From NCBI GenBank assembly GCA_963774955.1, contig CAVZGV010000003.1, positions 386,981 through 450,980 of the forward strand: DNA of 64,000 nucleotides, read 5' to 3'. The notes below the pieces were generated by a model. That model did no database searches. It was not told the DNA's origin and saw only the letters and a program-made list of their open reading frames with translations. This DNA comes from Candidatus Falkowbacteria bacterium. Its GTDB lineage: Bacteria > Patescibacteriota > Patescibacteriia > CAIXNZ01. The translations under genes and the position numbers were made by a program. Positions 1-64,000 of the stretch are shown one piece after another. How positions within the stretch are numbered: position 1 is the first letter of the stretch; every line of letters starts with the position of its first letter.

Positions 1-311
1 TCGCTGGCGCCTGTAAAGAACTGGCTAATTATGCACTCGGTACCTGTGAAGCAAATAATCTCATGGCCATGATCACGTTGGCTTATGAAAAGCACGGAGT
101 CAGGAATATTATTTTAACCCAGCACGAAGACTGCGGCGCTTATGGCGGTAAAACCGCATTTGCCAGTGATGAAGCGGAATTAGCCAAAACAATAGGGGAT
201 ATGAAAAAGGCTAAAATGGCTTTGATGGAAAAATTCAAGGATATTCATGTGGAAATGTTCAGGATTACGGTGAAAGGTGAGGGGTGGGAGTTTGAGGCGG
301 TTAGTGATTAG
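1..311 (+). CDS. 3' part of a hypothetical protein; ORF is open to the 5' window edge
   Basis: Reading frame continues upstream of the ORF-track ATG at 63 (…AGACKELANYALGTCEANNLMAM…). Contains an HEDCGAYGG motif weakly reminiscent of the beta-carbonic-anhydrase HxxCG signature. Confidence 0.4.
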   Translation, partial: AGACKELANYALGTCEANNLMAMITLAYEKHGVRNIILTQHEDCGAYGGKTAFASDEAELAKTIGDMKKAKMALMEKFKDIHVEMFRITVKGEGWEFEAVSD

Positions 312-428
312 AGTTTTAGGTTTTAAAGTCGCCGATTCAAAATGAGGTCTTTTTTAATTGAAGATTTAATAATTTTGATAATTTAGAATTAAATCGGTTC
401 CTGTTTTTTAAATTTAGGAGGTGGAGAA

Positions 429-1139
429 ATGTTAGATATAGGTGTCTTTATCGTCTTAATGTTGATTGCAGCTTTTTGCCTGTTATGTTCCGTTATGGTA
501 ATTTTTCAAGAAGGCCAGGGCGGAGAATATGACAGAAGTGGTAAAGTCGTTGCCTTTTTGTTTTTCCTGATTATTGGCACAGCCTTGCCGATTTTTCTCG
601 GTTTTTCCAAGTGCGATACGGGCAAAAAGGTGGTCAAATGGAAATTCGGTCAGGAAGCCAAAATTGAAAAAAAGGTTAAGGAACTTAACGATCTCTATTT
701 CACACTTTCTCAAAAACAGAAAGAAATCGTTAATTTGAGAGCTGATTACGGACGTAGCATTAAAGAGCTGGAAAAGGAGATCCGACAGGATAAAAAGAAA
801 TATAAGGTTAGTACGTATGCTCAGGCAAGCCAAAATTCCCGTATCAGCTATGATCTTTCCTTGATTCAGCGCAAACAAGCTTACATAACCAAACTTGATG
901 AAGTGACTGAGCGTTTGCAGTCAGGCACTCTGGAATTGGAATTTTTAAGGCGTCAGTCTGAGGATGATCTAAAAATGATCAAAGTCATGGATCAGGAACA
1001 AATTGATCAGCTGGCCAGCCAGATAAATACGGTGATTGAAAAGTATTTGCCGGAATCAGGCAAATTGGTAATTGAAGTCGATGAAAATTCGCTGGAATCA
1101 CCGGAGAATATCTGGGAAAGGATTAACCTGGGTAAATAA
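429..1139 (+). CDS. membrane-anchored coiled-coil protein carrying the conserved C-terminal module (…KYLPExGxLxIEVDxxSxESPxxIWxRI…)
   Basis: RBS AGGAGGTGGAG upstream of the ATG. N-terminal TM helices, then a K/E-rich coiled coil. The last ~95 aa are paralogous to ORF 2265-2561 and to fragment 1252-1416. Confidence 0.55.
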   Translation: MLDIGVFIVLMLIAAFCLLCSVMVIFQEGQGGEYDRSGKVVAFLFFLIIGTALPIFLGFSKCDTGKKVVKWKFGQEAKIEKKVKELNDLYFTLSQKQKEIVNLRADYGRSIKELEKEIRQDKKKYKVSTYAQASQNSRISYDLSLIQRKQAYITKLDEVTERLQSGTLELEFLRRQSEDDLKMIKVMDQEQIDQLASQINTVIEKYLPESGKLVIEVDENSLESPENIWERINLGK

Positions 1140-1146
1140 TAAGTTA

Positions 1147-1178
1147 AGCCGTCCCGCTAGGTGGGACGGCTTTTATAC
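1147..1178 (+). terminator. rho-independent terminator
   Basis: GCCGTCCCGCTAGGTGGGACGGC hairpin followed by TTTTAT. Confidence 0.7.
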
Positions 1179-1251
1179 TTTTAGAATTGACAGCAGTTAA
1201 ATAATTTGATAATTTTATTGTAATTGGAATAACTGATAGGAGGGATGAAGA

Positions 1252-1416
1252 TGCCAATTTGCAAAAAGATACGAGGTAGAAAAACTTATTGGCGATATTA
1301 ACAAGGTTATTGCCAAGTATCTGCCTGAAGCAGGGGAGTTGGCAGTTGAGGTAGATCCAAAATCAATGCAAACCCCGGAACAGATTTGGCAGCAGATTAC
1401 TTCGGGCAACTGTTAA
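1252..1416 (+). pseudogene. orphan 3' fragment of the C-terminal-module gene family, with no start codon
   Basis: Translates to …YEVEKLIGDINKVIAKYLPEAGELAVEVDPKSMQTPEQIWQQITSGNC*, about 70% identical to the end of ORF 2265-2561. An in-frame TGA lies immediately upstream, so the N-terminal part is missing. Confidence 0.6.
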
Positions 1417-1445
1417 AAAGTCGCTTGGAAGGGCGACTTTTTGGT
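1417..1445 (+). terminator. rho-independent terminator
   Basis: GTCGCTTGGAAGGGCGAC hairpin followed by TTTTT. Confidence 0.6.
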
Positions 1446-1534
1446 CCCTTGACTTGACGTAAAATTACATATAAGTTAAGATTAGGCGAAAATCGTAAAT
1501 TGACAATTAAGCTAATAAGACAGGAGGATATGTC

Positions 1535-2296
1535 ATGACCATATTCATATTAAGTATCGCTGCTGTTGGTTTTCTGGTTTCTTTAATTTTGCTGGTAAGG
1601 CAATTATTACCCAAGGATAAGCCCGCTGATCAGGTGTTTAAGGATCTGGGTAAAAAGGGACAGGATCAATATGCTAAAACATTTAAAAAGGGACAGGAAT
1701 ATGTTGCCAAAACGTCCAAGGCAGTTTTAGTCGCAGAGGCTTTCAGTGACGTCGTGGTGCTGCCAAATTCATTTGGCGGTCGCCTTCGGGGCTTGATTGG
1801 TCAGCTGCGGAATTCAGTGGATTCAGCTGATGCTTTTGTTAAAAACCCTGATATTTTCAAAATGCTGTCCTTGGTCAGTCCTGCGAGTGCTGATGCTTAC
1901 GGTCAAACCAGTGATAATTACACTTTTATTATCACCGAGGATGTTGATGAGCCTTTTCAAGTCAATCAGGAGATTGTTCAGGTGGCTAATAAAATAGTGG
2001 CCGAACAAATTTTCGATGAAGATAAGGCCAGGGCTTTGTTTGACTGGTGCGTCAAAAATATTCCATACGGCACAACCGGCTGGAAAAAACATCAGCGTAG
2101 TATGCGTCATGCTAAAGAGATTTTTGAAGATAAGGAAGGTGTTTGCGCTGAAATGGCTATTCTCTACATTGCCATGGCCAGGGCAGTTGGCTTGGAAGCT
2201 AATTATGCCAGACTTCAGGGCCATGCTTGCGCAGCAGTGAAACTAAACGGCAAATATACAGGCGTTGAGCTTTCAGGTGGCCTTAATTCAGCGTAA
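1535..2296 (+). CDS. membrane-anchored transglutaminase-like cysteine peptidase domain protein
   Basis: RBS CAGGAGGA. N-terminal TM helix. Transglutaminase-core-like pattern …DWCVKNIPYG…GVCAEMAILYIAMARAVGL…GHACAAV (Cys…His). Ends 30 nt inside the next ORF. Confidence 0.55.
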   Translation: MTIFILSIAAVGFLVSLILLVRQLLPKDKPADQVFKDLGKKGQDQYAKTFKKGQEYVAKTSKAVLVAEAFSDVVVLPNSFGGRLRGLIGQLRNSVDSADAFVKNPDIFKMLSLVSPASADAYGQTSDNYTFIITEDVDEPFQVNQEIVQVANKIVAEQIFDEDKARALFDWCVKNIPYGTTGWKKHQRSMRHAKEIFEDKEGVCAEMAILYIAMARAVGLEANYARLQGHACAAVKLNGKYTGVELSGGLNSA

Positions 2297-2561
2297 GGGA
2301 GCCTACATTAGCAAGCTTGAAGAAATATTGCCCAAACTGGATAATGGCGCTAATGAGCTGGAATTTTTACAGCGCCAGACCGAAGATGACATCAAGATGG
2401 AGCGGGTCTTGGGTGACAAGGAAATCGAAAAGCTGGCTAATCAAATCGAGCAGACCATTGCCAAGTATTTGCCTGAAGCGGGTGAACTGGCAATCTCGGT
2501 TGATGAAAGCAAAATGGAGTCACCCCAGCAAATCTGGCAAAGAATTGCCGCAGGAAATTAA
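2265..2561 (+). CDS. third copy of the C-terminal module; possibly a frameshifted 3' extension of 1535-2296
   Basis: TTG start as called by the ORF track. Sequence LIQRKGAYISKLEE…ELEFLQRQTEDDIKM…KYLPEAGELAISVDESKMESPQQIWQRI is paralogous to residues ~140-236 of ORF 429-1139. It overlaps the end of the upstream gene in a different frame. Confidence 0.45.
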   Translation: MSFQVALIQRKGAYISKLEEILPKLDNGANELEFLQRQTEDDIKMERVLGDKEIEKLANQIEQTIAKYLPEAGELAISVDESKMESPQQIWQRIAAGN

Positions 2562-2592
2562 AAGAAAGGAAAAACTTTTCTTAAATCAAATA

Positions 2593-2624
2593 ACGCGTCT
2601 CAGACATTCTGGGACGCGTTTTGC
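2593..2624 (+). terminator. rho-independent terminator
   Basis: ACGCGTCTCAGACATTCTGGGACGCGT hairpin followed by TTTT. Confidence 0.7.
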
Positions 2625-2630
2625 TTGGTC

Positions 2631-2659
2631 TTGACAGTAATTATTTGTTAGTGTAATGT
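2631..2659 (+). promoter_or_regulatory. sigma70-like promoter
   Basis: TTGACA, 17-nt spacer, TAATGT, about 35 nt before the 2696 start. Confidence 0.5.
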
Positions 2660-2695
2660 GAAATGAGCATTAAAATTTTATATGGAGGTAAGTAA

Positions 2696-3007
2696 ATGTC
2701 AGTAGTCTCAGTTGCAAAAGATACCGAGGTTGAGGTAATGACTGGTAAGACAATAATTCAGTTTTGGATTTGTCAGCCGGTCGATCAATTCAGGCAAGGA
2801 CAGCACGTCTATGAAATTAGCGGCAAGAAGTACGTGGTCATTGCCTATTGCAGCGAAAAAAGAATTGCGTTTGGTATGTGCAGTCAGGATCGGATAGTCG
2901 CTAAAATGGAAGTTCATGATTACCATGAAGCTGACAGGTTGGCTCATAAGAAAAATTGGACTTTTTCTGCCTGGATATTACCTTACAAATCCAAGCGCCT
3001 CCGCTGA
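2696..3007 (+). CDS. hypothetical protein
   Basis: RBS GGAGGTAAG. 103 aa, no recognisable motif. Hairpin AAGCGCCTCCGCTGAGGCGCTTTTT overlaps the stop. Confidence 0.5.
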   Translation: MSVVSVAKDTEVEVMTGKTIIQFWICQPVDQFRQGQHVYEISGKKYVVIAYCSEKRIAFGMCSQDRIVAKMEVHDYHEADRLAHKKNWTFSAWILPYKSKRLR

Positions 3008-3036
3008 GGCGCTTTTTATTTAAATCAGTATGGTCC

Positions 3037-3065
3037 TTGACAAAATAACGCAAAGATGTTATTAT
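3037..3065 (+). promoter_or_regulatory. sigma70-like promoter
   Basis: TTGACA, 17-nt spacer, TATTAT. Confidence 0.5.
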
Positions 3066-3195
3066 TAAGAATTAATGAGAGTCTGAAATGTAGTAGGGCT
3101 CTGTTAGAAACAGCTGATTTGAGAAGTTCCGCTTCTCGTCTGGTCCGCCAGAGATCAGCCAAATGTGTATTTCCGAATACAATGAAAAGGAGGCA

Positions 3196-3690
3196 ATGGA
3201 AATGGAATGGTTGAAAATGAATTGGAATTTGTTGGTTGTAGTCATCTTGGGATTGCCGATTCTCCTGGTTTATTCCTCGACACTTCTTAACAAGTTGTAC
3301 AGAGCAAAAAAGGAAAGGCAGTTAAATTTGTGGGAGCAAATTGCTGATTTCGAAGAAGGCCTGGAAAAGGCTTCCAAACAAAATCTCAAAGATGCAACCC
3401 AAACACTTTCTGAACTCGGTTTTTCCATCGGCTATAAAGTGTATAGCCTTCCCGAATTTTTATGGCAGGTAAATCCACATACAATCGCCAAAGCTTTGGT
3501 TACCTACGCTAAAGCATGTGACAAAATCGTCGGGGATGGTACCCTTAATCCTGAAACATATGCCGCAATTGCTAAGGAACTCAGCAAATTGGCAAAGAAA
3601 AAACCTCGGCTGGCTATGATGATTATTTCATTGATGTGTAGGGCTGGAATGCTCCCATGGGGCGGTTATCATTTAGCTTGTTCATTGTGA
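3196..3690 (+). CDS. hypothetical membrane protein
   Basis: RBS AAGGAGG precedes ATG 3196 (MEMEWLKMNWNLLVVVILGLPILLV…). One N-terminal TM helix. The ORF-track start at 3163 is probably too far upstream. Confidence 0.5.
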   Translation: MEMEWLKMNWNLLVVVILGLPILLVYSSTLLNKLYRAKKERQLNLWEQIADFEEGLEKASKQNLKDATQTLSELGFSIGYKVYSLPEFLWQVNPHTIAKALVTYAKACDKIVGDGTLNPETYAAIAKELSKLAKKKPRLAMMIISLMCRAGMLPWGGYHLACSL

Positions 3691-3779
3691 CAAAATTTTC
3701 ATAGTTATTTAATAAAAGCGCATCCGCAGGGAAGCGCTTTTCATTTTACAATTAATTGAATTTAAGATAAAATTTAAAT

Positions 3780-4784
3780 ATGAATATTACAAAATTACCA
3801 ACAATTTTAAAGCAGGAGCCTGCTTTTCGGCTGAAACAGGCTAAAGAGGCAATATATAAGCAACTAATTACTGATTGGTCGCAGGCTTTGAATTTTCCGA
3901 AAGAATTACGGGATAAATTAAATAAGAAGTGCTCTTTGGACATTGACGCACAGGTGCTGGAGTCCAACGATAAAAAATCAGTCAAAGCCGCTATAACTTT
4001 GACTGACGGAATGAAAATTGAAACAGTCTTATTGCGCCATGGTTATAGAAATACGGTTTGCCTGTCTTCACAGGTTGGCTGTCCCTTAGGTTGTTTATTT
4101 TGTGCCACTGGTCAGGCCGGGTTTAAGCGTAATTTAGAAATAGAGGAAATTATTGAGCAGGTTTTATTTTTTAACCGTTATTTAAAGCTCAGAGGTGAAA
4201 AGGTTGATAATTTAGTTTTTATGGGCATGGGTGAACCGTTTTTAAATTATGATAATGTTATGGGGGCAATTAAGCAATTAAATTCAGAGGAGACATTTAA
4301 TATCGGTGCCCGTCATATCTCCATTTCCACCATCGGTATTATTCCGGGTATACTAAAATTGGCGGCTGAAAAACTGCAAATAAATCTGGCTATTTCTTTG
4401 CATGCAGCTGATGATCAAGTCAGGTCAAGAATAATCCCAATTAACGATAGATATAAAATTACAAATTTAATTGATGCAGCCGGTGATTACCTGAAAAAGA
4501 CTAAAAGACAGCTGATGTTTGAGTATATTATGCTTGAACACTATAATGATTCAAAACTTCAGGCCGCGGAATTAGCAGATCTGCTTAAGCATTTGCCCAA
4601 ACATCTGTATATGGTTAATCTCATCCAATATAATACCACTAAGGGTTTCAGACCATCAGCAACCATGGCCATTAAAAAATTTCAGCAGGTTCTAGTACAA
4701 AACGGCATTAAAACCACGGTTCGCCTGCGTTTAGGCAGGGAAGTTAAAGGTGCCTGCGGGCAGTTGGTGGGTAATGTTGAATAA
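3780..4784 (+). CDS. rlmN: 23S rRNA (adenine2503-C2)-methyltransferase RlmN, radical SAM
   Basis: CPLGCLFCATG radical-SAM CxxxCxxC motif in the RlmN/Cfr family context (…FRLKQAKEAIYK…, MGMGEP, second conserved Cys region). Confidence 0.85.
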   Translation: MNITKLPTILKQEPAFRLKQAKEAIYKQLITDWSQALNFPKELRDKLNKKCSLDIDAQVLESNDKKSVKAAITLTDGMKIETVLLRHGYRNTVCLSSQVGCPLGCLFCATGQAGFKRNLEIEEIIEQVLFFNRYLKLRGEKVDNLVFMGMGEPFLNYDNVMGAIKQLNSEETFNIGARHISISTIGIIPGILKLAAEKLQINLAISLHAADDQVRSRIIPINDRYKITNLIDAAGDYLKKTKRQLMFEYIMLEHYNDSKLQAAELADLLKHLPKHLYMVNLIQYNTTKGFRPSATMAIKKFQQVLVQNGIKTTVRLRLGREVKGACGQLVGNVE

Positions 4785-4859
4785 TGATATAATTTGTTTA
4801 ATGATTGGCTTAGAGTTCTAAGTCCACAGCCCTAAGTTCAATGCAAATAATTTATACTA

Positions 4860-5915
4860 ATGCTCTATAAAGAAAAATACAAACCTCTTAAATTTCCCCG
4901 CGACGAGCAAAAGCATGACCACATTATTGAATGGTGGTATTTTAACGGTAATTTAAAAAGTGAAGACGGCCGTTTGTTTTCCTATATGAACACTTTGTTT
5001 GCGACTAAGCCGAATCTGGTAAAAATTCCGTTTTTGAAAAATATTCCCTTAAAAACTTTGTTTTTCTCCCATTATTTATTAAGTGATAATAATAAACATA
5101 AATTCTGGGAAAAGGTTAACCCTCTATGTTTTTTGGATGCCAATAGTTTTACCAAACCGCTTTTATGGGCTGAATATGATAATTCCTGCTTGATTGAAGA
5201 ATACAAATTGTTTAATTTCCATATTACCAATGATTTTGTGGATCTAAATTTAAAAGCTATAAAAAAGCCTTTACTAATTAATAACAAGGGATTTATTGAC
5301 CTGGGTGTAAAAACAACTTATTATTATTCGTTGCCTCGTTTGCAGACCAGCGGTTTGATTAGGATTAATGATGAGTGGTTGTCAGTTAAAGGCTTAAGTT
5401 GGATGGACCATCAGTGGGCGCAGACTCCAATGACCAAGGATGACAAATGGACCTGGTTTTCTCTGCAATTAAATAATGGCTGGGATATAATGGCGGTAAT
5501 TTACGGTGATCAGGCTAAACTAGCCCATGCCAGCCTTATGGATAAGGGCAATAGGATCAAAACAACAAATAATGTTTTTTTAAAAAATTTACCGATTAAA
5601 TATGCCAGTAAAGAAACCGGCGCCGAATATCAGCTGGGCTATGAAATTTTCTTGCCTGACTGGAATCTCAAAGTTACAGCCAAACCCTATAATAAAGCTC
5701 AGGAAATGGTTTTCGGCACTATAAATTATTGGGAAGGCGGTCTGAAAATCGAAGGTAAAATAGGTGAAAAAAATATCAGCGGCCAGGGATTTTTGGAACT
5801 GGTCGGCAGCCCCATGAAAAAGAGCCTGATGCGGGTATATTTGAATAAATTTGAAAAAAACGGGTTTAAGGGCTGGAAAGCTGAGGTGCTTGACAAAATT
5901 AAAATATATAGGTAA
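4860..5915 (+). CDS. CrtC/AttH-like (hydroxyneurosporene-synthase-type lipocalin fold) protein
   Basis: N-terminal FPRDEQKHDHIIEWWYFNGNL motif is characteristic of the CrtC/AttH family. Assignment rests on this motif only. Confidence 0.45.
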   Translation: MLYKEKYKPLKFPRDEQKHDHIIEWWYFNGNLKSEDGRLFSYMNTLFATKPNLVKIPFLKNIPLKTLFFSHYLLSDNNKHKFWEKVNPLCFLDANSFTKPLLWAEYDNSCLIEEYKLFNFHITNDFVDLNLKAIKKPLLINNKGFIDLGVKTTYYYSLPRLQTSGLIRINDEWLSVKGLSWMDHQWAQTPMTKDDKWTWFSLQLNNGWDIMAVIYGDQAKLAHASLMDKGNRIKTTNNVFLKNLPIKYASKETGAEYQLGYEIFLPDWNLKVTAKPYNKAQEMVFGTINYWEGGLKIEGKIGEKNISGQGFLELVGSPMKKSLMRVYLNKFEKNGFKGWKAEVLDKIKIYR

Positions 5916-5944
5916 GTTAAGTTATTAAAGATTTATCGACTCAT

Positions 5945-7813
5945 ATGGCTATTAACCGCATAAAACTGAATAGCCAGTCACTTAAAAAGGAATTCGCTAA
6001 GGATTACCAGGATTTTTTTTCCAGATCAATGATTATCACCTCGGCTCCGGGGACCATAACCTGGGCTGGTGATTATGCGGTCATGGAGGGCGGATTTGCC
6101 ATTCTGCAAAAAATTCCCCTGAGAGTCTATATCGGTTTGGAACTTAATACTAATGACAAAACTGAAATCGGAGACTTTAAGTATTTTTCAAAGTCCAAGG
6201 GACAGTTTAAAAATTGCGAATTGGAACTGCCGGTAAAAAATAACCTGGTAAGATTTGTCGACCATTACCTGGAAGATGTGGAAAAGGATATTCATCTGAA
6301 AATAAATATTTTAAGTGAAGTATCTCCAGGCAGGGGACTTAATCTCTCGGGTGCCTTATCAGCCAGTTTAGCTTTGGCTTTGGAATTGTATTTCAAAAAA
6401 ATAAAAATCAAGGAGATGGAAAAATGGAAACAGACTGACTTGACCACTTTAACCAGAAAAATCGACCTTAAATTCGATCAGGTCTTTCGTTTGTCATGGA
6501 AGATGAACGCTATCTTTCACGGTAATGTCTCTTCGGGCGGTTCTTCATTTGCCCCATTTATTTATACGCCTTTTCCGGTGGTCTATTTTTCCGAAAAAAG
6601 AGCAGAAATAAACGATAAGGAGAATTTTTCTAATATTAGATTCCCCAAGTATTTGGACGGAGATTGGCGGGGGTATGAGCAGATATTTTATGGGGCCATT
6701 AAGTTTGAAGAATTATTTAATTATAAATCATTACCCAATTGGCCGATTGATTTCGGGGCAATATATTCCGGGGATGAAAGAATGACGGCGACAACACATG
6801 GAACGATCGGCGAAATCAGAGATATCCTGAAGACAACAACTGATTTGGTTAAGGAAGATTTCGCGCCTTATATGGCGAATTTGCCGGTAACTCCCTATTT
6901 TTATAAATTAGCGACCAAACACGGCTGGCGCGGACTGTGGAATATTTACGTGGATCCGACTATTGTTTCCAGTATGGAAGTCTTAAATGCTTTTCGTGAT
7001 TTATTTGAAAAAGGTTTGGCCGATAAATCAATTAAAAATCTTTTTGCCGCTTTGAACAGAATGTCTGCAATTTATCAGGTTTTGGAATTATCTTCGCCGT
7101 TATTCCAATATATTCAGAAATATCTTAATGATGATATGATAAGGTTGGGAGACCCTCACGGCGCGGCTACCAAGCCGTTGGGGTGCGGTAAAAAGGGGGA
7201 TTTGTTATTTGTTTTGCCTTATCATGGACTCCGCGATCAGATTGATAGGGTCATTAACGAGATGATTGAAGAAACCAAGGAACATATGTATCTGGATTAT
7301 GCTTCATGGTATGACGGTATTGAAGAGGAAGGGGCTAAACTCGAGCAATTTCTGGAAGGCAAAATATATTCTGAGTTTATTTCACGTGGGGCTGTTTTGA
7401 TCAAACATTTAAATTATAAAGGATTTATTCATAAAGATTTGTATACTCAGGAGGAGTTTCATAAAATGATACCCGACGCGGATTTACTGATGGATGAAAT
7501 CGACGGTAAAATTTATATTAAAGGTACACAACTGACATCTAAAGAATTGCATTCCGCAACGGCTACTATAAGTATTCTTAAGGAGCTAATTAATAAGCCG
7601 GGTGAAGCCGTGGCCAATGCTACTTTACCAATCAGTAGTTATACTCAGGACAGAAATGAACTGCAAAGCAAGATTATTACGCCCCTATGCAAAATTATCC
7701 AAAAGAATACTGGCCGTAAACTGTCATTTAAAATTAACGGCGGTATCACTAATTTCACCGTTAAATTGGGTAGCACAGGTGTGGATATCCTTTTGGTAAA
7801 AAGAATTTTTTAA
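5945..7813 (+). CDS. GHMP-kinase-family-like protein, unusually long (622 aa)
   Basis: N-terminal SAPGTITWAGDYAVMEGG resembles the GHMP APG…GEH motif. SPGRGLNLSGALSASLALAL resembles the PxGSGLGSSAA phosphate-binding loop. The C-terminal ~300 aa are unassigned. Confidence 0.45.
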   Translation: MAINRIKLNSQSLKKEFAKDYQDFFSRSMIITSAPGTITWAGDYAVMEGGFAILQKIPLRVYIGLELNTNDKTEIGDFKYFSKSKGQFKNCELELPVKNNLVRFVDHYLEDVEKDIHLKINILSEVSPGRGLNLSGALSASLALALELYFKKIKIKEMEKWKQTDLTTLTRKIDLKFDQVFRLSWKMNAIFHGNVSSGGSSFAPFIYTPFPVVYFSEKRAEINDKENFSNIRFPKYLDGDWRGYEQIFYGAIKFEELFNYKSLPNWPIDFGAIYSGDERMTATTHGTIGEIRDILKTTTDLVKEDFAPYMANLPVTPYFYKLATKHGWRGLWNIYVDPTIVSSMEVLNAFRDLFEKGLADKSIKNLFAALNRMSAIYQVLELSSPLFQYIQKYLNDDMIRLGDPHGAATKPLGCGKKGDLLFVLPYHGLRDQIDRVINEMIEETKEHMYLDYASWYDGIEEEGAKLEQFLEGKIYSEFISRGAVLIKHLNYKGFIHKDLYTQEEFHKMIPDADLLMDEIDGKIYIKGTQLTSKELHSATATISILKELINKPGEAVANATLPISSYTQDRNELQSKIITPLCKIIQKNTGRKLSFKINGGITNFTVKLGSTGVDILLVKRIF

Positions 7814-7840
7814 ACGTAAAATATAATAAGTTTTTGAAAA

Positions 7841-7866
7841 AACCGGGTTTTGTCCCGGTTTTTTCT
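7841..7866 (+). terminator. rho-independent terminator
   Basis: AACCGGGTTTTGTCCCGGTTTTTT. Confidence 0.65.
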
Positions 7867-8169
7867 TTTTGTGTCCTTAGACTGTATGGCTCCTGATGAT
7901 TTATGATCAAGGCAGAGAATCAAAAATAGATCTTTACAACCAAATATATTAAGAAGTTTGCAATCAGCCAGTTTAACCTTAAATTACTTTTTATCGGTCT
8001 ACTTATTATCATTTTCTTTGTTTTGATTTTAAAGGTCAATATTATATCGACCTATATGAACATACATAAATAAAATCAACAAAGGATATAAATAGATTGA
8101 TAACAATTAAGATAAACCGGCTGTTTCCAGATTTTTTGCTGATAAACAATGTAACAAGGAGGTCTTGTC

Positions 8170-8484
8170 ATGGCAACGGAAATTGTTATTTTATCGGTTC
8201 ATACTGAAGGCAATGACAGCTGGGAAACTCCCCATGCTCACTGTCCCAAACATGGGTCAAAAATTTATGCCCATGACGGAAGGGTTAACAAGATTACCTG
8301 CGATTTTTGCGGGTCTATCATTGTTTATGGGGGTTGCAGCAAATGTACCGGGAGTGTAAATCATCCTTTCTGTGACGAGTGCGGCCGAGATTTTTGCCCC
8401 AATTGTGCCGGCAGATCCAGGTTGGGCGGTTATAGCCCCGGTGGCGGTTTGTGTGCCAGTTTTTTGTGCAAGAAGTGCGGTTAG
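8170..8484 (+). CDS. small Cys-rich (multi-CxxC zinc-ribbon-like) protein
   Basis: RBS AAGGAGG. 104 aa with seven or more CxxC/CxxxC pairs (CPKHG…CDFCG…CSKCTG…CDECG…CPNCAG…CKKCG). Confidence 0.55.
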   Translation: MATEIVILSVHTEGNDSWETPHAHCPKHGSKIYAHDGRVNKITCDFCGSIIVYGGCSKCTGSVNHPFCDECGRDFCPNCAGRSRLGGYSPGGGLCASFLCKKCG

Positions 8485-8587
8485 AACTTATTGACTGAAA
8501 AAAAGGGGGTGGTAAAAACAAGTTAGTGTAAATTAGGCGGGTAATGCTTTTCTCCGAATAATCAAACTCAAAACAGGGAGGGGCAAA

Positions 8588-8797
8588 ATGCCTTGTATCA
8601 ATTGTCCTATGCTCGGCGGATCGAGTGGGGCGGATCTTTTCAACCGTGAAATGGATCGGCTGAGAGACCCGCTCAATTTTTCAGGATTGATGAATCGTAT
8701 TAACGATCCTACAGGGTTGCAACGTACAGGAAGTCTTTTTCGTTATCAACCTTCGACTGCGCTCTTGCGTGCATGGGAAGATGCGAAGAAGCCTTAA
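8588..8797 (+). CDS. hypothetical small protein
   Basis: RBS GGGAGGGG. 69 aa. Sits in a locally GC-richer patch. Confidence 0.35.
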   Translation: MPCINCPMLGGSSGADLFNREMDRLRDPLNFSGLMNRINDPTGLQRTGSLFRYQPSTALLRAWEDAKKP

Positions 8798-8860
8798 AGA
8801 CGCGTCGGTCCTTAACCAAACAACTTAACATCAAACAAAAAACAAAAAGGAGACTTCAAA

Positions 8861-9054
8861 TGAGCGGCATCGCACCCATCAACCCCGGCCAGACGTTCAA
8901 TATTTTCGAAAACGATCATCTCACGCAGATCCAGCATCATGAAACTTACGTGGATGTGGTCGACCATTTCGATCATGGCGATCTGGAGGTCGATTGCCAT
9001 CTGGTCCACAAGATTGACCGTCTCGGCAACATCGACCTCGACATCTTGCCGTAA
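8861..9054 (+). CDS. hypothetical small acidic His/Asp-rich protein
   Basis: RBS AAAGGAGA precedes ATG 8861. Preferred over the overlapping minus-strand ORF 8812-9117, which lacks an RBS. Confidence 0.35.
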
Positions 9055-9228
9055 GGCAAAACCAAAATCAGGGTTTTCAAAAAAACTCGTTGAATCAAAA
9101 AAATTCCGCGAGACCATGGATCCACAGGATCCATAAAGGGGTTGCTTAAAAAACAGCCCCTTTTCTATAAAATTTGCCTTATTAATATATTTATGTTAAA
9201 TTTCAGCATCAATCTCAAGGAGGCTAAA

Positions 9229-9870
9229 ATGACTGAAAAAGAACTGCTGGAGAAACTGGCCACTTTTTCGTTGATTGAAGAATTGAAGTACCTTTTTATT
9301 TACGGCAGCAACAGCGATCTGGAAGCCGATGACAAGGATATTGATTTACTGGCTGTTGTTAATAATCCCAGAGGATATCTTTATTACAAGGTTGAAAAGA
9401 CCGATCAGGTTGATTTAATCATTGTAAATGAGGATTACTTCCAGCGGGCTATCAGCAACTTCGAACCATTGGTGCTAGAACCGTTGCTTAAAGGCCGACT
9501 TTTGCGAAGTTTTGCTTCAGTAGAAGTGGATTTCAGACAAAAGATATGGCAGCAGGAATTTCACAAGAAAAATCTGGTTTATCTGACCAGCTTTGCCTTT
9601 ACCCTCCTGTGCTGGGCTTTTGAACGCTGGGACAAGAAGAACTATGAAGAATGCCTGATGAACCTGACCTATGTTTTTAGCTATGCAGCCATGGCTGAAA
9701 ATTTAAGCAAATACAAAGAACCGGTTTTTTACTGGCAACTTTTGGCTCATCCTGATTATGGCTGTCTGAGAAAAATCAGGGCGAGTTTGAAACTTAAACA
9801 GTTTGATCAGACAGAAGAATTGCTAAACGAAACTTTTGCCTGGTTAAAGGGTCAGCTGAGTAAATTATAA
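9229..9870 (+). CDS. nucleotidyltransferase-fold (MNT-like) domain protein
   Basis: RBS AAGGAGG precedes ATG 9229 (MTEKELL…). YGSNSDLEADDKDIDLLAVV fits the minimal nucleotidyltransferase GS…[DE]x[DE] motif. A helical C-terminal half follows. Confidence 0.5.
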   Translation: MTEKELLEKLATFSLIEELKYLFIYGSNSDLEADDKDIDLLAVVNNPRGYLYYKVEKTDQVDLIIVNEDYFQRAISNFEPLVLEPLLKGRLLRSFASVEVDFRQKIWQQEFHKKNLVYLTSFAFTLLCWAFERWDKKNYEECLMNLTYVFSYAAMAENLSKYKEPVFYWQLLAHPDYGCLRKIRASLKLKQFDQTEELLNETFAWLKGQLSKL

Positions 9871-9905
9871 GTTTAAGCCGTTCCGACATGTCGGAACGGC
9901 TTTTT
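9871..9905 (+). terminator. rho-independent terminator
   Basis: GCCGTTCCGACATGTCGGAACGGC followed by TTTTT. Immediately followed by the TTTTTGTCC x2 motif. Confidence 0.75.
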
Positions 9906-9976
9906 GTCCTTTTTTGTCCTTAGTCAGTTGCAGGGTAATTAAATTATGATAAAAGTATTATTATTAATCTAGTTTT

Positions 9977-12142
9977 ATGAAAAAATTAATTAGAGTTACA
10001 TTTTTTCTGGGGATCCTGGTGATTTTAGGTTTTAGTAGTCACAGTTCCTTTGCCGCTCAAAGCAATTTAACCTCCAGGGTTAAAGGCTATATTGTACTCA
10101 GCGTTGAAGAACACGGGGAAGCATATTATGTTGATCCCGTAACTTTAAAAGCGTATTACATGCAAAGTCCTGACAAGGCTTTTGAAATAATGAGAACTTT
10201 CGGCTTGGGGATTACTGATGAAAATTTGGCAAAAATTCCTTTGGCTGGAACTAGTCAAACAGGGGATTGGCAATTACGTAATAAATTAGCCGGGCGGATA
10301 TTATTACAGGTGCAAAAAAACGGGGAAGCCTGGTATGTCTACCCTGGCGATTTAAAAAGATATTATTTGGGTAGCCCGTTTGGAGCCTTTAATTTAATGA
10401 GAGCAAAAGGTTTGGGTATTTCCCACACTGATTTGTCTGATTTAACTGTTTGGAATGTTACAAATCCCATTAAATATAGTAACTCAGTGGAGACCATGAA
10501 AATGCTGACCGCCAAGGCAATTGAAAGTAGATATATAAGCTATACTTTGTCAGGTGACTATGAGAAATATGCTGAAAATAAATATTATGCCTATGGCGGA
10601 CTTGATTTAACATTTTATTGTCCACCACCACAAAGCTCTTTTCCTAATGCTTATTTGATTACTGGATATGGCGCTAGTGTGCCGTATGAGTGGGAACCAA
10701 TCAATCCCGTAGCGACCTATTGGCAATCGGTAAACAAGCTTTCTATGGTAGCCTATTCTCAGGATTTTACCATGGTCTGTCAAAAAAATGATGGTAGTTT
10801 GTATAAGAAAACTATTACTATCACCGAAAAAACAAGACCGCTTAGCACTCTTACTCAGTCAAAAGAAAATATTTGGGATTTTACCAAATGGCATGATGAA
10901 TCATCCGGCCCAGGTTTGGACAGCGGCTTAGCAGAGACTTATTATGACGGTACAGGAAAAAAAGTCATTAAATTAAATTCCATGAAAGGTGGTAATTATT
11001 ATATGGAAAAGTCATATTATTTAACGGTTGATAACAGTAGTGACCTGAATAATATTGTCAGTTGGGATTGGAAACAAGATTCGATTGATTCTCCTTACGG
11101 TTATGTCGGGGTGTATATTCAGTTTATGAATGCCCAAAAATTTACTAACCGCAGTACAGAATCATCTTATGTTCTTGGTACATATGATCTGTTTCGCCAT
11201 ACCGGTGATTTCTACAAATATAGCTGTGACAATCGCTATGCCGAATCAACTTTAGGCCCCAGTAAATATAACTGCAATGAGGAAATCGGAGCCAAAGACA
11301 GCTGGCAAAATGTGCAGTTAAATCTTCAGAATATCCTAAACAATAAGCTTTATGGGGTAGCCAAAGATCAGATTAAAGCTGTAAAAATAAAAATTGTATC
11401 ATACAATAATGCAGGCAGCGGTGCTGTGGCGTATTGGCGTGATTTTCAGATTAATTCAACCTCAGCCGGGACTTTGCAATCTGCTGACTATTTCAAGTTA
11501 AGCCCATATAATTTTAGCGTTAAAAAAGGCGGCGATCTTATTACTACCGACGGCGAGTATGTTAGCCCGTGGGATGGTAACTATTCATTTGGTTATAACG
11601 GTGATTATCTTTTCAAAGGAGTTAATTCAAAGCCTGCGGAAGGGTGTAATATACGTAAGTTTATTTATAATTTTCAGGATTTTGAAAATAAAACCGTGGA
11701 AATTACTTTTAAACGAAGTGCTTATGGGGCTTTGGATTTTTCTTTACAAAACGAGGCCGGTCAGTTTGTAGATTTTGACAGCGATTCAAATGATGTGCCG
11801 TCTAATCTGGTTCGGGCCTGTAATAATTATTTTAAATGTGATTATACCTGTAATGATTATGCCGGCGGCTGGATAGGCAGTGAATATGACTGGGGTCAGC
11901 TGACCAATGACAATCAGTGGCATACTTTATCAATCAGTAAATTTCCGGATAAATTTATTTTTAACCTCGATAATGGTAAAAAGATTAAAGAGGTTAGCTC
12001 AGTCTTCGGCTGTAATTTGGCCGGTAATGTCAGGGGGATGGATTATTCCGGCCAAGTCAGTTTAATGGTTAGCGGCTGGAGCTGTAAATGGAAAAGCGAT
12101 GATTTGAATTATGAAGTCAAGGAAATTAAAATAAGCCGATAA
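9977..12142 (+). CDS. large secreted protein with two ~50-aa 'ILLQVxxxGEAWYVYPxxxxRYYL…GLGI' repeats
   Basis: Signal peptide MKKLIRVTFFLGILVILGFSSHSSFAAQ. Repeats at ~aa 35-90 and 105-160. The same repeat pair occurs in ORF 29443-30405. Confidence 0.6.
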   Translation: MKKLIRVTFFLGILVILGFSSHSSFAAQSNLTSRVKGYIVLSVEEHGEAYYVDPVTLKAYYMQSPDKAFEIMRTFGLGITDENLAKIPLAGTSQTGDWQLRNKLAGRILLQVQKNGEAWYVYPGDLKRYYLGSPFGAFNLMRAKGLGISHTDLSDLTVWNVTNPIKYSNSVETMKMLTAKAIESRYISYTLSGDYEKYAENKYYAYGGLDLTFYCPPPQSSFPNAYLITGYGASVPYEWEPINPVATYWQSVNKLSMVAYSQDFTMVCQKNDGSLYKKTITITEKTRPLSTLTQSKENIWDFTKWHDESSGPGLDSGLAETYYDGTGKKVIKLNSMKGGNYYMEKSYYLTVDNSSDLNNIVSWDWKQDSIDSPYGYVGVYIQFMNAQKFTNRSTESSYVLGTYDLFRHTGDFYKYSCDNRYAESTLGPSKYNCNEEIGAKDSWQNVQLNLQNILNNKLYGVAKDQIKAVKIKIVSYNNAGSGAVAYWRDFQINSTSAGTLQSADYFKLSPYNFSVKKGGDLITTDGEYVSPWDGNYSFGYNGDYLFKGVNSKPAEGCNIRKFIYNFQDFENKTVEITFKRSAYGALDFSLQNEAGQFVDFDSDSNDVPSNLVRACNNYFKCDYTCNDYAGGWIGSEYDWGQLTNDNQWHTLSISKFPDKFIFNLDNGKKIKEVSSVFGCNLAGNVRGMDYSGQVSLMVSGWSCKWKSDDLNYEVKEIKISR

Positions 12143-12155
12143 ATTAAAAATTAAA

Positions 12156-12190
12156 AAACTGCCAAGATACTTCTGCGGCAGTTTTTTAAA
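12156..12190 (+). terminator. rho-independent terminator
   Basis: ACTGCCAAGATACTTCTGCGGCAGT followed by TTTTTT. A second hairpin AAGATCCCGCGTGGCAGGATCTT follows at 12197-12219. Confidence 0.6.
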
Positions 12191-12224
12191 TAAAAAAAGA
12201 TCCCGCGTGGCAGGATCTTGGGGG

Positions 12225-12450
12225 TGTAAGGAGTGGGCGGCGCCTGCATAAAGGAGGAGTTACTGACTCGAAGGGAAAAAGGGGCAGGCGCCGCCCGTGG
12301 GTTGGTTAAAGAACTAAAAGATTTTAGAGAGGGGCCGTTCCTGCTTAACAATTTGATCAGAAGCTTTGCTTTGGAAGTTCTGAATAATTGGTCGCTGCTT
12401 ATCCGAGGGATTTGGTCTCAGCATTAGGACTAAGCAGGAACGGCCCGAAG
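12225..12450. ncRNA. candidate structured RNA or structured element of unknown class
   Basis: GC-rich island between convergent genes. A perfect 13-bp stem GGGCGGCGCCTGC (12233-12245) pairs with GCAGGCGCCGCCC (12284-12296). A perfect 16-bp stem GGGCCGTTCCTGCTTA (12332-12347) pairs with TAAGCAGGAACGGCCC (12431-12446). Extra internal pairing AGAACT/AGTTCT. Only short overlapping ORFs are present on both strands. Confidence 0.35.
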
Positions 12451-12507
12451 TAAATTCGATATTACTAGTCTAACAAAACTTTTTAGTTGAGTCAATTAAA
12501 TAAATAA

Positions 12508-12534
12508 AGCCTTCCGCATAGCGGAAGGCTTTTT
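12508..12534. terminator. bidirectional rho-independent terminator
   Basis: AAGCCTTCCGCATAGCGGAAGGCTTTTT, with A/T runs on both sides. Serves the minus-strand operon ending at 12539. Confidence 0.65.
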
Positions 12535-12538
12535 GTCA

Positions 12539-12739
12539 TCATTTGATGGTGATTTCAGTCTGGCAATTGGGGCAGGTAATTGTTGCCCCTTTGCTGACAA
12601 CCAAAATGTTGTTTGTGGTCAGTGCATGTTTTTGATCTTCGTTTAAATCTGCTTCAAGCACATGGAACCTGATTTCGGTTTTGCACCGGCAGATAAACGA
12701 TTCGACTATTAACGGCGCAGGCTGGTCATTCGTATCCAT
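12539..12739 (-). CDS. small zinc-ribbon-like protein
   Basis: 66 aa with CRC…CPNC. Lies 17 nt downstream of the 12757-13722 gene on the same strand, so probably operonic. Confidence 0.45.
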   Translation of the reverse strand: MDTNDQPAPLIVESFICRCKTEIRFHVLEADLNEDQKHALTTNNILVVSKGATITCPNCQTEITIK

Positions 12740-12756
12740 GATTACCTCCTTGGGTT

Positions 12757-13722
12757 TTAGTTTTGCTTAAGAAAGGTTTCAATGCGGTCAAAAAGTTGTT
12801 CTTGATCGAACTGGCTGCTTCCATTACGAGGGGAACCGCCAATGGAATCAGAGCCGTCCCAACGGTCAGTGTTGTCCGGGGCAATGCCTTCAAGTTCGTT
12901 GAGATAGTTAAAAAGTGTTTTGGGATCAAAGTCCGGAGCGACCAGATTGGAACGCTTGCCAATGACAAAGCGATGTTTAGCTTTGGAGTTTTGACCCAGA
13001 TAAATGACATAACAATTGATGCCGTCTTTGAACAGACCGTAACGAGCCTGGCGTCCGATTTCTTTGACCATGGCCCAGCCAGTTCCTGATTTGATCAGTT
13101 CATAGCGCATGTCAGCACCGATTGTTTGGCCCTGACCAATGGCATATTTCATGATGTTGTCCATCAGCGCCTGAAGCAGAATCAGCATTTCGGATGCAGA
13201 CAGTACGGCCAGCTTGCCTTCGGTGCGCAACTGGTCATATGGCTGAAAGATCCAGAAAATCGATTCCATGACATGCAGGTTGGGGAAGTATGGATATGAT
13301 CCGGCTGTGGCATCCAGGTTGCCTTCGACATTGACCAGCGCGTTAAGCGGTGCGCCGGCAGAATGGCTGGGGTTTAAAAGCAGCCAGATGGCCAGGGCAG
13401 TATCCTGGTCAATGTCATTGACCCAGATATGGCCTTTGATCTGGCCCTTGTCCCGGAAATTATCCAGTAAGCCCAGGTTTAGCGCGACCTGAACTTGGCC
13501 GCAGGTGGCTCGGGCAGCCAGACGCAGAATGCCGTCATGATGGTCAAAGTTGTATTTGCCGGCACGAGTTTCTGTAAACGGACCTCCGTTACAAAAACCG
13601 TCCAGGGCAATTGAATTTTTAGGGAACTTATTACTTAAAAATTCTTCCCGGGTCACAACTTTGCCAGGGATGATGTGAACTTCAAAAGTTCCGCTGTTAA
13701 ATATGATTTCATTCTCCATTCT
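12757..13722 (-). CDS. hypothetical protein (321 aa)
   Basis: RBS AAGGAGGAAG precedes ATG at 13722 (MENEIIF…). The upstream extension in the ORF track lacks an RBS. No confident family; the FDHHDG motif was noted but the other DHH-family motifs are absent. Confidence 0.5.
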   Translation of the reverse strand, partial: RMENEIIFNSGTFEVHIIPGKVVTREEFLSNKFPKNSIALDGFCNGGPFTETRAGKYNFDHHDGILRLAARATCGQVQVALNLGLLDNFRDKGQIKGHIWVNDIDQDTALAIWLLLNPSHSAGAPLNALVNVEGNLDATAGSYPYFPNLHVMESIFWIFQPYDQLRTEGKLAVLSASEMLILLQALMDNIMKYAIGQGQTIGADMRYELIKSGTGWAMVKEIGRQARYGLFKDGINCYVIYLGQNSKAKHRFVIGKRSNLVAPDFDPKTLFNYLNELEGIAPDNTDRWDGSDSIGGSPRNGSSQFDQEQLFDRIETFLKQN

Positions 13723-13774
13723 CTTCCTCCTTGTAAAGAACCCTGTGATATTTATGAAATTACTACTTTTTGTG

Positions 13775-13850
13775 AATTTTGTCAAGTAAGATTAATCCTG
13801 AAATTTTAACTAATTTCAGCTTGACAAAATTGGGTAGTTTTGCTTAAATA
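13775..13850. promoter_or_regulatory. divergent promoter region with inverted TTGACA-containing repeats
   Basis: AATTTTGTCAAG … CTTGACAAAATT inverted repeat. Each copy supplies a -35 box for one of the divergent genes (13722 minus strand, 13906 plus strand). Confidence 0.4.
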
Positions 13851-13905
13851 TATTGATGGATAGAACCTTTAAAATTAGAGGAAAATAAAGATGAAGGAGG
13901 AAGAA

Positions 13906-14937
13906 ATGTCCAAGAAAATTCAGGTACCCACTACTGATTATTACGCCTTGTTGGGCGTACATGCCTGCGCCAGAGAGGAAGTTATTCAGGCGGCTCAAAA
14001 AGCACTGCAGAAAATTTATCATCCTGATAATATTAAAACCGGTGACGAAAAAATGTCACAACAGATCAATGAAGCTGCTACGGTGCTTTTGACTCCCAAG
14101 AAGCGTTCCGAATATGATCGCGAGCGCCTCAAAGCAGCTGAACAGCCGATTGTCGGCTATCGCTTGCTTAAAGAAATCGCCGAAGGCGGGTTTGGGACGA
14201 CATATCTGGCTGAACATCTTTTAACCGGAGAATATGTCTGCATCAAACACTGTCATCGCATTTCTGCTGCGGATAATGAGATTATTCTGCAGGAAGCCAA
14301 GGCTATCTGGAATCTGCGTCATTTTGCGATTCCGATTGTCCGTGATCTAATCAAAATGGCCGACGGCAGCCTGGCTCTGGTTATGTCCTATATTGAAGGA
14401 CCGACATTGGAACAGGTTGTCAAAAAGAAGGGCGCGCTGCATCCTGAAAATGTCTGCTGGATTACCCAGCGGATTTTGAATGCTCTGAAGTACATGCATT
14501 TTCACGGGGTGATTCACGGCGATGTCAAGCCGGCGAATACGATTGTTCAGCCCAAAGAGCACCTGATTACCTTGGTTGATTATGGCCTGGCCATGATCCG
14601 GCCGCGAGTTGATTCTGAAAGTCTGGGGTATACGCCTTACTTTGCTCCTCCGGAGCAGGAGAGAGGCGAGACCCTGCTGCCGGAATCTGATTTCTATGCG
14701 CTGGGTATGACCATGATTTTCGCCTTAAGCGGGGATATTGATCTGGTCGTAAAAAAGGAAGTGCCGGAAGACACGCCTGAGCCACTGTGCAAGTTTATCA
14801 GTAAACTGATTGTGCGCGATGTGCTGGGCCGTCCCAATTGGCAAAAGCTCGACCTCTTTGAAGAAATTCAAAAGGTCAGGGAACAATGTTTTGGACGTAA
14901 AGAGTCCAATCTTAAAGACTTGTTTGACGACAAATGA
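13906..14937 (+). CDS. J-domain (DnaJ N-terminal) fused to a Ser/Thr protein kinase domain
   Basis: RBS GAAGGAGGAAG precedes ATG 13906. J domain DYYALLGV…KIYHPDN (HPD motif). Kinase Gly loop EGGFGTTY, VCIKH (Lys), catalytic loop HGDVKPANT, DYG (DFG-like), PYFAPPE (APE). Confidence 0.75.
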   Translation: MSKKIQVPTTDYYALLGVHACAREEVIQAAQKALQKIYHPDNIKTGDEKMSQQINEAATVLLTPKKRSEYDRERLKAAEQPIVGYRLLKEIAEGGFGTTYLAEHLLTGEYVCIKHCHRISAADNEIILQEAKAIWNLRHFAIPIVRDLIKMADGSLALVMSYIEGPTLEQVVKKKGALHPENVCWITQRILNALKYMHFHGVIHGDVKPANTIVQPKEHLITLVDYGLAMIRPRVDSESLGYTPYFAPPEQERGETLLPESDFYALGMTMIFALSGDIDLVVKKEVPEDTPEPLCKFISKLIVRDVLGRPNWQKLDLFEEIQKVREQCFGRKESNLKDLFDDK

Positions 14938-14965
14938 ACAAGTAGAAAAAGAAAGGAGCAAGAAA

Positions 14966-15970
14966 ATGTCTGAAAGCGGTGATTACAGTCCCGGTGTATG
15001 GAAAGGTCATGATTTTAATAGCGCTCGCAAGCGTTATGATAATCATGTCGGCCGCAGTTATGCTGATGCTAAGGTAGAAAAAAAGACTCAAAAGGACATG
15101 ATTCCCAAGTCAATGGAAACCAAGAGTCAATCGCCTTTGGTAATCGTCTGCGATCAGACCGGTTCCATGGGCGACTGGCCGGCAACCATGTTTTCCAAAT
15201 TGCCTTATCTGGAACTGGAAGGCCAGGAATATCTGGGTAAGGACATGGAAATCAGCTGGGCCGCCATTGGCGATGCCCACAATAACGAGGATTATCCGCT
15301 TCAGGGCCGTCCCTTTACCAAGGGGACGACGCTGAAAACCGAACTTGAAAAATTAGTCATCGAAGGCAAGGGCGGGGGGCAGTATCATGAAACCTATGAA
15401 CTGGCAGCCTTGTATTATGCCCGCAATGTCAGCATGCCCAAAGCCATTCGTCCGATAATCATATTTATCGGTGATGAGATGCCCTATGACACAGTAACGG
15501 AAGACGATGCCCAAACCTATTCATTGGTCAAGACCGAAAAAAGTCTTTCAGTTAAAGAAATCTTCCAGGAACTGCAGGCCAAATTCGCAGTTTACGTCAT
15601 TCTCAAGCCATATAATCTTGATAGCGGCGATAATGACAGCATGAATCAGCAGGTTTACAAAACCTGGCTCGAATTGGTAGATGGTGATCATATCGCTGTC
15701 TTGCCTGATCCTCAACGCGTCGTGGACATCATATTCGGCATCCTCGCCAAGGAAACCGGCCGAGTCGAATACTTCCGCGAGGAAATCGAAGGTCGGCAAA
15801 AACCCGACCAGATAAAGGTGGCTTATAAGGCGTTAACCACCATCCATACGGAGACGGATGACAAGGGCAAAAAGCAACCGGCGCTACCTGAACACAAATC
15901 AGTGATGCGCAAGTCAACCGGCGGCAAGAAAAGCAAAAAGCTCCTGGTCAGTGACAGTGATGACGAGTAA
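14966..15970 (+). CDS. vWA (von Willebrand factor A-like) domain protein with a Lys/Asp-rich C-terminal tail
   Basis: RBS AAAGGAG precedes ATG 14966 (MSESGDY…). MIDAS-like LVIVCDQTGSMGD, then further downstream T and D residues. The ORF-track 5' extension overlaps the kinase gene and is rejected. Confidence 0.55.
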   Translation: MSESGDYSPGVWKGHDFNSARKRYDNHVGRSYADAKVEKKTQKDMIPKSMETKSQSPLVIVCDQTGSMGDWPATMFSKLPYLELEGQEYLGKDMEISWAAIGDAHNNEDYPLQGRPFTKGTTLKTELEKLVIEGKGGGQYHETYELAALYYARNVSMPKAIRPIIIFIGDEMPYDTVTEDDAQTYSLVKTEKSLSVKEIFQELQAKFAVYVILKPYNLDSGDNDSMNQQVYKTWLELVDGDHIAVLPDPQRVVDIIFGILAKETGRVEYFREEIEGRQKPDQIKVAYKALTTIHTETDDKGKKQPALPEHKSVMRKSTGGKKSKKLLVSDSDDE

Positions 15971-15984
15971 GGAGGCGACTGACA

Positions 15985-16944
15985 ATGTTTTGGCAAAGAA
16001 AAAAGCTTAAACAAAAATCAATCCCTCTGACCCTGATGGCTACGCTCTGGCCGAGCTTTCCGCATTTTAGCCGCTTTGCGCAGGATGATAGACTGGAGGC
16101 AATCAGGCTCAATAGTGCCATGATCACCAACGCCCAGCTTGATCAGGAACTGGATTTGGCTTTAAAGCCTGAAATAACTGTGCCTTTGTACTTTGATGTC
16201 AAAGGTCGGCAGCTGAGGGTGACAGAAGTCCATCTTAATGACAACTATCTGGATCTGACGTTGAATCATCCGATCAAAGTCAAGACGCCGACCATGGTGT
16301 TGTTCAAAGCCGGTGAAGACAGGTGTTTACTCAAAGAGGTCAGAGAAGACGGACGTAGACTGATTTTCGACGGCGGGCCTGACTTCATGGTCATTGCCGG
16401 AGAATCAATTCATATCCGTGATTCAAGCCTGCAGGTTTTTGGCTCGGTCTTTACGGATTCGGAAAAAGCCAAGATCGACAAGGTCTACAACGCCGGTTTT
16501 CGCAAGTTTTTTCTGTCTTATGTTCAGGCTCAGCGTGATATCGACGAATTCATGGAATTGGTCGGTTCTGACGTTGAGATTATGCTCAAGATAGAAAATA
16601 AGCAGGGCCTGGCTTTCGTAGCCAACGGCTTCAAGAAAAAGGAAAACCACAGACTGGTGGCAGCCCGGGGTGACATGTACGTGGAGATTGATCGTCCCCA
16701 TCAGATCATGGCCGCCCTGAAGCTGATCATTGCCAAAGATCCGCAGGCCAATGTGGGGTCGCGGATGCTTTTATCCATCGTGCATGAACCAGTGCCGTCC
16801 TGCGCTGACTTTCTGGAGTTGGCCTGGCTTTATGACATCGGTTATCGATCCATGATGCTCTGCGATGAGCTTTGCCTGAAAGAAGATTTGCTGGCAACAG
16901 CAGTCAATGCCTGGCACAGTTTCAAAGAAGAGTATACAAGTTAA
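15985..16944 (+). CDS. pyruvate-kinase-like TIM-barrel (A-domain only) protein
   Basis: RBS GGAGG. Matches three PK A-domain signatures: DVKGRQLRV (cf. DTKGPEIR), KIENKQGL (cf. KIENQEG), VAARGDMYVEI…AALKLII (cf. MVARGDLGVEIP…QK.II). Lacks the B (cap) and C domains of canonical PK. Confidence 0.5.
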   Translation: MFWQRKKLKQKSIPLTLMATLWPSFPHFSRFAQDDRLEAIRLNSAMITNAQLDQELDLALKPEITVPLYFDVKGRQLRVTEVHLNDNYLDLTLNHPIKVKTPTMVLFKAGEDRCLLKEVREDGRRLIFDGGPDFMVIAGESIHIRDSSLQVFGSVFTDSEKAKIDKVYNAGFRKFFLSYVQAQRDIDEFMELVGSDVEIMLKIENKQGLAFVANGFKKKENHRLVAARGDMYVEIDRPHQIMAALKLIIAKDPQANVGSRMLLSIVHEPVPSCADFLELAWLYDIGYRSMMLCDELCLKEDLLATAVNAWHSFKEEYTS

Positions 16945-16952
16945 CCAAACAA

Positions 16953-16974
16953 GGGAGCAGCAATGCTCCCTTTT
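16953..16974 (+). terminator. rho-independent terminator
   Basis: GGGAGCAGCAATGCTCCC followed by TTTT. Confidence 0.7.
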
Positions 16975-16989
16975 ATAATAGGTTTAATC

Positions 16990-17018
16990 TTGACAGCACG
17001 GGTTATTTTTGTTATAAT
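16990..17018 (+). promoter_or_regulatory. consensus sigma70 promoter
   Basis: TTGACA, 17-nt spacer, TATAAT. Both hexamers are perfect consensus. About 58 nt upstream of the 17077 start. Confidence 0.7.
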
Positions 17019-17076
17019 AGATTGAAGCTTAGTTCTTTACATTAAAAAAGGTATTAGATAGTTTAAGGAGGCATAG

Positions 17077-17886
17077 ATGAGGAAATTTTGGTTGTTTGCA
17101 GTCATCGTCTTTATTTCTTTTTCAATGGTAATGAGCTGCGCTCAAGAGCCTGAAGAAAAGGACAAAATCAAAGTTACTCTGCCAGACAAACATTCTGATT
17201 CACCCGACTGGCAAAGCATCTATGAAGACAATATCAGATCAATCCCACAAATAGTCATTGAACAATGTTTTTTGAGCACTCATTATTGCCAGGAGTATTC
17301 CCAGGGCACAGCCTTTGTGGTTGATCAGGGAGTAGTGGCTACCAATTACCATCTGGCAGAATATTATTCTCTGACTGAGAAATCCAGTTCAGAGACGATT
17401 TTCTATCAGCTTTATCTTCGCTATCCTGCAACTAACACTCGCGAGGACAATTACTTTTTACCGGACAGATATTATGTCACAGGTTCTTATGGGTTAATTA
17501 ATCGGGACATGGCTCTGCTTCAAGTCAATACCTTGGGTAATGTTCCGGTTAAAATCACTGCTGCTGACTTTTGGTCATTGCAGACGGGCGACAAGATATT
17601 TATTGTCAGTTATCCCGGCAGCAGGGAATTTGTCGGGTCTGAAGGTAAAATATACGATATTTTTCGTAATGATGGCCTGGCTGACTGGATCGCCAATGAC
17701 ACCAAACTGATTGAGCACACAGCCGACACCTATTACGGCAGCAGCGGCGGACCAATTTTTAATGCCAAAGGTGAAGTCATTGGTATTCATTTTGCCGGTT
17801 TTGGCGACGGTTCGCCAACATCCCTGGCACTTTCGATTACCTATCTGCAAGGGATAGATTTCGAAAATGTACCTTTCGATTTTTGA
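17077..17886 (+). CDS. secreted/lipoprotein trypsin-like (S1 family) serine protease
   Basis: Signal peptide ending in Cys (…FSMVMSCAQ). Catalytic triad context GTAFVV…ATNYHL (His), DMALLQV (Asp), YYGSSGGPIF (Ser). Confidence 0.7.
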   Translation: MRKFWLFAVIVFISFSMVMSCAQEPEEKDKIKVTLPDKHSDSPDWQSIYEDNIRSIPQIVIEQCFLSTHYCQEYSQGTAFVVDQGVVATNYHLAEYYSLTEKSSSETIFYQLYLRYPATNTREDNYFLPDRYYVTGSYGLINRDMALLQVNTLGNVPVKITAADFWSLQTGDKIFIVSYPGSREFVGSEGKIYDIFRNDGLADWIANDTKLIEHTADTYYGSSGGPIFNAKGEVIGIHFAGFGDGSPTSLALSITYLQGIDFENVPFDF

Positions 17887-17891
17887 ATCAC

Positions 17892-17920
17892 AAAAGACAG
17901 AATCCAATTCTGTCTTTTTT
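17892..17920 (+). terminator. rho-independent terminator
   Basis: AAAAGACAGAATCCAATTCTGTCTTTTTT. Confidence 0.75.
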
Positions 17921-18004
17921 CTTTTTTAAAAATTAACTTCGTTGCGTTATGTTTTTAGGTCAGATGAACTATAAAAAAAGATCGCACAACTTAGCGCGAT
18001 CTAA

Positions 18005-18631
18005 TTAATTTTGATTTATTTTTAGTTTGTTTTTTGTCCAGGTACGTTTCCAATGGTCATCTGTTTGTACATGACCTTGCCGTACCCATTTGGCAATTGA
18101 TACATTGAATTCAGACAGTGGGAATGAATCAACCAGTCTGACAACATATCCTTCAATCTGATTTCCAAAATTTGACTTGGGTGGCAAATCGAACTTTTGA
18201 GGAAAAATTCCTTCATATAAAATCGGCACATAGGCCAATCCGAGCTGACAACAGAGAGTTATCGTCTCTTCAACTGACAGGACCATTTTTTTGTTTAAAT
18301 CAATGGCAGAAAACACGAAATACCATTGAGTTAATTGGTCATAAAAAATTGAATGTTTGGCATAAAGATATTCTCCGGAAATTTGGATATTAGCCGGAAT
18401 GTGATATCTAATTTGAGCATGCAAAGACTTGATAAAGCTTTGAGACTGATGGTTCATGTTGTTCTGGCTACGAGCATGGATCCTATCTCTATATAAAGAG
18501 ATATTTTCGCCGTCAAGTTTTTCCATGATGACAACATTTTTACCATTAAAACATGCTTTGGATTTTAATACTTTGTCATCACGAGTAATGCCTGGGGAAT
18601 TGGGCAGATGGTATATTTTGGGCCATTTCAT
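18005..18631 (-). CDS. ATP-dependent RNA ligase (Rnl-type nucleotidyltransferase)
   Basis: Motif I KxDG in VIMEKLDGENISLY. Downstream nucleotidyltransferase motifs: ISGEYLY, EGYVVRL (motif IV-like), KWVR (motif V-like). Terminator hairpin GATCGCGCTAAGTTGTGCGATC plus T-run on the minus strand at ~17980-18004. Confidence 0.6.
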   Translation of the reverse strand: MKWPKIYHLPNSPGITRDDKVLKSKACFNGKNVVIMEKLDGENISLYRDRIHARSQNNMNHQSQSFIKSLHAQIRYHIPANIQISGEYLYAKHSIFYDQLTQWYFVFSAIDLNKKMVLSVEETITLCCQLGLAYVPILYEGIFPQKFDLPPKSNFGNQIEGYVVRLVDSFPLSEFNVSIAKWVRQGHVQTDDHWKRTWTKNKLKINQN

Positions 18632-18852
18632 TATAATAACCTCCTGAAATTTTAAGGTTCATACTGATTATTTAATTTAGCATAGTAATTGTATTTTGTC
18701 AATTATGATTGATTGGTCAAACTGTTAAAATTCGTGTAAAATAACATTATATTTTAATATGATCGAAAATAAAGAAAAATTTAATATGCAGCCCGCCTTC
18801 GCTCTTCATGCTTCAGAGCTACGGCGGACTCCTTGGTTAAGAAATCAAAGTT

Positions 18853-21819
18853 ATGAAAGAAAATAGCAAATTTAATTTGCAGCAGCAAAAGGCCATTACC
18901 TTTGGTAACGGGCCGCTTTTGATTGTGGCCGGAGCCGGCACAGGCAAGACTATGGTTATTACCCAAAGGATTTCTCATTTGATTTTGGATAAAAAAGTAA
19001 ATACAGACGCGATTTTGGCTTTGACTTTTACTGAAAAAGCAGCCGGAGAAATGCAGGAACGCGTGGATAAACTTATGCCGATCGGCTATGTTGATCTGTG
19101 GATTTCCACCTTTCATTCTTTTTGTCAGAAAATGCTGGAACAGCATGCTTTGGATATTGGCATACCCAATGATTTTAAATTACTGGATCAGACTGCAGCC
19201 TGGCTTTTGGTCCGTCAAAATTTGGACAAGTTTAATTTGGATTATTATAAACCCTTAGGCAATCCGACTAAATTTATTCATGCGCTTTTGACTCATTTTT
19301 CCCGCTGTAAAGACGAGGAAATTTATCCGGCTCAATATTTGGAGTATGCGGAAAAACAGGAATTGGATCTGGATAGTAAACAAGGTGATGAAAGTTTAGT
19401 TGACGAAGTTAGGCGGCTGAAAGAAATTGCTAATGCTTATCATGTGTATCAACAATTACTTTTGGATAATAATGCTCTGGATTTTGGCGATCTGATAAAT
19501 TATACCTTGAAATTGTTCAATCAGCGCAAAAATATTTTAAAAAAATATCAGGAGCAGTTTGAATATATTTTGGTTGATGAATTTCAGGACACAAATTTTG
19601 CTCAATACAATCTGGTTAAACTTTTGGCAGGGGACAAGAAGAATTTGACAGTGGTGGCTGATGATGATCAGTCCATCTATAAATTCCGCGGGGCTTCGGT
19701 GTCCAATATTTTACAGTTTAAAAAAGATTATCCGGAGGCTGTCGATATTGTGCTGACCGAAAATTACCGTTCCTGTCAGGAGATTCTGGACTTAGCCTAT
19801 AATTTTATCCAGCAGAATAATCCCAATCGGCTGGAAGCGCAAAAAGGTTCTAAGATTAAGAAAAAACTTAAGGCCAATAAAGATTGTTCAGCGCAAATTG
19901 AACATCTGCATTTTACGGCGCTTGATGATGAAGTCAGGGGAGTGATTCAAAAGATATTAGATATTAAAAAGAAAGATAAGGATGTTTCTTGGCAGGATTT
20001 TGCTATTTTAGTGCGCGCCAATGACAGCGCCACCAGTTTTATTAATTTTTTGCGCAAAACTAATGTGCCTTATCAGTTTGTGGCCATGCGCGGTCTGTAC
20101 GCTAAAGCGATTATTCTGGATATTATTAATTATTTTAAACTGCTTGATAATTATCATGAAAGCGCCGCTGTTTTTCGGTTACTGCGTTCACCGATAGTAA
20201 ATATTACTGACGAGGAATTAACGAAACTGTGTCATTTTGCTAATAAGAAAAATTTCTCTTTATATGAAGCTTTAAAAATTGCCTCTACGGTTTTTGGCGT
20301 TTCAACCGAAACAATTTCTCAGATTAATTTCTTTTTATCTCTGATTGAAAAGCATACCGCGTTATCCCGGGAAAAAACAGTCGGGGAAGTCATGCTGGCC
20401 TTTATGCAGGATTCCAAGTATCTGGAAAAAATTCTTCAGGCTGATGAGGCAATTGCCAAACAAAATGCGGATTATTTAAACCAGTTTTATAACCGCATTA
20501 AAAAATTTGAAGAAAGTACTAATGACCCATCTTTGCAAAATTTTATGGCGGAAATGGAACTGGAATTGGAATCAGGTGAAGCCGGTTCATTGAAGTTTGA
20601 TCTTGAACTCGGTCCTGATGTGATCAAAATTATGACCGTGCATGCGGCTAAGGGTTTGGAATTTGAATATGTGTTTATTCCCAATATGGTGGATCAGCGT
20701 TTTCCGACCAATAAAAGGGGAGAGCCGATTGAAATTCCTGAGCCTTTGATTAAGGATATTTTGCCTGAAGGCGATTTTCATATCCAGGAAGAAAGACGTT
20801 TATTTTATGTGGCCATGACTCGCGCCAAAAAAGGTTTATTTTTTACCTCGGCTGATGATTACGGCGGTGCCAGAACCAAAAAATTATCGCGGTTTCTGGT
20901 GGAACTGGAAGAAACCAATAAAGGCTTCAAATTGGACAAGAAAGTTACCAAGCAAGAAAAGGAAGTTCAAGCAGTGGCCGAACCGGTTGCGGCTAAAAAA
21001 ATTAAAGCCGGTTTTGAAATTCCCAAACAGTTTTCTTTTTCCCAGATCGCGGCTTTTCAAAAATGTCCTTATCAGTATAAATTGTCATTTATTTATAAAA
21101 TCCCGGTTTTTGGCAAGGGAGTTTTTTCCTATGGCAAAAGCATGCACTCGGCTTTACAGAAGTTTTTTGTTTTAGCCAATCAGAGAGTTACCACAAATCA
21201 GGCTGATTTGTTTAGCCCCAAAGATAAAGTTAAATCCAAAAAAATCGGGGCCCTGGTCAGTTTGGAAGAATTTAAAAAGATTTTTGAGGAATCCTGGCTG
21301 GATGAATGGTACAACAGTAAAGAAGACAAGGAAAAATACTGGCTCAAGGGTCGGGAATTTATCAAATTGTTTTATGACGCCAATAAAGATAAGGACTTGA
21401 TGACCCTAGCCTTGGAAAAAGGCTTTAATATCAAGTTGGCCAAGGAATACACCATTCGCGGGTTTATTGACCGTTTGGATTTACTGCCTGATCAGACCGT
21501 TGAATTAATTGACTATAAAACCGGAAATCCCAAGGAAAAATTAACTGCGGAAGAAAAGACTCAGTTGCTCTTATATCAATTGGCTTGTTTGAATTTACCG
21601 GAAATTACCGGCGGGCATAAGGTTTCCAAATTGACTTTTTATTATATTGATAATAATTCTCAGTTGTCATTTCTGGGCACAGACAAGGAACTGGATAAGG
21701 TTGAGGCTGAATTCAGTCAGGCCATTAAGGCCATTAAAACCAGTAAGTTTGAAGCCCAGCCAGAACAGCATAAGTGTAATTTCTGTGATTTTAAGAATAT
21801 CTGCGAATTTCGGGTCTAA
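18853..21819 (+). CDS. UvrD/PcrA-family SF1 helicase fused to a C-terminal PD-(D/E)XK nuclease with a Cys cluster (AddA/Cas4-like architecture)
   Basis: Walker A GAGTGKT. UvrD motifs FQDTN, VVADDDQSIY, TVHAAKGLEF, ends of domain at YVAMTRAK. C-terminal block …CPYQYKL…IDRLD…LIDYKTG…QLLLYQL…CNFCDFKNIC. Confidence 0.75.
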   Translation: MKENSKFNLQQQKAITFGNGPLLIVAGAGTGKTMVITQRISHLILDKKVNTDAILALTFTEKAAGEMQERVDKLMPIGYVDLWISTFHSFCQKMLEQHALDIGIPNDFKLLDQTAAWLLVRQNLDKFNLDYYKPLGNPTKFIHALLTHFSRCKDEEIYPAQYLEYAEKQELDLDSKQGDESLVDEVRRLKEIANAYHVYQQLLLDNNALDFGDLINYTLKLFNQRKNILKKYQEQFEYILVDEFQDTNFAQYNLVKLLAGDKKNLTVVADDDQSIYKFRGASVSNILQFKKDYPEAVDIVLTENYRSCQEILDLAYNFIQQNNPNRLEAQKGSKIKKKLKANKDCSAQIEHLHFTALDDEVRGVIQKILDIKKKDKDVSWQDFAILVRANDSATSFINFLRKTNVPYQFVAMRGLYAKAIILDIINYFKLLDNYHESAAVFRLLRSPIVNITDEELTKLCHFANKKNFSLYEALKIASTVFGVSTETISQINFFLSLIEKHTALSREKTVGEVMLAFMQDSKYLEKILQADEAIAKQNADYLNQFYNRIKKFEESTNDPSLQNFMAEMELELESGEAGSLKFDLELGPDVIKIMTVHAAKGLEFEYVFIPNMVDQRFPTNKRGEPIEIPEPLIKDILPEGDFHIQEERRLFYVAMTRAKKGLFFTSADDYGGARTKKLSRFLVELEETNKGFKLDKKVTKQEKEVQAVAEPVAAKKIKAGFEIPKQFSFSQIAAFQKCPYQYKLSFIYKIPVFGKGVFSYGKSMHSALQKFFVLANQRVTTNQADLFSPKDKVKSKKIGALVSLEEFKKIFEESWLDEWYNSKEDKEKYWLKGREFIKLFYDANKDKDLMTLALEKGFNIKLAKEYTIRGFIDRLDLLPDQTVELIDYKTGNPKEKLTAEEKTQLLLYQLACLNLPEITGGHKVSKLTFYYIDNNSQLSFLGTDKELDKVEAEFSQAIKAIKTSKFEAQPEQHKCNFCDFKNICEFRV

Positions 21820-21822
21820 AAG

Positions 21823-21848
21823 TCAGCGCCTTAGCCGCTGGCTTTTTT
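21823..21848 (+). terminator. rho-independent terminator
   Basis: CAGCGCCTTAGCCGCTGGC followed by TTTTTT, then the TTTTTGTCC x2 motif. Confidence 0.55.
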
Positions 21849-21911
21849 GTCCTTTTTTGTCCTTAGGCAAGAAATCCGCAAAAAGCTATGATTTAAGCAT
21901 AATCAAATAAC

Positions 21912-23306
21912 TTGAATAGTATGAAAAAATGCTATCTTTTAATTTTGTTTTTGCTGGTTATTTTGGCTGGTTGCCAATCTCCCGAAGAACCGTTGAGTCA
22001 GAATTTAAAATCCGTCGAAAAGAAAGATGCGCCAGCAGTTGTTAGCGCTAATAAAGATATTGGTCCTGATAAAGAGGAGTCGTTAAGTAAAATAATCTCA
22101 AATTTTTACGATGTTTATAATAATAAGGACTTTGATAAATTGGCTGTTTTTTTTGCCCCGCAGGTCAAGCAGTATATAAGTTTAAAGAACACTACGCCCG
22201 AGGCTATTGTCAGTGACGCCAAGGAGTTTTTTAAAGACAAAGATCCCGTCAAATACGAACCTTTTTTAAAGGCCATGGAAATAAATGGTAAGAACGTACG
22301 TTTAGGTTTGCATATGTCTTCGAGTTGGATAAAGAAAGCCTCGGGAGATGTCGGATATGATACACTGACTGATTCCAGCGTTTATGTGGTAGTCAGTCTG
22401 GATTTTGATGAAAATAATAAAATTGACAACTATACTGAAGAATATATTGTCAGACCGCAGATAAAATTAATTAAGGCCCAGGAACTTGAACCGGTTGCGG
22501 CTGGCGATGACAAGATTAAAGTTCCTGCCGGCACAATTGTATCCAGTAATTTTCAAAGTAGGACGTTTGAGACTGTTTCCTGGTGGAAGATGTATCAGAC
22601 GATGGTAGTTTACAAGGGTGAAAAATATTGGGCGACTTCTTTTACTTATCATGCTGCTGATTATGACAATACGGCTGAATATTATTTAGAAGATTCCACG
22701 GTCAGCTTGCCCGATAATTACAAAAAGTATTTTAAATATAATTATTACCTAGACAAAGAGATCAAAGACGAGAAGGAAAATTATTCTTTGATGGTATTTG
22801 ATCCTGATACTTTCGCACCCAAAGAAGTCTATGCTTTTAGCAATTCCGAAGGCGACCGTTTTGAATTGGGCGATCTGTTCGGAGGTAAAATTTTGGAAAT
22901 AGCTGTCATCTGGGTCCCGTCTTATATCAACCCAAGATGCTTTAACGTGGAGACTCGAGAATTTTTACCCATCGAACACTCCCGGGGAGTGACCTTGGTC
23001 GGTAACAACTTTTATTTTCTGCAGTTTCATGATGCTCCGTTTAACGTCCATTATTACTACGGCGATGAGGTTGACCGGGGCGGATATTATGATGAACTAC
23101 TGATGATAAACATTAAGGACAATAAAATTAAAGATGTATACAAGGCGAATTTCGGGACCTTGGGAATTAAGGCAATTACTGATACCCAAATTGTTTTAAC
23201 AGAAACATTATTTGATAATGCTAAAGAATTAAATTACCAATCGACACCTGAGGAGGTTAACTCTGTGTTTTTGGGGGAGAAAGACGTTGTTATACCTTTA
23301 GATTAA
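21912..23306 (+). CDS. hypothetical lipoprotein
   Basis: Lipobox LVILAGCQSP. 464 aa, no assignable domain. Confidence 0.55.
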   Translation: MNSMKKCYLLILFLLVILAGCQSPEEPLSQNLKSVEKKDAPAVVSANKDIGPDKEESLSKIISNFYDVYNNKDFDKLAVFFAPQVKQYISLKNTTPEAIVSDAKEFFKDKDPVKYEPFLKAMEINGKNVRLGLHMSSSWIKKASGDVGYDTLTDSSVYVVVSLDFDENNKIDNYTEEYIVRPQIKLIKAQELEPVAAGDDKIKVPAGTIVSSNFQSRTFETVSWWKMYQTMVVYKGEKYWATSFTYHAADYDNTAEYYLEDSTVSLPDNYKKYFKYNYYLDKEIKDEKENYSLMVFDPDTFAPKEVYAFSNSEGDRFELGDLFGGKILEIAVIWVPSYINPRCFNVETREFLPIEHSRGVTLVGNNFYFLQFHDAPFNVHYYYGDEVDRGGYYDELLMINIKDNKIKDVYKANFGTLGIKAITDTQIVLTETLFDNAKELNYQSTPEEVNSVFLGEKDVVIPLD

Positions 23307-23324
23307 TATTTATAAAATAAGTTT

Positions 23325-24473
23325 ATGAAAAAATTATATTTACTTTCATTAATTGTCCTGACCCTGGTTTTAACCGGTTGTCTGAATGATAAAGTTGGTC
23401 AGCCTTTAGCAGTCGGAGATTCCCTGAATTTTGATCAGTCATTGGTTATTAATCAGCAGCCGGCCGAGAATGTAGAAATTCCCAGCGTTTTTAAGCCGGG
23501 TGACAAGGCTAAGGTTTTTCCCGAATTAATTAACGGACCCGAAGATATTAGCCAGTTTGACAAGATTGGAGATTATTATATTTTACAGACTGAAAAAATC
23601 GGCGAGCGCAATATTTATCTTTTGGCGCAGAATTATAAGATCGAAAAAGTTGAAGCCTGGTTCGGGGCGCCTACGGGCATAACCCAGACAGGAACATTTT
23701 ATTTTTATCAGGGTGATATCAATCAGTTTAATCAGGATAAGGTTGTTAAGATAGGGGACTTTAATTTTACCGGCAGAAAAATATATTCTAGTCTGAATCA
23801 GCTTAAAAGCAGCAAGTATCAGAATGAACATTTTGTTATGATTGAACAGTATGAAATGAATAATTTTTCCAGATTTTATTTTTGGCTGGTGAAAGCCGAT
23901 TCAATAACGCCGGTTAAATTTAACGACTATAATTCAGTGATGTCGGGTTGGACATTCAATAGTATTGAATTTAATGATTTGTATATTACAACATATGGTT
24001 ATTGGGGTGGCCAGCCTTTTGATTACAGCGAAACTTTTGATGACTGGTACTGGGATGGCAGTAATTTTGAACTGATTATGCGCAAAACTATCATCAGCAA
24101 ATTAGAACATAAATATTCATTCTTTACTTCCCAAGATAAGCAAAAACCTACCTGGGAAGTAACCTGGCCTTTTGACAGCATTATTGTTGACTACTTTTTA
24201 ACTTCCGACCGAAATAAGCTGGTCTATGTAGAGACAGTAGCAGGCGGTGATGCCATTAAAATTCGCAATCTGAAGACTGGTTTAGAACAGCCTATAATTT
24301 CGGAGCCGGAAACAGTCTATGAGTTTATTAATGATAAATGTACTGATAAGCTTATATATTATGCGGCAACAGGATTTGACAGCCCGCCCTTTGAGTATCA
24401 ATACAATCTGGAGACTGGGGAGATTATTTATACGCATAATCTTGATCAATATTTTGAAAGATTTAAATTTTAA
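23325..24473 (+). CDS. hypothetical lipoprotein
   Basis: Lipobox LVLTGCLND. 382 aa. Terminator GCCCCGCGTCGCGGGGC plus T7 at 24488-24511. Confidence 0.55.
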   Translation: MKKLYLLSLIVLTLVLTGCLNDKVGQPLAVGDSLNFDQSLVINQQPAENVEIPSVFKPGDKAKVFPELINGPEDISQFDKIGDYYILQTEKIGERNIYLLAQNYKIEKVEAWFGAPTGITQTGTFYFYQGDINQFNQDKVVKIGDFNFTGRKIYSSLNQLKSSKYQNEHFVMIEQYEMNNFSRFYFWLVKADSITPVKFNDYNSVMSGWTFNSIEFNDLYITTYGYWGGQPFDYSETFDDWYWDGSNFELIMRKTIISKLEHKYSFFTSQDKQKPTWEVTWPFDSIIVDYFLTSDRNKLVYVETVAGGDAIKIRNLKTGLEQPIISEPETVYEFINDKCTDKLIYYAATGFDSPPFEYQYNLETGEIIYTHNLDQYFERFKF

Positions 24474-24576
24474 ATTATAGCCTAATAGCCCCGCGTCGCG
24501 GGGCTTTTTTTGTACGACACCTTGACAAATACTTTGTTTTTGCTAAGATCAAATATCAGGTAAAGGAGGTGCCAAA

Positions 24577-24843
24577 GTGAACAACGGCAAACAGCGGAAA
24601 AGGCATGGTATGGCCAATCTGGTAAAATATAGTTTAACAGTAGATGGCAAAAGGCTGCTGCTGACTTCTGATGAGCTGGCTGAAATTCAGTCGGTCAAAA
24701 ATGAAATGGAAGAGAATAACCCCAGCATGACTCTGGCCATCGAAAATTTCGGGGTCAGGCCGGATCCCAAAACATCTTTCGGCTGTCAATATCGTGATTT
24801 TAAAAAAGTCAGGGGCTATTCGCTCTGGCAGGTGCTCAAATAA
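24577..24843 (+). CDS. hypothetical small protein
   Basis: RBS AAAGGAGG then GTG start (per ORF track). TTGACA-type promoter at ~24521. Terminator at ~24842-24870. Confidence 0.4.
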   Translation: MNNGKQRKRHGMANLVKYSLTVDGKRLLLTSDELAEIQSVKNEMEENNPSMTLAIENFGVRPDPKTSFGCQYRDFKKVRGYSLWQVLK

Positions 24844-24993
24844 AGCGTTCCGAGGTACGGAATGCTTTTTATTTTAATTTATAATAAAAGCGGTTGACTA
24901 AGGCCATGAAATAGTATAAATTAATTTCCAGTACCTTCTACAAAATCAGGCTACACTTTTTAGCAGCTTTAGTGGACGAAAGGAGATAATATT

Positions 24994-25779
24994 ATGAGTG
25001 AGACGGAATATACCCGTGTAAGTAATTTTGAAATCGTTGATAAGTGGGGCAGTTTCACAACCCTGGAAGAACGGCGTTTTTATCTGAAACGTCTGGTCAG
25101 ATTCGAGTCGGATAATATGATCAGAAATTCTGAAATTATTCCCGGCGGTTACGACCTGCACACTTCCAACCTTTTTAGCGTGAATGAGAACTCTATTGAC
25201 ACCTTGGTCAGATATCAGCTTGATGTTTTGGATGAAGTCTGGGCTTTGCCGCCCAATATCAGGTTTCAATCCGAAGCATGGCAGATTTTACAGGCAGCGA
25301 TGATCCCTATGTCGCGGGAATTCAAAATTCATCTGCAGCCAAGAGAAGACTTTGTGCCCGTGGTTGTCAGTCGCCTGGTGGAACTGATTATGTCTGACAG
25401 TTTTTTACAGCAAAACATCATTGCTTTCAAATGCAAGGTTATTTTTCAGAGCCGTGAACCAGAGTATAACCGGGCAATTATCATCATCTATTTGTCTTTG
25501 CTGGAAAAACGCAAAATGGCCAGACAAATGTGCGCTCTGGTTCTGCGCAAACTTAAGGACGGACTGGCTGAATATGAAGCTTACTCCAACGGCAAGTTGC
25601 CGATTATAAATTTTCCGGTAACAGATCTGATGTCTTTTATTCAGATCGGCACTGACACTAAGTTTCGGCTGTACAAGATTTTGGGCGAAAAAAGGTTTAA
25701 TCAGCTTTTTCCGGTCGAATTTCATCAGGCGTTATTGATGGATGAAAAACCGGAATATTTTTTGGGACAGGATCCCTAA
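24994..25779 (+). CDS. hypothetical protein
   Basis: RBS AAAGGAGA. 261 aa, no recognisable motif. Confidence 0.5.
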   Translation: MSETEYTRVSNFEIVDKWGSFTTLEERRFYLKRLVRFESDNMIRNSEIIPGGYDLHTSNLFSVNENSIDTLVRYQLDVLDEVWALPPNIRFQSEAWQILQAAMIPMSREFKIHLQPREDFVPVVVSRLVELIMSDSFLQQNIIAFKCKVIFQSREPEYNRAIIIIYLSLLEKRKMARQMCALVLRKLKDGLAEYEAYSNGKLPIINFPVTDLMSFIQIGTDTKFRLYKILGEKRFNQLFPVEFHQALLMDEKPEYFLGQDP

Positions 25780-25840
25780 ACACCTGCAGAGGAACATTGA
25801 TTAATGTCGGGCGTTTTTCTTTCTTGAAAAGGAGGTAACC

Positions 25841-26179
25841 ATGGCTACTGAAGAAGAAGATAAAAGTGCATTTGATCTTTTAATGGCTTATCATGAAGGT
25901 GAAAAAACTCAAGCCCAGCTGAAAAAAATCGTTTTACAGCTGGCTGAACTTTTAGCCTTGTTCCCTGACTGGCCGGAAAATTTGGACTGGCTGACTTGTG
26001 ATGCTGCCTTGACTTATGTTAAGTCAAAAAACCGGGAAGATCATGAATTAGCCGTCTTTGAAGCTCATTGCGGAGACTGCAAATTTTGCCGGCAACATCA
26101 GAAGGAAATTTTTTTCCTTGTTTACAGGCAAAGCCCCCAGGAACTGGCTTTATTAGCCAAGATGATCATGAACGAATAA
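25841..26179 (+). CDS. hypothetical protein with a C-terminal HCGDCKFC…H cluster
   Basis: RBS AAAGGAGG. Terminator CAAGCGCCCAGTA…TACTGGGCGCTTTTT at 26183-26218. Confidence 0.5.
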   Translation: MATEEEDKSAFDLLMAYHEGEKTQAQLKKIVLQLAELLALFPDWPENLDWLTCDAALTYVKSKNREDHELAVFEAHCGDCKFCRQHQKEIFFLVYRQSPQELALLAKMIMNE

Positions 26180-26219
26180 CCAAGCGCCCAGTACCATAAT
26201 GATACTGGGCGCTTTTTAT

Positions 26220-26612
26220 AATATTTATGGTACAGGGTGTGTGCGTTTAGATCGAAGCTATCGGGACAACGCGTTATAATACATTAAATATAAAAAAATT
26301 GGTTAACAAAGAAAATAGTATTTAAACCAAAATTCAATAAATTACGCCTTCGGCGACTTACTTTTTTATAACTAAAAAAGTAAGCAAAAAAGTTTTGGGG
26401 GTCCTCAATGCGCTAGTTCTTATAGCTCGTTTGTAGTATTAATAGCGACGCTTATTCGGCCCCCCAAACCCCCAGGGAGGGTTGAAATACGTCAGTGCAA
26501 TTATATTAATCAAAACGTTTAGCTCCGCGATTCGGGGCAAGATAAATACCCACGGCTATTTTGCCGGCGGTAGCTTATTGACATAAAGTAGGGCTTATGA
26601 TAATTTATTATA
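26220..26612. other. ~390-nt non-coding structured region; candidate ncRNA or leader
   Basis: No ORF with an RBS. Perfect hairpin CTTACTTTTTT-ATAACT-AAAAAAGTAAG (26358-26390). UUCG-tetraloop hairpin CGCCTTCGGCG (~26341-26351). Long-range pairing TTTGGGGGTCC (26392-26403) with GGCCCCCCAAA (26457-26467), then CCCCCAGGGAGGG. Confidence 0.3.
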
Positions 26613-26642
26613 TTGATTCAAGTATTTAAGGAGGACATTGAA

Positions 26643-27092
26643 ATGAAAGATGAAGGCTTTCGTCCATTTGTAAATTCAGCCGTGGTTGGCGGCATATTGT
26701 GGCTAATCAGTGGCGGGATTGTCCATGCCTATTTAGTCTGTCTTGACTGGACTGCAATGGGGCAGAATGCAACCATTATCATTACCAGCCAGCAAATTTG
26801 TTTCGTCATCCTGTGCGGATTTGTTCTGGGCTTGGCAGTGGAAATCGGAAAGTTTATCGGCGCACTTTTTGAATCACCGGGTTCAGTACTTTTACTGCCT
26901 GGTATTGCCGGTGCCATAATCGGCGGTTTGCAGGGAAAATATATTGCCGCTGATTGGCTGAACTCTTCTGGGAATTTGCTGTTTCGGCCGGAAAATATCC
27001 GCATTTTATCCGGGGCAATCATCGGTTTTATTATCAGTTATCCCATTGTCATTGGGGGTATTATCAGCCGGCAGAAGGGACGTCCTTATTAA
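26643..27092 (+). CDS. hypothetical polytopic membrane protein
   Basis: RBS AAGGAGG precedes ATG 26643 (MKDEGF…). About four Gly-rich TM helices. Confidence 0.5.
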   Translation: MKDEGFRPFVNSAVVGGILWLISGGIVHAYLVCLDWTAMGQNATIIITSQQICFVILCGFVLGLAVEIGKFIGALFESPGSVLLLPGIAGAIIGGLQGKYIAADWLNSSGNLLFRPENIRILSGAIIGFIISYPIVIGGIISRQKGRPY

Positions 27093-27102
27093 GGAGGGAA
27101 CA

Positions 27103-27405
27103 ATGGCTAAAAAAAGTTTACCGAACTGCCATAACTGGCCCTTGGTTGAATGGGGAGAAATTCCTGAAGCCTGCTATCATGATATTACTGTCAGTTACTG
27201 GGTTTGTCCTAAATGCAAGGACATTCTGGCTGAAATTAATTGCCCGGGCGGTCAGCGTTTTCATTGCGATGATTGTCGTCGAAAAAGAAAATGCCGACGC
27301 CTTTTGACCAAACAGGGCAAAATTACCATCTTTACCTGTGCCAATGACCATGAATGCCGGCAGCCGCTGACAGATGAAGAACATCGTAAGGTTTTTGAAT
27401 ACTGA
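27103..27405 (+). CDS. small Cys-rich (zinc-ribbon-like) protein
   Basis: RBS AAGGAGGG precedes ATG 27103 (MAKKSLPNCHNWP…CPKCKD…CPGGQRFHCDDCRRKRKCRR…CANDHEC). Terminator at 27412-27440. Confidence 0.5.
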   Translation: MAKKSLPNCHNWPLVEWGEIPEACYHDITVSYWVCPKCKDILAEINCPGGQRFHCDDCRRKRKCRRLLTKQGKITIFTCANDHECRQPLTDEEHRKVFEY

Positions 27406-27585
27406 ATTTAAGCCGTCCCTGAATACAGGGGCGGCTTTTTAATATGCTTGACAACATATTGTCCATATAGTAAATTACTATATCAGTTATTTGATAATTC
27501 ATTCAAGGGGAATTTATATAGAGGAGCAAGGGTGGGTATTGGGTCAAGTTAAAACAGTCGTACGCAAACCGCAAAGGAGTCAGTT

Positions 27586-28362
27586 ATGAAAAGACGGGTT
27601 ATTTTCGGCAAGGTTTTGGTCTTGGGCTTGGTTTTGGTCCTGCTGGCCATCTCGAGCTGCATCAAGAATGACCAGCCAGTTTCCACAGAGCCCATTAAAG
27701 TGGCTTTTGTGCCACAAGGGGTGATTCCGGACATGAACAGTATCCGGAGGCCGAGTAATGCAAAAGTCATTTTCAGCTGGAGTGCCGGTGGCGGAAACAT
27801 TTATAATGAAACCAGTCGGAATACCGGAAGCGATATCGTCGCCTATCCTGGTTCGGCTAAGCCGATTCAGGTGACCACTCCGGGCGGACAAGCTATGCTT
27901 ATCCGGGCAGTAACTGGTAAGGATTCCAATTTCGGGATGCCGAAAAACATCGAAGTGCCTGCAGGTTATCGGCTTGAAGTCATCGCCTGCTATGCCACTC
28001 AGCCCAATGGACGTGGCCCGTCGTTCCGTTTAGGCGCGGACTGGCGTACCTGTGACAATTGCCAGTCAACCTCATTCAAAGGTTCCACTCATTTGGATGT
28101 TTTTGGCGACAGTCTGCGCAGTCAAAATGGTGACTGGAGAGTGCTCAAATTGTCAGAATCGCCGAATTTATATTCTGGCAAGCCCGATGAATGGTGGAGA
28201 GTTTACAATTCCGGTCCGAGCATTACGTCACCACCGAATCACCGCTGGGTAGTGGGCTGGTGCCAGTTCCTGGGCCAGCAGTATCCGGGCGTCAATGACA
28301 TCTGGGAAGGCGGCGATGCCTATCTGGCCTGGATGATAGTCTGGTACGAGCCGGTCAATTAA
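27586..28362 (+). CDS. hypothetical lipoprotein (GC-richer than the surrounding genes)
   Basis: Signal peptide plus lipobox LLAISSCIKN. Terminator ACGTCCTTATAGAAATATAAGGACGT plus T6 at 28380-28410. Confidence 0.5.
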   Translation: MKRRVIFGKVLVLGLVLVLLAISSCIKNDQPVSTEPIKVAFVPQGVIPDMNSIRRPSNAKVIFSWSAGGGNIYNETSRNTGSDIVAYPGSAKPIQVTTPGGQAMLIRAVTGKDSNFGMPKNIEVPAGYRLEVIACYATQPNGRGPSFRLGADWRTCDNCQSTSFKGSTHLDVFGDSLRSQNGDWRVLKLSESPNLYSGKPDEWWRVYNSGPSITSPPNHRWVVGWCQFLGQQYPGVNDIWEGGDAYLAWMIVWYEPVN

Positions 28363-28479
28363 AAAAGCTCAGGCAAATAACGTCCTTATAGAAATATAAG
28401 GACGTTTTTTAATACTTGCTTAATTAAACCAATTGCTTTATCCTACAAAAGGAATGAAAATTTCTTAAGGAGGTGTCAA

Positions 28480-28707
28480 ATGATTGAAATCATTGGAATC
28501 TTATTTCTCTGCCTGTTATTTTGCGGTCTAATTTATCACGAGTATAAGAAAAACAATCATTGTCCGCAGTGCGGCAGTAAATTAGACTGGCAGGACAGAG
28601 GCAGGGTGGATTCACCACTGGGCTCTTATGCCCTTAAGCAGGCGGGTTATTGTCCTTTATGTCAAAAAGACAGGGGAGAACGGTACCAGGATGATAGGTA
28701 CTATTGA
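28480..28707 (+). CDS. small membrane-anchored zinc-ribbon protein
   Basis: RBS AAGGAGG. N-terminal TM helix, then CPQCGS…CPLCQ. Confidence 0.45.
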   Translation: MIEIIGILFLCLLFCGLIYHEYKKNNHCPQCGSKLDWQDRGRVDSPLGSYALKQAGYCPLCQKDRGERYQDDRYY

Positions 28708-28809
28708 AAAAATGCTAGCCGTTATAGGGTAGTATTTTTTTAATATTTACTCTCTTGATTTTAACGGCTAATAGGATTAAAATTAGAATATAAATAATAA
28801 TTTTTATAA

Positions 28810-29136
28810 ATGGAGACTCCAATTAATATTCTAAAACATAAAATCGTCAGAATTCGCTGTAATAAGTGTCAGCGTGACATGGAACCGCAGCAGCCTGGGC
28901 AGGGCTGTCCGTTTTGCGGGGAAAAAAATAATCTGACCTTTATCTATGATAACGGTCAGGAACTTAACCTGGGGATAAAAAAGCCCAAATATCCACCAAT
29001 AGTGTACGCGGCGACCCTGGTTAGTACCATAATTTTATTTGCTGCCTACAAACTTTTACCGTTTAATCTGGTTGCTTTTGTTTTTGTGGCCGTCGTAGCC
29101 TTTGATTTGATTATAGCCTATAAATATAAAAAATAA
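28810..29136 (+). CDS. small zinc-ribbon protein with a C-terminal TM anchor
   Basis: CNKCQR…CPFCGE followed by two hydrophobic helices. Confidence 0.45.
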   Translation: METPINILKHKIVRIRCNKCQRDMEPQQPGQGCPFCGEKNNLTFIYDNGQELNLGIKKPKYPPIVYAATLVSTIILFAAYKLLPFNLVAFVFVAVVAFDLIIAYKYKK

Positions 29137-29140
29137 TTGT

Positions 29141-29419
29141 ATGAAAAAAACAGCCTTAATTTTATTTTTATTGTTATTTGTTTTAGGCGGTTGCGGAGCC
29201 AAAGGTTATGTCCAGCTGCAAAATGAGTGCGAAAGTAACAATGCTATCTGGCAGGCTGATTATCATGAATGCGATGACGGCGGTATCTCTTCAGCCTGGG
29301 ATATGAAAGACTGGTGCGATAAAAATGGCGGCGCCTATAATAACTGTGCTTCGCCCTGCAGACATTTTGAGAATAAAGGCGCCTGTATTCAGGTATGTTA
29401 TCGCATGTGCTCATATTAA
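29141..29419 (+). CDS. small secreted Cys-rich lipoprotein
   Basis: Lipobox FVLGGCGAK. 10 Cys in 92 aa. Confidence 0.45.
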   Translation: MKKTALILFLLLFVLGGCGAKGYVQLQNECESNNAIWQADYHECDDGGISSAWDMKDWCDKNGGAYNNCASPCRHFENKGACIQVCYRMCSY

Positions 29420-29442
29420 ATAAACTAAATATTTTTTAAGCT

Positions 29443-30405
29443 ATGAAAAAACTATTACTTTTTTTTCTGCTGGTTATTTTTGTTTTTCCGACAACTGCCA
29501 AGGCAGCAATTAGCGATACTGTCCGGGGCATGATTTTGCTTCAGGTGGAGTCCAATGGTGAAGCCTGGTATGTTTATCCGGCTGATAATAATCGTTATTA
29601 TATGAAAGATGGACAGGTGGCGTATCAGATGATGCGTAATTTTGGACTGGGTATTACTGATACTGATTTGGCCAAAATACCGACCGTGGCCGATACTGCA
29701 GCTATGAAGAATTCAAGTAGTGTTTGTGCCGCAAATGCTTTAGCTAATAAACTCAAGGGTAAGATTTTACTGCAGGTACAGCAGCACGGTGAAGCCTGGT
29801 ATATATATCCGCAAACCTGCCGTCGAATTTATCTGAAAGACGGCGCTGCAGCTTATGAAATTATGCGTTTTCTAGGGCTGGGCATTACCAATCTTAATTT
29901 GGCTTTGGTACCGGTAGTGCCGGTGCCTTCAACTCAGTTTACCAGCTGTTTGGATTCGAAAAAATATCTGGATAAAGTCAACACTGATGTGGCTTTAGCT
30001 AAAAGTCTGGGGGTTGAAGCTACGCCGACCTCATTTTTAAATGACAATAAGTATCAGGGTGCTATGGATCAGACTACCTGGGAAAGCATTGTTAAATTAG
30101 CTGAGCAGACCAACCCCGGCCAGCCCATTGTCATCCAGACTTTCTCAGATTTTCAATGTCCTTATTGCAGTCGTCAGGCAGCGGTTTTTGATCAGTTGGC
30201 AGCCAAACATAGTAATGTTTCTCTTGATTTCCATCATTTCCCTTTATTTTTTCATGCCTTGGCTGAAACTGCGGCCTTGGCGGCTGAATGCGCCAGAGAA
30301 CAGGGTAAGTTCAAAGCCATGCACGATGCTTTATTTGTCCTGACAGATACCGGGAAAATGTCTTATAATAATATTCTCAAAGCTGCGGCTGAATTGGGAT
30401 TATAA
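29443..30405 (+). CDS. secreted DsbA-like thiol:disulfide oxidoreductase with two N-terminal GEAWYVYP-type repeats
   Basis: Signal peptide. Two repeats GMILLQVESNGEAWYVYP… and GKILLQVQQHGEAWYIYP…. C-terminal thioredoxin-fold block IQTFSDFQCPYCSRQ (CPYC active site) …FHHFPL…. Confidence 0.6.
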   Translation: MKKLLLFFLLVIFVFPTTAKAAISDTVRGMILLQVESNGEAWYVYPADNNRYYMKDGQVAYQMMRNFGLGITDTDLAKIPTVADTAAMKNSSSVCAANALANKLKGKILLQVQQHGEAWYIYPQTCRRIYLKDGAAAYEIMRFLGLGITNLNLALVPVVPVPSTQFTSCLDSKKYLDKVNTDVALAKSLGVEATPTSFLNDNKYQGAMDQTTWESIVKLAEQTNPGQPIVIQTFSDFQCPYCSRQAAVFDQLAAKHSNVSLDFHHFPLFFHALAETAALAAECAREQGKFKAMHDALFVLTDTGKMSYNNILKAAAELGL

Positions 30406-30480
30406 ATAATTTTTCAGCAATAAATGTTTTATCAGCGCCCCCTGATCCCGCATTGCGGGGCTCGGGGCGTTTTGTTTAAA

Positions 30481-30516
30481 ATAAAAAAACGGAGCCGGTT
30501 AAAGCTCCGTTGGTTT
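30481..30516. terminator. bidirectional terminator hairpin
   Basis: AAAAAAACGGAGCCGGTTAAAGCTCCGTTGGTTTT. Serves the minus-strand genes ending at 30535. A further GC hairpin at 30425-30470 follows the + gene. Confidence 0.55.
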
Positions 30517-30534
30517 TGTTAATAAGAGTCAGTG

Positions 30535-30975
30535 TTAGTTAGAACGTCCGAAGCCTATTTGAATGACTTGGATACCGGATCTTTGATCCTGCATCCGTTC
30601 CGCAGCCTCGTCGTTGATGACCACGATCTGAAAGCCTTCACGGACACCCAGACTGCTTTCGTGCCTGTTGAGCCGATCTTCGAGCAGCTGCCAAAAAAGC
30701 GCGTGCAGGGTTTCAGCTTGCTTGCCGATCATTTTCACTCTGGCGCATTTGTCACTGGCTCTGTCTTCGATCGTGTCGTCACAAGCATCGCAAGTGGCTT
30801 GGCACTCGGCAATTTTTTGATGGGAAAGAGTAAAGACAGCTTTTTCCAGAGCCGTGCATTCGCCGATGACTTCTTCACTGTCTTCGTCGACAGCGGTTTC
30901 GGGATCAGTGAAATTTGCGCCGGTTAGCTGATCGTCGATTTCCTGAAAAATAGTTCCCTTGAAAGTTTCGTTCAT
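30535..30975 (-). CDS. hypothetical protein; tandem paralog of 31005-31466
   Basis: RBS AAGGAGAAAAG precedes ATG at 30975 (MNETFKGTIFQEIDD…GECTALEKAVFTL…FWQLLEDRLN…REGFQIV…). GC-richer than the surroundings. Confidence 0.55.
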   Translation of the reverse strand: MNETFKGTIFQEIDDQLTGANFTDPETAVDEDSEEVIGECTALEKAVFTLSHQKIAECQATCDACDDTIEDRASDKCARVKMIGKQAETLHALFWQLLEDRLNRHESSLGVREGFQIVVINDEAAERMQDQRSGIQVIQIGFGRSN

Positions 30976-31004
30976 TCTTTTCTCCTTGTCTTGATTTTGT
31001 TGGT

Positions 31005-31466
31005 TTATTCCAGGTCCAAAAGCTTGGCCAGTCCGCTGCCGCCGAGACCAATGATTTGGATTCTCGAACCACGGTGGTGCAGCCGTTCAGCAGCCTGCTT
31101 GCTGAGTTCCACGATCCGGAAACCCTCGCGAATGCTCATTTCTGCATTGGGTTCATTCAGCCGGTCCATAATGAGCTGCCAGAACATCCGTCTCAGGACA
31201 TTGACCTGCGATTCGAGCTTGTTTTTACGTTCGTGCGCGGCCTGAGAGCCGTCCTTGCAGAGCTCGGACAGGGCCTGATGAATGGTAGCGATTTCCTTGG
31301 CCTTGTTGAGAAAAAGGGTGAAAACTGCCTTTTCCAGGTCAGTGCATTCGCCGAGAAGCAAATCGTCTGCTTCAGGCGGAGGAGCTGACTCCGTCTGGCT
31401 AAAATTACCACTGGTTACGATGGCATCGATTTCCTCAATCAATGTCCCTTGGTACGCTTCGTTCAT
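31005..31466 (-). CDS. hypothetical protein; tandem paralog of 30535-30975
   Basis: RBS AAGGAGG precedes ATG at 31466 (MNEAYQGTLIEEIDA…GECTDLEKAVFTL…FWQLIMDRLN…REGFRIV…). The ORF-track extension to 31520 lacks an RBS. Confidence 0.55.
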   Translation of the reverse strand: MNEAYQGTLIEEIDAIVTSGNFSQTESAPPPEADDLLLGECTDLEKAVFTLFLNKAKEIATIHQALSELCKDGSQAAHERKNKLESQVNVLRRMFWQLIMDRLNEPNAEMSIREGFRIVELSKQAAERLHHRGSRIQIIGLGGSGLAKLLDLE

Positions 31467-31694
31467 TCTTTGCCTCCTTGTGTCTGTTGGTTTAAAGTCC
31501 AGAACTTCAATTTCCTTCAATAATGTAGTAATTTAGCAGAATTGAAATGAATTGTCAAGCGGTGATTTGCTTCGTTGTCCCTCCTTTTTCTAGCTTGATT
31601 TTTCGTGGTAAAAATTGTAAAATTAAATCAGAATATAGACAAATATAACAGTGTAAATAATAAATTCTAAACGGTTTAAGCTGGATTTATTTAT

Positions 31695-34600
31695 ATGAAA
31701 AAATCATTTGAACAAATGAAAGCCCAGACTAAAGCAGTTGAATTGCATCAGAAACTTAAGGGCAGAGAGGGAGCTCTCGGAAATTTTGGTTATCAAGAAC
31801 TTAATTATAAGGAAATAATTCAGGCTTTAAGCGGACCCCAGCCGGGTGAACATTGGCTTTTTTATAAAAAATATCTTGAGGACCTCAGGGCCATGCGCCG
31901 GGAAGAAAGAAAAAAATACCGTCAGGCTGGTAAAAGTTTTAAAGAGCCGACCATCGATGCTCTGGCGGAAAAGCTGAGTTTTGGCAGTCTGAGGCTGAAA
32001 CAACTGGAAAGGCTGCAGCAAGATAATGGCCTGGGGCAAGTGACCAGAATTTTTACTGATGAACAGGTTCTTGAAGCTAGTAAAGATCAGGCGGCTTTTA
32101 AACGGACTATAGATGATGTCCTGGCTAAGCGACCAGAGACGATTTTTAAAATTTTAACTAATTTGCCTAATTTGATCCCGGTAGAACAGGCCAAGCAGTT
32201 AGTACTTAAGGAGATCAAAGATTCGTCACACGTTGGTTTGGGGGAATTGGATGCCTGTGTTGGAATTTTTTCACCCGGTGAAGTCAGGCAAATCATCACT
32301 GAAGCTATTACAGATAAAAAGCTCGATCCTTTTTCATTGTTTTCTTATAAAGATTATAAAAAATATTTGCCCAAAGATGAGGTCACGATCCTTTTGAAAA
32401 ATGATTTACTGACACAGGATTATGTTTATTTTTACGATTTTGAGAAATATATAGCTGACGGCTATCTGACTTTTGAGGATCAGACCGCTTATATTATGAC
32501 TAAGCTGAGTCAGACTGAAATTAATAATGATTTTATAAGCAAATTATCCGAGCAGAATATGGCTGAAATGGTTTATAATAAATTGGCAGCAGAAGACCTG
32601 CAAAAAATCGGCGGACTTTTAGTCAAATATTTTTCCGGTGATCCGGCCGGTTTGTATCATTTGCCTGCTTTTGTCAGAATGAATCTGACCAGTCATGAGC
32701 AGGCGGTTGATATTGTCAGACAGTGTATTAAAAATGAAAAATTTCCGCTCTGGAATCTGGATACGGCTTTAAAATTTTTAGCTGCTGATGAAATCCAGCC
32801 GCTGTTAGCTCGCGCCATTACTGCAAACCCCGATGAGATAATCAGAAATTTTCGCACTTACAGCAAATATATGACTGCAGAACAGGCGACCACGGCGATT
32901 ATGGAAGCGGTTTCGTCCCGGCCGACGGTAGTGGCCGAGAATTCGGATTTAATTAATGAGCATATCAAAGATCCGGATGTGCGCCAAAAATTGTTAAATC
33001 AGGTTATTGGCAGTATCAGTCCAAATGCATTTTGTCGGAACGCAGATGAGTTGTTTGAGGCTTTAAAAATTAGCGATGCCACTGAACAGAAAACCATGAT
33101 TACCAAAAAATTGTTTGAAGAGCCGAGCTTTGAATATTTAAGTAACAGTAAGATCGTCTCACGTTTCAGCCCCCAGGAAATTGAAGAGATTGTGGCTAAA
33201 CAGCTAGAGCTGGGGCTGGGCAATATGCTGGAAAATTTGGAAAGCGTCCGCCAGGTAGTCGGTGGGGATAAGGAGCTAAAAAAGATTATTCTGGACGGGG
33301 TAGACAAGGATCCTTCGGGATTTTTTACGGGTATTGAAAAAATTCAGTATCTTTTTTCGACTGCTGATTTTGAATTTCTGATCAAACGGGCGACCAAGAC
33401 CCCTCAGGGTATCCACAGCGGTATTTTTGGCTTTGATAAATGGGTACCGCTGGTCAATCCGGAATTTACGGCTGATTTTCTCAGAGAGAGCAGCCCGTAT
33501 TCAGTGGAGTTTTTGTTTTATCAGATCGGTAAATTTTGGAATTATCTGCCTGAAGCTGAGCGGCGTGATTTTTATCTGAAATTGATTGAATATCAGCCGC
33601 TGCTGGCGCTTGATAACGAAAAACAGCTGGCCACGAAATTGCCGGATATCAGCCGAAAAAAAATAATTGAAATTGCCTATCAAAGTGAAAATATGGCTTT
33701 TGCGCCCAAAAGTCTGGATGAAATTTTTCAGCAATTGGACAAAGAAACAGATGATGAAACCAGAATTAATCTGATCGGGCAGGGAGCTCATATTCATCTG
33801 GCCATCAGTCAGATTAAAAAAAATAATTTGAGCCAGAGTTATTTGAAATTATTAAATCAGGAAAGTCTGGGCGTCAAGCGTGAAGCTGAATTGCTGTCAA
33901 CGTTTGAGTGCCTGTCCATGCTGAAGGAAAACAATCCCAAACTGGGTGCGCAGCTGGATAAAATTGAAAATCAGGAGGCGGCTCAGAAAATAATTTTTAA
34001 AGAACTGGCAGCGCTGACAGGACTCAAGGAAAAAATTTCCGACCAGCAGATTGTAAGTTTTTCCCGGGCCATGGAATCGCCGGTGCCCTTTACTATTTAT
34101 TTTTTGCAATACAAAGATTCACCTGAACATGCACAGATTCTGAAGGAAATTTTCCTGTCACTTTTAGACGGAAATTTTAGCGACTGGAAATACGGTGAAC
34201 TGGAAGTCCAAAAAGCCCATAATTATCTGCCGCATAATTTGACGCCGGAGCAATACCAGGCCTGGCAGCAGGATGACAGTCTGACTTTGTTTGAAAGTCT
34301 GGCTTTGAGCACTCATGAAGCGGCTGTGGCTATCCGACAGGAAATAGTCAATAATGCCTTTCATTTTAAGATTGAAGGCTTGGAAGATCAGGAATTGGCT
34401 GTAGATCTGTTGCCCGACATTGCCAAGGAAGCTGTCGTTATCGGCCAGGAACTGGCCAAAACCAATAAGGCGATTGCGGAACTGAAAAAGAGCGGTCAGG
34501 CTGAGTCGGACCAGATGAAAGAACTCCTGGTTTCCCGCGACCAGCTGCAGGCCAATCGTCAGATGCTTTTGACTATCCGCAGTCTAGTCCGTCTGGCCAA

Positions 34601-35327
34601 TCTCAACCCAGAGGAAGTCGCCAGCGGTTATCTGCTTGAGGGTAAAGACAAGAAGAAAAAAGGTGAGACTTTAAAACAGGTGCTTACCGGGATTCGCCGC
34701 GGCACAGCAGCGGAGGGCGCTTTTGTTTTAGATAATATTGAAAGGAAATTAGCCGGATTTCGAAGTCAGAACCAGTCTAAACAAAATTTAATCTGTACTG
34801 ATTCGGGCACGGCCGAAGATTTTCTGCTGGTCGGTGCCAGACCGGTCAATTCCTGCCAGCATTATGCCGATGGCGGTTATAATGATTGCCTGCTGGGTTA
34901 TAGCGGACCGGAAGTCAAGATTCTGATGCTTAAAAATGAAAAGGACAAGCCGGTGGCCCGGGCTATTTTCCGGATACTAAGCGATGAGAAAGGCAATCCC
35001 TGTCTGCATGTGGAACATATTTATTCAGCCTCTATGAACAGCGGAGTTTACCGTTCAATTTACAGCCAGGCTCTGAAAAAAGCCGAAGCTCTGGGTATCC
35101 CGCTTTTTGTCAGCGCCGTTGATGTTGAAGAAATGACTGAAGGCAAGGATAATCAGCTGGCTAAAGCTTTTAATTTCAGGTCCAGTGACACGGTTTTATA
35201 CTCGCAGATCATTCGTGCGCCCAAAATTTATGTTGATTCAGCCGGTGGCGCCAAATCATTCGGCAAGTATCAGCTGTCAAGGCTGCGACAGGTTGAAAAA
35301 ATTGAGGCCGAAGAGCCAAAATCATAA
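31695..35327 (+). CDS. giant (1210 aa) predominantly alpha-helical hypothetical protein
   Basis: Single uninterrupted ORF. No recognisable catalytic motif. The C-terminal ~200 aa are Cys/His-containing and globular-looking. Confidence 0.55.
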   Translation: MKKSFEQMKAQTKAVELHQKLKGREGALGNFGYQELNYKEIIQALSGPQPGEHWLFYKKYLEDLRAMRREERKKYRQAGKSFKEPTIDALAEKLSFGSLRLKQLERLQQDNGLGQVTRIFTDEQVLEASKDQAAFKRTIDDVLAKRPETIFKILTNLPNLIPVEQAKQLVLKEIKDSSHVGLGELDACVGIFSPGEVRQIITEAITDKKLDPFSLFSYKDYKKYLPKDEVTILLKNDLLTQDYVYFYDFEKYIADGYLTFEDQTAYIMTKLSQTEINNDFISKLSEQNMAEMVYNKLAAEDLQKIGGLLVKYFSGDPAGLYHLPAFVRMNLTSHEQAVDIVRQCIKNEKFPLWNLDTALKFLAADEIQPLLARAITANPDEIIRNFRTYSKYMTAEQATTAIMEAVSSRPTVVAENSDLINEHIKDPDVRQKLLNQVIGSISPNAFCRNADELFEALKISDATEQKTMITKKLFEEPSFEYLSNSKIVSRFSPQEIEEIVAKQLELGLGNMLENLESVRQVVGGDKELKKIILDGVDKDPSGFFTGIEKIQYLFSTADFEFLIKRATKTPQGIHSGIFGFDKWVPLVNPEFTADFLRESSPYSVEFLFYQIGKFWNYLPEAERRDFYLKLIEYQPLLALDNEKQLATKLPDISRKKIIEIAYQSENMAFAPKSLDEIFQQLDKETDDETRINLIGQGAHIHLAISQIKKNNLSQSYLKLLNQESLGVKREAELLSTFECLSMLKENNPKLGAQLDKIENQEAAQKIIFKELAALTGLKEKISDQQIVSFSRAMESPVPFTIYFLQYKDSPEHAQILKEIFLSLLDGNFSDWKYGELEVQKAHNYLPHNLTPEQYQAWQQDDSLTLFESLALSTHEAAVAIRQEIVNNAFHFKIEGLEDQELAVDLLPDIAKEAVVIGQELAKTNKAIAELKKSGQAESDQMKELLVSRDQLQANRQMLLTIRSLVRLANLNPEEVASGYLLEGKDKKKKGETLKQVLTGIRRGTAAEGAFVLDNIERKLAGFRSQNQSKQNLICTDSGTAEDFLLVGARPVNSCQHYADGGYNDCLLGYSGPEVKILMLKNEKDKPVARAIFRILSDEKGNPCLHVEHIYSASMNSGVYRSIYSQALKKAEALGIPLFVSAVDVEEMTEGKDNQLAKAFNFRSSDTVLYSQIIRAPKIYVDSAGGAKSFGKYQLSRLRQVEKIEAEEPKS

Positions 35328-35344
35328 TTCGATAATATAAAAAT

Positions 35345-36319
35345 ATGAAAGACCAAATTTTGCCGGAACAGGATCAGGCAAAAATAGCTGACTTGAAAAA
35401 ACAGCTGACCATAGTTGACGGCTGGATTTATTTTGTGATTACGATTTTTCTGGCTTTTATCTGTCTGATATTTTTAATAGATTCTTTCAGTGAAGACAAA
35501 GATTCTATGCTGATGAGTTTTGGATTTAATCAGGCGACCAGCGCCGCCATCTGGAACAATCTGCAGATTGTTGCGGTTTTATTCTTTTTTGTCAGCTTGC
35601 TAACAATCATTGGTTTATTCCAGCGTCATTTTTGGTTACGAAAGAAAATCGGGCTTAAAGGCGTGGATAATCTGACGGATTTATTAATGACTGATATGGT
35701 CAATGTAGCCAAAATTACCACTGGCGAGTCGCCCAATCTTAACGGCAAACCCCGCGTCTTTATCATTCACGGCTGGGGTGGTAAACCCGAAGAAGCCTGG
35801 TTTCCCTGGCTCAAGAAAAAGCTGGAAGCCAAAGGCATCAGCGTCTATGTGCCGGCCATGCCTGACACTGAACATCCGGCTATAGATAAATGGGTGCCGT
35901 ATTTAGCCGCCCAAGTCGGCTGGCCTGACACCAATACTTATTTAGTCGGTCATTCCATTGGCGTGCAGACAATTTTACGCTATTTACAGACACTTGATCG
36001 GCCGGTTGGCGGGGTAGTGGCCGTGGCCGGGTTTTTCACTTTAATCCCAGGATCTTTAGACGGTCCTGGAGAAGAAAAACAAGCCAAGCCCTGGCTGGAA
36101 ACTCCGATTGACACTGACAAAGTTAAGCAAAATACTAATAAAATAATCGCCATTTTTTCTGACACAGATAAGTTTGTGGGATTGGAAAACGTTGATTATT
36201 TTAAAAAACGACTGGGGGCTCAGACATTTGTCTTAAACAAAAAGGGACACATGGGTTCAAGTGACGGCATTCAAGAATTGCCGGAGATTTTGGAGGCAGT
36301 TGAGGAAATAATGAAATAA
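35345..36319 (+). CDS. membrane-anchored alpha/beta hydrolase (YdeN/RBBP9-like serine hydrolase)
   Basis: N-terminal TM helices, then VFIIHGWGGKPEEAWFPWL…VGHSIG (GxSxG nucleophile elbow). Confidence 0.55.
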   Translation: MKDQILPEQDQAKIADLKKQLTIVDGWIYFVITIFLAFICLIFLIDSFSEDKDSMLMSFGFNQATSAAIWNNLQIVAVLFFFVSLLTIIGLFQRHFWLRKKIGLKGVDNLTDLLMTDMVNVAKITTGESPNLNGKPRVFIIHGWGGKPEEAWFPWLKKKLEAKGISVYVPAMPDTEHPAIDKWVPYLAAQVGWPDTNTYLVGHSIGVQTILRYLQTLDRPVGGVVAVAGFFTLIPGSLDGPGEEKQAKPWLETPIDTDKVKQNTNKIIAIFSDTDKFVGLENVDYFKKRLGAQTFVLNKKGHMGSSDGIQELPEILEAVEEIMK

Positions 36320-36429
36320 TAAATTATATAATAAAAGATTTTGGCCGCCCGTTTAGTAGAGACGCATTGCAATGCGCCTCTACCGTCCGCAACCCCATAA
36401 TTAATAGCCAAAATCATAGGTTCAAATAT

Positions 36430-37251
36430 ATGAAACAAATACTATTTTTCTTTGGAACCGTTTTATTCCTGGCCAGTTGCGCGAAGCAAGCGCCGGTTCA
36501 GGTTAATTCTAATCAGCCGGTCAGCCAGAATTGTGAACTCGGGGTAAGTTATGAAAATACAGCGGTCAAACATGTTGGTTGCCAGTGCCCGGAAAACTAT
36601 GAGTTTAAGACCCTGGATATGGGCTGGGGGCCGTGTCCTGAGCCGACAATGAGTGATTGTGCGGCCTCGACTTTAATCTGTGTGAAAAAAGTCGGTACTT
36701 ATCCGCCGATTACAGCTAAAGATTTAACTGATTTATTGGCAGCCGGGGCTGAACTTAATGACACTGATTTGCCGGCTGTTAATTTGCCGGCTGAAATTAA
36801 TTATTACCAGATCGACCGGAAATTTTTTAAACTTGGTGATATTTATCTGGCCTTGGTGAAACAACCATCAATGAATATTAATTTATCCGGGCTGCCTAAT
36901 AATTTTAGTGTCAGTTATGTCGGTCTGATTGCCACCAAAGCCGATCAACAGACCTGGACTGAACTCTTAAAGCTTGAGGACGAAAATCAGACTGACAAAA
37001 ACAATCCCTATTATCTATGGGTTAAAGATAGTAAAATATATTTAAGTGTGGTTGATCAAAACGGCGCTGGCAGCGGCGAAGGCCTGATGAAGGTTTTAAC
37101 TCTCAATGAGCAAAATCACTGGGTTTTGACAGGCTGTTATTATTTTTCTGATACTTTTAATGACGGCGATTATTATCAGCTCAGTCGAGAGCTTGATAAA
37201 TTTGCAGCCAAACCACTGACAGAATGCAGTAATTTACAGTGGCAGGAATAA
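36430..37251 (+). CDS. hypothetical lipoprotein
   Basis: ATG 36430 (MKQILFFFGTVLFLASCAK) gives a signal peptide plus lipobox. The ORF-track start at 36367 is upstream of it. Confidence 0.5.
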   Translation: MKQILFFFGTVLFLASCAKQAPVQVNSNQPVSQNCELGVSYENTAVKHVGCQCPENYEFKTLDMGWGPCPEPTMSDCAASTLICVKKVGTYPPITAKDLTDLLAAGAELNDTDLPAVNLPAEINYYQIDRKFFKLGDIYLALVKQPSMNINLSGLPNNFSVSYVGLIATKADQQTWTELLKLEDENQTDKNNPYYLWVKDSKIYLSVVDQNGAGSGEGLMKVLTLNEQNHWVLTGCYYFSDTFNDGDYYQLSRELDKFAAKPLTECSNLQWQE

Positions 37252-37252
37252 A

Positions 37253-37522
37253 GTGAATTTTATGAAAAAACTTATTCTACTTATAGTCTTAATCTCGGTC
37301 TCGTCGACCCTAACAGCCTGTAATTCTTCGGCAGAATGTGTTAATGATTCTGATTGTAAAATTCTTTTTAGCAATTGTGGTTGCGAGGCCATGTCCGCCA
37401 GCGATCCCAGGACGAAATTGGAAGATGATGATAGAATCTGCGTTATTAATTCGTGCCAAGGGGCCAAGGCCATTTGTGATCAGGGGCGATGTCAGGCGGA
37501 TAAATTTTTAAATAGTAAATAA
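37253..37522 (+). CDS. small Cys-rich lipoprotein
   Basis: Lipobox STLTACNSS. 10 Cys in 89 aa. Confidence 0.45.
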   Translation: MNFMKKLILLIVLISVSSTLTACNSSAECVNDSDCKILFSNCGCEAMSASDPRTKLEDDDRICVINSCQGAKAICDQGRCQADKFLNSK

Positions 37523-37585
37523 TTTTTTAACCAAAATTTTATGTCTAATAAAATTAGATCCGCCTTTGGCGGGAAAAAACATTTT
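37520..37585 (+). repeat. conserved ~45-nt 5' cassette AAATTTTATGTCTAATAA(A/C)ATTAGATCCGCCTTTGGCGGGAAAAA (copy 1 of 3)
   Basis: Near-identical copies at 38075-38140 and 39870-39935. Spans the RBS region, the start codon and the first 13 codons. Contains hairpin CCGCCTTTGGCGG. Confidence 0.65.
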
Positions 37586-38089
37586 TTATTATTAATAATT
37601 TTCGCTTTACTTATATTAAGTGCTGGTTGTGGTGCGCCCACGACTGGGTCTAAAACTCCTGCTGTTCAGGTTGAGTTAACACCGGTTTCCAGTCCTAAAA
37701 CAGGCACAGTCACGTTTTTAGTCCCGACTGCTGATGCCTTAACATATTGTGACGGAGCAAAGATGGATAGTCAGGGTTTTAAAAAAACGATTACTAAGGA
37801 GGTGACTGAAAATCTTGAGGTCACAAATTTGTCAGCCACAGAATTAATAAATAAAACTATGGTTTTAGCGGCCCAAAAAGCTAATTTGACTTCAGTCACT
37901 GATTTGGATCAGGACTTTATCAGAATCAGTAATGGCACTGCCTATATTAAGCCGCTTGATGGCTGGGCAGGCGTCTCGATTTTTTTATGCGCCTGGAAAC
38001 CGTTAGTTGAGACTAATCTTTTATATTTAGCCGATATAACTAAGGTTGTCTGGTTGGATGATTATCAGCAATGGGAGGAATTAAAATAA
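37541..38089 (+). CDS. lipoprotein with the conserved MSN(K/N)IRSAFGGK N-terminus (family member 1)
   Basis: Begins inside the conserved ~45-nt 5' cassette. Lipobox LILSAGCGAP. Confidence 0.55.
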   Translation: MSNKIRSAFGGKKHFLLLIIFALLILSAGCGAPTTGSKTPAVQVELTPVSSPKTGTVTFLVPTADALTYCDGAKMDSQGFKKTITKEVTENLEVTNLSATELINKTMVLAAQKANLTSVTDLDQDFIRISNGTAYIKPLDGWAGVSIFLCAWKPLVETNLLYLADITKVVWLDDYQQWEELK

Positions 38090-38094
38090 ATTTT

Positions 38095-38253
38095 ATGTCT
38101 AATAACATTAGATCCGCCTTTGGCGGGAAAAAATTATTAATCCCAAATCAAGAAAGTTACTCTGCGTTGTTGAAAAGATTTCCTTCTCAATTTCTTGCAT
38201 TTATTCCATATTTAATGAGAGAAATTATCTATAAAAAGAAAAGAACCCCGTAA
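38095..38253 (+). pseudogene. truncated member of the MSNNIRSAFGGK lipoprotein family (52 codons, no signal peptide or lipobox)
   Basis: Carries an identical 5' cassette, but the ORF terminates after 52 aa (MSNNIRSAFGGKKLLIPNQESY…). Confidence 0.4.
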
Positions 38254-38355
38254 GGACAAGCCTTAAAGGGCGCTTTTCGTAGTGATTATATTTATATAAT
38301 CTAGCAATTTATCAGCTTTGTCAGTAGTGTTATACACGTTACCAATCTTAAAAAT

Positions 38356-39867
38356 ATGTCAGAAATAAAACAATTTACTCCTGAAATCAGAGATGAAAAT
38401 AAAGGTCTTGATTCAAATGTGTTTTTTGATCAAAAAGAAGTATTAGAGAAACTGAATCTTGAAAAACTGCCGAAAATGCAGGAATTATATCAGGCTTATG
38501 GTTATGAACAGCCGGAAACTGAAATGGTGGAACAAGAAACTGTAAATTTGAAAACTAATATGGATCAAATTTTTCAGATTTCCCATCAGGCGGCTAGGTT
38601 TGCTTTCAAAGAAATTGCACCGCTGGAAAATATTGCTGAGACTACACCGTTAGGTGAGTTGGAAATGGGTATTAATGTTTATCGAGGGAGTGAGAGCGGT
38701 TTAAGAACTATCAGGTTTAATCTGAATAAAGCCGGGGCTAAAGATAGAGTCGCTAGTTTTTTTATTCAGCAAGACAGTGAAAATGAAAATAACTGGGATC
38801 TGGGGCATCGGTTGATTGAACCCCAGTATCGTAATCAGAATTTAGGTACTAAGATGCTTGAATTAGTAGAGTCAGGTGTTCAGCAAATGGCTGATTTGAA
38901 AAATGAAAATCAGGAGTTAAGTCTGGAAGCCAGTCAGATCGGTGTTATTCTTTTTGCTTTAAAAAACGGTTATCAACCGGCGGAGCCGGAAGACTTGGCG
39001 AGACTCAAAGAAGTTTTAAAAGGTGATAAAGATAAATATTTCCTTACTACTGGTAAAGGGTATCAGCGCGATGGCCGGCAGGTTCCTGGTTATATATATG
39101 AAAGACAAAAGATAACTGAAGCCGTCAAAGAAGCTGGTCAAGAGGTTAGTCCTCAGGAATTGGAAAAATTTAATCTGGATAATATTTTTTACGGTGATCC
39201 TGATGCTTATTTTAATAATTCTGTTAAAATAAAATTAGTCAAAAATTTTACTCCGATCGGTCCGCCTTGGTCGTTAGCAGGGGATGGTAAAACAATAGAA
39301 AAATATTCAGATTTCAATAGGAATGCTTACCTTGAAATGAAATATCCTGATAATCCGTTATTCAAACCTGAATTTTCCAAGGAGATTCCGAAAAATTTTG
39401 TCAGTGTCTATCGTTTAGTGCCGGAAGAAATGCTTAAACAGATCGGGCAGGAGGGGATTAAGGATATTAAAGAAGCCCAGAATCCTTATAGGCAAAAATA
39501 CGACCGGCTGATTGACAGTGTAGCTCCGGCTGGTTTTCACCGAGTAGGCGCAATTTATGCTTATCCTGAATTGAGCAGCCAGCCTGTTCTTGAAGGTGGA
39601 GATTTTATTTTGTTGGAAATAAAAATTGATCCTGATAAGGTCTTGGTTGCTGACGGGGAATGTGCTTTAAGTGTCGGCGATAAACTTTTTAGAAAATGGG
39701 ATGATTCAGCGCTTAAATCTGCGAAAGAATACTGGCAAAAAGCTAAGACTTTGACTGAATATAATAAACAAAGAGGTACTTATCAGTTTAATGCCCCGGA
39801 AATTATTATACCGTTTGATTTGGATGAAAAATATATTAGAGTGCATGATATGACTAATCAATCATAA
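38356..39867 (+). CDS. hypothetical protein with a possible GNAT-like segment
   Basis: 503 aa. IEPQYRNQNLGTKMLELVE resembles GNAT motif A. Weak. Confidence 0.4.
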   Translation: MSEIKQFTPEIRDENKGLDSNVFFDQKEVLEKLNLEKLPKMQELYQAYGYEQPETEMVEQETVNLKTNMDQIFQISHQAARFAFKEIAPLENIAETTPLGELEMGINVYRGSESGLRTIRFNLNKAGAKDRVASFFIQQDSENENNWDLGHRLIEPQYRNQNLGTKMLELVESGVQQMADLKNENQELSLEASQIGVILFALKNGYQPAEPEDLARLKEVLKGDKDKYFLTTGKGYQRDGRQVPGYIYERQKITEAVKEAGQEVSPQELEKFNLDNIFYGDPDAYFNNSVKIKLVKNFTPIGPPWSLAGDGKTIEKYSDFNRNAYLEMKYPDNPLFKPEFSKEIPKNFVSVYRLVPEEMLKQIGQEGIKDIKEAQNPYRQKYDRLIDSVAPAGFHRVGAIYAYPELSSQPVLEGGDFILLEIKIDPDKVLVADGECALSVGDKLFRKWDDSALKSAKEYWQKAKTLTEYNKQRGTYQFNAPEIIIPFDLDEKYIRVHDMTNQS

Positions 39868-39888
39868 CTAATTTTTAAAATAAATTTT

Positions 39889-40392
39889 ATGTCTAATAAC
39901 ATTAGATCCGCCTTTGGCGGGAAAAACATAATCATTTTACTTTTATTGACTTTAAGTCTAAGTTTTTTGACGGGTTGTAAAAAACCGAGTACTGACACTG
40001 TGCCATCGTCCATGACCTATATTGGCACAAAATATGTCAATTGCCGATTAAGTCCGGATTTTCCTGCAGTTGCCGCTAAGGTCACTGAATTATCAGGTTT
40101 AGTCAGCCGTCCTGGTGTTTCTAGGCAGTCGGTATTATTAAACAGCGTAGCCATTGATAATAATGTTTTGTATAATCCGGTTACCAACGATTCTTTTACA
40201 TCTTATAGCGGTTTTCGGGCAGCATTGAATAAACATATTACAGTTAAAGGTTATACTGGCGATAAAATTGATGGCTATAATATATTCTATGTCACTGATG
40301 TTCCTGGCTGGCATTATGTTTGTTGTGATGCGACTTTGGAAGATACCGGGCAAATATCTACGCCCAATGTCTGCCATTGGTTTGAAAAATAA
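39889..40392 (+). CDS. lipoprotein with the conserved MSNNIRSAFGGK N-terminus (family member 3)
   Basis: Same 5' cassette. Lipobox SFLTGCKKP. Confidence 0.55.
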   Translation: MSNNIRSAFGGKNIIILLLLTLSLSFLTGCKKPSTDTVPSSMTYIGTKYVNCRLSPDFPAVAAKVTELSGLVSRPGVSRQSVLLNSVAIDNNVLYNPVTNDSFTSYSGFRAALNKHITVKGYTGDKIDGYNIFYVTDVPGWHYVCCDATLEDTGQISTPNVCHWFEK

Positions 40393-40577
40393 TTATATTT
40401 TCAGCCATTTTCGCCTCGGCTATGATTTTTTTATAAAATATGATATTTTTTAAATAACAAAGTTAATAATGTCTGCCTTGTGCAGGCCAGGAATAAACAA
40501 TTTAACAAAGGCCGCTTAGGCATGAAACTTCCTTCTACGCTTAGGAGGACATGTCAGTGGCCGAAGGGAGGCAGGAA

Positions 40578-40947
40578 AATGTTGAGAATTTCGCGGTTAA
40601 TGGGAGTCCTGTTGTGGCTGTTTTCGTTCCAGGTCTTTGCCTTGATCAGTCAGAGCATGCCGGCGCAGAACTTTTGGCTGGATGTGGGCACGGCCTTGGG
40701 CATGTTCGTGGTCGCCGCCTTCGTGCTCGGTCTCAGCCTCACGGACAATTCGGATTTGTCGTACGTCAGCACCTTGTTTCTGGTCGTGGTGGCCAGTGCT
40801 GTGATGACTTTTCGATTCCTTGGCCAGACGCCCTATGTCTGGTACGACCTGATGATCATCATGGCTGCGCCTCAGGTCATGGCCCTGGCCATTGGTTTTA
40901 GCTTAACCACGCGACAATCCCGGGCCGACTTGCAGTCCAGCCCCTGA
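40578..40947 (+). CDS. hypothetical membrane protein (GC-rich)
   Basis: RBS GGGAGG precedes ATG 40578 (MLRISRLMGVLLWLFSF…). Strong terminator GCGGCACTCTTTCGAAAGAGGCCGC plus T8 at 40968-41000. Confidence 0.45.
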
Positions 40948-41097
40948 CATCCGCACCATCTCAAACAAGCGGCACTCTTTCGAAAGAGGCCGCTTTTTTT
41001 TGTCTCAAAAATCAAATAAAGCCTGTCTTGACTTTTATAAAAATATGCGTTATTATTAAGTGTTCTTTATATTTCAACAAAAACAGGAGGATTGACC

Positions 41098-42189
41098 ATG
41101 AACTGGATAGATTTGCATTTGCATACGGCCTATAGTCGGGAAGCGGATAATTTTTTACCGGAGCGCTTGGCCAGTATTGCTGAGGCCAAGGTCAAGCGGC
41201 CTGGTTTGAAGGTTGCCGGGGTGGTTGATCATGACACGATTAACCACTGGGAACCCATGTACCGGGCCCAGCAAAAATTCGCACCCGGCCAATTACCGAT
41301 TATTTTGCCCGGAGTTGAAATCTCATCTTGTTTTACTTTTCTGGGTAAGGTAATTCAGACTCATGTTTTGGGGTTTTTCCCCAAGCTGATTCGTTATGAC
41401 CGGGAAAAATTGGTGCGGGTGGACAAGATTTTCCGTCAACCTTTAACCGATATTCTCAACGGTCGTTGGGCCAAGAATGTCGAGATCCGCATTCAATATC
41501 TGCTGAAAAACAACCTTCTGCCTGCGGGCTATGATGTCCAAAACATGATTGCCCGAGTCAAAGCCAAGAATCAGCACGATCTTGATTTCGTCAGCCAGGA
41601 ATCGCCCAAAGACGGCGATGTTATCAATCTGCCCCTGACGACTTCGCATCTTTTCGTCCTCGAAGTAATGCTCGAAGACGGCTTGATTGAAAGCATTGAA
41701 GAGGGCATGTTGTACCTTGACCGGCACTATGAAGACAAGGTCGCGAAATTGGCCAAGATTCTGGCCCGACGCGAGCAGATTTCTGACGAACAGGCTTATG
41801 CCAAGGCCAGGGTCCTTCAGGGGAGCTGTCACGGCAGTTATGGCGATGACTGGTTCAAGCTGTCGACTCAGGACGCTTTGAGTCTGATTCGTCTGGCCGG
41901 TGGTGTGGCCATCCTGGCTCATCCCATGGTTTCTTTCAAGAAATTCCCGGGCGGGATAACAGCCTTCTTTGAATTTTGCCGCCAGGAATTAATCATTGCC
42001 GGACTGATGGGCCTGGAAGCTTATTATCCTCGGCAAGACGAATATCAGCCGGCAATTATTGAATTTTGCCGTCAAAACGGCCTGATTATCACCGGTGGTT
42101 CAGACGATCATCAGGATGGTCGCAATCACATCGGCGAAGTCATTTGTCCCTATGAAAATGTGGAGCAAATGATCAGCGCGCATCTGTAA
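41098..42189 (+). CDS. PHP-domain metal-dependent phosphoesterase
   Basis: RBS AGGAGG precedes ATG 41098. N-terminal IDLHLHTAYS (PHP motif I). His/Asp-rich motifs downstream (…VVDHDT…, GGSDDH). Confidence 0.6.
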   Translation: MNWIDLHLHTAYSREADNFLPERLASIAEAKVKRPGLKVAGVVDHDTINHWEPMYRAQQKFAPGQLPIILPGVEISSCFTFLGKVIQTHVLGFFPKLIRYDREKLVRVDKIFRQPLTDILNGRWAKNVEIRIQYLLKNNLLPAGYDVQNMIARVKAKNQHDLDFVSQESPKDGDVINLPLTTSHLFVLEVMLEDGLIESIEEGMLYLDRHYEDKVAKLAKILARREQISDEQAYAKARVLQGSCHGSYGDDWFKLSTQDALSLIRLAGGVAILAHPMVSFKKFPGGITAFFEFCRQELIIAGLMGLEAYYPRQDEYQPAIIEFCRQNGLIITGGSDDHQDGRNHIGEVICPYENVEQMISAHL

Positions 42190-42259
42190 AGATGCGCGCT
42201 TTTTTATATCTAGATTTCAATTGACTTGTCTGCTCTTTGGCTGTAAAATTAGAGTAAAT

Positions 42260-43264
42260 ATGACCAAACAAACCGAAAAATTCAATAAAGGCGAAATCAT
42301 CATTTATCAGCCCAAAACCGGCGGGCCCAGGTTTGAGGTTGAGTTAGAAAAAGAATCAGTATGGCTAACCCAAGATCAAATGGCTCATTTGTTTGATAAA
42401 GGAAGATCTACAATTACTGAACATATTAATAATGTATTCAGAGAGAAAGAATTAAATGAAAAGTCAGTATGTCGGTATTTCCGACGTACTGGTTCTGATG
42501 GCAAAGTATACGAGGTTAAATATTATAATCTTGATGTAATTATATCTGTTGGTTATCGTGTGAAATCTAAACGAGGTACCGACTTCCGCATTTGGGCTAC
42601 TAATGTTCTTAGGACTCACTTAATCAAAGGTTATACTTTGAATCAAAAGCGTCTTAGAGAGACTCAATTAACAGATTTGGAACAGGCAGTGGCTCTGGTT
42701 AAAAATGCCTTGGAAACTAAAAAGCTCAAAGGCGCAGAAGCTAAGGGTTTGCTTGAAGTTATCACCAAATACGCTCAATCCTGGTTATTATTGCAAAAAT
42801 ACGATGAAGATAAATTGGTTTTGCCGGTTAAGCAGGCCAAACCCAAATATGAATTGGATTATAATCAGGCGATTAGTGCAATTTCTGATTTAAAGAACAA
42901 TCTGCTGGCCCAAAAGCAGGCTACTGATATATTTGGCAATGAAAGGGGGGAGGCATTAGCCGGGATTATCGGCAATCTTTACCAGACTTTTGGCGGTAAG
43001 GTCTTATATCCGTCAATTGAAGCCAAGGCTGCTCATCTGCTTTATTTCATCATCAAGGATCATCCGTTTAGCGATGGCAACAAGCGCATCGGCTCGTTTT
43101 TGTTTATCGTATTTTTGAGCAGAAATAATTATTTGCTGGATAAAAAGGGAGAGAGTAAGATAAATGATAATGCCTTGGTTGCTTTAGCTTTACTGATCGC
43201 CGCCAGCGACCCCAAACAAAAAGATGTCTTGGTCAAGCTGGTTATGAACTTTTTGACAAACTAA
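42260..43264 (+). CDS. RhuM-family protein with a C-terminal Fic/Doc domain
   Basis: RhuM N-terminal signature …VWLTQDQMAHLF…TITEHINNVF…YNLDVIISVGYRVKS…FRIWATNVL. Fic motif HPFSDGNKRIG (HPFx[DE]GNxR). Confidence 0.7.
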   Translation: MTKQTEKFNKGEIIIYQPKTGGPRFEVELEKESVWLTQDQMAHLFDKGRSTITEHINNVFREKELNEKSVCRYFRRTGSDGKVYEVKYYNLDVIISVGYRVKSKRGTDFRIWATNVLRTHLIKGYTLNQKRLRETQLTDLEQAVALVKNALETKKLKGAEAKGLLEVITKYAQSWLLLQKYDEDKLVLPVKQAKPKYELDYNQAISAISDLKNNLLAQKQATDIFGNERGEALAGIIGNLYQTFGGKVLYPSIEAKAAHLLYFIIKDHPFSDGNKRIGSFLFIVFLSRNNYLLDKKGESKINDNALVALALLIAASDPKQKDVLVKLVMNFLTN

Positions 43265-43417
43265 AAATTCCGCAAACGGAGCTAAGCTCCGAAGCGTCGG
43301 AGCTTAGCTCCGTCTTTCCCACTAACCAATAACCCCGCCCTCTACTTGCCCTCCGTAGCAATAGCGGAAAATGGGCGAAGGCAAGTAATCCCGCTACGCG
43401 GGAAAACTCTTAAATAT

Positions 43418-44095
43418 ATGGAAAAACAATTAATCATAAAATTACATAAAAATTTTGAAGATTGCGCTCATGAAAACGATGGGGTCGAATTTTGGTATGC
43501 TCGGGAATTGCAGTCTCTTTTAGGCTATGATCGTTGGGAAAATTTTGCCAATGCTGTAGAAAAAGCTAAAATTGCCTGTAAAAATTCTAAACAAAGCCTG
43601 TTAGACCATTTTCGTGACGTTACGAAGATGGTTAATATTGGTTCAGGCGCGAAAAAGGAGGTATCTGATATTATGTTGACCCGTTACGCCTGTTATCTTA
43701 TTGCGCAAAATGGCGACCCGAGAAAAGATGAAATAGCTTTTGCCATGACATATTTTGCGGTCCAGACCAGGAAGCAGGAACTTGTGGAACAGCGAATTGA
43801 AGCCTGGGAAAGATTGCAGGCCAGAGAAAAGCTATCATTATCTGAAAAGGAGTTGTCAGGAGTTTTATTTGAACGGGGAGTCGATGGCGTGGGATTTGCC
43901 AGAATTCGCAGCAAAGGCGACACGGCTTTATTTGGCGGCTATAATACTCAAGAGATGAAAAGCAAGCTTGGCGTATCAGAAAAAAGGCCTCTGGCTGATT
44001 TTCTGCCCAGAATAACCATCAAGGCCAAGGATTTAGCTAACGAGATAACGAGTTTCAATGTACACCACACACCATTCACCAAACCAACATCCTAA
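43418..44095 (+). CDS. DinD-like (DNA-damage-inducible protein D family) protein
   Basis: ATG 43418 (MEKQLII…). …GVEFWYARELQSLLGYDRWENFANAVEKAKIACKNS…DHF… matches the DinD-family core. Confidence 0.5.
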   Translation: MEKQLIIKLHKNFEDCAHENDGVEFWYARELQSLLGYDRWENFANAVEKAKIACKNSKQSLLDHFRDVTKMVNIGSGAKKEVSDIMLTRYACYLIAQNGDPRKDEIAFAMTYFAVQTRKQELVEQRIEAWERLQAREKLSLSEKELSGVLFERGVDGVGFARIRSKGDTALFGGYNTQEMKSKLGVSEKRPLADFLPRITIKAKDLANEITSFNVHHTPFTKPTS

Positions 44096-44124
44096 CCCAA
44101 TCACTATTCACCAACCAATAACCA

Positions 44125-45132
44125 ATGCCAAAATATTTACTTACAATTTCGTGCCTAGTCTTCGCTGGTATCGGCCTGACCACTGCCAGCGCCTTGGCGC
44201 AGGCAACCCGGGACATCTTTTTCCCGACTGAGCAGTCAGTGACTTTTACTGACAGTTTTGGTGATGCCCGAAGCGGGCATTTGCATGAAGGCATTGATCT
44301 GATGGGCACAAAAATGATGCCGTTATACTCGGCCATAGACGGACGAGTGCGTTACACGGTGGATCCTGAAGCAGATTATGGCTACTCAGTTGTTTTGGAA
44401 GACAGTGACAATTACACTTATCATTATTTACATATTAACAATGACACGCCCGGCACAGATGATGGTTTAGGCGGGACAGCCAATGCTTATGCGCCGGGTA
44501 TTGTCCGGCGCGCTGCTGTGACCAAAGGTCAGTTAATCGGCTGGATGGGTGACAGCGGCAATGCTGAGAACGTGGGGCCGCATCTGCATTTTGAGATTCG
44601 TTTGCCTGACGGCACTGCTATTAATCCTTATTTAAGTTTAATCGATGCGCGTTATCCCGGCAGTTACAGTCTGACTGACGCGCTCAACGCCAGTCCTGAC
44701 ATTAATACTGACAAAAGTTTAGTCATTGGTTCAACGCCGGCAACTTGTGTTTCCGGTTCCAGAATCAAGCTCAAAGGCGCCACCACTGTTTATTATTGCG
44801 GGGCTGACTGTAAGCGTTATGTTTTTCCCACTGACAAGGTTTATTATTCCTGGTTTACCAGTTTTACCGGGGTGACTATTGTCACGGCCGAGCAGATGGC
44901 AGCTTTACCGCTTGGCGGCAATGTGACTTATCGTCCGGGCAGCAAGATGGTCAAGATTCAATCTGACACCAATGTTTATGCGGTGGAACAAGGCGGTGTT
45001 TTACGCTGGATGGTGTCAGCTGAGACTGCGACAGCGCTTTACGGCTCCACCTGGAAAAACAAGATAGACGATGTTTCCGATGCTTTTTTTATTAATTATA
45101 AAATGGGGGAGCCGGTTTTATCGGCGAGGTAA
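44125..45132 (+). CDS. secreted M23-family (LytM-type) metallopeptidase
   Basis: Signal peptide. HEGIDL (HxxxD) and GDSGNAENVGPHLHFEI (HxH) motifs. Confidence 0.7.
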   Translation: MPKYLLTISCLVFAGIGLTTASALAQATRDIFFPTEQSVTFTDSFGDARSGHLHEGIDLMGTKMMPLYSAIDGRVRYTVDPEADYGYSVVLEDSDNYTYHYLHINNDTPGTDDGLGGTANAYAPGIVRRAAVTKGQLIGWMGDSGNAENVGPHLHFEIRLPDGTAINPYLSLIDARYPGSYSLTDALNASPDINTDKSLVIGSTPATCVSGSRIKLKGATTVYYCGADCKRYVFPTDKVYYSWFTSFTGVTIVTAEQMAALPLGGNVTYRPGSKMVKIQSDTNVYAVEQGGVLRWMVSAETATALYGSTWKNKIDDVSDAFFINYKMGEPVLSAR

Positions 45133-45141
45133 GGTTGAAAA

Positions 45142-46524
45142 TTGATTGATTCGAAAACTTTTTCACTTGTCTCGGCTTTAGACGGAAAAAAAGTTTCACA
45201 AAAACTTGATTTGTTAATTATATTAGCTATGTGGCCAATATTTAAAAATGAAATTATAGAGGTGGTAAGACTTCTAGAAAATGAGAAATGGTTTGTTTTT
45301 GGTGGCTATACTATATATTTACAAAATATTAATCACAATCCCAAGGATATAGATATAATAACTACGTTAGAAGGTTTGACTAATTTAAAAACTAAGATTG
45401 GTAAGTATTCTAACGAGAAAGGAGATAATTGGATTGGGATAACATTTAAGTTAGGAGATGTGGAATTTGAAGTTATTACTGAAGAGAGTTCGGATTTACA
45501 ATATTATCAAGAATTTTTAGAGAATAGCGAGTATATTTTTATAACCTTGACTACGGCAGATGGTATACAAATACCCTGCTTATCTTTGTTAAAACAGGCT
45601 CAGGGTTATTATAATGTATACTGTGATGGTAAGGGTAGCCAAGACCCAATGATTAAAATAAAATTGATTGCAAATTTTTTAAATTTAGATCCCAATAAAT
45701 TTTTCGAATCATTAGAAAGAGAGTATAAAATTAAAAAGATAAAGTATTATATAAATAAAGGGCTTTCGTATGAACAGATTGGAAAAATACTGAATATTTC
45801 CCGGGCCAGGGTTCATCAATTGTATAAAAAATATTATCCCAAAAGAATAAATAATAATTTGAAGAAAATAGTTTTTGCTAGCGATAATATGCAGTGTCAA
45901 TGGCACAATATTTGCAGGGATAAGAAAGTTTTGAGATCTGATTTAGTGATTCATCATCTTGATGGAGACAATACCAATAATAATTTAGATAATTTAGTAA
46001 CTCTTTGTCGGTTTTGCTCAGCAGCATTTAATAAAATTAGAGATAAAGGGTATAAAGAATATATTTGTGATATATGCCAAAAAAAGTATAATCTTAAAGA
46101 AGGTAAGCTAATTAAAGATAAGTTTATCTGCAAATCATGCATAGAGGTGCGGAAAAATAAGAAAAATATATATTGGTGTGAAAAGTATAAACTTTCAAAA
46201 TGTGTCATCTGTGGAGAAAATAAAATAAGACATTTTGGGAATGGATTGTGTAGAAGATGTTATGGTAAGTTGAGATTTAGTGATACTGAAAATAAAATAA
46301 AACACAAAGAATCAATGAGAAAATGGCGAATTAAAAATTTAGAAAAAATAAAGTCAAAACAAAGGAAATATCATAAGAAATATTATTCAAAAAACAGGGA
46401 GATGTTATTGCGACAACAGAAAGAAAGAATGCAGGATATAAAGTTGAATGACCCCATTAAATATAAAGAGTTAAAAGAAAAGTGGACATTATATAACAAA
46501 AATAAATCCAAGCTTGCTCATTAG
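45142..46524 (+). CDS. AT-rich multidomain protein: NTase-like N-terminus, sigma70-region-4-like HTH, HNH endonuclease, multiple zinc ribbons
   Basis: TTG start per ORF track. FGGYTIYLQ…KDIDII (NTase-like). GLSYEQIGKILNISRARVHQLYKK (HTH). LVIHHLDGDNTNNNLDNLVTLCRFC (HNH). Then repeated CxxC pairs. Markedly lower GC than its flanks. Confidence 0.55.
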   Translation: MIDSKTFSLVSALDGKKVSQKLDLLIILAMWPIFKNEIIEVVRLLENEKWFVFGGYTIYLQNINHNPKDIDIITTLEGLTNLKTKIGKYSNEKGDNWIGITFKLGDVEFEVITEESSDLQYYQEFLENSEYIFITLTTADGIQIPCLSLLKQAQGYYNVYCDGKGSQDPMIKIKLIANFLNLDPNKFFESLEREYKIKKIKYYINKGLSYEQIGKILNISRARVHQLYKKYYPKRINNNLKKIVFASDNMQCQWHNICRDKKVLRSDLVIHHLDGDNTNNNLDNLVTLCRFCSAAFNKIRDKGYKEYICDICQKKYNLKEGKLIKDKFICKSCIEVRKNKKNIYWCEKYKLSKCVICGENKIRHFGNGLCRRCYGKLRFSDTENKIKHKESMRKWRIKNLEKIKSKQRKYHKKYYSKNREMLLRQQKERMQDIKLNDPIKYKELKEKWTLYNKNKSKLAH

Positions 46525-46650
46525 GTAAATGGCCATATATGATGTTAAAGTTAATTTATAAATTAAGATAAAAAGTCCTCTGGCGGAAGAGGATTTTTTG
46601 TGGATAACTTATATTGACTACTGACTAAACAGTCAGTACAATATAAGTAT

Positions 46651-47274
46651 ATGAAAACCTCAATTATCACCCCCAGGCAAAAGCAATTACTTCAAATTAT
46701 CCATGACTGGTTAAAAACTGAAGGTAATATTCCTTCATTTGAAGAAATGAAAAATGAACTTGGCGTAAACTCAAACCAAGCAGTTTTGGATTTATTAGAG
46801 AAATTGGAGGAGAAGAAAATGATTAAAAGAAACGAAGGACTAGCAAGATCAATAAATATTTTACAAAAGGGTTATGAATCACTTGAAGTTGCGCCTTTAG
46901 TAAATGTTGTTGGATTGGGTTCATGCGGACCTTTAGTTGAATTATTTGAGCAGAAAGATGTTTGGATGGAATTATCTCCGGAAGTTCATCAGTTTTCACA
47001 TGAGTTAATTATTATTAGGGCATTTGGCGATTCCATGATTGGGGCTGGTATTATTGATGGCGATTTGTTGCTTTTTACTAAAGCTAAAGAATTTAAGGAT
47101 AATGAAATTGTATTAGCCAGAACTATGGATGGTACAACCGTTAAACGATTAATAAATCGCGATAAAAAAACATATTTTCAGCCTGAAAATCCTAAATATG
47201 AAAGAATACCCGTGACTGAAGAAACTTATATTTTAGGTAAATTAATTAAAAATTTATCAAGAAATTATGCTTAA
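46651..47274 (+). CDS. lexA: LexA-like repressor (wHTH plus S24 peptidase)
   Basis: N-terminal LTPRQKQLLQIIHDWL…PSFEEMKNELG…NQAVLDLLEKLEEKKMIKR. C-terminal S24 block AFGDSMIGAGIIDGDLLL…TVKRL (Ser/Lys dyad). Stop overlaps the next gene start by 8 nt. Confidence 0.75.
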   Translation: MKTSIITPRQKQLLQIIHDWLKTEGNIPSFEEMKNELGVNSNQAVLDLLEKLEEKKMIKRNEGLARSINILQKGYESLEVAPLVNVVGLGSCGPLVELFEQKDVWMELSPEVHQFSHELIIIRAFGDSMIGAGIIDGDLLLFTKAKEFKDNEIVLARTMDGTTVKRLINRDKKTYFQPENPKYERIPVTEETYILGKLIKNLSRNYA

Positions 47275-49210
47275 AAAAGAATTATCTAGCCAAATCATAA
47301 ATAAAATCTTCAAAGATCCCGAAGTGCAGTATGGGCTAAAAGAATTTAAGGGCATTAAGCTTGCTGATGTCTTGGAAATTTTTGAAATTGAAAAAGGTAA
47401 GTATTATATAAAGGATCCTGTACGCGCTAAGGATATTTTAGTTTATAATGAGGAAAAAAATTTAAGCAAACCGGAGGAAATTATCCGTCAGCTTTGGCTT
47501 CATAAGATTATTAAAGATTATGGCTACCCGATAGATCGTATTGGGATTGAAAAAGACATCCATTTTGGCAGAGAAATTCATGGCAAAGCCGCTGATATTG
47601 TCATTTATCAAAAAGACAAGGAAACACCTTGGGTAATTATTGAATTAAAAAGTCCTGATGAGAAAAAAGGGTTGGAACAGTTAAAAAGTTATGTTAATTC
47701 CGAAGGAGCACCAATCGGCGTTTGGTCAAACGGCAACGAAAGAGTGATTTTATACCGATCACACCCTCATGAATTTGAAAATACTTTAAGGGATATCCCC
47801 AGAGCCGATCAATCAATTGAAGATGTGTTGGCAGAAGATGTGACCTTATCTGACTTGGAAAGCGATTTTGATTTGGTGGATATTATTAAAATTTTGGAAG
47901 AATTGGTTTTGGCTAATTCCGGGATGGATAGTTTTAATGAGATTTTTAAGCTGATATACGCAAAACTTTTTGATGAAAAAGAAGCTAAGAAGCGCGAAAA
48001 AAAGATTTTATATTTTAGACAATATAAGGATCCTGAATTGACCATGGCGCAAGTCAGCAAATTATTTGATTCAGCCAGGAAAGAATGGCCGGGAATCTTT
48101 AATGATTATGAGAAGATAGAATTGTCTCCCAATCATCTGGACGTCTGCGTGGGGCAATTGGAAAGAATTAAATTATATGATGCTAATCTGGAAGTTATTG
48201 ATTCCGCTTTTGAATATTTATTGCCTGATGTTGCTAAGGGCAAGAAGGGACAGTATTTTACGCCTCGCCATGTAATTAATATGGCGGTAAAAATGTTAAG
48301 TCCTCAGCCAAATGAATATGTCATTGACCCAGCCTGCGGTTCCGGCGGATTTTTAATTCACGCCATGCGTTATGTGTATGATAATTATTTGCATTTGGAT
48401 AGGGAGGCAATGAGTGATTACGCCAAAAAATATTTATTCGGCATTGATTTTGACGACAAATCAGTTAAGATTTCCCGCGCGCTCATGCTGATTGCCGGTG
48501 ATGGCAAATCTCATATTTTTAAATTAAATTCTTTAAATCCTAGGGATTGGATGGGGAATGAGGCGGAAAAGGAAAGAGCCAGAGGCGAATTAAGAAATTT
48601 GCTGCATAAATTTGATGATTATGATAAAAATAAAGACAATCAGGAAAATTTTAGATTCTTTGATTACGACATTTTACTTTCCAACCCTCCCTTTGCCGGA
48701 GAAATAATTGAAAAGTCGCTTTTAAACCAATATGAATTGTCAAAAAATGAAGCCGGTAAATTAAAAAATAAAATGGAACGCCATATTTTATTTATTGAGC
48801 GTTCATTGCAATTGGTCAAACCAGGCGGCAGATTGGCAATAGTTTTACCGCAAGGCGTTTTTAATAATACCAACATGCAGCAGATAAGGCAGTTTTTAAT
48901 GGACAAGGCAAGAATTTTAGCGGTAGTCGGGCTGAATGTGAATACTTTTAGACCTCATGCAGGAGTGAAAACATCAGTCCTATTTTTACAAAAATTTAAG
49001 GATAAGGAAAAACAGCCCAAAGATTATAATATTTTTATGGCCGTCTCCAAAAAGTCAGGCAAGGACAATTCAGGGGATTATGTTTATAAAAAAGATGCTG
49101 AAGGCAAGTTGGCGGTTGACATGAAAGGTAAGAAGGTTTTAGATCATGATTTGGACGAAATTGCGGAAGAATTTTTAAAGTTTGCGAAAAAGGAGGGTTT
49201 TAATTTTTAA
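47267..49210 (+). CDS. fused PD-(D/E)xK endonuclease / gamma-class N6-adenine DNA methyltransferase (Type IIB BcgI-A-like or Type IIG-like RM subunit)
   Basis: N-terminal AADIVIY…VIIELKSP (D…ExK). MTase motif I VIDPACGSGGFL and motif IV LSNPPF. 647 aa. Followed by a separate HsdS-like gene. Confidence 0.65.
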   Translation: MLKKELSSQIINKIFKDPEVQYGLKEFKGIKLADVLEIFEIEKGKYYIKDPVRAKDILVYNEEKNLSKPEEIIRQLWLHKIIKDYGYPIDRIGIEKDIHFGREIHGKAADIVIYQKDKETPWVIIELKSPDEKKGLEQLKSYVNSEGAPIGVWSNGNERVILYRSHPHEFENTLRDIPRADQSIEDVLAEDVTLSDLESDFDLVDIIKILEELVLANSGMDSFNEIFKLIYAKLFDEKEAKKREKKILYFRQYKDPELTMAQVSKLFDSARKEWPGIFNDYEKIELSPNHLDVCVGQLERIKLYDANLEVIDSAFEYLLPDVAKGKKGQYFTPRHVINMAVKMLSPQPNEYVIDPACGSGGFLIHAMRYVYDNYLHLDREAMSDYAKKYLFGIDFDDKSVKISRALMLIAGDGKSHIFKLNSLNPRDWMGNEAEKERARGELRNLLHKFDDYDKNKDNQENFRFFDYDILLSNPPFAGEIIEKSLLNQYELSKNEAGKLKNKMERHILFIERSLQLVKPGGRLAIVLPQGVFNNTNMQQIRQFLMDKARILAVVGLNVNTFRPHAGVKTSVLFLQKFKDKEKQPKDYNIFMAVSKKSGKDNSGDYVYKKDAEGKLAVDMKGKKVLDHDLDEIAEEFLKFAKKEGFNF

Positions 49211-49236
49211 GCATTTAATTATTAATAATTAGGAAT

Positions 49237-50052
49237 ATGAAAGATCTTATATCTCAAATTAAACAAAGTACCATATTTCTCGGGTTTATGAGAAATAATG
49301 AACCTGTCTATGTTGGAACTGGGTTTCTTATTCAGGTTGATGATGTTTTTTATGTTGTTACGGCAAAACATGTTGTTGAAAAAAAATATAGTCAAATGTA
49401 TATATTCCTAAATAATAAAAATTTTGGTGTAAATTTTAAGTCTATTCAAGAAATACTTAATCAGGGCTGGTCATGGAAAAAACATGGTGACAATGATGTT
49501 GACATCGCTTTATTGCCATTCCCGTTAGCTCCAACTGATAAATCAAAATTTATTCCACATACTTTATTTATTCAAGAAATAGCTGACATATCAGAACTTG
49601 TAAATTTATTTTTTTTATCGTATCAGCCAGGCATCAATGAGCTAAAAAATGATTCATCAATAAATCCTATAATTAGGAAGGGCGTAATATCAAGAATTAA
49701 TTACGATAAAACTTTTTTTATGGATGGGTTTGCATTCCCTGGAAATAGCGGCAGTCCCGTATTTTTGTTGCCAACGCCTATAAAAATTCAAAATGGTTTA
49801 ATGCAAATTGGAGGGCCGGTAGAAATTAAATTGGCAGGAATAATTGGGGCATATATTCCATACAGAGATGTAGCAGTAAGTGAGCAAACCGGAGAAGTTA
49901 GAGCTATTTTTACTGAAAACACTGGGATAGCACTTGTTCACTCAACAGCTCTTCTCCAGGAGATTATTAAGGGTGAAGATTTTCAAGAACAACATAAAAA
50001 ATTGACAAAAATAAAATTGATTCCTCAGGCGGAAAAAGAGCATTCTTCTTAG
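49237..50052 (+). CDS. cytoplasmic trypsin-like (S1/chymotrypsin fold) serine peptidase
   Basis: No signal peptide. His in VVTAKHVV, Asp in VDIALLPF, Ser in FPGNSGSPVFL. Confidence 0.55.
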   Translation: MKDLISQIKQSTIFLGFMRNNEPVYVGTGFLIQVDDVFYVVTAKHVVEKKYSQMYIFLNNKNFGVNFKSIQEILNQGWSWKKHGDNDVDIALLPFPLAPTDKSKFIPHTLFIQEIADISELVNLFFLSYQPGINELKNDSSINPIIRKGVISRINYDKTFFMDGFAFPGNSGSPVFLLPTPIKIQNGLMQIGGPVEIKLAGIIGAYIPYRDVAVSEQTGEVRAIFTENTGIALVHSTALLQEIIKGEDFQEQHKKLTKIKLIPQAEKEHSS

Positions 50053-50129
50053 TAGTTGGTATCTTTATTGATATTTTATCCCTATCTGTAGCCGTAAGTG
50101 GATAATCAAAATTAACTTAATTTTATTAT

Positions 50130-50966
50130 ATGGATGAGCGATTAAATAAAATGATTCTCGATATGGGAAAGCAATATGGCGAACATGCTAAAATTTTGAG
50201 CGAAAAAGTCAATGCGGAAATGAAAAAAAATTTTAAGGTAATCCATGAGATTACAGAAAGTTTAAAAAAACAAATTGAAGATATCAGCCCCGCAATTTTA
50301 ATGGTTCAAGAATCTATTCGGCAATTTGAGGAATCTAAGGAGTTTCATAAATTTGAGCAGCAAGCGTTTAATAATAGTGGTTGGTGGATAACCCCTTCAT
50401 TAATGGAAGTTCCAGTATACAAATTCCGTAATGCTGTAATTAAATACAATAAGGGTCAAAAAATTGCTATAACTAATTTGTATATATCGATTTATCAAAA
50501 GAATAATTGTAAATATTTGGGGCAGGTATTAAATAGTTGGGATAGTAATAAATACTTTAAACCATGGATGAAAATTATAAGGCAAGCATTAGAAGCTCAT
50601 GTGGATAAAAAATATTTTCTGTCAGTACCCGCATTATTGTTAGTAGCCGAGGGTATTTCAACTAATTATTGTAAAAAAAATAAGATTAAAATTCCCTATA
50701 AAGAAAATTCAAAAGGAGGTGAGAAAATCAAAAAAGCATTAAATTATATTAAAAATAATAAAGAAATTGAATTTTTAAATGCAGATTTTTTTATACTTGC
50801 TCTTGATAATATTATCTATGCTCAGACTTATAAAATTAATAAAAAAACTTTTAAATATTTCCTTAATCGCCATGCGGTTTTGCATGGTGGAACTACAGAC
50901 TATGGCACTTTGAAGAATTCATTAAAGTGTTTTATGTTGTTAGATTTTTTAAGTATTTTAAAATAA
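50130..50966 (+). CDS. hypothetical protein (278 aa), partner of the trypsin-like peptidase
   Basis: No recognisable motif. AT-rich. Its stop abuts the HsdS start (50966/50967). Confidence 0.5.
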   Translation: MDERLNKMILDMGKQYGEHAKILSEKVNAEMKKNFKVIHEITESLKKQIEDISPAILMVQESIRQFEESKEFHKFEQQAFNNSGWWITPSLMEVPVYKFRNAVIKYNKGQKIAITNLYISIYQKNNCKYLGQVLNSWDSNKYFKPWMKIIRQALEAHVDKKYFLSVPALLLVAEGISTNYCKKNKIKIPYKENSKGGEKIKKALNYIKNNKEIEFLNADFFILALDNIIYAQTYKINKKTFKYFLNRHAVLHGGTTDYGTLKNSLKCFMLLDFLSILK

Positions 50967-52292
50967 ATGACTTACTCAATAATCCCCAAATCCCACTTGG
51001 AAGGCGCTCTGCGTCTAGACCCGGAATACTATCAGCCGGAGTATTTGGAATTGATAAAAAAACTCGAGAAGTTGACTGATAAAAAATTGAAAGATTATGC
51101 TATTAACATTTCCAGGGGGTTTAAACCAATCAAGGGCGACTTTTTTAATTATATTGAAATATCAGAAATTGATTTAGGGAATGGTACTTTTAATGAATCT
51201 AAAATTCTAGGTGAGGAAGCACCGGATAGGGCGCAAAAAGTTGTAAAAGAGGGCGACGTTATTGTGTCTACTGTCAGGCCTAATAGAAATGCTGTTTCTT
51301 TGATCAGGGCAGAGCATAACAATTTTGTTGCTTCGAGCGGTTTTTGCAATATTGAACCTCGAAAAGTTTCTTCAGAGTATTTATTCGCTTATCTAAAAAC
51401 TAATCATGTTATAAAGCTATTGGACAGATTGACTTCCGCAAGCATGTATCCCGCGGTAACAGAGGAAGACATAATGAATTTACCTTTTTATGTTAAAAAT
51501 GAGCAAGCTATTATTAAATTAGTAAAAGAAGTTTTTGAGCAAATTGAGAAATCGAAATCGCTTTACGCCCAAGCCGAAGATTTACTGCTTGAAGAATTGG
51601 GTATTAATGATTTGGAATCAGAAGAAGATTTAACTTTTACAGCTACTTTAAAGGATTGCCTGCAAGCTGTTCGTATTGATGCTGATTTTTTTCAGCCGAA
51701 GTATGAGAGGATTTTAAGTAAAATAAAAGTTAAAAGGGAGAAATTAAGTAATTTAGTTTCTTTACAAAAGGGGATTGAGCCAGGCAGTGAAGAATATGCG
51801 GAAGAAGGCAAGCCGTTTATTCGCGTATCCAATATGTCCAAGTTCGGCTTAAATGATAATAATCAGCAATATTTGAGCGAGAAAATGTATAATGAATTGA
51901 AAGATAAATATCAGCCTCAAAAGGGAGATATTTTATTAAGTAAGGATGCGACTCCTGGCATTGCGGTTTTACTAGAAAAAGATGTTGAGGGTATTATCTC
52001 TGGCGGTACTTTACGATTAAAAATAAAAGATAAAACTTTAGTTCCTCAATACTTATCTTTAGTTTTAAATTCTGTAATTTGCCAAATGCAAATCGAAAGA
52101 GATGCTGGTGGGTCAATTATTATTCACTGGAGACCTGATCAAGTGGAAAATACAATTATTCCTATTTTACCCATCAAAATCCAGCAAAAAATTGCTGATT
52201 TGGTCAGTGAATCTTTTAAGTTAAGAAAAGAGGCCAAGGAACTACTAGAAGAAGCGAAAAAGAGGGTGGAGGAGGAGATTGAGAAGAAATAA
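50967..52292 (+). CDS. hsdS: restriction-modification specificity subunit (HsdS-like, two TRDs)
   Basis: GDVIVSTVRPNRNAV, YPAVTEEDIMNLPFYV, IPILPIKIQQKIADLV and a C-terminal coiled-coil spacer. 441 aa. Confidence 0.7.
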   Translation: MTYSIIPKSHLEGALRLDPEYYQPEYLELIKKLEKLTDKKLKDYAINISRGFKPIKGDFFNYIEISEIDLGNGTFNESKILGEEAPDRAQKVVKEGDVIVSTVRPNRNAVSLIRAEHNNFVASSGFCNIEPRKVSSEYLFAYLKTNHVIKLLDRLTSASMYPAVTEEDIMNLPFYVKNEQAIIKLVKEVFEQIEKSKSLYAQAEDLLLEELGINDLESEEDLTFTATLKDCLQAVRIDADFFQPKYERILSKIKVKREKLSNLVSLQKGIEPGSEEYAEEGKPFIRVSNMSKFGLNDNNQQYLSEKMYNELKDKYQPQKGDILLSKDATPGIAVLLEKDVEGIISGGTLRLKIKDKTLVPQYLSLVLNSVICQMQIERDAGGSIIIHWRPDQVENTIIPILPIKIQQKIADLVSESFKLRKEAKELLEEAKKRVEEEIEKK

Positions 52293-52295
52293 ATA

Positions 52296-52320
52296 AAAAT
52301 CTCATCTAAAATATTTTTTA
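52296..52320. repeat. REP-like intergenic motif AAAAATCTCATCTAAAATATTTTTTA (copy 1)
   Basis: Variants at 54369-54395, 54714-54740, 55689-55715, 59652-59688 (CCCCTAAGGGG variant), 60718-60745 and 62154-62181. Always sits between a stop and the next start. Confidence 0.6.
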
Positions 52321-52336
52321 AAATAACTAAAAATCT

Positions 52337-53923
52337 ATGGAAGCAGGTAAGAGAAACATCTCAGATATATTTAATCGCGCGCATAAATTATCAGTCCCTC
52401 ATTTTCAGCGAGCGTATGTTTGGGATGAGGAACAGTGGGAAAGATTTTTGGAGGATGTGGACTATGCTTCACGGGCAAATCCCCCTTATTTTATGGGGTC
52501 TATTATCTTGAAACAGCAAGAGACTACAATTAAGCAAGGCGATATACGTACAATTATTGATGGCCAGCAAAGATTGACGACATTTATTTTATTCTTTAAA
52601 GTACTCTATGATAAGCTAGGATTACCCGAAAAATTTAAGGAAATTTTCACCACTTTTGGCGGTGATATAATTCTGGAACATAATTATTCCGACAGGCCAA
52701 TCTTTGAAAAAATTTTACTGGGTGATGAATTGGGTAAAAAGGAAAAGAAGACAAGAATTTATAAATGTTATGATTATTTTTTGAATAATATTGATGAAAA
52801 AGTAATTAGCCCCAATAACTTACTGTCAAATATATTATTTGTGGGTATTGAGTTGCAATATCATGAAGATGAGCAGCAAATTTTTGATACTATTAATTCA
52901 TTGGGTGTTAGACTGACAACTGCCGAATTGTTGAAGAATTATTTATTTAAGGATGATCTTGATTTTTATAATAAGAATTGGCGCGATGTATTTGAAAAAG
53001 AGGATGAAATTAAGGAATACTGGGACCAGGGAGTAACTTCCGGCCGAAATATTAGAAATAATATTGACCTATTCTTGCAGTCTTATTTATTTATTAAGAT
53101 TCAAGAGAAAGACATTAATGTGAGCTCTGAGGATAAAGAACGTTATTTTAAGATTGATTCCGTTTTTAATTCGTATAAGGAATTCATGAATAAATACAAA
53201 CAGGATAGGGATTCGATCATCAATGAGTTAAAGGATTATGCGCTTATTTATAAGGATACTATTAATCCCGAAATTGTTGAGCAAGATTTAAATGCAGATG
53301 ATTATGTGCAGCGGATAAACTTGGTAATGTTTGGATTAGATACTGCAACGATTATTCCATATGTGCTGTATGTATCCAAAAAAGTGAGAGATGAGGAGGA
53401 AAAAAATAAGATTTTTAGATATCTTGAAGCGTATTTGATGAGACGGCTTGTTTCGAAAAAAACTACTAAAAATTACAATCAATTATTTAGGGGTTTTATT
53501 AATAATGAGATTGATACATTGGAAAAATTAAAGGATGCAATTGAGAAAAAGGGCGAAAAGATTAATAATATGCCAACAGACAATGATGTAATGGAGGGCG
53601 TAAATAAATCCCAGCTAACTAATAAACAAGCAAGGGGCATCCTTTATTTGATTGAGAGGTCAATCAGAAGCGATCTAAACGCTACTGAGCTAAAATTTCT
53701 TAATGAATATAGTCTTGAACACGTAATGCCAAAGAAATGGAGGAATAATTGGGGAGGTAATGAATTAACTGATGAACAGAAAAAAGAGCGAGATGATATA
53801 TTGTTGACATTGGGTAATTTGACATTAATTACTAAAAAATTAAATTCGTCAATTAGAGATTCTGACTGGCAGAAAAAGAAAAAGGGTAGGGGAAGCCATA
53901 AAGGATTGCTAGAGTATGCTTAA
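52337..53923 (+). CDS. GmrSD-like Type IV restriction enzyme (DUF262 ParB-like N-domain plus DUF1524 His-Me C-domain)
   Basis: N-terminal …HFQRAYVW…IIDGQQRLTT (DGQQR). C-terminal …LEHVMPKKW…LGNLTLI (His-Me finger-like). Confidence 0.6.
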   Translation: MEAGKRNISDIFNRAHKLSVPHFQRAYVWDEEQWERFLEDVDYASRANPPYFMGSIILKQQETTIKQGDIRTIIDGQQRLTTFILFFKVLYDKLGLPEKFKEIFTTFGGDIILEHNYSDRPIFEKILLGDELGKKEKKTRIYKCYDYFLNNIDEKVISPNNLLSNILFVGIELQYHEDEQQIFDTINSLGVRLTTAELLKNYLFKDDLDFYNKNWRDVFEKEDEIKEYWDQGVTSGRNIRNNIDLFLQSYLFIKIQEKDINVSSEDKERYFKIDSVFNSYKEFMNKYKQDRDSIINELKDYALIYKDTINPEIVEQDLNADDYVQRINLVMFGLDTATIIPYVLYVSKKVRDEEEKNKIFRYLEAYLMRRLVSKKTTKNYNQLFRGFINNEIDTLEKLKDAIEKKGEKINNMPTDNDVMEGVNKSQLTNKQARGILYLIERSIRSDLNATELKFLNEYSLEHVMPKKWRNNWGGNELTDEQKKERDDILLTLGNLTLITKKLNSSIRDSDWQKKKKGRGSHKGLLEYA

Positions 53924-54065
53924 GGAATTGAGATATTTTCAAAATATTTACAGAAGGAGTCATGGGGTGAGGAGGGAATAAAGGAACGCGCAAATGAACT
54001 TTATGATTATATGGTTAAGAATGTTTGGAACTTGAAGTTTTAAAAAACAGAGGAATTTTATATTT

Positions 54066-54365
54066 ATGATAAAAGCTATCAGTATGAATGATGAGGGCAG
54101 GGTTAAGAATTTTATTCAAAGCAACCATTGGATTTTCGCTAAAACTTATGCTAAGACTGCTCCTCACGAATATGTCTGTCGGGATTATCTTGATGACTCA
54201 ATGAAAAATGAATTTGTTTGGTTTGTTGAATTTATCAGAAAAAACGGAAACCCGGAAAAGTTTTTCAATTCAGAATATATTTATTTTCCTATCGACGGAT
54301 ATAAATACTGGACTATGGGTAATCCAATTGACGAAACTACTATTATAAATAGAGCGATTGTTTAA
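54066..54365 (+). CDS. hypothetical small protein
   Basis: 99 aa. Flanked on both sides by the REP-like motif. Confidence 0.4.
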   Translation: MIKAISMNDEGRVKNFIQSNHWIFAKTYAKTAPHEYVCRDYLDDSMKNEFVWFVEFIRKNGNPEKFFNSEYIYFPIDGYKYWTMGNPIDETTIINRAIV

Positions 54366-54397
54366 AATAAAAATCACATCTAAAATATTTTTTAGAT

Positions 54398-54715
54398 ATG
54401 TCGAAAAATCCTAATAAACAATTCATTGTTAATTTACAGGAGATGCAACTCGAGCGGGTTTGTTTTATAAAAATATCAGTCAGTAAGTCTCAGATTATTA
54501 AAAGAATCGGAGCCAAGCTTAGTGCGGAGATTTTAAGCCATGTCAAACCAATGAAGCTTTATGGCGTGAGCCGATATTTATACGCGGATATTAAAAAATA
54601 TTTAAATAAGACCAGTCAGGGCAGGGATTTGTTTATAGAACTCGTCGGCGGACAATCGTGTTTTTTGCCTCCAATCAATAAACATAGACAGGGGAAGCTA
54701 TTTATTAAGTCATAA
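54398..54715 (+). CDS. hypothetical small basic protein
   Basis: 105 aa. Flanked on both sides by the REP-like motif. Confidence 0.4.
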   Translation: MSKNPNKQFIVNLQEMQLERVCFIKISVSKSQIIKRIGAKLSAEILSHVKPMKLYGVSRYLYADIKKYLNKTSQGRDLFIELVGGQSCFLPPINKHRQGKLFIKS

Positions 54716-54737
54716 AAATTTCATCTAAAAAATTTTT

Positions 54738-55340
54738 ATGAAAAAACTCTCCCATCTCCTCATCCTCACCACCCTCATCCTCACCCTCACCGCCTGTTCT
54801 GAAGCGGGGACACTGGTTGTTAATACTAACCAGTGTCGGGATGTGGAATTGGCCAAACCAAATATTAATCAAATAGTTGCGCCTGAAAATAATGTTCCGG
54901 AACCTGTTTCTGATTTATACCCTGTGACCAAAGTCGTTGACGGCGATACCATCGATGTAAATATTGACGGCACAGTTGAGAGGATCAGGTTGATCGGCAT
55001 TGATACTCCGGAAATAGTTGATCCCAGAAAACCCGTGGAATGTTTCGGACTTGAGGCTTCCAATAAAGCCAAGGCAGTTTTGACCGGCCAACAAGTCAGA
55101 TTGGAAAAAGATAATTCTCAGGCCAATCGGGATGTTTATAATCGTTTGTTACGATACGTCTTTTTGGCTGACGGTATAAATTTTAATAAGATGATGATTG
55201 AACAGGGTTATGCTTATGAATATACTTATGACCTGCCCTATAAATACCAGACAGAATTTAAACAAGCGCAAAAATATGCGCAGGACAATAAATTAGGGCT
55301 TTGGCAGGATAATGTTTGCCCGGGTACGACATTAAAATGA
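54738..55340 (+). CDS. lipoprotein thermonuclease (SNase-like)
   Basis: Lipobox LTLTACSEA. VVDGDTIDVNIDG…RIRLIGIDTPE SNase active-site region. Confidence 0.7.
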   Translation: MKKLSHLLILTTLILTLTACSEAGTLVVNTNQCRDVELAKPNINQIVAPENNVPEPVSDLYPVTKVVDGDTIDVNIDGTVERIRLIGIDTPEIVDPRKPVECFGLEASNKAKAVLTGQQVRLEKDNSQANRDVYNRLLRYVFLADGINFNKMMIEQGYAYEYTYDLPYKYQTEFKQAQKYAQDNKLGLWQDNVCPGTTLK

Positions 55341-55395
55341 GGTTTGACGTATTTAAAATAATTTTAAAGATAAAAATCTGCCTTTTCATGTTATT

Positions 55396-55714
55396 TTTCA
55401 TTGAAAGAGAATGATGATTTTGGCCAATCGGAAGGTAGAGACACGGTTAACCGTGTCTCTACAGAACGTAAATTCGGTTCAGTCCCGCCAAAATCATTGT
55501 CATCAATTGTTAATACATTTAAAGGCGGCGTAACCCGTCGTTGTCATGAAAATAAATTGGATTTCAAATGGCAATCAAATTATCACGAACATATCATCCG
55601 CGACGAGGACGATTATGCCCGGATCTGCGAATATATCCGCTGTAACCCGGGTAAATGGTCTGAAGATCGAAATAATCCTTTAAATATAAAAAATCTCATC
55701 TAAAATATTTTTTA
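55396..55714 (+). mobile_element. 5'-truncated copy of the IS200/RAYT-type HuH transposase gene, about 99% identical to the 3' ~320 nt of copy 61600-62181
   Basis: Encodes …DFGQSEGRDTVNRVSTERKF…WQSNYHEHIIRDEDDYARI… (catalytic-Tyr region) but lacks the HVH motif. Ends in the REP-like motif. Confidence 0.6.
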
Positions 55715-55754
55715 AAATTTCAGTCAGCTATTTTAGGTCTGTTGATAAAAAATT

Positions 55755-55795
55755 TGACACTATATTTAAGTGTGGTATAATAATACCACACCTTT
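55755..55795 (+). promoter_or_regulatory. strong sigma70 promoter with an operator-like inverted repeat overlapping -10
   Basis: TTGACA, 16-nt spacer, TATAAT. GTGTGGTA…TACCACAC 8-bp inverted arms span the -10 box. Directly upstream of the XRE-family gene. Confidence 0.55.
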
Positions 55796-55815
55796 AATTT
55801 ATAAAAAAAATCGCT

Positions 55816-56196
55816 ATGCCAAACGCTAATTTAAAAAAATTCGGCGAGCTTTTGAAAGCTTTAAGAATGAAGCAGGATTTAAGCTTGCGGGACGTATGCA
55901 AAAAGGTTAATTATGACCCCAGCAACTGGAGCAAGATTGAAAGAGGTATGATTTCTCCGCCCAGCGAGGAGGTTGTTTTAGGCCAATGGGCATTGGCCTT
56001 AGGTCTGGCCAAAGAGAGCAAAGAGTATTATGAATTTATTGATTTGGCCAATATTGCCCAGGGCATTATTCCGGATTACATTATGCAGGAAAAAGACTTG
56101 GTCAGAGCTTTGCCGGCTTTTTTCAGGACGGTTAGAAATGAAAAACCGACCAAAAAAGAGATTGACGATTTAATCAATCTGATTAAGAATAATTAG
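55816..56196 (+). CDS. XRE-family HTH transcriptional regulator
   Basis: LKALRMKQDLSLRDVCKKVNYDPSNWSKIERG (HTH_3). Confidence 0.65.
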   Translation: MPNANLKKFGELLKALRMKQDLSLRDVCKKVNYDPSNWSKIERGMISPPSEEVVLGQWALALGLAKESKEYYEFIDLANIAQGIIPDYIMQEKDLVRALPAFFRTVRNEKPTKKEIDDLINLIKNN

Positions 56197-56203
56197 GAAA
56201 TTA

Positions 56204-56779
56204 ATGCAAACACCTTATTTCAAAAATCAGGAGCTTAAGCACAAAGCTGATGAGTTCAGAATTAAGCATTGGGGCAATGATGTGCCGGTAGATATTGAGC
56301 AGATTATTGAAGTTAAGCTGGGTATGGATATTATTCCGGTTCCCGGTTTATATAAACAATGCAATACCGATGCTTTGATTTCTTCGGACTGGAAGACGAT
56401 TTATGTGGATAATGATAATTATATTGATGACAGATGTTATAACCGCATTCGTTTCTCTTTGGCGCATGAAATCGGCCATTTTATTTTGCATCAGGAGCTT
56501 TATGCATCTTTTGGCATTATGAGCGTTGAGGATTTTTATAATATAATTGATGGGTTAAATAATGATTATGGGATAATTGAAGGCCATGCCAATCGCTTTG
56601 CCAATTTTTTGCTGGTACCGAGAGAAAAATTGGAAATTGAAAAGGTCAAAGCCTTGCAAGCCCACCCCGAAATAAAGGAATTGGAAGCTGCAACTGTAAA
56701 TTCCTACATTGCTATTCCCTTAAGTAAAATATTTGAGGTTAATGAAGGAGTCGTGGAAATTAGCCTAAATAACAAATAA
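56204..56779 (+). CDS. ImmA/IrrE-family metallopeptidase
   Basis: HExxH in SLAHEIGHFILH. Immediately downstream of the XRE gene, the classic ImmR/ImmA arrangement. Confidence 0.65.
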   Translation: MQTPYFKNQELKHKADEFRIKHWGNDVPVDIEQIIEVKLGMDIIPVPGLYKQCNTDALISSDWKTIYVDNDNYIDDRCYNRIRFSLAHEIGHFILHQELYASFGIMSVEDFYNIIDGLNNDYGIIEGHANRFANFLLVPREKLEIEKVKALQAHPEIKELEAATVNSYIAIPLSKIFEVNEGVVEISLNNK

Positions 56780-56802
56780 AGAGTTTATTTTAAAATACCC
56801 CT

Positions 56803-57553
56803 ATGACCCAATACTATAACCCCAACCGCGCCCCAGACTGGAACTATGGCGGGAAAAATTGGAAACTGTCACGATCAAAAATTGACCTTTTTGTAGAGTG
56901 TCCCAGATGTTTTTATGTTGATAATAAACTTGGCACCAAACGACCACCAGGATTTCCGTTTAATATAAATTCAGCAGTTGATAAATTATTGAAGCAAGAA
57001 TTTGATGTTCATCGCTCCAATGGCACTCAGCACCCATTGCAAAAAAAATATAAAATTGACGCAGTACCTGCCCCGCATGAAAGCATTGATATTTGGCGGG
57101 ATAATTTTAAAGGCGTTTCAATATTTGCATAAAGCTACCGGCATGACCATCTCCGGCGCGATTGATGATCTTTGGATTAATTCAAAGGGCGAATATATGG
57201 TGGTTGATTATAAAGCCACTGCAAAGGAAGAGGCCGTGACAGAACTTGATCAGGAATGGCAAGATGGTTATAAACGCCAAATGGAAGTTTATCAGTGGTT
57301 ATTGCGTAAAAATAAATTAAAAGTCTCTAATACCGGCTATTTTGTTTATTGTACCGGCCGTACAGACGTTGAGGCATTTGACGGTAAAATAGAATTTAAT
57401 GTAAATGTGATTCCTTATACAGGTTCTGATAAATGGGTTGAAAAAACCATTAAAGAAACTCATAAATGTTTGGAAAATAATAAAATCCCTTCTTCAGGCG
57501 CTGATTGTGATTATTGTAAATATGTGGATGCGAGGAATAAGTATGTTAAGTAG
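56803..57553 (+). pseudogene. Cas4/RecB-like PD-(D/E)xK nuclease with Cys cluster, split by a frameshift (ORFs 56803-57132 and 57002-57553)
   Basis: N-terminal …FVECPRCFYVD. Core IDDLWINSKGEYMVVDYK (D…E.K) plus QMEVYQWLL (QxxxY). C-terminal C-x12-CDYC. The two ORFs overlap in different frames; the frame switch falls between ~57060 and 57130, downstream of an A8 run at ~57043. Confidence 0.45.
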
Positions 57554-57629
57554 AAATCTCATCCCCAAAGCCAATCCCAATTGCGCTTATTGCAATTATC
57601 GGTCAGAGGCAAGGGAAGTGGAGGAATAA
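57543..57629 (+). CDS. candidate 28-aa Cys-containing peptide (MLSRNLIPKANPNCAYCNYRSEAREVEE)
   Basis: ATG preceded by GAGGAATAAGT. Overlaps the stop of the Cas4-like gene. Lies ~40 nt upstream of the rSAM/SPASM gene. Contains CAYC. Confidence 0.25.
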   Translation: MLSRNLIPKANPNCAYCNYRSEAREVEE

Positions 57630-57667
57630 AAATTTTATTTAAAATATTTTCAAAACAATTTTTTAAG

Positions 57668-59653
57668 ATGAATAATGATGATCCAAAATTAAAATTTCTC
57701 TCGCTAGAACTCTCGCCCGAATGCGACCAGAACTGTAAGCATTGTTATGCTAATTCATTGAAGTCTCAGGTTGAAAATATACTTACCTTTGAACAATGGC
57801 TTGACGTTATTAAGGCTGCTAAAAAAATAGGTTGTGAAGAAATACGCTTAACCGGTGGGGAGCCAACACTTAGTCCTTATTTTTTTAAAATAATAAAAGC
57901 CGCTCATCAAATAGGTCTTAAAATTGGCTTTAATACTCACGGCGTTCTTAGTAATGCAATTTTGGCTAAAATAGTCAGCGCTGCGCCTGAGAGGATTTTT
58001 ATCAGTTTTGAGGGCTCGCCAAAGACTGATGCGGAAATAAGGGGCAAGAAACATTTTCAGCGGGCGTTTAATAGTGCAAAGTTTTTAAAACAGGCGGGGC
58101 TTGAGGTGTTGATGAATGTACATTTAAGAAAGAGTAATTATCGAGAAATTGAAAAGTTGTCCAAAATAGCGGTTGAAAATAATTTTATTCTCAAATTGCC
58201 ATTTCTTCGTCCAATTGGGCGAGCCGCAGAATGCCTGACTGAAGAAATATTAAATCCAGATCAAACCTTGGTTGTTGCTAAGGAAACAGAAAGAGTTAAA
58301 ATTAAATATCCTGCTTTAAAAATAACAAGCGATTACCAACTGCTAGGTGATGTTCAGCAGCATATGCTGAATCATTGTCCTGCCGGGATAGTTTCTATCC
58401 ATATTAATCCTGATGGCACTGCTTTCCCCTGTGGTTTTATGAGAGCAGATGATTTTAAGTTGGGAAATATTAAAAAAATTTCTTTGAAACAAATTTGGTT
58501 TAAATCGCCACTGTTAATTAAAATGAGAAAGGTTACGGGGGCACCAAAATGTCAGCATTGTGAATATTTTAAAAGTAAATGTTCTGGACCTGCTAGATGC
58601 TTTTCTTATTACCTTAATGGTAAGTTATTCAGCGATGATCCAATTTGTTTTGCCAAAAGTAAGAGTGAAGAAATTGGACTTGAATTTTTAAAGAAGAAAG
58701 TAGGCAGGTTGCCCAAAAAAGAAAGGGAATTATTTAATAAAATATTTGATTTGAAAATAGATAAATCTGAAAAAGGGGATAACATTATAAGTTTAAGAAA
58801 CAAAATTGAAATGACTCAAGGGATTTATAATGTAGCTTCAAGACAGGGGAGACCCATTGATCCTGTAAAGTTAAAAAAAATCAGAAAACTTTGTGACCAG
58901 GTATCTGATTGTAAGATTTGTAAAAAAGGCCGGGGGAAACAGCAGTTTTTAGATGCTTTGCCCGGAGCTTATACCAAACATCATAAGGTTTTGTTTTTTG
59001 ACAAACACAATCCCACCAATATAACGCCATCATTGGTTACTGCTTGTTTAAAGGCATCCGTTTGCTGGTCTCAAAAAGAAGCTTTTCAAAAGAAGAAATA
59101 TTATCCTTATATATTTTGGAATACGTTAATCGGGTCTGAAATCCATGGCCATGCGCATTTGATTTTAGCGGAAGATCTGCAATTTGCTGAAGTTGAAGAT
59201 CTTTCAATCAAAGCCAAATCGTTTGGTGAAATTAAAGGCAAGAATTATTGGGAATCTTTATTTAAAGCCCATTTATTAGTCGGTTTGGCAAAACAAGTAG
59301 GGCGATTTAAATATTTTATGAATCTTGTCCCTAAATCGTCAAGGGAAATTTTTATCTTTGGCAAAACCGGCTTGGATGAAATGGCAATAACTAGTTTATC
59401 GCTGCTAGTTTCAAAAATTTGTCAGAATTGGATTAATCGAACACCCTTTAGGGTGCCGGCGCTAAGTATTTTTATAAGTTATCCTTTGCCCCAGAAAGTA
59501 AACAAGGACAAATTAACTATTGTCCGAATTGTTGATAGAAGATATCCGTTATTGGGAAAGACTGACAGAGGTACGGTTGAAGAATTTGCTTTTAAGGTTG
59601 TGACACATGATCCCTTTGAGGAATGGAAACAATTAGAAAAAACGCTTAAATAA
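57668..59653 (+). CDS. radical SAM/SPASM-domain protein fused to a C-terminal HIT-like (His-triad) domain
   Basis: ATG 57668 (MNNDDPK…). CDQNCKHC (CxxxCxxC), LTGGEPTL. SPASM Cys pattern CPAGIVSIHINPDGTAFPCGF…CQHCEYFKSKCSG…C. C-terminal …GSEIHGHAHLIL (HxHxHxx). Confidence 0.6.
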   Translation: MNNDDPKLKFLSLELSPECDQNCKHCYANSLKSQVENILTFEQWLDVIKAAKKIGCEEIRLTGGEPTLSPYFFKIIKAAHQIGLKIGFNTHGVLSNAILAKIVSAAPERIFISFEGSPKTDAEIRGKKHFQRAFNSAKFLKQAGLEVLMNVHLRKSNYREIEKLSKIAVENNFILKLPFLRPIGRAAECLTEEILNPDQTLVVAKETERVKIKYPALKITSDYQLLGDVQQHMLNHCPAGIVSIHINPDGTAFPCGFMRADDFKLGNIKKISLKQIWFKSPLLIKMRKVTGAPKCQHCEYFKSKCSGPARCFSYYLNGKLFSDDPICFAKSKSEEIGLEFLKKKVGRLPKKERELFNKIFDLKIDKSEKGDNIISLRNKIEMTQGIYNVASRQGRPIDPVKLKKIRKLCDQVSDCKICKKGRGKQQFLDALPGAYTKHHKVLFFDKHNPTNITPSLVTACLKASVCWSQKEAFQKKKYYPYIFWNTLIGSEIHGHAHLILAEDLQFAEVEDLSIKAKSFGEIKGKNYWESLFKAHLLVGLAKQVGRFKYFMNLVPKSSREIFIFGKTGLDEMAITSLSLLVSKICQNWINRTPFRVPALSIFISYPLPQKVNKDKLTIVRIVDRRYPLLGKTDRGTVEEFAFKVVTHDPFEEWKQLEKTLK

Positions 59654-59789
59654 AAATCTCATCCCCTAAGGGGCAGGCTAAAAAATTTACTTGTGGATAA
59701 GGCAGCTTGTATTCGGTTTTTGTTCGGGTTATAATTAATCATGGAATGTACTAACATTCTATTGTTAATTATTTAAAATCAGAAAGTAT

Positions 59790-60236
59790 ATGAAAATAAA
59801 TGATAAAATCGCCTTGTTTGAAGGCAAAACAATACGACGACATTGGGATGAGGAAAAAGAAAAATGGTATTTCTCGGTGGTGGATATTGTTGGGATTTTA
59901 AGTGAAAGCGCTGATCCGAGAAATTATTGGAAAGTTCTTAAAAATCGCCTTAAAGCAGAAGGTAGTGAGTTGGTTACAAAATGTAACCAACTGAAATTTT
60001 TGGCTAATGACGGTAAATATTATCTTTCCGATGCCGCTGATACCGAAACCTTGTTGCGTCTTATCCAGTCTGTGCCTAGTCCCAAGGCCGAGCCGGTTAA
60101 ACTATGGCTGGCAAAAGTCGGCTATGAAAGAATTCAAGAAACATTAGACCCTGAAAAATCTATAAATAGAGGTCGAGTAACTTGGCAAAGAATGGGTCAT
60201 AGTCAAAAATGGATCTTGGCAAAGATCGTAAATTAG
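59790..60236 (+). CDS. Bro-N-domain (phage antirepressor-like) protein
   Basis: IALFEGKTIRRHWDEEKEKWYFSVVDIVGIL fits the Bro-N pattern. Confidence 0.45.
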   Translation: MKINDKIALFEGKTIRRHWDEEKEKWYFSVVDIVGILSESADPRNYWKVLKNRLKAEGSELVTKCNQLKFLANDGKYYLSDAADTETLLRLIQSVPSPKAEPVKLWLAKVGYERIQETLDPEKSINRGRVTWQRMGHSQKWILAKIVN

Positions 60237-60366
60237 ACCGTTGGCAGGGACATGATGATAAAATAACAAAAAACAAATTCCAAATAACAAATAAATCTCA
60301 AATAACAAATATATAAATAACAAACGTTTGGTATTTGAGGTTTGGCTAATGTAATTTATTTGTGAT

Positions 60367-60745
60367 TTGATGCTTGAAATTTGGGATTTCAATATCATGC
60401 CCAATCATGTACACGTTGTTTTTTTATTGAAAGAGAATAATGATTTTGGCCAATCGGACGGTAGAGACACGGTTAACCGTGTCTCTACAGAACGTAAATT
60501 CGGTTCAGTCCCGCCAAAATCATTGTCATCAATTGTTAATACATTTAAAGGCGGCGTAACCCGTCGTTGTCATGAAAATAAATTGGATTTCCAATGGCAA
60601 TCAAATTATTACGAACATATCATCCGTGATGAAGACGATTATGCCCGCATTAAGGAATACATTTTCTGTAATCCCGGCAAATGGGCAGAAGACCGCAATA
60701 ATCCCATTAATATTAAATAAAAATCTTATCTGAAATATTTTTAAA
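60367..60745 (+). mobile_element. diverged, 5'-truncated copy of the IS200/RAYT-type transposase gene
   Basis: Retains MPNHVHVVF (HuH) and …WQSNYYEHIIRDEDDYARI. Lacks the first ~70 codons. Ends in a variant REP-like motif. Confidence 0.55.
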
Positions 60746-60777
60746 TATTATAACGTGAAATTATGTTGAATAAGACT

Positions 60778-61581
60778 ATGTCCAGCGAAGCGGAATCCCG
60801 CGTCTCGGGAAAAAAACTCGGATTGATCATATTGCCAATGTTGATCTTAATTATTTCAGGTTGCAGTCTGCCTTGGCAGGCGCCGCAACAGGTTGGCTGC
60901 GACCTGGACGCCAAACTTTGTCCGGATGGATCAGCTGTCGGCCGTAGCGGACCAAACTGCGAGTTTGCGGCTTGCCCGCAGATTGATATCAACCCTGCGA
61001 TTACTGATTTTAATTCCTGTTCCGCGGCCGGTTATCCGATTATGGAAAGTTATCCCCGACAATGCCGGGCTAATGGCCGGACTTATACGGAAAGATTGAT
61101 TGATAATAACAGCTCTAGTTGCACGATTAGTCCTAATTGCCAGCTGCCAATGGATTATGCGGTTCGTTCTAATTGTCCATACCAAGCTTATTGTTATAAT
61201 CAAAAATGCGTAGTCGGCTGTCCGTTATGGGATGAACCAACAAATTCTTGGGAGGTAAAATGTTCGGTTGATAAAGATTGTAATTGTGCTGCCTGGAATG
61301 AACAGGAAAATTATACTTGCGCTTGTGTGGACGGCCAATGCGCTTCTATTGTCTCCGGTCCAAGTTCTGAACAACCTGGTCCGGCCGCAGGCGATTATGC
61401 TGCTGATTGTCTCAAAAACAATGGTAATTGGCTGGAACAATATCGTGAGTGTGAATATAGCAGCCAAACCTGGTGTGATCAGGCTGGCGGTGTGTTTAAA
61501 GAATGTGAATCAGCTTGCCGCCATGATCCGCAGGCACAAATGTGCACCTTGCAATGCGTGCCCGTGTGCCAGTTGAAATAA
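60778..61581 (+). CDS. secreted Cys-rich lipoprotein
   Basis: ATG 60778 (MSSEAE…LILIISGCSLP). More than 30 Cys. Confidence 0.5.
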   Translation: MSSEAESRVSGKKLGLIILPMLILIISGCSLPWQAPQQVGCDLDAKLCPDGSAVGRSGPNCEFAACPQIDINPAITDFNSCSAAGYPIMESYPRQCRANGRTYTERLIDNNSSSCTISPNCQLPMDYAVRSNCPYQAYCYNQKCVVGCPLWDEPTNSWEVKCSVDKDCNCAAWNEQENYTCACVDGQCASIVSGPSSEQPGPAAGDYAADCLKNNGNWLEQYRECEYSSQTWCDQAGGVFKECESACRHDPQAQMCTLQCVPVCQLK

Positions 61582-61599
61582 AAACCTCAAAAAATAAAA

Positions 61600-62181
61600 A
61601 TGGATCGTGAATATTTTAAAAATCAATACCGTACCTCAACCAATCGGTTAAATTGTTGGGATTATAATTTGGCGGCAAAGTATTTTGTGACCATTTGCAC
61701 CCATGACCGCCAATGTTGCCTCGGTGAAGTCAAGAACGACAAGGTTATTTTGTTGGAGATTGGGAAGATGGTTTTTGAGGATTTGATGAATATACCCAAA
61801 TTACGCCCATATGTGTTGGTGGATGATTATGTCATCATGCCGAATCATGTACACATTGTTTTTTTATTGAAAGAGAATAATGATTTTGGCCAATCGGACG
61901 GTAGAGACACGGTTAACCGTGTCTCTACAGAACGTAAATTCGGTTCAGTCCCGCCAAAATCATTGTCATCAATTGTTAATACATTTAAAGGCGGCGTAAC
62001 CCGTCGTTGTCATGAAAATAAATTGGATTTCAAATGGCAATCAAATTATCACGAACATATCATCCGCGACGAGGACGATTATGCCCGGATCTGCGAATAT
62101 ATCCGCTGTAACCCGGGTAAATGGTCTGAAGATCGAAATAATCCTTTAAATATAAAAAATCTCATCTAAAATATTTTTTAA
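61600..62181 (+). mobile_element. tnpA: intact IS200/IS605-family (RAYT-like, Y1 HuH) transposase gene (CDS 61600-62169) plus 3' REP-like motif
   Basis: 189 aa with HuH motif MPNHVHIVF and catalytic-Tyr region WQSNYHEHIIRDEDDYARICEYIRCNPGKW. Contains a perfect 28-bp palindrome GTAGAGACACGGTTAACCGTGTCTCTAC (61901-61928). Confidence 0.7.
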
Positions 62182-62198
62182 TAATTAATTTTATCAGT

Positions 62199-62444
62199 AT
62201 GCAAATTCCTTTTATTTTAATGGCAGTGATTGCGGTGACGATTATTGTCCTGCTGGTTGTTTTTTTAAAAAAAGGAAAACCTCAACCTTTGACACCCTTA
62301 ACCAGTCTGGCTTTTGTTTTAATTATTGCCGGAATAATCGGTAATTCCGTACTGGATAACAGATTTATCAGTTATGGGTTATTTGGTTTGGGCGTGGTTT
62401 TGGCGGTAATTGATATTGCGCTCAAGGCCAGAAAACAAAAATAA
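62199..62444 (+). CDS. small membrane protein
   Basis: Two TM helices. 81 aa. Confidence 0.4.
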   Translation: MQIPFILMAVIAVTIIVLLVVFLKKGKPQPLTPLTSLAFVLIIAGIIGNSVLDNRFISYGLFGLGVVLAVIDIALKARKQK

Positions 62445-62670
62445 ATATGGATTTGAAAAAATGTAAATTACAAGCCAGTCGAAGGGTGGTCCGAAGATCA
62501 GAATAACTCCCTCGTTATCCGAAGCTCCGTAGGAGCGAAGGATAAGCGAATATTTTGTAATTATTTTTCCCTTGACATTTTTAGATTTTTATGATAAGTT
62601 TGATTGAAATATTGTTATTTCAAACAAATCAAAACCATCCAAGCATAAAGCTTGAGATGGTAAGGAGGAG

Positions 62671-63885
62671 ATGATGTCGTATAAGTTGGAAATGAAAATG
62701 CGGCCGAATATGATCGAGCGTCTGGAAATCGTGCCTGATTATATGGGCAGGGTTTACGATGCCATCGATTATTGGGACAGCCAGCTGAAATGCGAGCTGA
62801 CCATTCCGCTTCGCGGTCGGGAACAGAGCATTAAGTTTGTCTATGCGCCGCCTTCTTTTCTCAACTATCTGGGCGAAGGCGAAGTTTTCGGCGTCTACCT
62901 GGGTGATATGATTTTCATCAATGCCAATATCGGCGAAAATCGGCCCAACTGGGTGCCCTATATCATCCTTAAACTCTGGTCTGAACGTTTCGTTGATCAG
63001 GGCCTGGATGAAACCGGCAGAGTCAAGCATCTTCAGTCGTTGTGGGCCACCATTCGTTTTGCCGGCACGCAAATGCAGGCCGACGAATTGCGGGAATTCC
63101 TCAGCGCGCTGATGAAGCATGAAAGTACGGGTTATTTCCGTCTTGACGAGGAAGTCCGTAATTTCATTGAGGACGGCGGCGGCGATCCCAAAGCAGCCAA
63201 ACGCAAGTATCTGGAAAACCACCATCAGAGCCGTTGGGTTGTACGCGGCCGGATCGAGGAAGATCTGGTTTCAGCTCTGGGCGTCACAGCCTTTGACGGC
63301 TATCGTAATCATGCCGAGGCTATCCTGTCAGTCATCGGCGAGCTTGACGAGAAAAATCTGTACGTCATGGCGGTCTTTTTGCATGAGCTGGCCAGACTGG
63401 AACCCGGACGGGAATTGATCATCCAGCCGCCGTTTACATCCCTGGCGTATACGCTGACCAAAGAGTGCAACGGGTTTGTCGACCTGATCAAATTTTTGGA
63501 TCAGCCTGATAATCCTCAGGCAGAAGATGTGATTTGCCGTTTACCGTCAAAGCGGACAACCTGGCAGGCCCTGGGCAAGCGCATTACCTATCGCATCAGC
63601 AAGGCTGAAGAAAAGGTCAAAGCTTTGATTGAAACCGAGCAAAAGCGCCTGGCTGAAACTCTGAGCACTGCCCAGCAGGTCAATCAGCAGTTTGAAGTCT
63701 CAATGGCCACAGCCAAAAGCGCCCTGGCCAGAGTCAATGGTTTTGACGAAGCCAAACAGCTGCTGCAAAAGACCGGTGTTCAATTCCAGGGTGACATTGA
63801 AGCCCTGAGTTTGCTCAGCCGGACCACGGCGCAGAATCTGGCAGACCTTTCTCATCTGCAGATGATTCTGTTCGAACAGATCTAA
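62671..63885 (+). CDS. hypothetical protein (GC-rich, ~50% GC)
   Basis: RBS AAGGAGGAG precedes ATG. 404 aa, no recognisable motif. The overlapping minus-strand ORF 62629-63225 is rejected. Terminator at 63889-63922. Confidence 0.55.
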   Translation: MMSYKLEMKMRPNMIERLEIVPDYMGRVYDAIDYWDSQLKCELTIPLRGREQSIKFVYAPPSFLNYLGEGEVFGVYLGDMIFINANIGENRPNWVPYIILKLWSERFVDQGLDETGRVKHLQSLWATIRFAGTQMQADELREFLSALMKHESTGYFRLDEEVRNFIEDGGGDPKAAKRKYLENHHQSRWVVRGRIEEDLVSALGVTAFDGYRNHAEAILSVIGELDEKNLYVMAVFLHELARLEPGRELIIQPPFTSLAYTLTKECNGFVDLIKFLDQPDNPQAEDVICRLPSKRTTWQALGKRITYRISKAEEKVKALIETEQKRLAETLSTAQQVNQQFEVSMATAKSALARVNGFDEAKQLLQKTGVQFQGDIEALSLLSRTTAQNLADLSHLQMILFEQI

Positions 63886-63948
63886 AATCTTTAACCGCTT
63901 AGGCCATCAGGCTTAGGCGGTTTTATAATTCAGCTGATTTTGTATTGA

Positions 63949-64000
63949 AAGAGCATGATGATTTTGGCCAACCGGAAGGTAGAGACACGGTTAACCGTGT
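63949..64000 (+). mobile_element. start of a further 5'-truncated IS200/RAYT-type copy (runs off the window)
   Basis: TTGAAAGAGCATGATGATTTTGGCCAACCGGAAGGTAGAGACACGGTTAACCGTGT begins at the same internal breakpoint as copy 55396. Confidence 0.5.

Follow-up and report, generated by a model that had tools for sequence, protein, structure and literature searches.

Does the GC-rich, heavily base-paired segment that lies between two convergent genes of a Candidatus Falkowbacteria bacterium encode a structured RNA and, if so, from which strand is it read and what might it do? The question arises at positions 12225-12450 of the window, that is, of the whole 64-kb stretch of DNA that was analysed, to which all coordinates refer unless another locus is named. 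The segment had been described in an initial annotation as an unclassified structured RNA candidate resting on two long perfect stems, and both stems hold, every position being paired: GGGCGGCGCCTGC (12235-12247) pairs with 12284-12296 to give a 13-bp stem around a loop of 36 nt, not 38 as first counted, and GGGCCGTTCCTGCTTA (12332-12347) pairs with 12431-12446 to give a 16-bp stem that encloses 83 nt. The fold is far more stable than those of dinucleotide shuffles, above all on the minus strand (z = -7.1 to -7.6, vs. -4.4 on the plus strand). The segment is GC-rich as reported (0.515 at 12200-12399 vs. 0.396 in the window), although the contrast is modest, because coding DNA at 13200-13500, about 1 kb away, reaches 0.55. 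It does lie between the 3' ends of convergent genes, a plus-strand gene of 721 aa with its stop at 12142 and a minus-strand gene of 66 aa with its stop at 12539. We consider that the locus holds a real non-coding RNA gene on the minus strand, with a probability of about 0.8; its structure, conservation, strand and non-coding nature are documented in what follows.

The extent of about 225 nt first given for the element falls short of the complete unit, which occupies about 12190-12460 on the minus strand. Its predicted promoter is sigma-70-like (TTGACT-17 nt-TAGACT, with a TG-extended -10 box) and lies at 12467-12495, which places the start near 12460; an intrinsic terminator is predicted at 12190-12219, where a 10-bp stem (12197-12219) is followed by U7. 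Both neighbouring genes carry terminators of their own (12506-12532 and 12151-12189) which, together with the promoter and terminator on the minus strand, point to an independent minus-strand unit, a predicted structured non-coding transcript of about 270 nt from 12460 to 12190 whose ends are set by those two signals. Read from its 5' end, this unit contains the 5' arm of the outer helix P1 (GGGCCGUUCCUGCUUA, 12431-12446), a branched P1 interior (12348-12430), the P1 3' arm (UAAGCAGGAACGGCCC, 12332-12347), both arms being recognised by stem pairing and covariation, and a linker with a small variable hairpin (12297-12331), which holds GUUCUUUAACC at 12304-12314 as numbered on the plus strand. 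The second helix, P2, follows, with its 5' arm (GGGCGGCGCCUGC, 12284-12296), a G-poor, C/U-rich loop (12248-12283) that contains UUUUUCCCUU at 12271-12280 and the anti-Shine-Dalgarno-like CUCCUCCUUU at 12250-12259, and its 3' arm (GCAGGCGCCGCCC, 12235-12247), recognised by stem pairing. An unpaired tail (ACUCCUUACACCCCC, 12220-12234), with a sub-threshold Yfr1-like match discussed below, leads into the terminator. The covariance model R1 scores 12219-12460 on the minus strand at 132.8 bits. Each P2 arm contains a GGCGCC palindrome (12239-12244 and 12287-12292), so that the P2 helix has a self-symmetric segment of 6 bp. Because of this palindrome, the P2 5' arm alone can form an alternative small terminator-like hairpin with the U-rich start of the loop, which the terminator scan flagged in the window and in two homologues, L003 and L018.

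Homologues were found through the neighbouring proteins and by one metagenome pattern scan. They comprise L003 (GCA_041308785.1), L018 (JGI Ga0315284, the one recovered by the pattern scan), L019 (GCA_026395755.1, with an RNA region identical in L020) and L023, which is cut by the end of its contig. Five lineages thus carry the RNA (the window, L003, L018, L019/L020 and L023), all in the same chromosomal neighbourhood and orientation, with a UvrD/PD-(D/E)XK helicase gene on one side and an AttH/CrtC-like lipocalin gene and a radical-SAM gene on the other; related loci also carry genes for a class II tRNA synthetase, DciA, RNase HII and TatD. In four of these five lineages (all but L003) the gene directly upstream of the RNA encodes a small protein with four cysteines, which in the window is the 66-aa product of 12539-12739 (minus strand); its invariant C-x-C ... 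C-P-x(1-3)-C pattern is, by eye, that of a zinc ribbon. L003 has the RNA preceded by a different gene, with no zinc-ribbon gene adjoining. The reverse is seen in three close relatives, L001, L002 and L021, which lack the RNA and carry the zinc-ribbon gene. The RNA is also absent from L024-L026, more distant loci that carry homologues of a 320-aa protein encoded upstream of the zinc-ribbon gene in the window, and it is therefore not tied to the 320-aa gene.

The homologues fold strongly as well (z = -8.2 in L018 and -12.9 in L003), and they have a common layout: a short pyrimidine-rich leader, P1, the linker, P2, a C/U-rich tail and the terminator. The P1 helix has the consensus GGGYCGCUCCAGCC...GGCUGGAGCGRCCC around an interior of 82-101 nt that is lineage-specific and cannot be aligned among the homologues. 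The linker varies between 26 and 62 nt and always contains the best-conserved unpaired motif of the RNA, GUUCUUUAACC in the window and GUNCYUUAA in consensus (invariant alignment columns), which often occurs twice (L003, L023 and L019). P2, GGGCGGCGCCUGC...GCAGGCGCCGCCC, closes a loop of 36-57 nt, and its 5' arm is identical in all five lineages. On the other hand, the internal AGAACT/AGTTCT pairing that had been proposed as a further part of the structure is kept in no homologue. The terminator of L018 is preceded by extra hairpins of about 130 nt, so that at 6760-6925 of that locus P2 and the terminator stand about 130 nt further apart than in the window; CACUCCUUAC, unpaired in the window, forms there the 5' arm of the hairpin CACUCCUUacuuuacAAGGAGUG, and it may thus be masked in the L018 lineage.

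A comparative search for compensatory changes had been recommended in the initial annotation, and such changes are present in P1. Since full-length MAFFT alignment misplaced the P1 3' arm, an alignment with the P1 interior trimmed was used; it contains five sequences, one of them truncated, which makes the covariation statistics indicative rather than conclusive. An independent RNAalifold run on it yields P1 and P2 and no other helix. The proposed partners are paired in 97.6% of the cells vs. 35-50% when they are slid by one to three columns, and only 0-1 of 500 shuffles reached the observed pairing values. Double-sided changes occur at five pairs, and four of these lie in P1 (three C-G to U-A and one A-U to U-A). 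Three G-U wobbles (in P1 of L003, P1 of L018 and P2 of L019) would become A-C mismatches on the other strand, which settles the functional strand and speaks for selection acting on the RNA. The two helices vary to different degrees, 12 of the 14 pairs of P2 never changing and 6 of the 14 pairs of P1 doing so, a difference that is not statistically firm with five sequences. At the nucleotide level conservation tracks the helices and not codons. Taken together with the absence of any Rfam match, the two-helix architecture and the compensatory changes of P1 in four other lineages bear out the initial proposal of an unclassified structured RNA.

The transcription signals have their counterparts in the homologues. 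Sense-strand terminators lie 3' of the RNA, at the equivalent place, in L003, L018 and L019, and each locus has a separate terminator that serves the convergent gene. In L019 and L023 the scanning tool called TG-extended promoters with 17-nt spacers at a distance of 20-25 nt from the start of P1; the promoters of L003 (TTGATT-17-TAACAT) and L018 (TTGCTA-17-TAACAT) are weaker, fall below the threshold of the scan and were read by eye. An own promoter and a Rho-independent terminator thus occur on one strand and at a conserved position, all of them as consensus matches, and from such matches we infer the transcription signals. These signals bear on the possibility that the RNA is a structured 3' UTR or a processing product of the upstream operon (the 320-aa and zinc-ribbon genes), or a mere stack of terminator hairpins. 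The RNA has the same orientation as this operon, and GC-rich hairpins are a common sight in the space between convergent genes. However, between the zinc-ribbon gene and P1 stand both a terminator (12506-12532) and a promoter, in an arrangement repeated in L023, and in L003 the RNA follows a different gene. The convergent gene has a terminator of its own, and plain terminators require neither 270-400 nt nor two conserved helices nor conserved unpaired motifs. We therefore regard an origin as 3' UTR, processing product or terminator stack as quite unlikely.

In two further explanations the sequence would act as DNA or as protein. If it were mobile or functioned at the DNA level, as a MITE, a palindromic repeat or a recombination site, this would account for the long perfect inverted repeats, for the patchy presence among close relatives and for the location in a variable island between the AttH-like and UvrD/PD-(D/E)XK genes. 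The initial annotation had itself named a MITE with copies at other loci as the alternative to be considered. However, the element is single-copy in the 64 kb of the window and occurs once or not at all in each related locus, always syntenic and in the same orientation; its repeats are two separate internal hairpins instead of terminal ones, its ends being a promoter and a terminator; and selection on a single RNA strand is suggested by the G-U wobbles together with a depletion of G that is specific to that strand. A mobile element thus appears highly improbable. As for a small protein, it could be encoded by a 64-aa ORF on the plus strand (12233-12427) or by a 66-aa ORF on the minus strand (12151-12351). 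The former has been called by gene callers on a Logan contig, with the same product on record from the 565-kb source contig, and AAAGGAGGAG on the plus strand resembles a ribosome-binding site. Nevertheless, this word has no start codon at a suitable distance; the 64-aa product retrieved only itself among 5.8 billion proteins at E<=10 and had no PHROGs match; the homologues carry different, non-homologous ORFs; and, as stated above, conservation does not follow codons. The chance that the locus encodes a protein is accordingly close to negligible, and a non-coding RNA gene on the minus strand is the reading retained here.

Does this RNA belong to a known family? At the gathering score, Rfam 15 gave no match in the 64-kb window, and the covariance search of the element region (501 nt) that had been suggested at the outset returned, at E<=10, 25 matches that amount to terminator-type noise. 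The RNA regions of the homologues L003, L018, L019 and L023 had no Rfam match either, and ARAGORN found 0 genes. A highly diverged universal RNA might be suspected, as Parcubacteria-type genomes often contain divergent versions of such RNAs and the length recalls a large SRP RNA or a 6S-like RNA. However, 6S, SRP, RNase P and tmRNA models were not among the matches even at E<=10 over the 501 nt, none was found in the homologues and ARAGORN reported nothing; furthermore, close relatives do not have the RNA here, as they would if it were essential. A diverged universal RNA is consequently most improbable. Lying outside the 4227 families of Rfam 15, the RNA founds a new one, of the stand-alone structured small RNA kind.

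Several known RNAs resemble it in part. Yfr1 (RF01116) is a cyanobacterial RNA of 54-69 nt with two stem-loops separated by 16-20 unpaired nucleotides that include the invariant ACUCCUCACAC (PMC2190773). Like Yfr1, the RNA of the window has an unpaired C/U-rich motif between a GC-rich helix and a Rho-independent terminator, and in the window tail ACUCCUUACAC matches 10 of the 11 bases of the ultraconserved ACUCCUCACAC; streamlined genomes and a proposed action through pairing of the motif are common to both. In contrast to Yfr1, the RNA measures 270-400 nt across its family and has the additional P1 and P2 domains. Membership in RF01116 was rejected (19.8 bits vs. a gathering score of 38, E = 0.037 in a 126-nt search), and the tail motif is kept in neither L003 nor L019, the homologues having no Yfr1 match; the tail match is a resemblance, not membership. 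Another example is provided by the C-rich-loop sRNAs of Firmicutes, with which the RNA has in common C-rich, G-free motifs (UCCC, CCUCC) in loops and linkers, stable GC stems and an own predicted promoter and terminator. RsaE/RoxS, the Staphylococcus aureus UCCC-motif sRNAs and the RNAIII hairpins have Shine-Dalgarno regions as their expected targets. C-rich motifs that might pair with Shine-Dalgarno sequences are present here and unpaired in the predicted folds, with an enrichment that does not exceed composition and a target scan that is not specific. Unlike the window RNA, RsaE/RoxS belongs to another phylum, is smaller and has no counterpart of the invariant P2 stem or of GUNCYUUAA, and its Rfam model is absent from the 25 matches at E<=10, there being no similarity in sequence or to the covariance model. 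Finally, as in the orphan RNAs of the Weinberg/Breaker type, which comparative genomics has contributed to Rfam, a GC-rich folded intergenic region with covarying helices stands out in an AT-rich genome; the nearest match to such a motif, Clostridiales-2, was discarded (16 bits vs. 58.6, and on the wrong strand).

With regard to function, the composition of the unpaired regions gives an indication. In the window, G makes up only 4% of the unpaired parts of the minus strand and C 35%, and in all four complete copies the unpaired regions contain 2-7% G and 29-35% C. The motifs of the P2 loop are conserved in position, with UUUCCCUU in the 5' half and CCUCCU in the 3' half; the latter motif appears as CUCCUCCUUU in the window, CCUCCUCCUUU in L018, ACCUCCU in L019 and only a degenerate CACCUUCU in L003. 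Anti-Shine-Dalgarno-like 5-mers reach a density of 14 per kb in the RNAs vs. 1.1-3.4 per kb in the window, and the copies of the window, L018 and L019 have them at one common position within the 3' half of the P2 loop. Their enrichment goes beyond composition-preserving shuffles only in L018 (p = 0.013). Genes in the window use strong ribosome-binding sites of the AAGGAGG type. Given these sites and an exposed C/U-rich loop, the most economical reading would be that of a trans-acting small RNA directed at ribosome-binding sites. The RNA would be transcribed from its own sigma-70-type promoter and would stop at its own intrinsic terminator. P1, whose sequence drifts while its pairing is kept and whose interior varies freely, would be a scaffold only, and the near-invariant P2 would hold open the C/U-rich, G-poor loop of 36-57 nt, the leader, linker and tail being likewise nearly G-free and C/U-rich. 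The exposed UUUCCCUU, CCUCCU and ACUCCUUAC would then pair in trans with the purine-rich ribosome-binding sites of mRNAs, and this pairing would lower or tune their translation. We infer this action from the Gram-positive C-rich-loop sRNAs and the cyanobacterial Yfr1, on which it is modelled, both mechanism and targets being deduced from composition and analogy only; a stand-alone structured small RNA that acts by anti-Shine-Dalgarno base-pairing is thus put forward tentatively, at somewhat less than even odds. Pairing of the P2 loop with start regions reached a median of -16.2 kcal/mol, compared with -10.0 in gene interiors, and shuffled loops reached -14.2 kcal/mol at start regions, so that no specific target emerges from the scan within the window.

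Two features of the RNA do not follow readily from such base-pairing. GUNCYUUAA is not obviously anti-Shine-Dalgarno, and P2 is more invariant than the holding of a loop would need, which suggests sequence-specific recognition. The near-invariance of P2 and the GUNCYUUAA motif fit protein binding at least as well as base-pairing. The main rival explanation is therefore that the RNA binds a protein, as a sponge, a scaffold or a partner in a ribonucleoprotein, and that this protein reads the invariant P2, the GUNCYUUAA linker or both. The 66-aa four-cysteine zinc-ribbon protein, whose gene immediately precedes the RNA on the minus strand, is a candidate for this role. The 12 invariant pairs of P2 contrast with the zinc-ribbon proteins next to them, which are only 33-47% identical, and with the 6 variable pairs of P1, this last contrast being subject to the reservation about five sequences made above; the adjacency of the gene in the window, L018, L019/L020 and L023 and the frequent doubling of the linker motif (L003, L023, L019) are also consistent with protein binding. 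On the other hand, the RNA of L003 has no zinc-ribbon gene beside it, L001, L002 and L021 have the gene alone, and the model of the zinc-ribbon protein (pLDDT 80.7) had no informative match in structure (PDB) or sequence. Protein binding is accordingly held to be possible, though doubtful. Only six proteins, the one of the window included, matched the zinc-ribbon protein among 5.8 billion searched, besides a copy in L001 that was not called as a gene; the gene directly follows that of the 320-aa protein in the window, in L002 and in L001 (where it was read from the sequence) and an HD-domain gene in L019. The 721-aa protein adjoins the RNA in the window and is not its neighbour in the homologous loci.

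A further reading departs from ordinary base-pairing. The RNA might be the RNA half of a previously unknown ribonucleoprotein specific to Parcubacteria, in which the partner, possibly the zinc-ribbon protein, would read the invariant P2 helix with its GGCGCC palindromes. The loop would mimic the 3' end of 16S rRNA (AUC-ACCUCCU-like) and would, as a decoy, engage either Shine-Dalgarno sequences or the factors to which the 16S tail binds. This proposal is speculative and we consider it improbable. If true, such a decoy ribonucleoprotein would allow a bacterium that has very few regulators to control its translation globally. Between base-pairing and protein binding, the anti-Shine-Dalgarno small RNA is the function proposed here.

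The genes around the RNA deserve some comment on their own. The 320-aa protein (12757-13719, minus strand), encoded upstream in the operon of the zinc-ribbon gene, has no match in Pfam, PHROGs, NCBIfam or PADLOC. The search detected 55 members of its family, with a Dissulfurispiraceae bacterium and Frankia among the source names. Its invariant or near-invariant positions include an A-L-D-G stretch, two adjacent His residues, Asp 104 and 106 (numbered on the first sequence) and G-G-S-P-R near the C-terminus. The AlphaFold2 model (pLDDT 92.3) has weak best matches in the PDB (E ~0.01-0.2), several of them DHH-type phosphoesterases, with yeast exopolyphosphatase, the pGpG phosphodiesterase PggH and family II pyrophosphatases in the list; from this model, the protein may be an unrecognised DHH-like phosphoesterase. 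On the other side of the RNA, about 6.2 kb of the plus strand (5945-12142) hold four main ORFs of 622, 104, 242 and 721 aa. Hardly any match to a family was obtained for them, the 622-aa protein having only a faint GHMP/mevalonate-kinase-like N-terminus. These genes sit between the AttH/CrtC-like gene (4860-5915) and the RNA, where L018-L020 have no called gene, and the block looks like an insertion in a variable island. The 64-kb window has no tRNA gene, and nearly all of its long ORFs are on the plus strand. Three plus-strand regions (13891-14937, 47267-53923 and 57581-59653) form a defence-rich stretch for so small a genome; among the products encoded in the window are a DnaJ-Ser/Thr kinase fusion whose kinase domain matches the PADLOC PD-T4-6 models, an N6-methylase with a type I R-subunit N-terminal domain, a specificity subunit, a GmrSD-type endonuclease and a 690-aa radical-SAM/SPASM protein. 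A link of the RNA to known defence or RNA-guided systems was considered and rejected, since PADLOC and NCBIfam gave no such link for the neighbouring proteins and a Pfam search of those that flank the RNA detected neither a transposase nor a reverse-transcriptase nor a nuclease domain.

How widespread is the RNA? The exact P2 pattern was searched in 185,579 species-representative genomes and retrieved only unrelated hairpins of Geodermatophilus; in 241 million metagenome records the P2 pattern gave one true homologue (L018) and five unrelated GC-rich matches. Viral contigs gave 0 matches to the P2 pattern, one match to the linker plus P2 pattern (L012), which was attributed to chance, and nine to the P1 pattern, all chance matches in high-GC phage contigs, none of these nine loci being scored by R1. 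A search of viral contigs for related loci with the 320-aa protein yielded nothing, nor did distant blastn against a phage collection. The family is therefore rare, or else P2 differs in more distant relatives. The hairpins of Geodermatophilus occur in eight species (L004-L011; for instance at 673-741 of L004), with 13-nt arms identical to the P2 arms GGGCGGCGCCTGC / GCAGGCGCCGCCC; two copies were inspected (L004 and L008), and both share one location, just past the end of a gene. The hairpins were rejected as homologues, having neither P1 nor linker and being scored by R1 over the hairpin only (20 bits in L004), and were judged a coincidence in genomes of 75-77% GC, though the hairpin is apparently conserved within the genus.

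In conclusion, the feature is real, and a narrow lineage of Parcubacteria carries a new family of stand-alone structured small RNA. Its function is at the stage of a candidate: by analogy, the RNA may act on purine-rich ribosome-binding sites, with protein binding to P2 as the main rival. The analysis also corrects the spurious 64-aa 'protein' that automatic gene callers place at this locus. The importance of the family is limited by its apparent rarity, as it was found in five lineages and the same P2 stem occurs as a true homologue in none of the 185,579 species-representative genomes. Bacteria of the Candidate Phyla Radiation have tiny genomes and few protein regulators, and a literature search found no paper describing a regulatory RNA in this group. 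A conserved folded RNA with its own predicted promoter would thus offer a rare handle on gene regulation in these bacteria.

Follow-up and report, generated by a model that had tools for sequence, protein, structure and literature searches.

An apparently undescribed operon of a J-domain–kinase fusion, a vWA protein and a pyruvate-kinase paralogue, found mainly in CPR bacteria and DPANN archaea

The TerY-P triad, reportedly described by Anantharaman, Iyer and Aravind in 2012, is said to consist of a TerY vWA protein, a PP2C phosphatase and a Ser/Thr kinase. Another conserved three-gene unit is PrkA(YeaG)-YeaH(DUF444)-SpoVR(YcgB), in which PrkA is an AAA+-type Ser kinase, and CbbQ-CbbO and NorQ-NorD are MoxR-vWA pairs. 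In eukaryotic GAK/auxilin-2 a J domain is covalently joined to a Ser/Thr kinase, as in the fusion described below, in the opposite order and with extra domains. MoxR-vWA adaptor/chaperone-ATPase activases are known as a class (PMC7159879). ArnA and ArnB form with the kinases ArnC and ArnD the archaellum regulatory network of Sulfolobus; in ArnB, a vWA protein whose MIDAS is intact, the Hanks kinase ArnC phosphorylates the C-terminal region (PMC6509490). A Deinococcus radiodurans operon encodes vWA, STPK, FHA and PP2C proteins (bioRxiv 10.64898/2026.01.23.701218). Our literature search found no description of the three-gene operon reported here, and the triad is apparently undescribed. It lies in a window of 64 kb, the whole stretch of DNA that was analysed, with the following features:

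13775–13831, both strands: divergent control region (inverted-repeat search and sequence reading)
13821–13849, + strand: putative promoter-like site for the triad, TTGACA at 13821–13826 and TTAAAT at 13844–13849 (sequence reading)
13906–14937, + strand: J-domain/Hanks-type Ser/Thr kinase fusion, 343 aa (ORF call, profile matches, homologue alignment)
13936–14118, + strand: J domain, residues 11–71, with HPD at residues 39–41 (Pfam DnaJ, 5.6e-12, above the curated cutoff)
14158–14736, + strand: kinase catalytic core, Pfam envelope residues 85–277 (Pfam Pkinase, 5.8e-31)
14966–15970, + strand: cytoplasmic vWA/MIDAS protein, 334 aa (fold and residue conservation)
15985–16944, + strand: pyruvate-kinase (PK) paralogue, 319 aa, A-domain TIM barrel with a shortened B/cap domain (profile and fold)
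16216–16434, + strand: B/cap domain of the PK-like protein, about residues 78–150
16951–16972, 7 nt past the stop codon of the PK-like gene: 9-bp GC-rich hairpin AAGGGAGCA-GCAA-TGCTCCCTT

The three genes are real, each backed by profile and fold evidence, and lie where the first-pass annotation had placed them, all on the + strand. They are closely packed as it had said, with measured gaps of 28 and 14 nt instead of 29 and 15. Both gaps contain a ribosome-binding site AAGGAG(G), and the short spacing together with these sites suggests co-translation of the triad. For the kinase fusion we set aside an upstream start at 13891 in favour of 13906, because AAGGAGG lies 5 nt upstream of the latter and the homologues start there.

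The first gene had been read as a textbook J domain fused to a Hanks-type kinase, and the profiles bear this out. Residues 11–71 cover positions 1–63 of the 63-position Pfam DnaJ profile with 46 bits (cutoff 27.8), and the Pfam Pkinase profile is matched with 108 bits (cutoff 31.7). The H39-P40-D41 motif is conserved in archaeal homologues as well: P40 occurs in all 39 sequences aligned, H39 and D41 in 37 each. K114, E130, D206, K208, N211, D225, G227, P249 and E250 of the kinase are invariant in 39/39. The catalytic loop reads H-G-D in 38 of the 39 sequences, with G205 invariant; this HGD in place of HRD marks a non-RD kinase, and the RD-type loop (HRD, control by activation-loop phosphorylation) was not found in the J-kinase. 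Judged by these residues, the protein is a catalytically complete, non-RD Hanks-type kinase. StkP and PknB are the nearest solved kinases to its core, and conservation extends into a C-terminal tail, FGRxxSxMKPI (R331, S334, K337). The view that such a fusion is rare in bacteria is refuted by its 1,029 database homologues. Neither the window nor 86 related loci contained a DnaK/Hsp70 gene.

The product of the second gene has a vWA (Rossmann-like alpha/beta) fold. A conserved N-terminal segment (residues 1–55, with E3 and D6 invariant) precedes the vWA core at about residues 58–245, which is followed by three helices and by a basic, disordered tail (296–334) with an invariant S312 and a terminal KxLL. 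The MIDAS variant D63-x-T65-x-S67 (DxTGS) is invariant, as are D170 and E142, and forms a putative metal site as read from the sequence. The vWA assignment holds at the level of the fold, and the protein nevertheless falls outside the curated families: the window protein matches none of the Pfam vWA families (VWA, VWA_2, VWA_CoxE and related) at E<=0.1, VWA_CoxE is weakly matched by just 3 of 40 homologues (best E 0.004), and the sole family match is phrog_2971, a phage family of unknown function. The family comprises ~1,500 clusters at 50% identity and has phage relatives and relatives fused to U-box or NUDIX domains; the NUDIX fusion is in a distant relative, and a weak match to DUF444 (4.3e-5) was seen in one distant relative. 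The family is missing from Pfam and represents an unannotated protein family.

The third gene encodes a protein with the fold of canonical pyruvate kinases (PykF, 8iw2), a TIM-barrel A domain plus a B domain with conserved catalytic residues. An alignment to PykF shows that the equivalents of R32, N34, D66, K68, R73, K220, E222, D246 and E314 are kept and that T278 is present as Ser, all invariant in 40/40; for the K, E and D residues, an alignment to yeast PK gives independent confirmation. The proposed check of the catalytic Lys, Glu and Asp against PykF therefore came out in favour of a full, conserved PK set. The protein had been described as an A domain without cap or C-terminal domain. 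The latter part stands, since PK_C, the C-terminal alpha/beta regulatory domain, gave no match and the protein stops at residue 319 after the last barrel helix; a cap is present in the form of a B domain ~30 residues shorter than the canonical one. Unlike canonical PKs, the protein hence has no C-terminal allosteric/tetramerisation domain and is always encoded with the kinase and the vWA protein, except for two loci that lack the kinase. It also carries S for T278, C for S312, D for G313 and Q (next to an R) for E71, and differs from them at the K+ site. Given these residue changes, the PK-like protein could use a substrate other than PEP, a counterpoint to the model developed below.

Scores of the PK-like protein against curated models stay far below their cutoffs, at 35.5 bits versus 306.4 for TIGR01064 (so that the equivalog threshold is not reached) and 36.5 versus 432 for PRK05826, and it aligns over 291 residues to 8iw2, a 321-residue Entamoeba histolytica PK chain. 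Because the gene clears the Pfam threshold for PK and family members go by the name "pyruvate kinase" in some sources, it may be counted as a glycolytic PK, including in genomes where its function differs.

The triad was adjacent in 68 of the 72 informative non-redundant loci. Its order (J-kinase, vWA, PK-like) was collinear in 64 loci, and in four more the kinase was divergent and still adjacent. Most triad loci belong to ultra-small CPR bacteria or DPANN archaea; the others come from three Spirochaetales MAGs and a single phage record of 485 kb. Each of its proteins has roughly 900–1,100 homologues at 50–65% identity, and the identity between bacteria and archaea is likewise 50–65%; a search across 185,579 species-representative genomes yielded about 62 loci. 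The triad matches its hosts in GC content over the range 0.31–0.61, a sign of long residence under strong constraint. In the tree, whose topology mostly follows domain, DPANN forms one clade. The proposal that the three genes form an operon and functional unit was open to refutation by a lack of co-conservation, and adjacency in 68/72 loci in two domains speaks decisively for it. The divergent genes for a 321-aa protein and a zinc-ribbon protein, which had been drawn into the same unit, are found in none of the other triad loci; the protease and the RNA ligase of the window are never co-conserved with the triad, and no further gene family is common across triad loci. Two loci (L039 and L055) carry the vWA and PK-like genes without the kinase, which suggests that the kinase is dispensable in some lineages.

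The nearest neighbours (n=127) are variable, and many are housekeeping genes (EF-G, tRNA synthetases, sigma factors, PurA). A PP2C phosphatase is the joint commonest neighbour: in 5 of about 72 loci, mutually related PP2C genes lie directly beside the triad, and those of L041 and L043 apparently share an operon with the kinase. PP2C is absent from the 64-kb window and from most loci. Cytidylyltransferase-like and Thg1 genes also occur among the neighbours. In L022 and L051 the triad is immediately preceded by divergent PurA-like genes, and in L055 a PurA-like gene takes the place of the kinase beside a second PK-like paralogue. Bixzunavirus mycobacteriophages carry kinase and vWA homologues, then a PurA-like gene, and a polynucleotide kinase is encoded close by; their kinase homologue reads HGA instead of HGD and may be inactive. 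The PurA-like link in these three loci and in Bixzunavirus hints at nucleotide metabolism, and the phospho-switch model set out below leaves it unexplained.

Among the known systems, TerY-P is similar in genetically coupling a cytoplasmic vWA protein to a Hanks-type kinase, and the PP2C genes beside five related loci and the TerB genes close to one Spirochaetales locus extend the likeness. Membership in TerY-P was rejected, as neither PP2C nor ter genes were found in the window, and no ter genes near its cluster. The present triad differs further in that it is without PP2C in most loci, its vWA protein lies outside the Pfam VWA families, its kinase has a J domain and the PK-like enzyme is an obligatory third member. 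The earlier description of the vWA protein as TerY-like consequently holds by analogy, and not in terms of Pfam membership or partner genes in the window. ArnB is among the structural matches of the vWA protein. Its C-terminal region is a beta-sandwich plus a four-helix bundle, whereas that of the triad protein has three helices and then a disordered basic tail; no FHA or zinc-ribbon partner as in ArnA/ArnB was found among triad neighbours, there is no link to motility genes, and the J domain and PK-like enzyme are additional. PrkA-YeaH-SpoVR resembles the triad in that its three genes include one for a Ser kinase and one for a vWA-like protein (the weak DUF444 match fits here), and differs in its AAA+-type rather than Hanks kinase, in having SpoVR in place of a PK-like protein and in lacking a J domain. 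The MoxR-vWA systems offer an analogy only, in which a vWA protein with a MIDAS serves as adaptor between an ATP-driven chaperone and its target enzyme; the chaperone of the triad would be Hsp70, via the J domain on the kinase, and no AAA+ (MoxR) gene was found in the cluster or among the 25 commonest families of the neighbour census. The DNAJB1-PRKACA chimera (PDB 4wb7) has the same J-then-kinase order and aligns to residues 11–272 of the fusion. It is a somatic oncogenic fusion, whereas the J-kinase occurs naturally in prokaryotes, has a PknB/StkP-like kinase core and offers a tractable system for the role of Hsp70-kinase coupling, a question that the oncoprotein also poses.

We conclude that the triad is a functional unit and most likely an enzyme module under the control of phosphorylation, not a part of ordinary glycolysis. 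Our preferred reading, to which we give a tentative probability of roughly 45%, is that of a kinase-vWA phospho-switch, analogous to TerY-P and ArnB/ArnC, in which a PK-type phosphotransferase would be controlled in trans with the help of recruited Hsp70. It builds on what we observed directly, namely the domain identities, the intact catalytic, HPD and MIDAS residues, the strict co-conservation of the three genes and the occasional PP2C partner. The three genes would form a self-contained, ancient operon for a protein complex or regulatory circuit. Its catalytic output would be the PK paralogue, probably passing the phosphate of PEP on to ADP or a different NDP; this enzyme has lost the allosteric C-domain by which canonical PKs are regulated, and the kinase and vWA protein may supply control in trans. 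The vWA adaptor is predicted to bind an acidic residue of its partner through the MIDAS metal site, the Hanks kinase may phosphorylate the vWA tail (candidate residue S312) and its own tail (S334), and its N-terminal J domain would recruit Hsp70 (DnaK), which would then remodel the complex or release it. The adjacent dedicated PP2C phosphatase of some lineages would reverse the switch, and a physiological signal for it is postulated as part of the model. Precedents in its favour are the phosphorylation of ArnB by ArnC, the domain order of DNAJB1-PRKACA and the D. radiodurans operon. Weighing against it are the missing Hsp70 gene in the window and the 86 related loci, the rarity of PP2C and the two loci that do without the kinase, besides the residue changes of the PK-like protein and the PurA-like link.

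The main competitor holds that the PK-like gene is a reduced housekeeping glycolytic pyruvate kinase, with the kinase and vWA protein as dedicated regulators or coincidental neighbours. The full catalytic set on a retained A+B fold, the alignment to the similarly short 8iw2 chain and the name already given to members by some sources agree with it. In complete Nanobdellota genomes K00873 (KEGG PK) is patchy and enolase near-universal in Woesearchaeales (bioRxiv 10.64898/2026.05.13.725050), a gap that a non-canonical PK could fill. However, about 62 loci in 185,579 genomes are far too patchy for a CPR/DPANN housekeeping enzyme, the curated-model scores are far too low (35.5 versus 306 bits for TIGR01064), and the triad also occurs in the 485-kb phage record and the Spirochaetales MAGs. 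Moreover, Pacearchaeales have PK calls despite being unable to make PEP by glycolysis (bioRxiv 10.64898/2026.05.13.725050), and coincidental neighbourhood is excluded because the triad is co-conserved. We regard this explanation as unlikely. Still less probable in our view is a role in nucleotide supply or salvage, with the PK-like protein as a PEP-driven NDP kinase or related nucleotide phosphotransferase gated by the kinase-vWA pair in hosts or phages reliant on scavenged nucleotides. The PurA-like genes of L022, L051 and L055, the Bixzunavirus arrangement with its polynucleotide kinase, the NUDIX fusion of a distant vWA relative and the cytidylyltransferase-like and Thg1 neighbours fit such a role; yet the associations are few (3–4 cellular loci and one phage genus) and may be local synteny, and the HGA-bearing phage kinase may be inactive.

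Anti-phage defence or abortive infection, with the kinase or vWA protein as sensor and the PK-like enzyme or phosphorylation of a host target as effector, is the least probable of these explanations. The kinase domain matches the PADLOC models PD-T4-6 (5.7e-37) and mad6, the distribution is patchy, the window flanks encode a trypsin-like protease matching RT-protease and LmuA models as well as an RNA ligase resembling those of phages, and vWA-centred conflict systems provide a precedent (PMC7159879). The PADLOC matches, however, span the generic kinase core alone, and the vWA and PK-like proteins match nothing in PADLOC. No defence family recurs among the 127 nearest neighbours, which hold just two DNA methyltransferases and a few two-member PADLOC matches (such as MzaA and E1-E2/ThiF-type). 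Unusually high conservation, host-matched GC and a tree that mostly follows domain are unlike fast-moving defence islands, and the triad lacks an effector-type domain (nuclease, TIR, Sir2 or pore-former). Membership in PD-T4-6, MADS (mad6) or BREX (PglW) was also rejected, as the matches cover the core only, partner genes are absent and neighbours are not defence-enriched; NCBIfam scores of the kinase were 100.7 against a cutoff of 460 for MAD6 and 40.6 against 990 for PglW. From the first-pass proposal of a signalling or stress/defence module rather than glycolysis, we thus keep signalling, in line with the PP2C genes of five loci and the intact kinase, and the view that this is no glycolysis locus; a defence role finds no support in the gene context.

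The phospho-switch reading bears on CPR and DPANN organisms, which make up a large share of microbial diversity and whose metabolic regulation is almost unknown; at 50–65% identity across both domains, the triad is one of few candidates for a regulatory device that they share. A bolder and rather doubtful extension is a novel form of regulation, in which a PK-type enzyme without an allosteric domain, switched by a vWA adaptor, a Hanks kinase and J-recruited Hsp70, would be a principal signal-gated source of ATP/NTP from PEP in host-dependent CPR/DPANN cells. If true, it may explain some "orphan pyruvate kinase" calls in genomes without glycolysis.

At the boundaries of the cluster, a divergent promoter built from TTGACA repeats had been proposed. 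A perfect 12-nt inverted repeat is indeed present, AATTTTGTCAAG at 13775–13786 and CTTGACAAAATT at 13820–13831, which puts a TTGACA -35 element on each strand and encloses an 8-nt palindrome, CTGAAATT/AATTTCAG. The promoter part of the proposal fared less well: the site on the + strand is consensus-like, with a 17-nt spacer ending in TGc and thus TG upstream of TTAAAT, and was missed by the consensus promoter scan because position 2 of its -10 hexamer is T. Since CTTGACAAAATT recurs at 5889, upstream of another gene, the 12-mer is probably a generic extended -35 of this genome and not a dedicated operator. The cluster's supposed own terminator was not upheld, as the T tract of the hairpin is short when read on the + strand and the terminator scan accepted the - strand only. 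The hairpin at 16951–16972 nevertheless probably marks the end of the transcription unit, and a perfect sigma-70 promoter of the next gene lies at 16990–17018.

The J-domain-kinase (JK), the vWA protein and the pyruvate kinase (PK)-like protein are encoded by three adjacent genes separated by gaps of 28 and 14 nt, each gap containing an AAGGAG(G) ribosome-binding site.

Features of the triad and its borders
13775-13786 and 13820-13831: perfect 12-nt inverted repeat, with TTGACA on each strand
13906-14937, + strand: JK gene, 343 aa
14966-15970, + strand: vWA gene, 334 aa
15985-16944, + strand: PK-like gene, 319 aa
16951-16972: 9-bp hairpin 3' of the PK-like gene
16990-17018: perfect sigma-70 promoter of the next gene, encoding a trypsin-like protease

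The + strand copy of TTGACA precedes TGcTTAAAT by 17 nt, a promoter-like arrangement that failed a consensus scan. Given the spacing, the ribosome-binding sites, this promoter-like site and the hairpin, the three genes look like a single transcription unit. We ruled out the inverted repeat as a dedicated operator because its 12-mer, CTTGACAAAATT, recurs at 5889, in front of an unrelated gene, and therefore looks like the ordinary extended -35 element of this genome. The cluster and its surroundings gave no Rfam match, and no further gene for a PK, kinase or vWA protein is present in the 64-kb window.

The triad is a conserved three-component unit. For each of its proteins, databases contain about 900-1,100 homologues at 50-65% identity; most belong to Patescibacteria (CPR) or to Woese-, Pace- and Nanoarchaeota (DPANN). 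With these numbers, the first-pass annotation of the J-domain-kinase fusion as rare in bacteria does not hold. From 185,579 species-representative genomes we recovered 62 loci, and IMG/VR added a further 19. The order J-kinase, vWA, PK-like is collinear in 64 non-redundant loci; the kinase is divergent but adjacent in four and missing despite sufficient room in two, and contig ends cut seven loci. This co-conservation agrees with the earlier suggestion that the genes form a module rather than a part of glycolysis. We found no further gene family common across the triad loci. The 321-aa and zinc-ribbon genes on the opposite strand, previously noted as sharing a divergent promoter with the triad, are absent from all 85 other loci (tblastn), as are the protease and RNA ligase genes.

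The GC content of the triad tracks that of the host (0.31 to 0.61) and lies 2-6 points above its own flanks in nearly all loci; we therefore rejected recent horizontal transfer as the reason for its high GC content (44-48% versus 36-40%). In a neighbor-joining tree of the concatenated triad proteins, built without support values, the DPANN sequences group together in a single clade that is nested, along with three adjoining Spirochaetales MAGs, among CPR sequences; the most divergent branch is the phage copy. The topology suggests that the module is old, moved between domains only a few times, perhaps with a single CPR-DPANN transfer, and was retained patchily. Six loci come from bins titled Gammaproteobacteria or Methanosarcinales (L004, L006, L038, L059, L027 and L064); their triads group with CPR or DPANN in the same tree, the GC content and neighbours of these contigs are DPANN-like, and the bin labels are probably wrong.

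All parts of the triad look functional. In JK, Pfam DnaJ matches residues 11-71 above threshold and Pfam Pkinase matches residues 85-277 with 108 bits. The HPD motif is retained in 37 of 39 homologues, and the kinase residues K114, E130, D206, K208, N211, D225, G227 and P249-E250 are invariant across the 39. The catalytic loop reads HGD, which makes JK a non-RD kinase, and the protein ends in a conserved tail, FGRxxSxMKPI. The closest solved kinases are the bacterial StkP and PknB, and the DNAJB1-PRKACA chimera (4wb7) aligns to JK over both domains in identical order.

The PK-like protein matches the Pfam PK barrel with 40 bits, and its AF2 model has a pLDDT of 92. Alignments to yeast PK and to PykF identified equivalents of R32, N34, D66, K68, R73, K220, E222, D246 and E314, including the Lys, Glu and Asp catalytic residues (K220, E222, D246) whose retention had been singled out for checking; none of these positions varies among the 40 homologues. 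The protein had been described as lacking both the cap and the C-terminal domain. The C-terminal regulatory domain is indeed absent, but a beta-rich insert (residues ~78-150) occupies the position of the B/cap domain, which is therefore kept in shortened form. A BFVD fold search with the model returned low-TM noise only.

The profiles expected for the J domain, the kinase and the PK barrel were all matched. The vWA protein has no sequence match in Pfam, NCBIfam, PADLOC or PDB. Its sole family match is phrog_2971, of unknown function. Invariant in this protein are D63-x-T65-G-S67, GGG136-138, E142 and D170-E171; residues 296-334 form a basic, disordered tail that ends in KxLL and in which S312 is invariant, and no signal peptide is present. 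The family extends beyond the triad, with 1,504 clusters at E<=1e-3 when 1.84 billion representative proteins were searched by profile. Its distant members (P0490, P0505, P0479, P0493 and P0502) include fusions with NUDIX or with a C-terminal U-box (E3-ligase type), and one distant member weakly matches DUF444 (YeaH-like). The vWA gene is duplicated in tandem in two triad loci (L045 and L058). In a Spirochaetales MAG (L049, 4110-5777) its tail is longer by about 250 residues and consists of Lys/Thr-rich repeats (TAGTKKTT...), an exaggerated version of the basic tail present in every family member.

In the TerY-P triad, a kinase-vWA switch is reversed by a PP2C. The MIDAS-bearing vWA protein ArnB is phosphorylated in its C-terminal region by a Hanks kinase, which changes its partnerships (PMC6509490). 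By analogy, a kinase-vWA switch would be the most economical model for the triad, which differs from such systems in its obligatory third partner, a PK-type enzyme. Canonical PKs are allosterically controlled through their C-terminal domain; the PK-like protein lacks this domain, and we therefore propose control in trans. Beyond domain identity and co-conservation we infer the following steps: the kinase would be the source of the signal, the vWA protein would act as adaptor or regulatory subunit, Hsp70, recruited via the HPD-bearing J domain, would serve as remodelling motor, and the PK-type enzyme would be controlled by these partner proteins.

The alternative that the PK-like protein is a housekeeping PK is disfavoured by its patchy distribution, by a score far under the curated PK equivalog cutoffs and by the presence of the triad in a phage. 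Patchy "pyruvate kinase" calls have been reported in Nanobdellota, including lineages without upstream glycolysis (bioRxiv 10.64898/2026.05.13.725050), and part of these may be the PK-like gene of the triad. A defence role, raised earlier alongside signalling and considered here as anti-phage defence, finds no contextual support: the 127 nearest neighbours include five PP2Cs, five PhoU, three to four EF-G, three cytidylyltransferases and two PurA, and with just two DNA methyltransferases, plus a few other two-member PADLOC matches, there is no defence-island signal. The five PP2Cs are mutually related and always directly adjoin the triad.

The associations with PurA-like genes, NUDIX domains and phages suggest a role in nucleotide supply, but these observations are few. 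Divergent PurA-like genes lie directly upstream of the triad in two loci (L022, 3379-4770; L051, 3506-4858), with the motif GDGGKG or GDAGKG instead of GDEGKG, and another locus (L055, 3078-7698) has a second PK-like paralogue and a PurA-like gene in place of JK. Bixzunavirus mycobacteriophages encode kinase and vWA homologues followed by a PurA-like gene, without a PK-like gene. In Mycobacterium phage HyRo (L067, NC_028869.1, 2814-6533) the kinase homologue is followed by the vWA homologue (31% identity), then by an ORF of 88 aa and a gene resembling adenylosuccinate synthetase. The Bixzunavirus kinase is possibly a pseudokinase, since HGA stands in place of HGD. The vWA match is common to about 200 mycobacteriophage records. 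Among the triad-bearing records, the sole one labelled as a phage genome is LR745208.1 (L066, 485 kb, uncultured phage), with a complete triad at 4932-7895 that is 40-49% identical to that of the window; a tRNA-His guanylyltransferase-like (Thg1-like) gene lies 1.5 kb downstream (9398-10291). Several of the 19 IMG/VR contigs carry EF-G and other cellular genes right beside the triad, and we therefore do not take membership of IMG/VR as evidence of a viral origin.

The first-pass observation of the three genes was essentially right, cap domain and rarity apart, and we share its signalling interpretation. A literature search of incomplete coverage, which took in work on J-domain proteins, vWA conflict systems and FtsZ-like proteins, turned up neither the operon nor any J-domain-kinase fusion from a prokaryote. 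We see in the triad the known theme of kinase-vWA signalling, joined by two elements without precedent, a J domain and a PK without C-terminal domain.

Among the surrounding genes, the divergent 321-aa protein (12757-13722, - strand) contains an NFDHHDG motif, and searches of Pfam, PADLOC, NCBIfam and PDB returned no relatives. The 66-aa zinc-ribbon-like protein (12539-12739, - strand, also divergent) has two CxxC pairs, and its matches are all sub-threshold. Downstream, the protease (17077-17886, + strand) has a signal peptide, and the convergent RNA ligase (18005-18631, - strand) strongly matches phage families (phrog_34045, 4e-57). A secreted 721-aa protein without Pfam match (9977-12142, + strand) contains two N-terminal copies of a ~60-aa motif (GYIVLSVEEHGEAYYVDP... 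/ GRILLQVQKNGEAWYVYP...). The 64-kb window has no tRNA genes or Rfam family matches and many large ORFs without a Pfam domain; the + strand encodes nearly all its long ORFs, and its GC skew is positive throughout.

What the first reader, a model, noticed from the sequence alone, without database searches (positions are those of the whole stretch)
37520..39935. Lipoprotein gene family sharing a nearly identical 45-nt 5' cassette (RBS region plus first 13 codons), including a truncated member
Three occurrences (37520, 38075, 39870) of AAATTTTATGTCTAATAA(A/C)ATTAGATCCGCCTTTGGCGGGAAAAA, encoding MSN(K/N)IRSAFGGK. Downstream sequences diverge completely; two give lipoproteins, one a 52-codon stub. 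Nucleotide-level conservation of only the extreme 5' end, with a built-in hairpin (CCGCCTTTGGCGG) over codons 8-12, suggests a shared translational or regulatory leader, or a recombination handle for cassette switching of surface lipoproteins (variable-surface-protein-like logic).
Basis: seen in the sequence. Interest (0 to 1): 0.55.

Follow-up and report, generated by a model that had tools for sequence, protein, structure and literature searches.

The report
Twin-hairpin mini-repeat at gene starts
The three identical 45-base "leaders" are local copies of a tiny palindromic DNA repeat that sits, mostly in-frame inside protein genes, in well over a hundred genomes of uncultivated bacteria; here it supplies the start codon of two unrelated lipoproteins, so it does not mark a lipoprotein family.

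Summary
An exact 45-mer occurs at 37534, 38088 and 39882 (0 expected by chance), and copies 2 and 3 are identical over 52 nt.

The two lipoproteins are unrelated beyond the leader, and their homologues elsewhere mostly start with a plain MKK. The "stub" is best read as an accidental ORF, created when the cassette landed in the spacer after the first lipoprotein's stop codon.

The hairpin core belongs to a large family, TCCGCC-NRA-GGCGGA-TCCGCC-TTY-GGCGGA-AAAA:
- 72 of 81 copies inside long ORFs read S-A-x-G-G-S-A-x-G-G. They appear as 8-10-residue insertions in GlmS and BipA.
- The stems covary strongly.
- It is absent from Rfam, and I found no paper on it.

Best reading: a REP/REPIN-like or Rickettsia-palindromic-element-like mini-repeat, copied locally together with its flanks. 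A RAYT-like transposase gene lies 22 kb away, but the link is unproven.

A regulatory-leader role for copies at gene starts remains possible. Surface-lipoprotein cassette switching has little support.

The parts
37534..37578 (+). Copy 1 of the 45-nt cassette. The 30-nt twin-hairpin core is 37544-37573 and the ATG is 37541-37543. It sits between LP1's native 5' UTR plus ATG and its Lys-Lys codons.
   Evidence: Exact match. Fold: two hairpins. Element-free LP1 orthologues in L173/L174 read ...TTAACAAAAATTT ATG AAA AAA TTT. R1 covariance model: 51 bits.
37541..38089 (+). LP1, a 182-aa lipoprotein (lipobox LSAGC) of a Patescibacteria family with an invariant WAGVSIF.C.W.P motif. The cassette ATG is its only usable start codon.
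   Evidence: No ATG/GTG/TTG lies in frame between the upstream stop codon and the lipobox (sequence).
38081..38132 (+). Copy 2 (52 nt identical to copy 3; core 38098-38127). Its first 9 nt, TTAAAATAA, are LP1's last two codons plus the stop codon. The rest is inserted into the LP1-downstream spacer.
   Evidence: L001/L004/L006 read TAA-T-AATTATTAAT where the window reads TAA-[ATTTTATG...GGGAAAA]-AATTATTAAT. Chance of such a 10-mer match: 0.7%.
38095..38253 (+). The 52-codon "stub" ORF. It is most likely an accidental ORF opened by the cassette's ATG, not a truncated lipoprotein (no signal peptide).
38133..39874 (+). 1.74-kb segment between copies 2 and 3. It carries a 503-aa ORF (38356-39867) whose N-terminal half is related to a protein that JGI names a predicted GNAT acyltransferase.
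   Evidence: GC of 36.1% is unremarkable for this window. A 1802-bp Logan contig ends exactly k-1 = 30 nt inside each repeat, which is an assembly-graph break and not evidence for a circle.
39875..39926 (+). Copy 3 (core 39892-39921). It supplies the start codon and the first 12 codons of LP3. Its 5' flank repeats LP1's TTAAAATAA.
39889..40392 (+). LP3, a 167-aa lipoprotein (lipobox LTGC), unrelated to LP1. Its two homologues start MKQKYYYP... and MKKIYFF..., without the leader.
60778..60816 (+). Probable degenerate fourth copy (ATG TCCAGC GAA GCGGAA TCCCGC GTC TCGGGA AAAAAA) in lipoprotein ORF 60763-61581: MLNKT|MSSEAESRVSGKK|LGLIILPMLILIISGC.
   Evidence: R1 hit of 14.2 bits, E=5e-4, with filters off. 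Sequence. The fold is not significant on its own.
61600..62169 (+). RAYT-like Y1 (HUH) transposase gene. It is a candidate mobilising enzyme, not a demonstrated one. Further copies or fragments lie at 55395-55700, 60316-60717 and 63939-63998.
   Evidence: NCBIfam NF047646 E=7.5e-18, 64.8 bits (cut-off 80). Pfam Y1_Tnp 22 bits (cut-off 23)..

Best explanation
The cassette is a lineage-specific derivative of a miniature palindromic repeat.

Anatomy. The unit is a 15-nt hairpin, TCCGCC-NNN-GGCGGA. The usual element is two units side by side (30 nt, centred on GGATCC), flanked by a T-run (or ATG) on the left and an A-run on the right. It has no stop codon in any frame. In the predominant frame it reads S-A-x-G-G-S-A-x-G-G, a small flexible peptide. 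This would explain why copies survive inside genes, in loops and N-terminal tails.

In this genome, hairpin 1 has changed to TCTAAT/ATTAGA through four fully compensated pair changes.

Proposed local history (inferred):
1. The 30-nt core sits between LP1's native ATG and its AAA AAA codons (copy 1).
2. A 45-52-nt unit (core plus 10-17 nt of left flank, including the ATG, plus the A-run) was copied twice nearby.
3. One copy went into the spacer just after the LP1 stop codon (copy 2), opening a meaningless 52-codon ORF.
4. The other went onto the 5' end of the unrelated LP3 (copy 3), where its ATG is now the start codon.

The peptide MSN(K/N)IRSAFGGK is therefore a by-product that lengthens the n-region of two signal peptides.

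Shown: family membership, twin-hairpin covariation, in-frame insertion, and presence/absence among orthologues.
Inferred: selfish, REP-like spread, and the direction of copying.
Not established: the copying mechanism. The candidates are hairpin-dependent single-strand transposition by a Y1/RAYT-type enzyme (one is encoded 22 kb downstream), or template switching or gene conversion nucleated by the hairpins.
For: Family:
Nearly all hits carry a second hairpin directly 5'.
- LP1 orthologues in L001/L004 carry the canonical version at the equivalent place.
- R1 scores the window copies at 47-51 bits. They were part of its training alignment.

Structure:
- Hairpin 1 was not constrained by the search pattern. 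It is 96.4% paired, and 4 of 6 pairs show changes on both sides. There are 44 compensated cells against 4.7 in shuffles (0/500).
- Copies not selected by the pattern show compensated changes in hairpin 2 as well.
- A single long hairpin is not supported.

In-frame insertion:
- 81 of 122 copies lie in ORFs of at least 150 codons, and 72 of those are in the SAxGG frame.
- Alignments to solved GlmS and BipA structures place the element peptide opposite 10- and 8-residue gaps.

Presence/absence:
- 22 of 26 LP1-family proteins and both LP3 homologues lack it.
- The four LP1 carriers are not monophyletic in a neighbour-joining tree.

Local copying with flanks.

Dispersed repeat: about 37 further copies in roughly 0.9 Mb of flanking DNA, including arrays of 3-5 units.

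Candidate enzyme: RAYT-like gene copies in the window.

Not an annotated RNA family: no Rfam match at the element.
Against: - No GTAG/CGTC tag and no REP-flanked RAYT. No RAYT gene lies near the element in 172 other loci, apart from one weak hit.
- The stem sequence is nearly the same across phyla, yet copies within one genome are no more alike than copies from different genomes. That is unlike ordinary REPIN populations. It hints at a shared constraint or function.
- Copies flanked by ATG are N-terminal in 38 of 44 loci, with another in-frame ATG 4-6 codons upstream, and about two thirds (by eye) precede signal peptides. Only 2 of about 100 unselected copies have an ATG flank. Passive tolerance alone does not obviously explain this.
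- Dragging of flanking bases fits recombination at least as well as transposition.
- Only 64 kb of the 565-kb source contig could be examined.
Confidence: 0.6

Rival explanations
1. Functional 5' leader. At gene starts, the twin hairpin is a maintained mRNA (or operator) structure that sets translation initiation or mRNA stability, especially for exported proteins. In this genome it acts as a portable start-codon module.
For: - 38 of 44 ATG-flanked copies are N-terminal. A second in-frame ATG lies 4-6 codons upstream, which puts the hairpin foot at +15 to +21 from the first AUG. From general knowledge, that is just outside an initiating ribosome's footprint.
- About two thirds (by eye) are followed directly by a signal peptide, lipobox or transmembrane segment.
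- Where the cassette ATG is the only start (this window), hairpin 1 is weak: -1.4 against -8.9 kcal/mol.
- In L001/L004/L006 the promoter plus leader is 90-98% identical while the gene body is 40-75% identical.
- In the predicted fold, the G of the AUG is paired in copies 2 and 3.
Against: - Most family copies are mid-gene or intergenic.
- Copy 2 sits in a spacer and opens a junk ORF.
- Most LP1 and LP3 orthologues do without it.
- The fourth window copy is decaying, and its fold is no better than shuffles.
- N-terminal tails and n-regions may simply be the most tolerant sites. Signal peptides begin ATG AAA AAA, which may be a preferred A-run target.
Confidence: 0.2
2. Recombination handle. 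The cassette is a site at which downstream genes are exchanged or inserted, by integron-like, Campbell-type or phase-variation-like shuffling of surface lipoproteins.
For: - Identical 52-nt direct repeats flank a 1.74-kb segment that carries a very rare gene, with one homologue among 5.8 billion proteins.
- Copy 3's flank repeats LP1's last codons.
- Sequence identity among L001/L004/L006 drops sharply at the leader.
- In L031, a duplicated tRNA-Glu 3' half encloses a short segment that ends in a twin hairpin.
Against: - No integrase or invertase among the ten ORFs scanned around the locus, spanning 31695-42189.
- No silent cassettes, and no further copies within 64 kb apart from one degenerate copy.
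- No integron core site (GTTRRRY) in the 45-mer, by inspection.
- The DNA right of copy 2 matches the native spacer of relatives, so copy 2 looks like a small clean insertion.
- The segment's GC content is ordinary.
- The Logan contig break is a k-mer artefact.
Confidence: 0.1
3. Host recognition signal. The conserved dyad is a DNA signal read by a widely shared host factor, such as a DNA-uptake signal in naturally competent ultra-small bacteria or a protein-binding site. It is kept by function rather than by mobility.
For: - The stems are near-identical across phyla with host GC of 33-60%.
- Copies are absent from 2.9 million viral contigs.
- Reading-frame bias inside genes is also known for uptake sequences (general knowledge).
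- Within-genome copies are no more alike than between-genome copies.
Against: - Stem covariation to quite different sequences (TCAGCC, TCCTCC, TCTGCC, TCTAAT) argues for structure, not for a fixed recognition word.
- Density is low, about one per 20-30 kb, against roughly one per kb for known uptake sequences (general knowledge).
Confidence: 0.05
4. Ordinary recent tandem duplication of a lipoprotein gene's 5' end within a paralogous family.
For: Three copies lie within 2.4 kb on one strand, and copies 2 and 3 are identical.
Against: - The gene bodies are unrelated.
- The same core occurs in well over a hundred other genomes in unrelated genes.
- Orthologues show presence/absence of just the 30-45 nt.
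Confidence: 0.03

Closest known systems
REP / REPIN (BIME) elements mobilised by RAYT (Y1 HUH) transposases
   Same: - Short G+C-rich imperfect palindromes that form stem-loops.
- The usual arrangement is an inverted doublet of a palindromic unit; here loop 2 is the reverse complement of the loop-1 types.
- Dispersed, with singlets, doublets and arrays.
- A RAYT-like gene is present in the same window.
   Different: - The unit is only 15 nt and the doublet has no spacer.
- No GTAG/CGTC tag.
- Mostly intragenic and in-frame rather than extragenic.
- The same sequence is shared across phyla rather than being species-specific.
- The RAYT-like gene is multi-copy and is not flanked by the elements.
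Rickettsia palindromic elements (RPEs), "selfish DNA in protein-coding genes"
   Same: Palindromic repeats inserted in-frame into otherwise conserved proteins. They are tolerated as surface peptide insertions and show presence/absence among orthologues.
   Different: - RPEs are about 100-150 bp and confined to Rickettsia (general knowledge).
- This element is 30-36 nt, reads the same peptide type in both orientations, and spans several phyla.
- No sequence comparison with RPEs was run.
Mitochondrial GC clusters and "byp" elements of yeasts
   Same: Small G+C-rich hairpin elements that spread in A+T-rich genomes, including into coding regions.
   Different: Byps are skipped by translational bypassing. 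These copies keep the reading frame, contain no stop codons, and need no bypass.
Variable surface lipoprotein systems (Mycoplasma vsp/vlp type) and integron attC cassettes
   Same: Same-strand genes, each preceded by a repeated structured sequence. Direct repeats bound a single-gene segment.
   Different: - The shared part stops before the hydrophobic core of the signal peptide.
- The genes are unrelated.
- No recombinase, invertible promoter, silent copies or attC core motifs were found.

Membership tests
REP/REPIN-RAYT | Short (about 20-40 nt) imperfect palindrome forming a stem-loop | tested here: met
   Two 6-bp/3-nt-loop hairpins. Covariation: 44 compensated cells against 4.7 in shuffles, 0/500.
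REP/REPIN-RAYT | Inverted doublet of REP units (REPIN/BIME architecture) | tested here: met
   Loop 1 is NRA and loop 2 is TYT, its reverse-complement type. The first base of loop 1 covaries with the last base of loop 2. The spacer is 0 nt, unlike known REPINs.
REP/REPIN-RAYT | Conserved GTAG or CGTC tetranucleotide at one end (PMC3733652 abstract) | tested here: not met
   The consensus nnnTTTCCGCC...GGCGGAAAAAA of 116 copies has no such tag.
REP/REPIN-RAYT | Extragenic location | tested here: not met
   81 of 122 copies lie in ORFs of at least 150 codons, 72 of them in one reading frame.
REP/REPIN-RAYT | Cognate single-copy RAYT gene flanked by the REPs | tested here: inconclusive
   A RAYT-like gene lies in the window, but it scores below the curated cut-offs, is multi-copy and is not flanked by canonical elements. 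A degenerate copy lies 60 nt from one fragment.
REP/REPIN-RAYT | High copy number with genome-specific sequence | tested here: inconclusive
   3+1 copies in 64 kb. About one extra copy per 20-30 kb in other loci. Copies are not genome-specific. The full source genome was not available.
In-frame palindromic elements (RPE-like) | Repeat inserted in-frame in conserved proteins without disrupting them | tested here: met
   GlmS and BipA alignments to solved structures show 10- and 8-residue insertions. Frame statistics.
In-frame palindromic elements (RPE-like) | Sequence homology to Rickettsia RPE families; length about 100-150 bp | not tested
   No RPE sequences were compared. At 30-36 nt, the length is clearly different.
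Variable surface lipoprotein switching system | Paralogous lipoprotein genes sharing a conserved 5' end and signal peptide | tested here: not met
   LP1 and LP3 share only the first 35 residues, and the nucleotide identity ends at the A-run (codons 12-13).
Variable surface lipoprotein switching system | Adjacent site-specific recombinase, invertible promoter or silent cassettes | tested here: not met
   None among the ten ORFs scanned with Pfam, spanning 31695-42189. No further copies nearby.
Variable surface lipoprotein switching system | Population-level rearrangement at the repeats | not testable with these tools
   No read data. The one other contig (Logan) breaks at the repeats for assembly reasons.
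Integron cassette / attC | attC with RYYYAAC...GTTRRRY cores and an IntI integrase | tested here: not met
   The 45-mer has no GTTRRRY core (sequence). No integrase domain nearby.
Cis-regulatory 5' RNA leader (thermometer-like) | Structure occludes the start region; conserved position relative to the start codon | tested here: inconclusive
   In the predicted fold, hairpin 1 pairs the G of the AUG in copies 2 and 3. 38 of 44 ATG-flanked copies are N-terminal with fixed spacing. Most family copies are not at gene starts.
Rfam families | Match to any curated covariance model | tested here: not met
   No match at the element in the window or in 8 canonical loci.

The most novel reading that the evidence does not exclude
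The twin hairpin is not merely tolerated junk. It is a cross-phylum, positively maintained 30-nt structural module. At gene starts it would work as a portable "ATG + hairpin" initiation or mRNA-structure cassette for exported proteins. Alternatively, it is recognised by a host factor shared by Patescibacteria, Omnitrophota and others. Its stems would then be held constant by that function, and in this genome it can be pasted onto unrelated genes to give them a new start codon.
Probability: 0.2. Interest if true: 0.8.

Novelty: new variant of a known kind. Interest (0 to 1): 0.6.

Why it matters
If the reading is right, it has three consequences.
- **Annotation.** A 30-nt palindrome has inserted itself, in one reading frame, into essential proteins (GlmS, BipA, IspH-like and MetRS-like proteins) and into signal peptides across several uncultivated phyla. 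The motif SA.GGSA.GG or (M)SA[KR]GGSAFGGKK in such proteins should be read as a DNA repeat. It is not a conserved domain, signal or family marker. Start-codon calls around it also need care.
- **Evolution.** It extends the Rickettsia "selfish DNA in coding genes" phenomenon to the smallest known bacterial genomes. It also raises an open question: why is the stem sequence the same in organisms as distant as Patescibacteria and Omnitrophota?
- **Testability.** The window offers a compact test case with three fresh copies that carry flanking bases, one decaying copy, and a RAYT-like gene nearby. It can be used to ask how such mini-elements move and whether they affect translation initiation.

Tried and rejected
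- **Exact window variant.** Exact-match scans for ATTAGATCCGCCTTTGGCGGG(AAAAA) found nothing in genome, metagenome or viral collections. The source genome is not among the species representatives, so the rest of its 565-kb contig could not be scanned.
- **Rfam.** Nothing at the element.
- **Literature.** Searches by peptide (SAFGG), by DNA strings and by topic found no description.
- **Pfam/NCBIfam.** No hits for LP1, LP3, the stub or the 503-aa ORF.
- **Intrinsic terminator.** Rejected. The T-run precedes the hairpins and the A-run follows them on both strands. The one "terminator-like" hit at copy 1 rests on AT-rich coding sequence.
- **Foreign origin of the 1.74-kb segment from GC content.** Rejected. 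Its GC of 36.1% lies inside the window's ORF range of 27.8-54.5%.
- **The 1802-bp Logan contig as evidence of a circular cassette.** Rejected. Its ends lie exactly k-1 = 30 nt inside the repeats.
- **A single long hairpin or cruciform as the conserved structure.** Not supported by covariation, although it is the minimum-free-energy fold of canonical copies.
- **Translational bypass.** Not needed, because the frame is preserved.
- **Physical linkage of RAYT genes to the element in other genomes.** Not seen.
- **Context of the 503-aa ORF's only homologue (L127).** No twin hairpin there.
- **Phage carriage.** The canonical 21-mer is absent from viral contigs.


Full report
**1. Checking the observation**

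The 45-mer is present three times on the + strand, at 37534-37578, 38088-38132 and 39882-39926. None was found in 100 dinucleotide-preserving shuffles. These positions are about 13 nt to the right of the coordinates given.

Copies 2 and 3 are identical over 52 nt (38081-38132 and 39875-39926). Copy 1 differs by one base inside the 45-mer and three bases in the 5' flank. Identity ends abruptly after the A-run in all three.

Each copy begins an ORF:
- LP1, 37541-38089, 182 aa, lipobox LSAGC.
- A 52-codon ORF, 38095-38253.
- LP3, 39889-40392, 167 aa, lipobox LTGC.

There is also a second hairpin directly 5' of it, TCTAAT-AAM-ATTAGA. The only base that differs among the copies falls in its loop. 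The cassette is therefore ATG + hairpin 1 + hairpin 2 + A-run.

**2. The genes are not a family**

LP1 and LP3 resemble each other only in residues 1-35.

LP1 belongs to a Patescibacteria lipoprotein family of 26 proteins, one of which is named for Candidatus Buchananbacteria. Of these, 22 start with a plain MKK... signal peptide. Only the window protein and three others (P0004, P0006, P0019) carry an extension ending in SAFGG(K/E)K. These four do not group together in a neighbour-joining tree of the mature domain. LP3's only two homologues start MKQKYYYP... and MKKIYFF....

The leader is therefore something added to some genes, not an inherited family feature.

**3. What the added piece is**

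In the three other LP1 carriers the DNA reads ATG TCCGCC AGA GGCGGA TCCGCC TTC GGCGGA AAAAAG (L004). L001 has one mismatch in hairpin 1. L006 has hairpin 1 as TCCCGC/GCGGGA and extra bases before hairpin 2. The length and layout match the window cassette. Hairpin 1 differs from the window's at four base pairs, all compensated.

*Distribution*
I estimate about one match by chance.
- Nearly every hit has the second hairpin immediately 5'.
- Of the 80 records whose titles were shown, 46 are Patescibacteria and 10 are Omnitrophota. The rest include Planctomycetota, Kiritimatiellia, Zixibacteria, Nitrospirae and some Gammaproteobacteria MAGs.
- Host GC ranges from 33 to 60%.
- The 21-mer is absent from 2.9 million viral contigs.

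*Structure*
- I aligned 116 copies (A3). Hairpin 1, which the search pattern did not constrain, is 96.4% paired. Four of its six pairs show changes on both sides.
- There are 44 compensated cells against 4.7 in shuffles (0 of 500), and the slid controls collapse.
- A covariance model (R1) then found about 37 more copies in roughly 0.9 Mb of flanking DNA that the exact pattern had missed.
- These extra copies show compensated changes in hairpin 2 too: TCCACC/GGTGGA, TCCTCC/GGAGGA, TCTGCC/GGCAGA and CCCGCC/GGCGGG. They also occur as singlets, triplets and nested copies.
- Loop 1 is typically NRA and loop 2 is its reverse-complement type (TTT, TTC, TCT, TCC). The element is therefore an inverted doublet of a 15-nt palindromic unit centred on GGATCC.
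- Pairing as one long hairpin gains no support from covariation: 89.5% paired against 89.4% in shuffles. It is nevertheless the minimum-free-energy fold of canonical copies.
- One caveat applies to that test. The search pattern fixed hairpin 2 in this alignment, which biases the comparison against the long hairpin.

**4. It sits inside genes, in one frame**

Of 122 copies, 81 lie in ORFs of at least 150 codons, and 72 of those are in the frame that reads S-A-x-G-G-S-A-x-G-G. Because the element is palindromic, both orientations give this frame: 27 read SA[RK]GGSAFGGK and 45 read FSA[KE]GGSASGG. The consensus has no stop codon in any of its six frames (my reading of the sequence).

Hosts include conserved enzymes. 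Aligned to solved structures, a GlmS homologue (L039) and a BipA homologue (L111) show the element peptide opposite gaps of 10 and 8 residues. IspH-like, MetRS-like, thymidylate-kinase-like and methionine-aminopeptidase-like proteins also carry it; I assigned these names by eye from sequence motifs, not with a tool.

No Rfam family matches. Searches of the paper library by peptide, by DNA string and by topic found no description.

**5. The copies at gene starts**

A metagenome scan that required ATG at the left edge gave 44 loci, representing 38 distinct genes.
- In 38 loci (32 genes) the element is N-terminal, and a further in-frame ATG lies 4-6 codons upstream (M-N-x-x-x | M-S-A-[KR]-G-G-S-A-F-G-G-K-K).
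- About two thirds are followed directly by a signal peptide, lipobox or membrane helix. This is by eye; no signal-peptide predictor was run.
- In the unselected genome set, only 2 of about 100 copies have ATG on the left. TTT, TTC and ATT dominate there.

The link between an ATG flank and an N-terminal position is therefore strong, and the selfish-repeat model does not explain it. It may mean that the element tends to land next to ATG AAA AAA, and that a new upstream start is then selected. It may instead mean that these copies have a role in initiation.

In the window there is no upstream start. Stop codons lie 6 codons upstream of copy 1's ATG and 8 codons upstream of copy 3's, with no ATG/GTG/TTG between them and the cassette's ATG. 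The cassette's ATG is therefore the only start. Here hairpin 1 is the weakest variant seen, at -1.4 against -8.9 kcal/mol.

**6. Local history in the window (inference)**

*Copy 1.* LP1 orthologues without the element read ...TTAACAAAAATTT ATG AAA AAA TTT... (L173). The window reads ...TTAACCAAAATTTT ATG [30 nt] AAA AAA CAT.... Copy 1 therefore looks like a 30-nt insertion between LP1's native ATG and its Lys-Lys codons.

*Copy 2.* After the LP1 stop codon, L001/L004/L006 read TAA-T-AATTATTAAT. The window reads TAA-[ATTTTATG...GGGAAAA]-AATTATTAAT. A 10-mer match of this kind occurs in 0.7% of 30-nt windows of this sequence. Copy 2 therefore looks like a 43-45-nt insertion of the core plus LP1-derived flanks into the spacer. 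On that reading the "stub" is an accidental ORF.

*Copy 3.* It carries a further 7 nt (TTAAAAT) that are LP1's last codons in copy 2. It was therefore probably copied from copy 2, or the two arose in a single event.

*Other points.*
- The 1.74-kb segment between copies 2 and 3 holds a 503-aa ORF. Its N-terminal 300 residues resemble a single other protein, which JGI names a predicted GNAT acyltransferase.
- The segment's GC content is ordinary.
- A 1802-bp Logan contig ends exactly 30 nt inside each repeat, which is an assembly-graph break.
- R1, run with filters off, found only one further candidate in the 64 kb. It is a degenerate copy at 60778-60816, at the N-terminus of a Cys-rich lipoprotein with the same M-x4-M-S...G-K-K-signal-peptide layout. 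Its fold is not significant on its own.

**7. Mechanism**

Shown:
- The element is a structured palindromic repeat.
- It is inserted in-frame.
- It varies in presence among orthologues.
- In this window it was copied locally together with flanking bases.

Most likely, but inferred: it behaves like a REP/REPIN- or RPE-type selfish element. It survives where its small Ser/Ala/Gly peptide is harmless, in loops, N-terminal tails and the n-regions of signal peptides.

A candidate enzyme is present. It is a RAYT-like Y1 transposase gene at 61600-62169 (NCBIfam NF047646, E=7.5e-18, below the cut-off), with three further copies or fragments. It is not flanked by canonical elements, and no RAYT gene is linked to the element in other loci. 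I put the probability that it mobilises the element at about one in four. Hairpin-induced template switching or gene conversion would explain the dragging of flanks equally well.

**8. Comparison and verdict**

The closest known kinds are REP/REPIN elements and Rickettsia palindromic elements.
- The element meets the structural criteria for REPs.
- It fails the GTAG/CGTC-tag and extragenic-location criteria.
- It differs from RPEs in size and host range.

It does not fit a variable-lipoprotein switching system or an integron cassette. I rate it a new variant of a known kind.

The finding as written, a lipoprotein leader family, is largely a misreading of a more general and apparently undescribed repeat. 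The surprising parts are the near-identical stems across phyla, the strict reading frame, and the ATG-flanked subfamily at gene starts.

Noticed in passing
window 55395-55700, 60316-60717, 61600-62169, 63939-63998: Three to four copies or fragments (75-100% amino-acid identity) of a RAYT-like Y1 transposase gene within 9 kb. RAYTs are usually single-copy. The coding sequence contains a perfect palindrome, ACACGGTTAACCGTGT.
   Followed up: partly
window 52290-62184 (8 copies, e.g. 55684-55718, 60714-60748, 62150-62184): A 35-nt A+T-rich repeat (core AAAAATCTCATCTAAAATATTTTTT) at gene ends. It overlaps the 3' ends of the RAYT-like copies. Its function is unknown.
   Followed up: no
window 60778-60816: A degenerate fourth twin-hairpin copy at the N-terminus of a Cys-rich lipoprotein (60763-61581), 60 nt downstream of a RAYT-like fragment.
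   Followed up: yes
L001:228-900, L004:9400-10060, L006:13-690: The cold-shock gene, its terminator, the LP1 promoter and the twin-hairpin leader are 90-98% identical between three genomes. Their LP1 bodies and next genes are only 40-75% identical. The drop falls at the leader.
   Followed up: partly
L031:985-1152 (- strand): The 3' half of a tRNA-Glu gene (33 nt) is duplicated around a 64-nt segment that ends in a canonical twin hairpin. This looks like the scar of an integration event. Copies also lie 3-80 nt from the 3' ends of tRNA or tmRNA genes in L016, L022, L080 and L108.
   Followed up: partly
L016:3760-6888, L035:5978-6198, L055:2915-5040, L107:2841-5011: Some genomes carry clusters of 3-5 hairpin units or nested copies within a few kb. 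Other sequences are inserted between the two hairpins in L016:6820-6888, L020, L044 and L119.
   Followed up: no
window 38356-39867: A 503-aa ORF whose N-terminal 300 residues match a single protein (49% identity) among 5.8 billion, named by JGI as a predicted GNAT acyltransferase. The C-terminal 200 residues have no match, and there is no Pfam or NCBIfam hit.
   Followed up: partly
window 55816-56779: An adjacent HTH_31 regulator and Peptidase_M78 (IrrE-like) gene pair, lying between RAYT-like copies.
   Followed up: no
window 36367-37522: Two more small lipoprotein genes (294 aa and 89 aa, the latter Cys-rich) lie directly upstream of LP1. The locus is therefore a run of unrelated small lipoproteins on one strand.
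   Followed up: no
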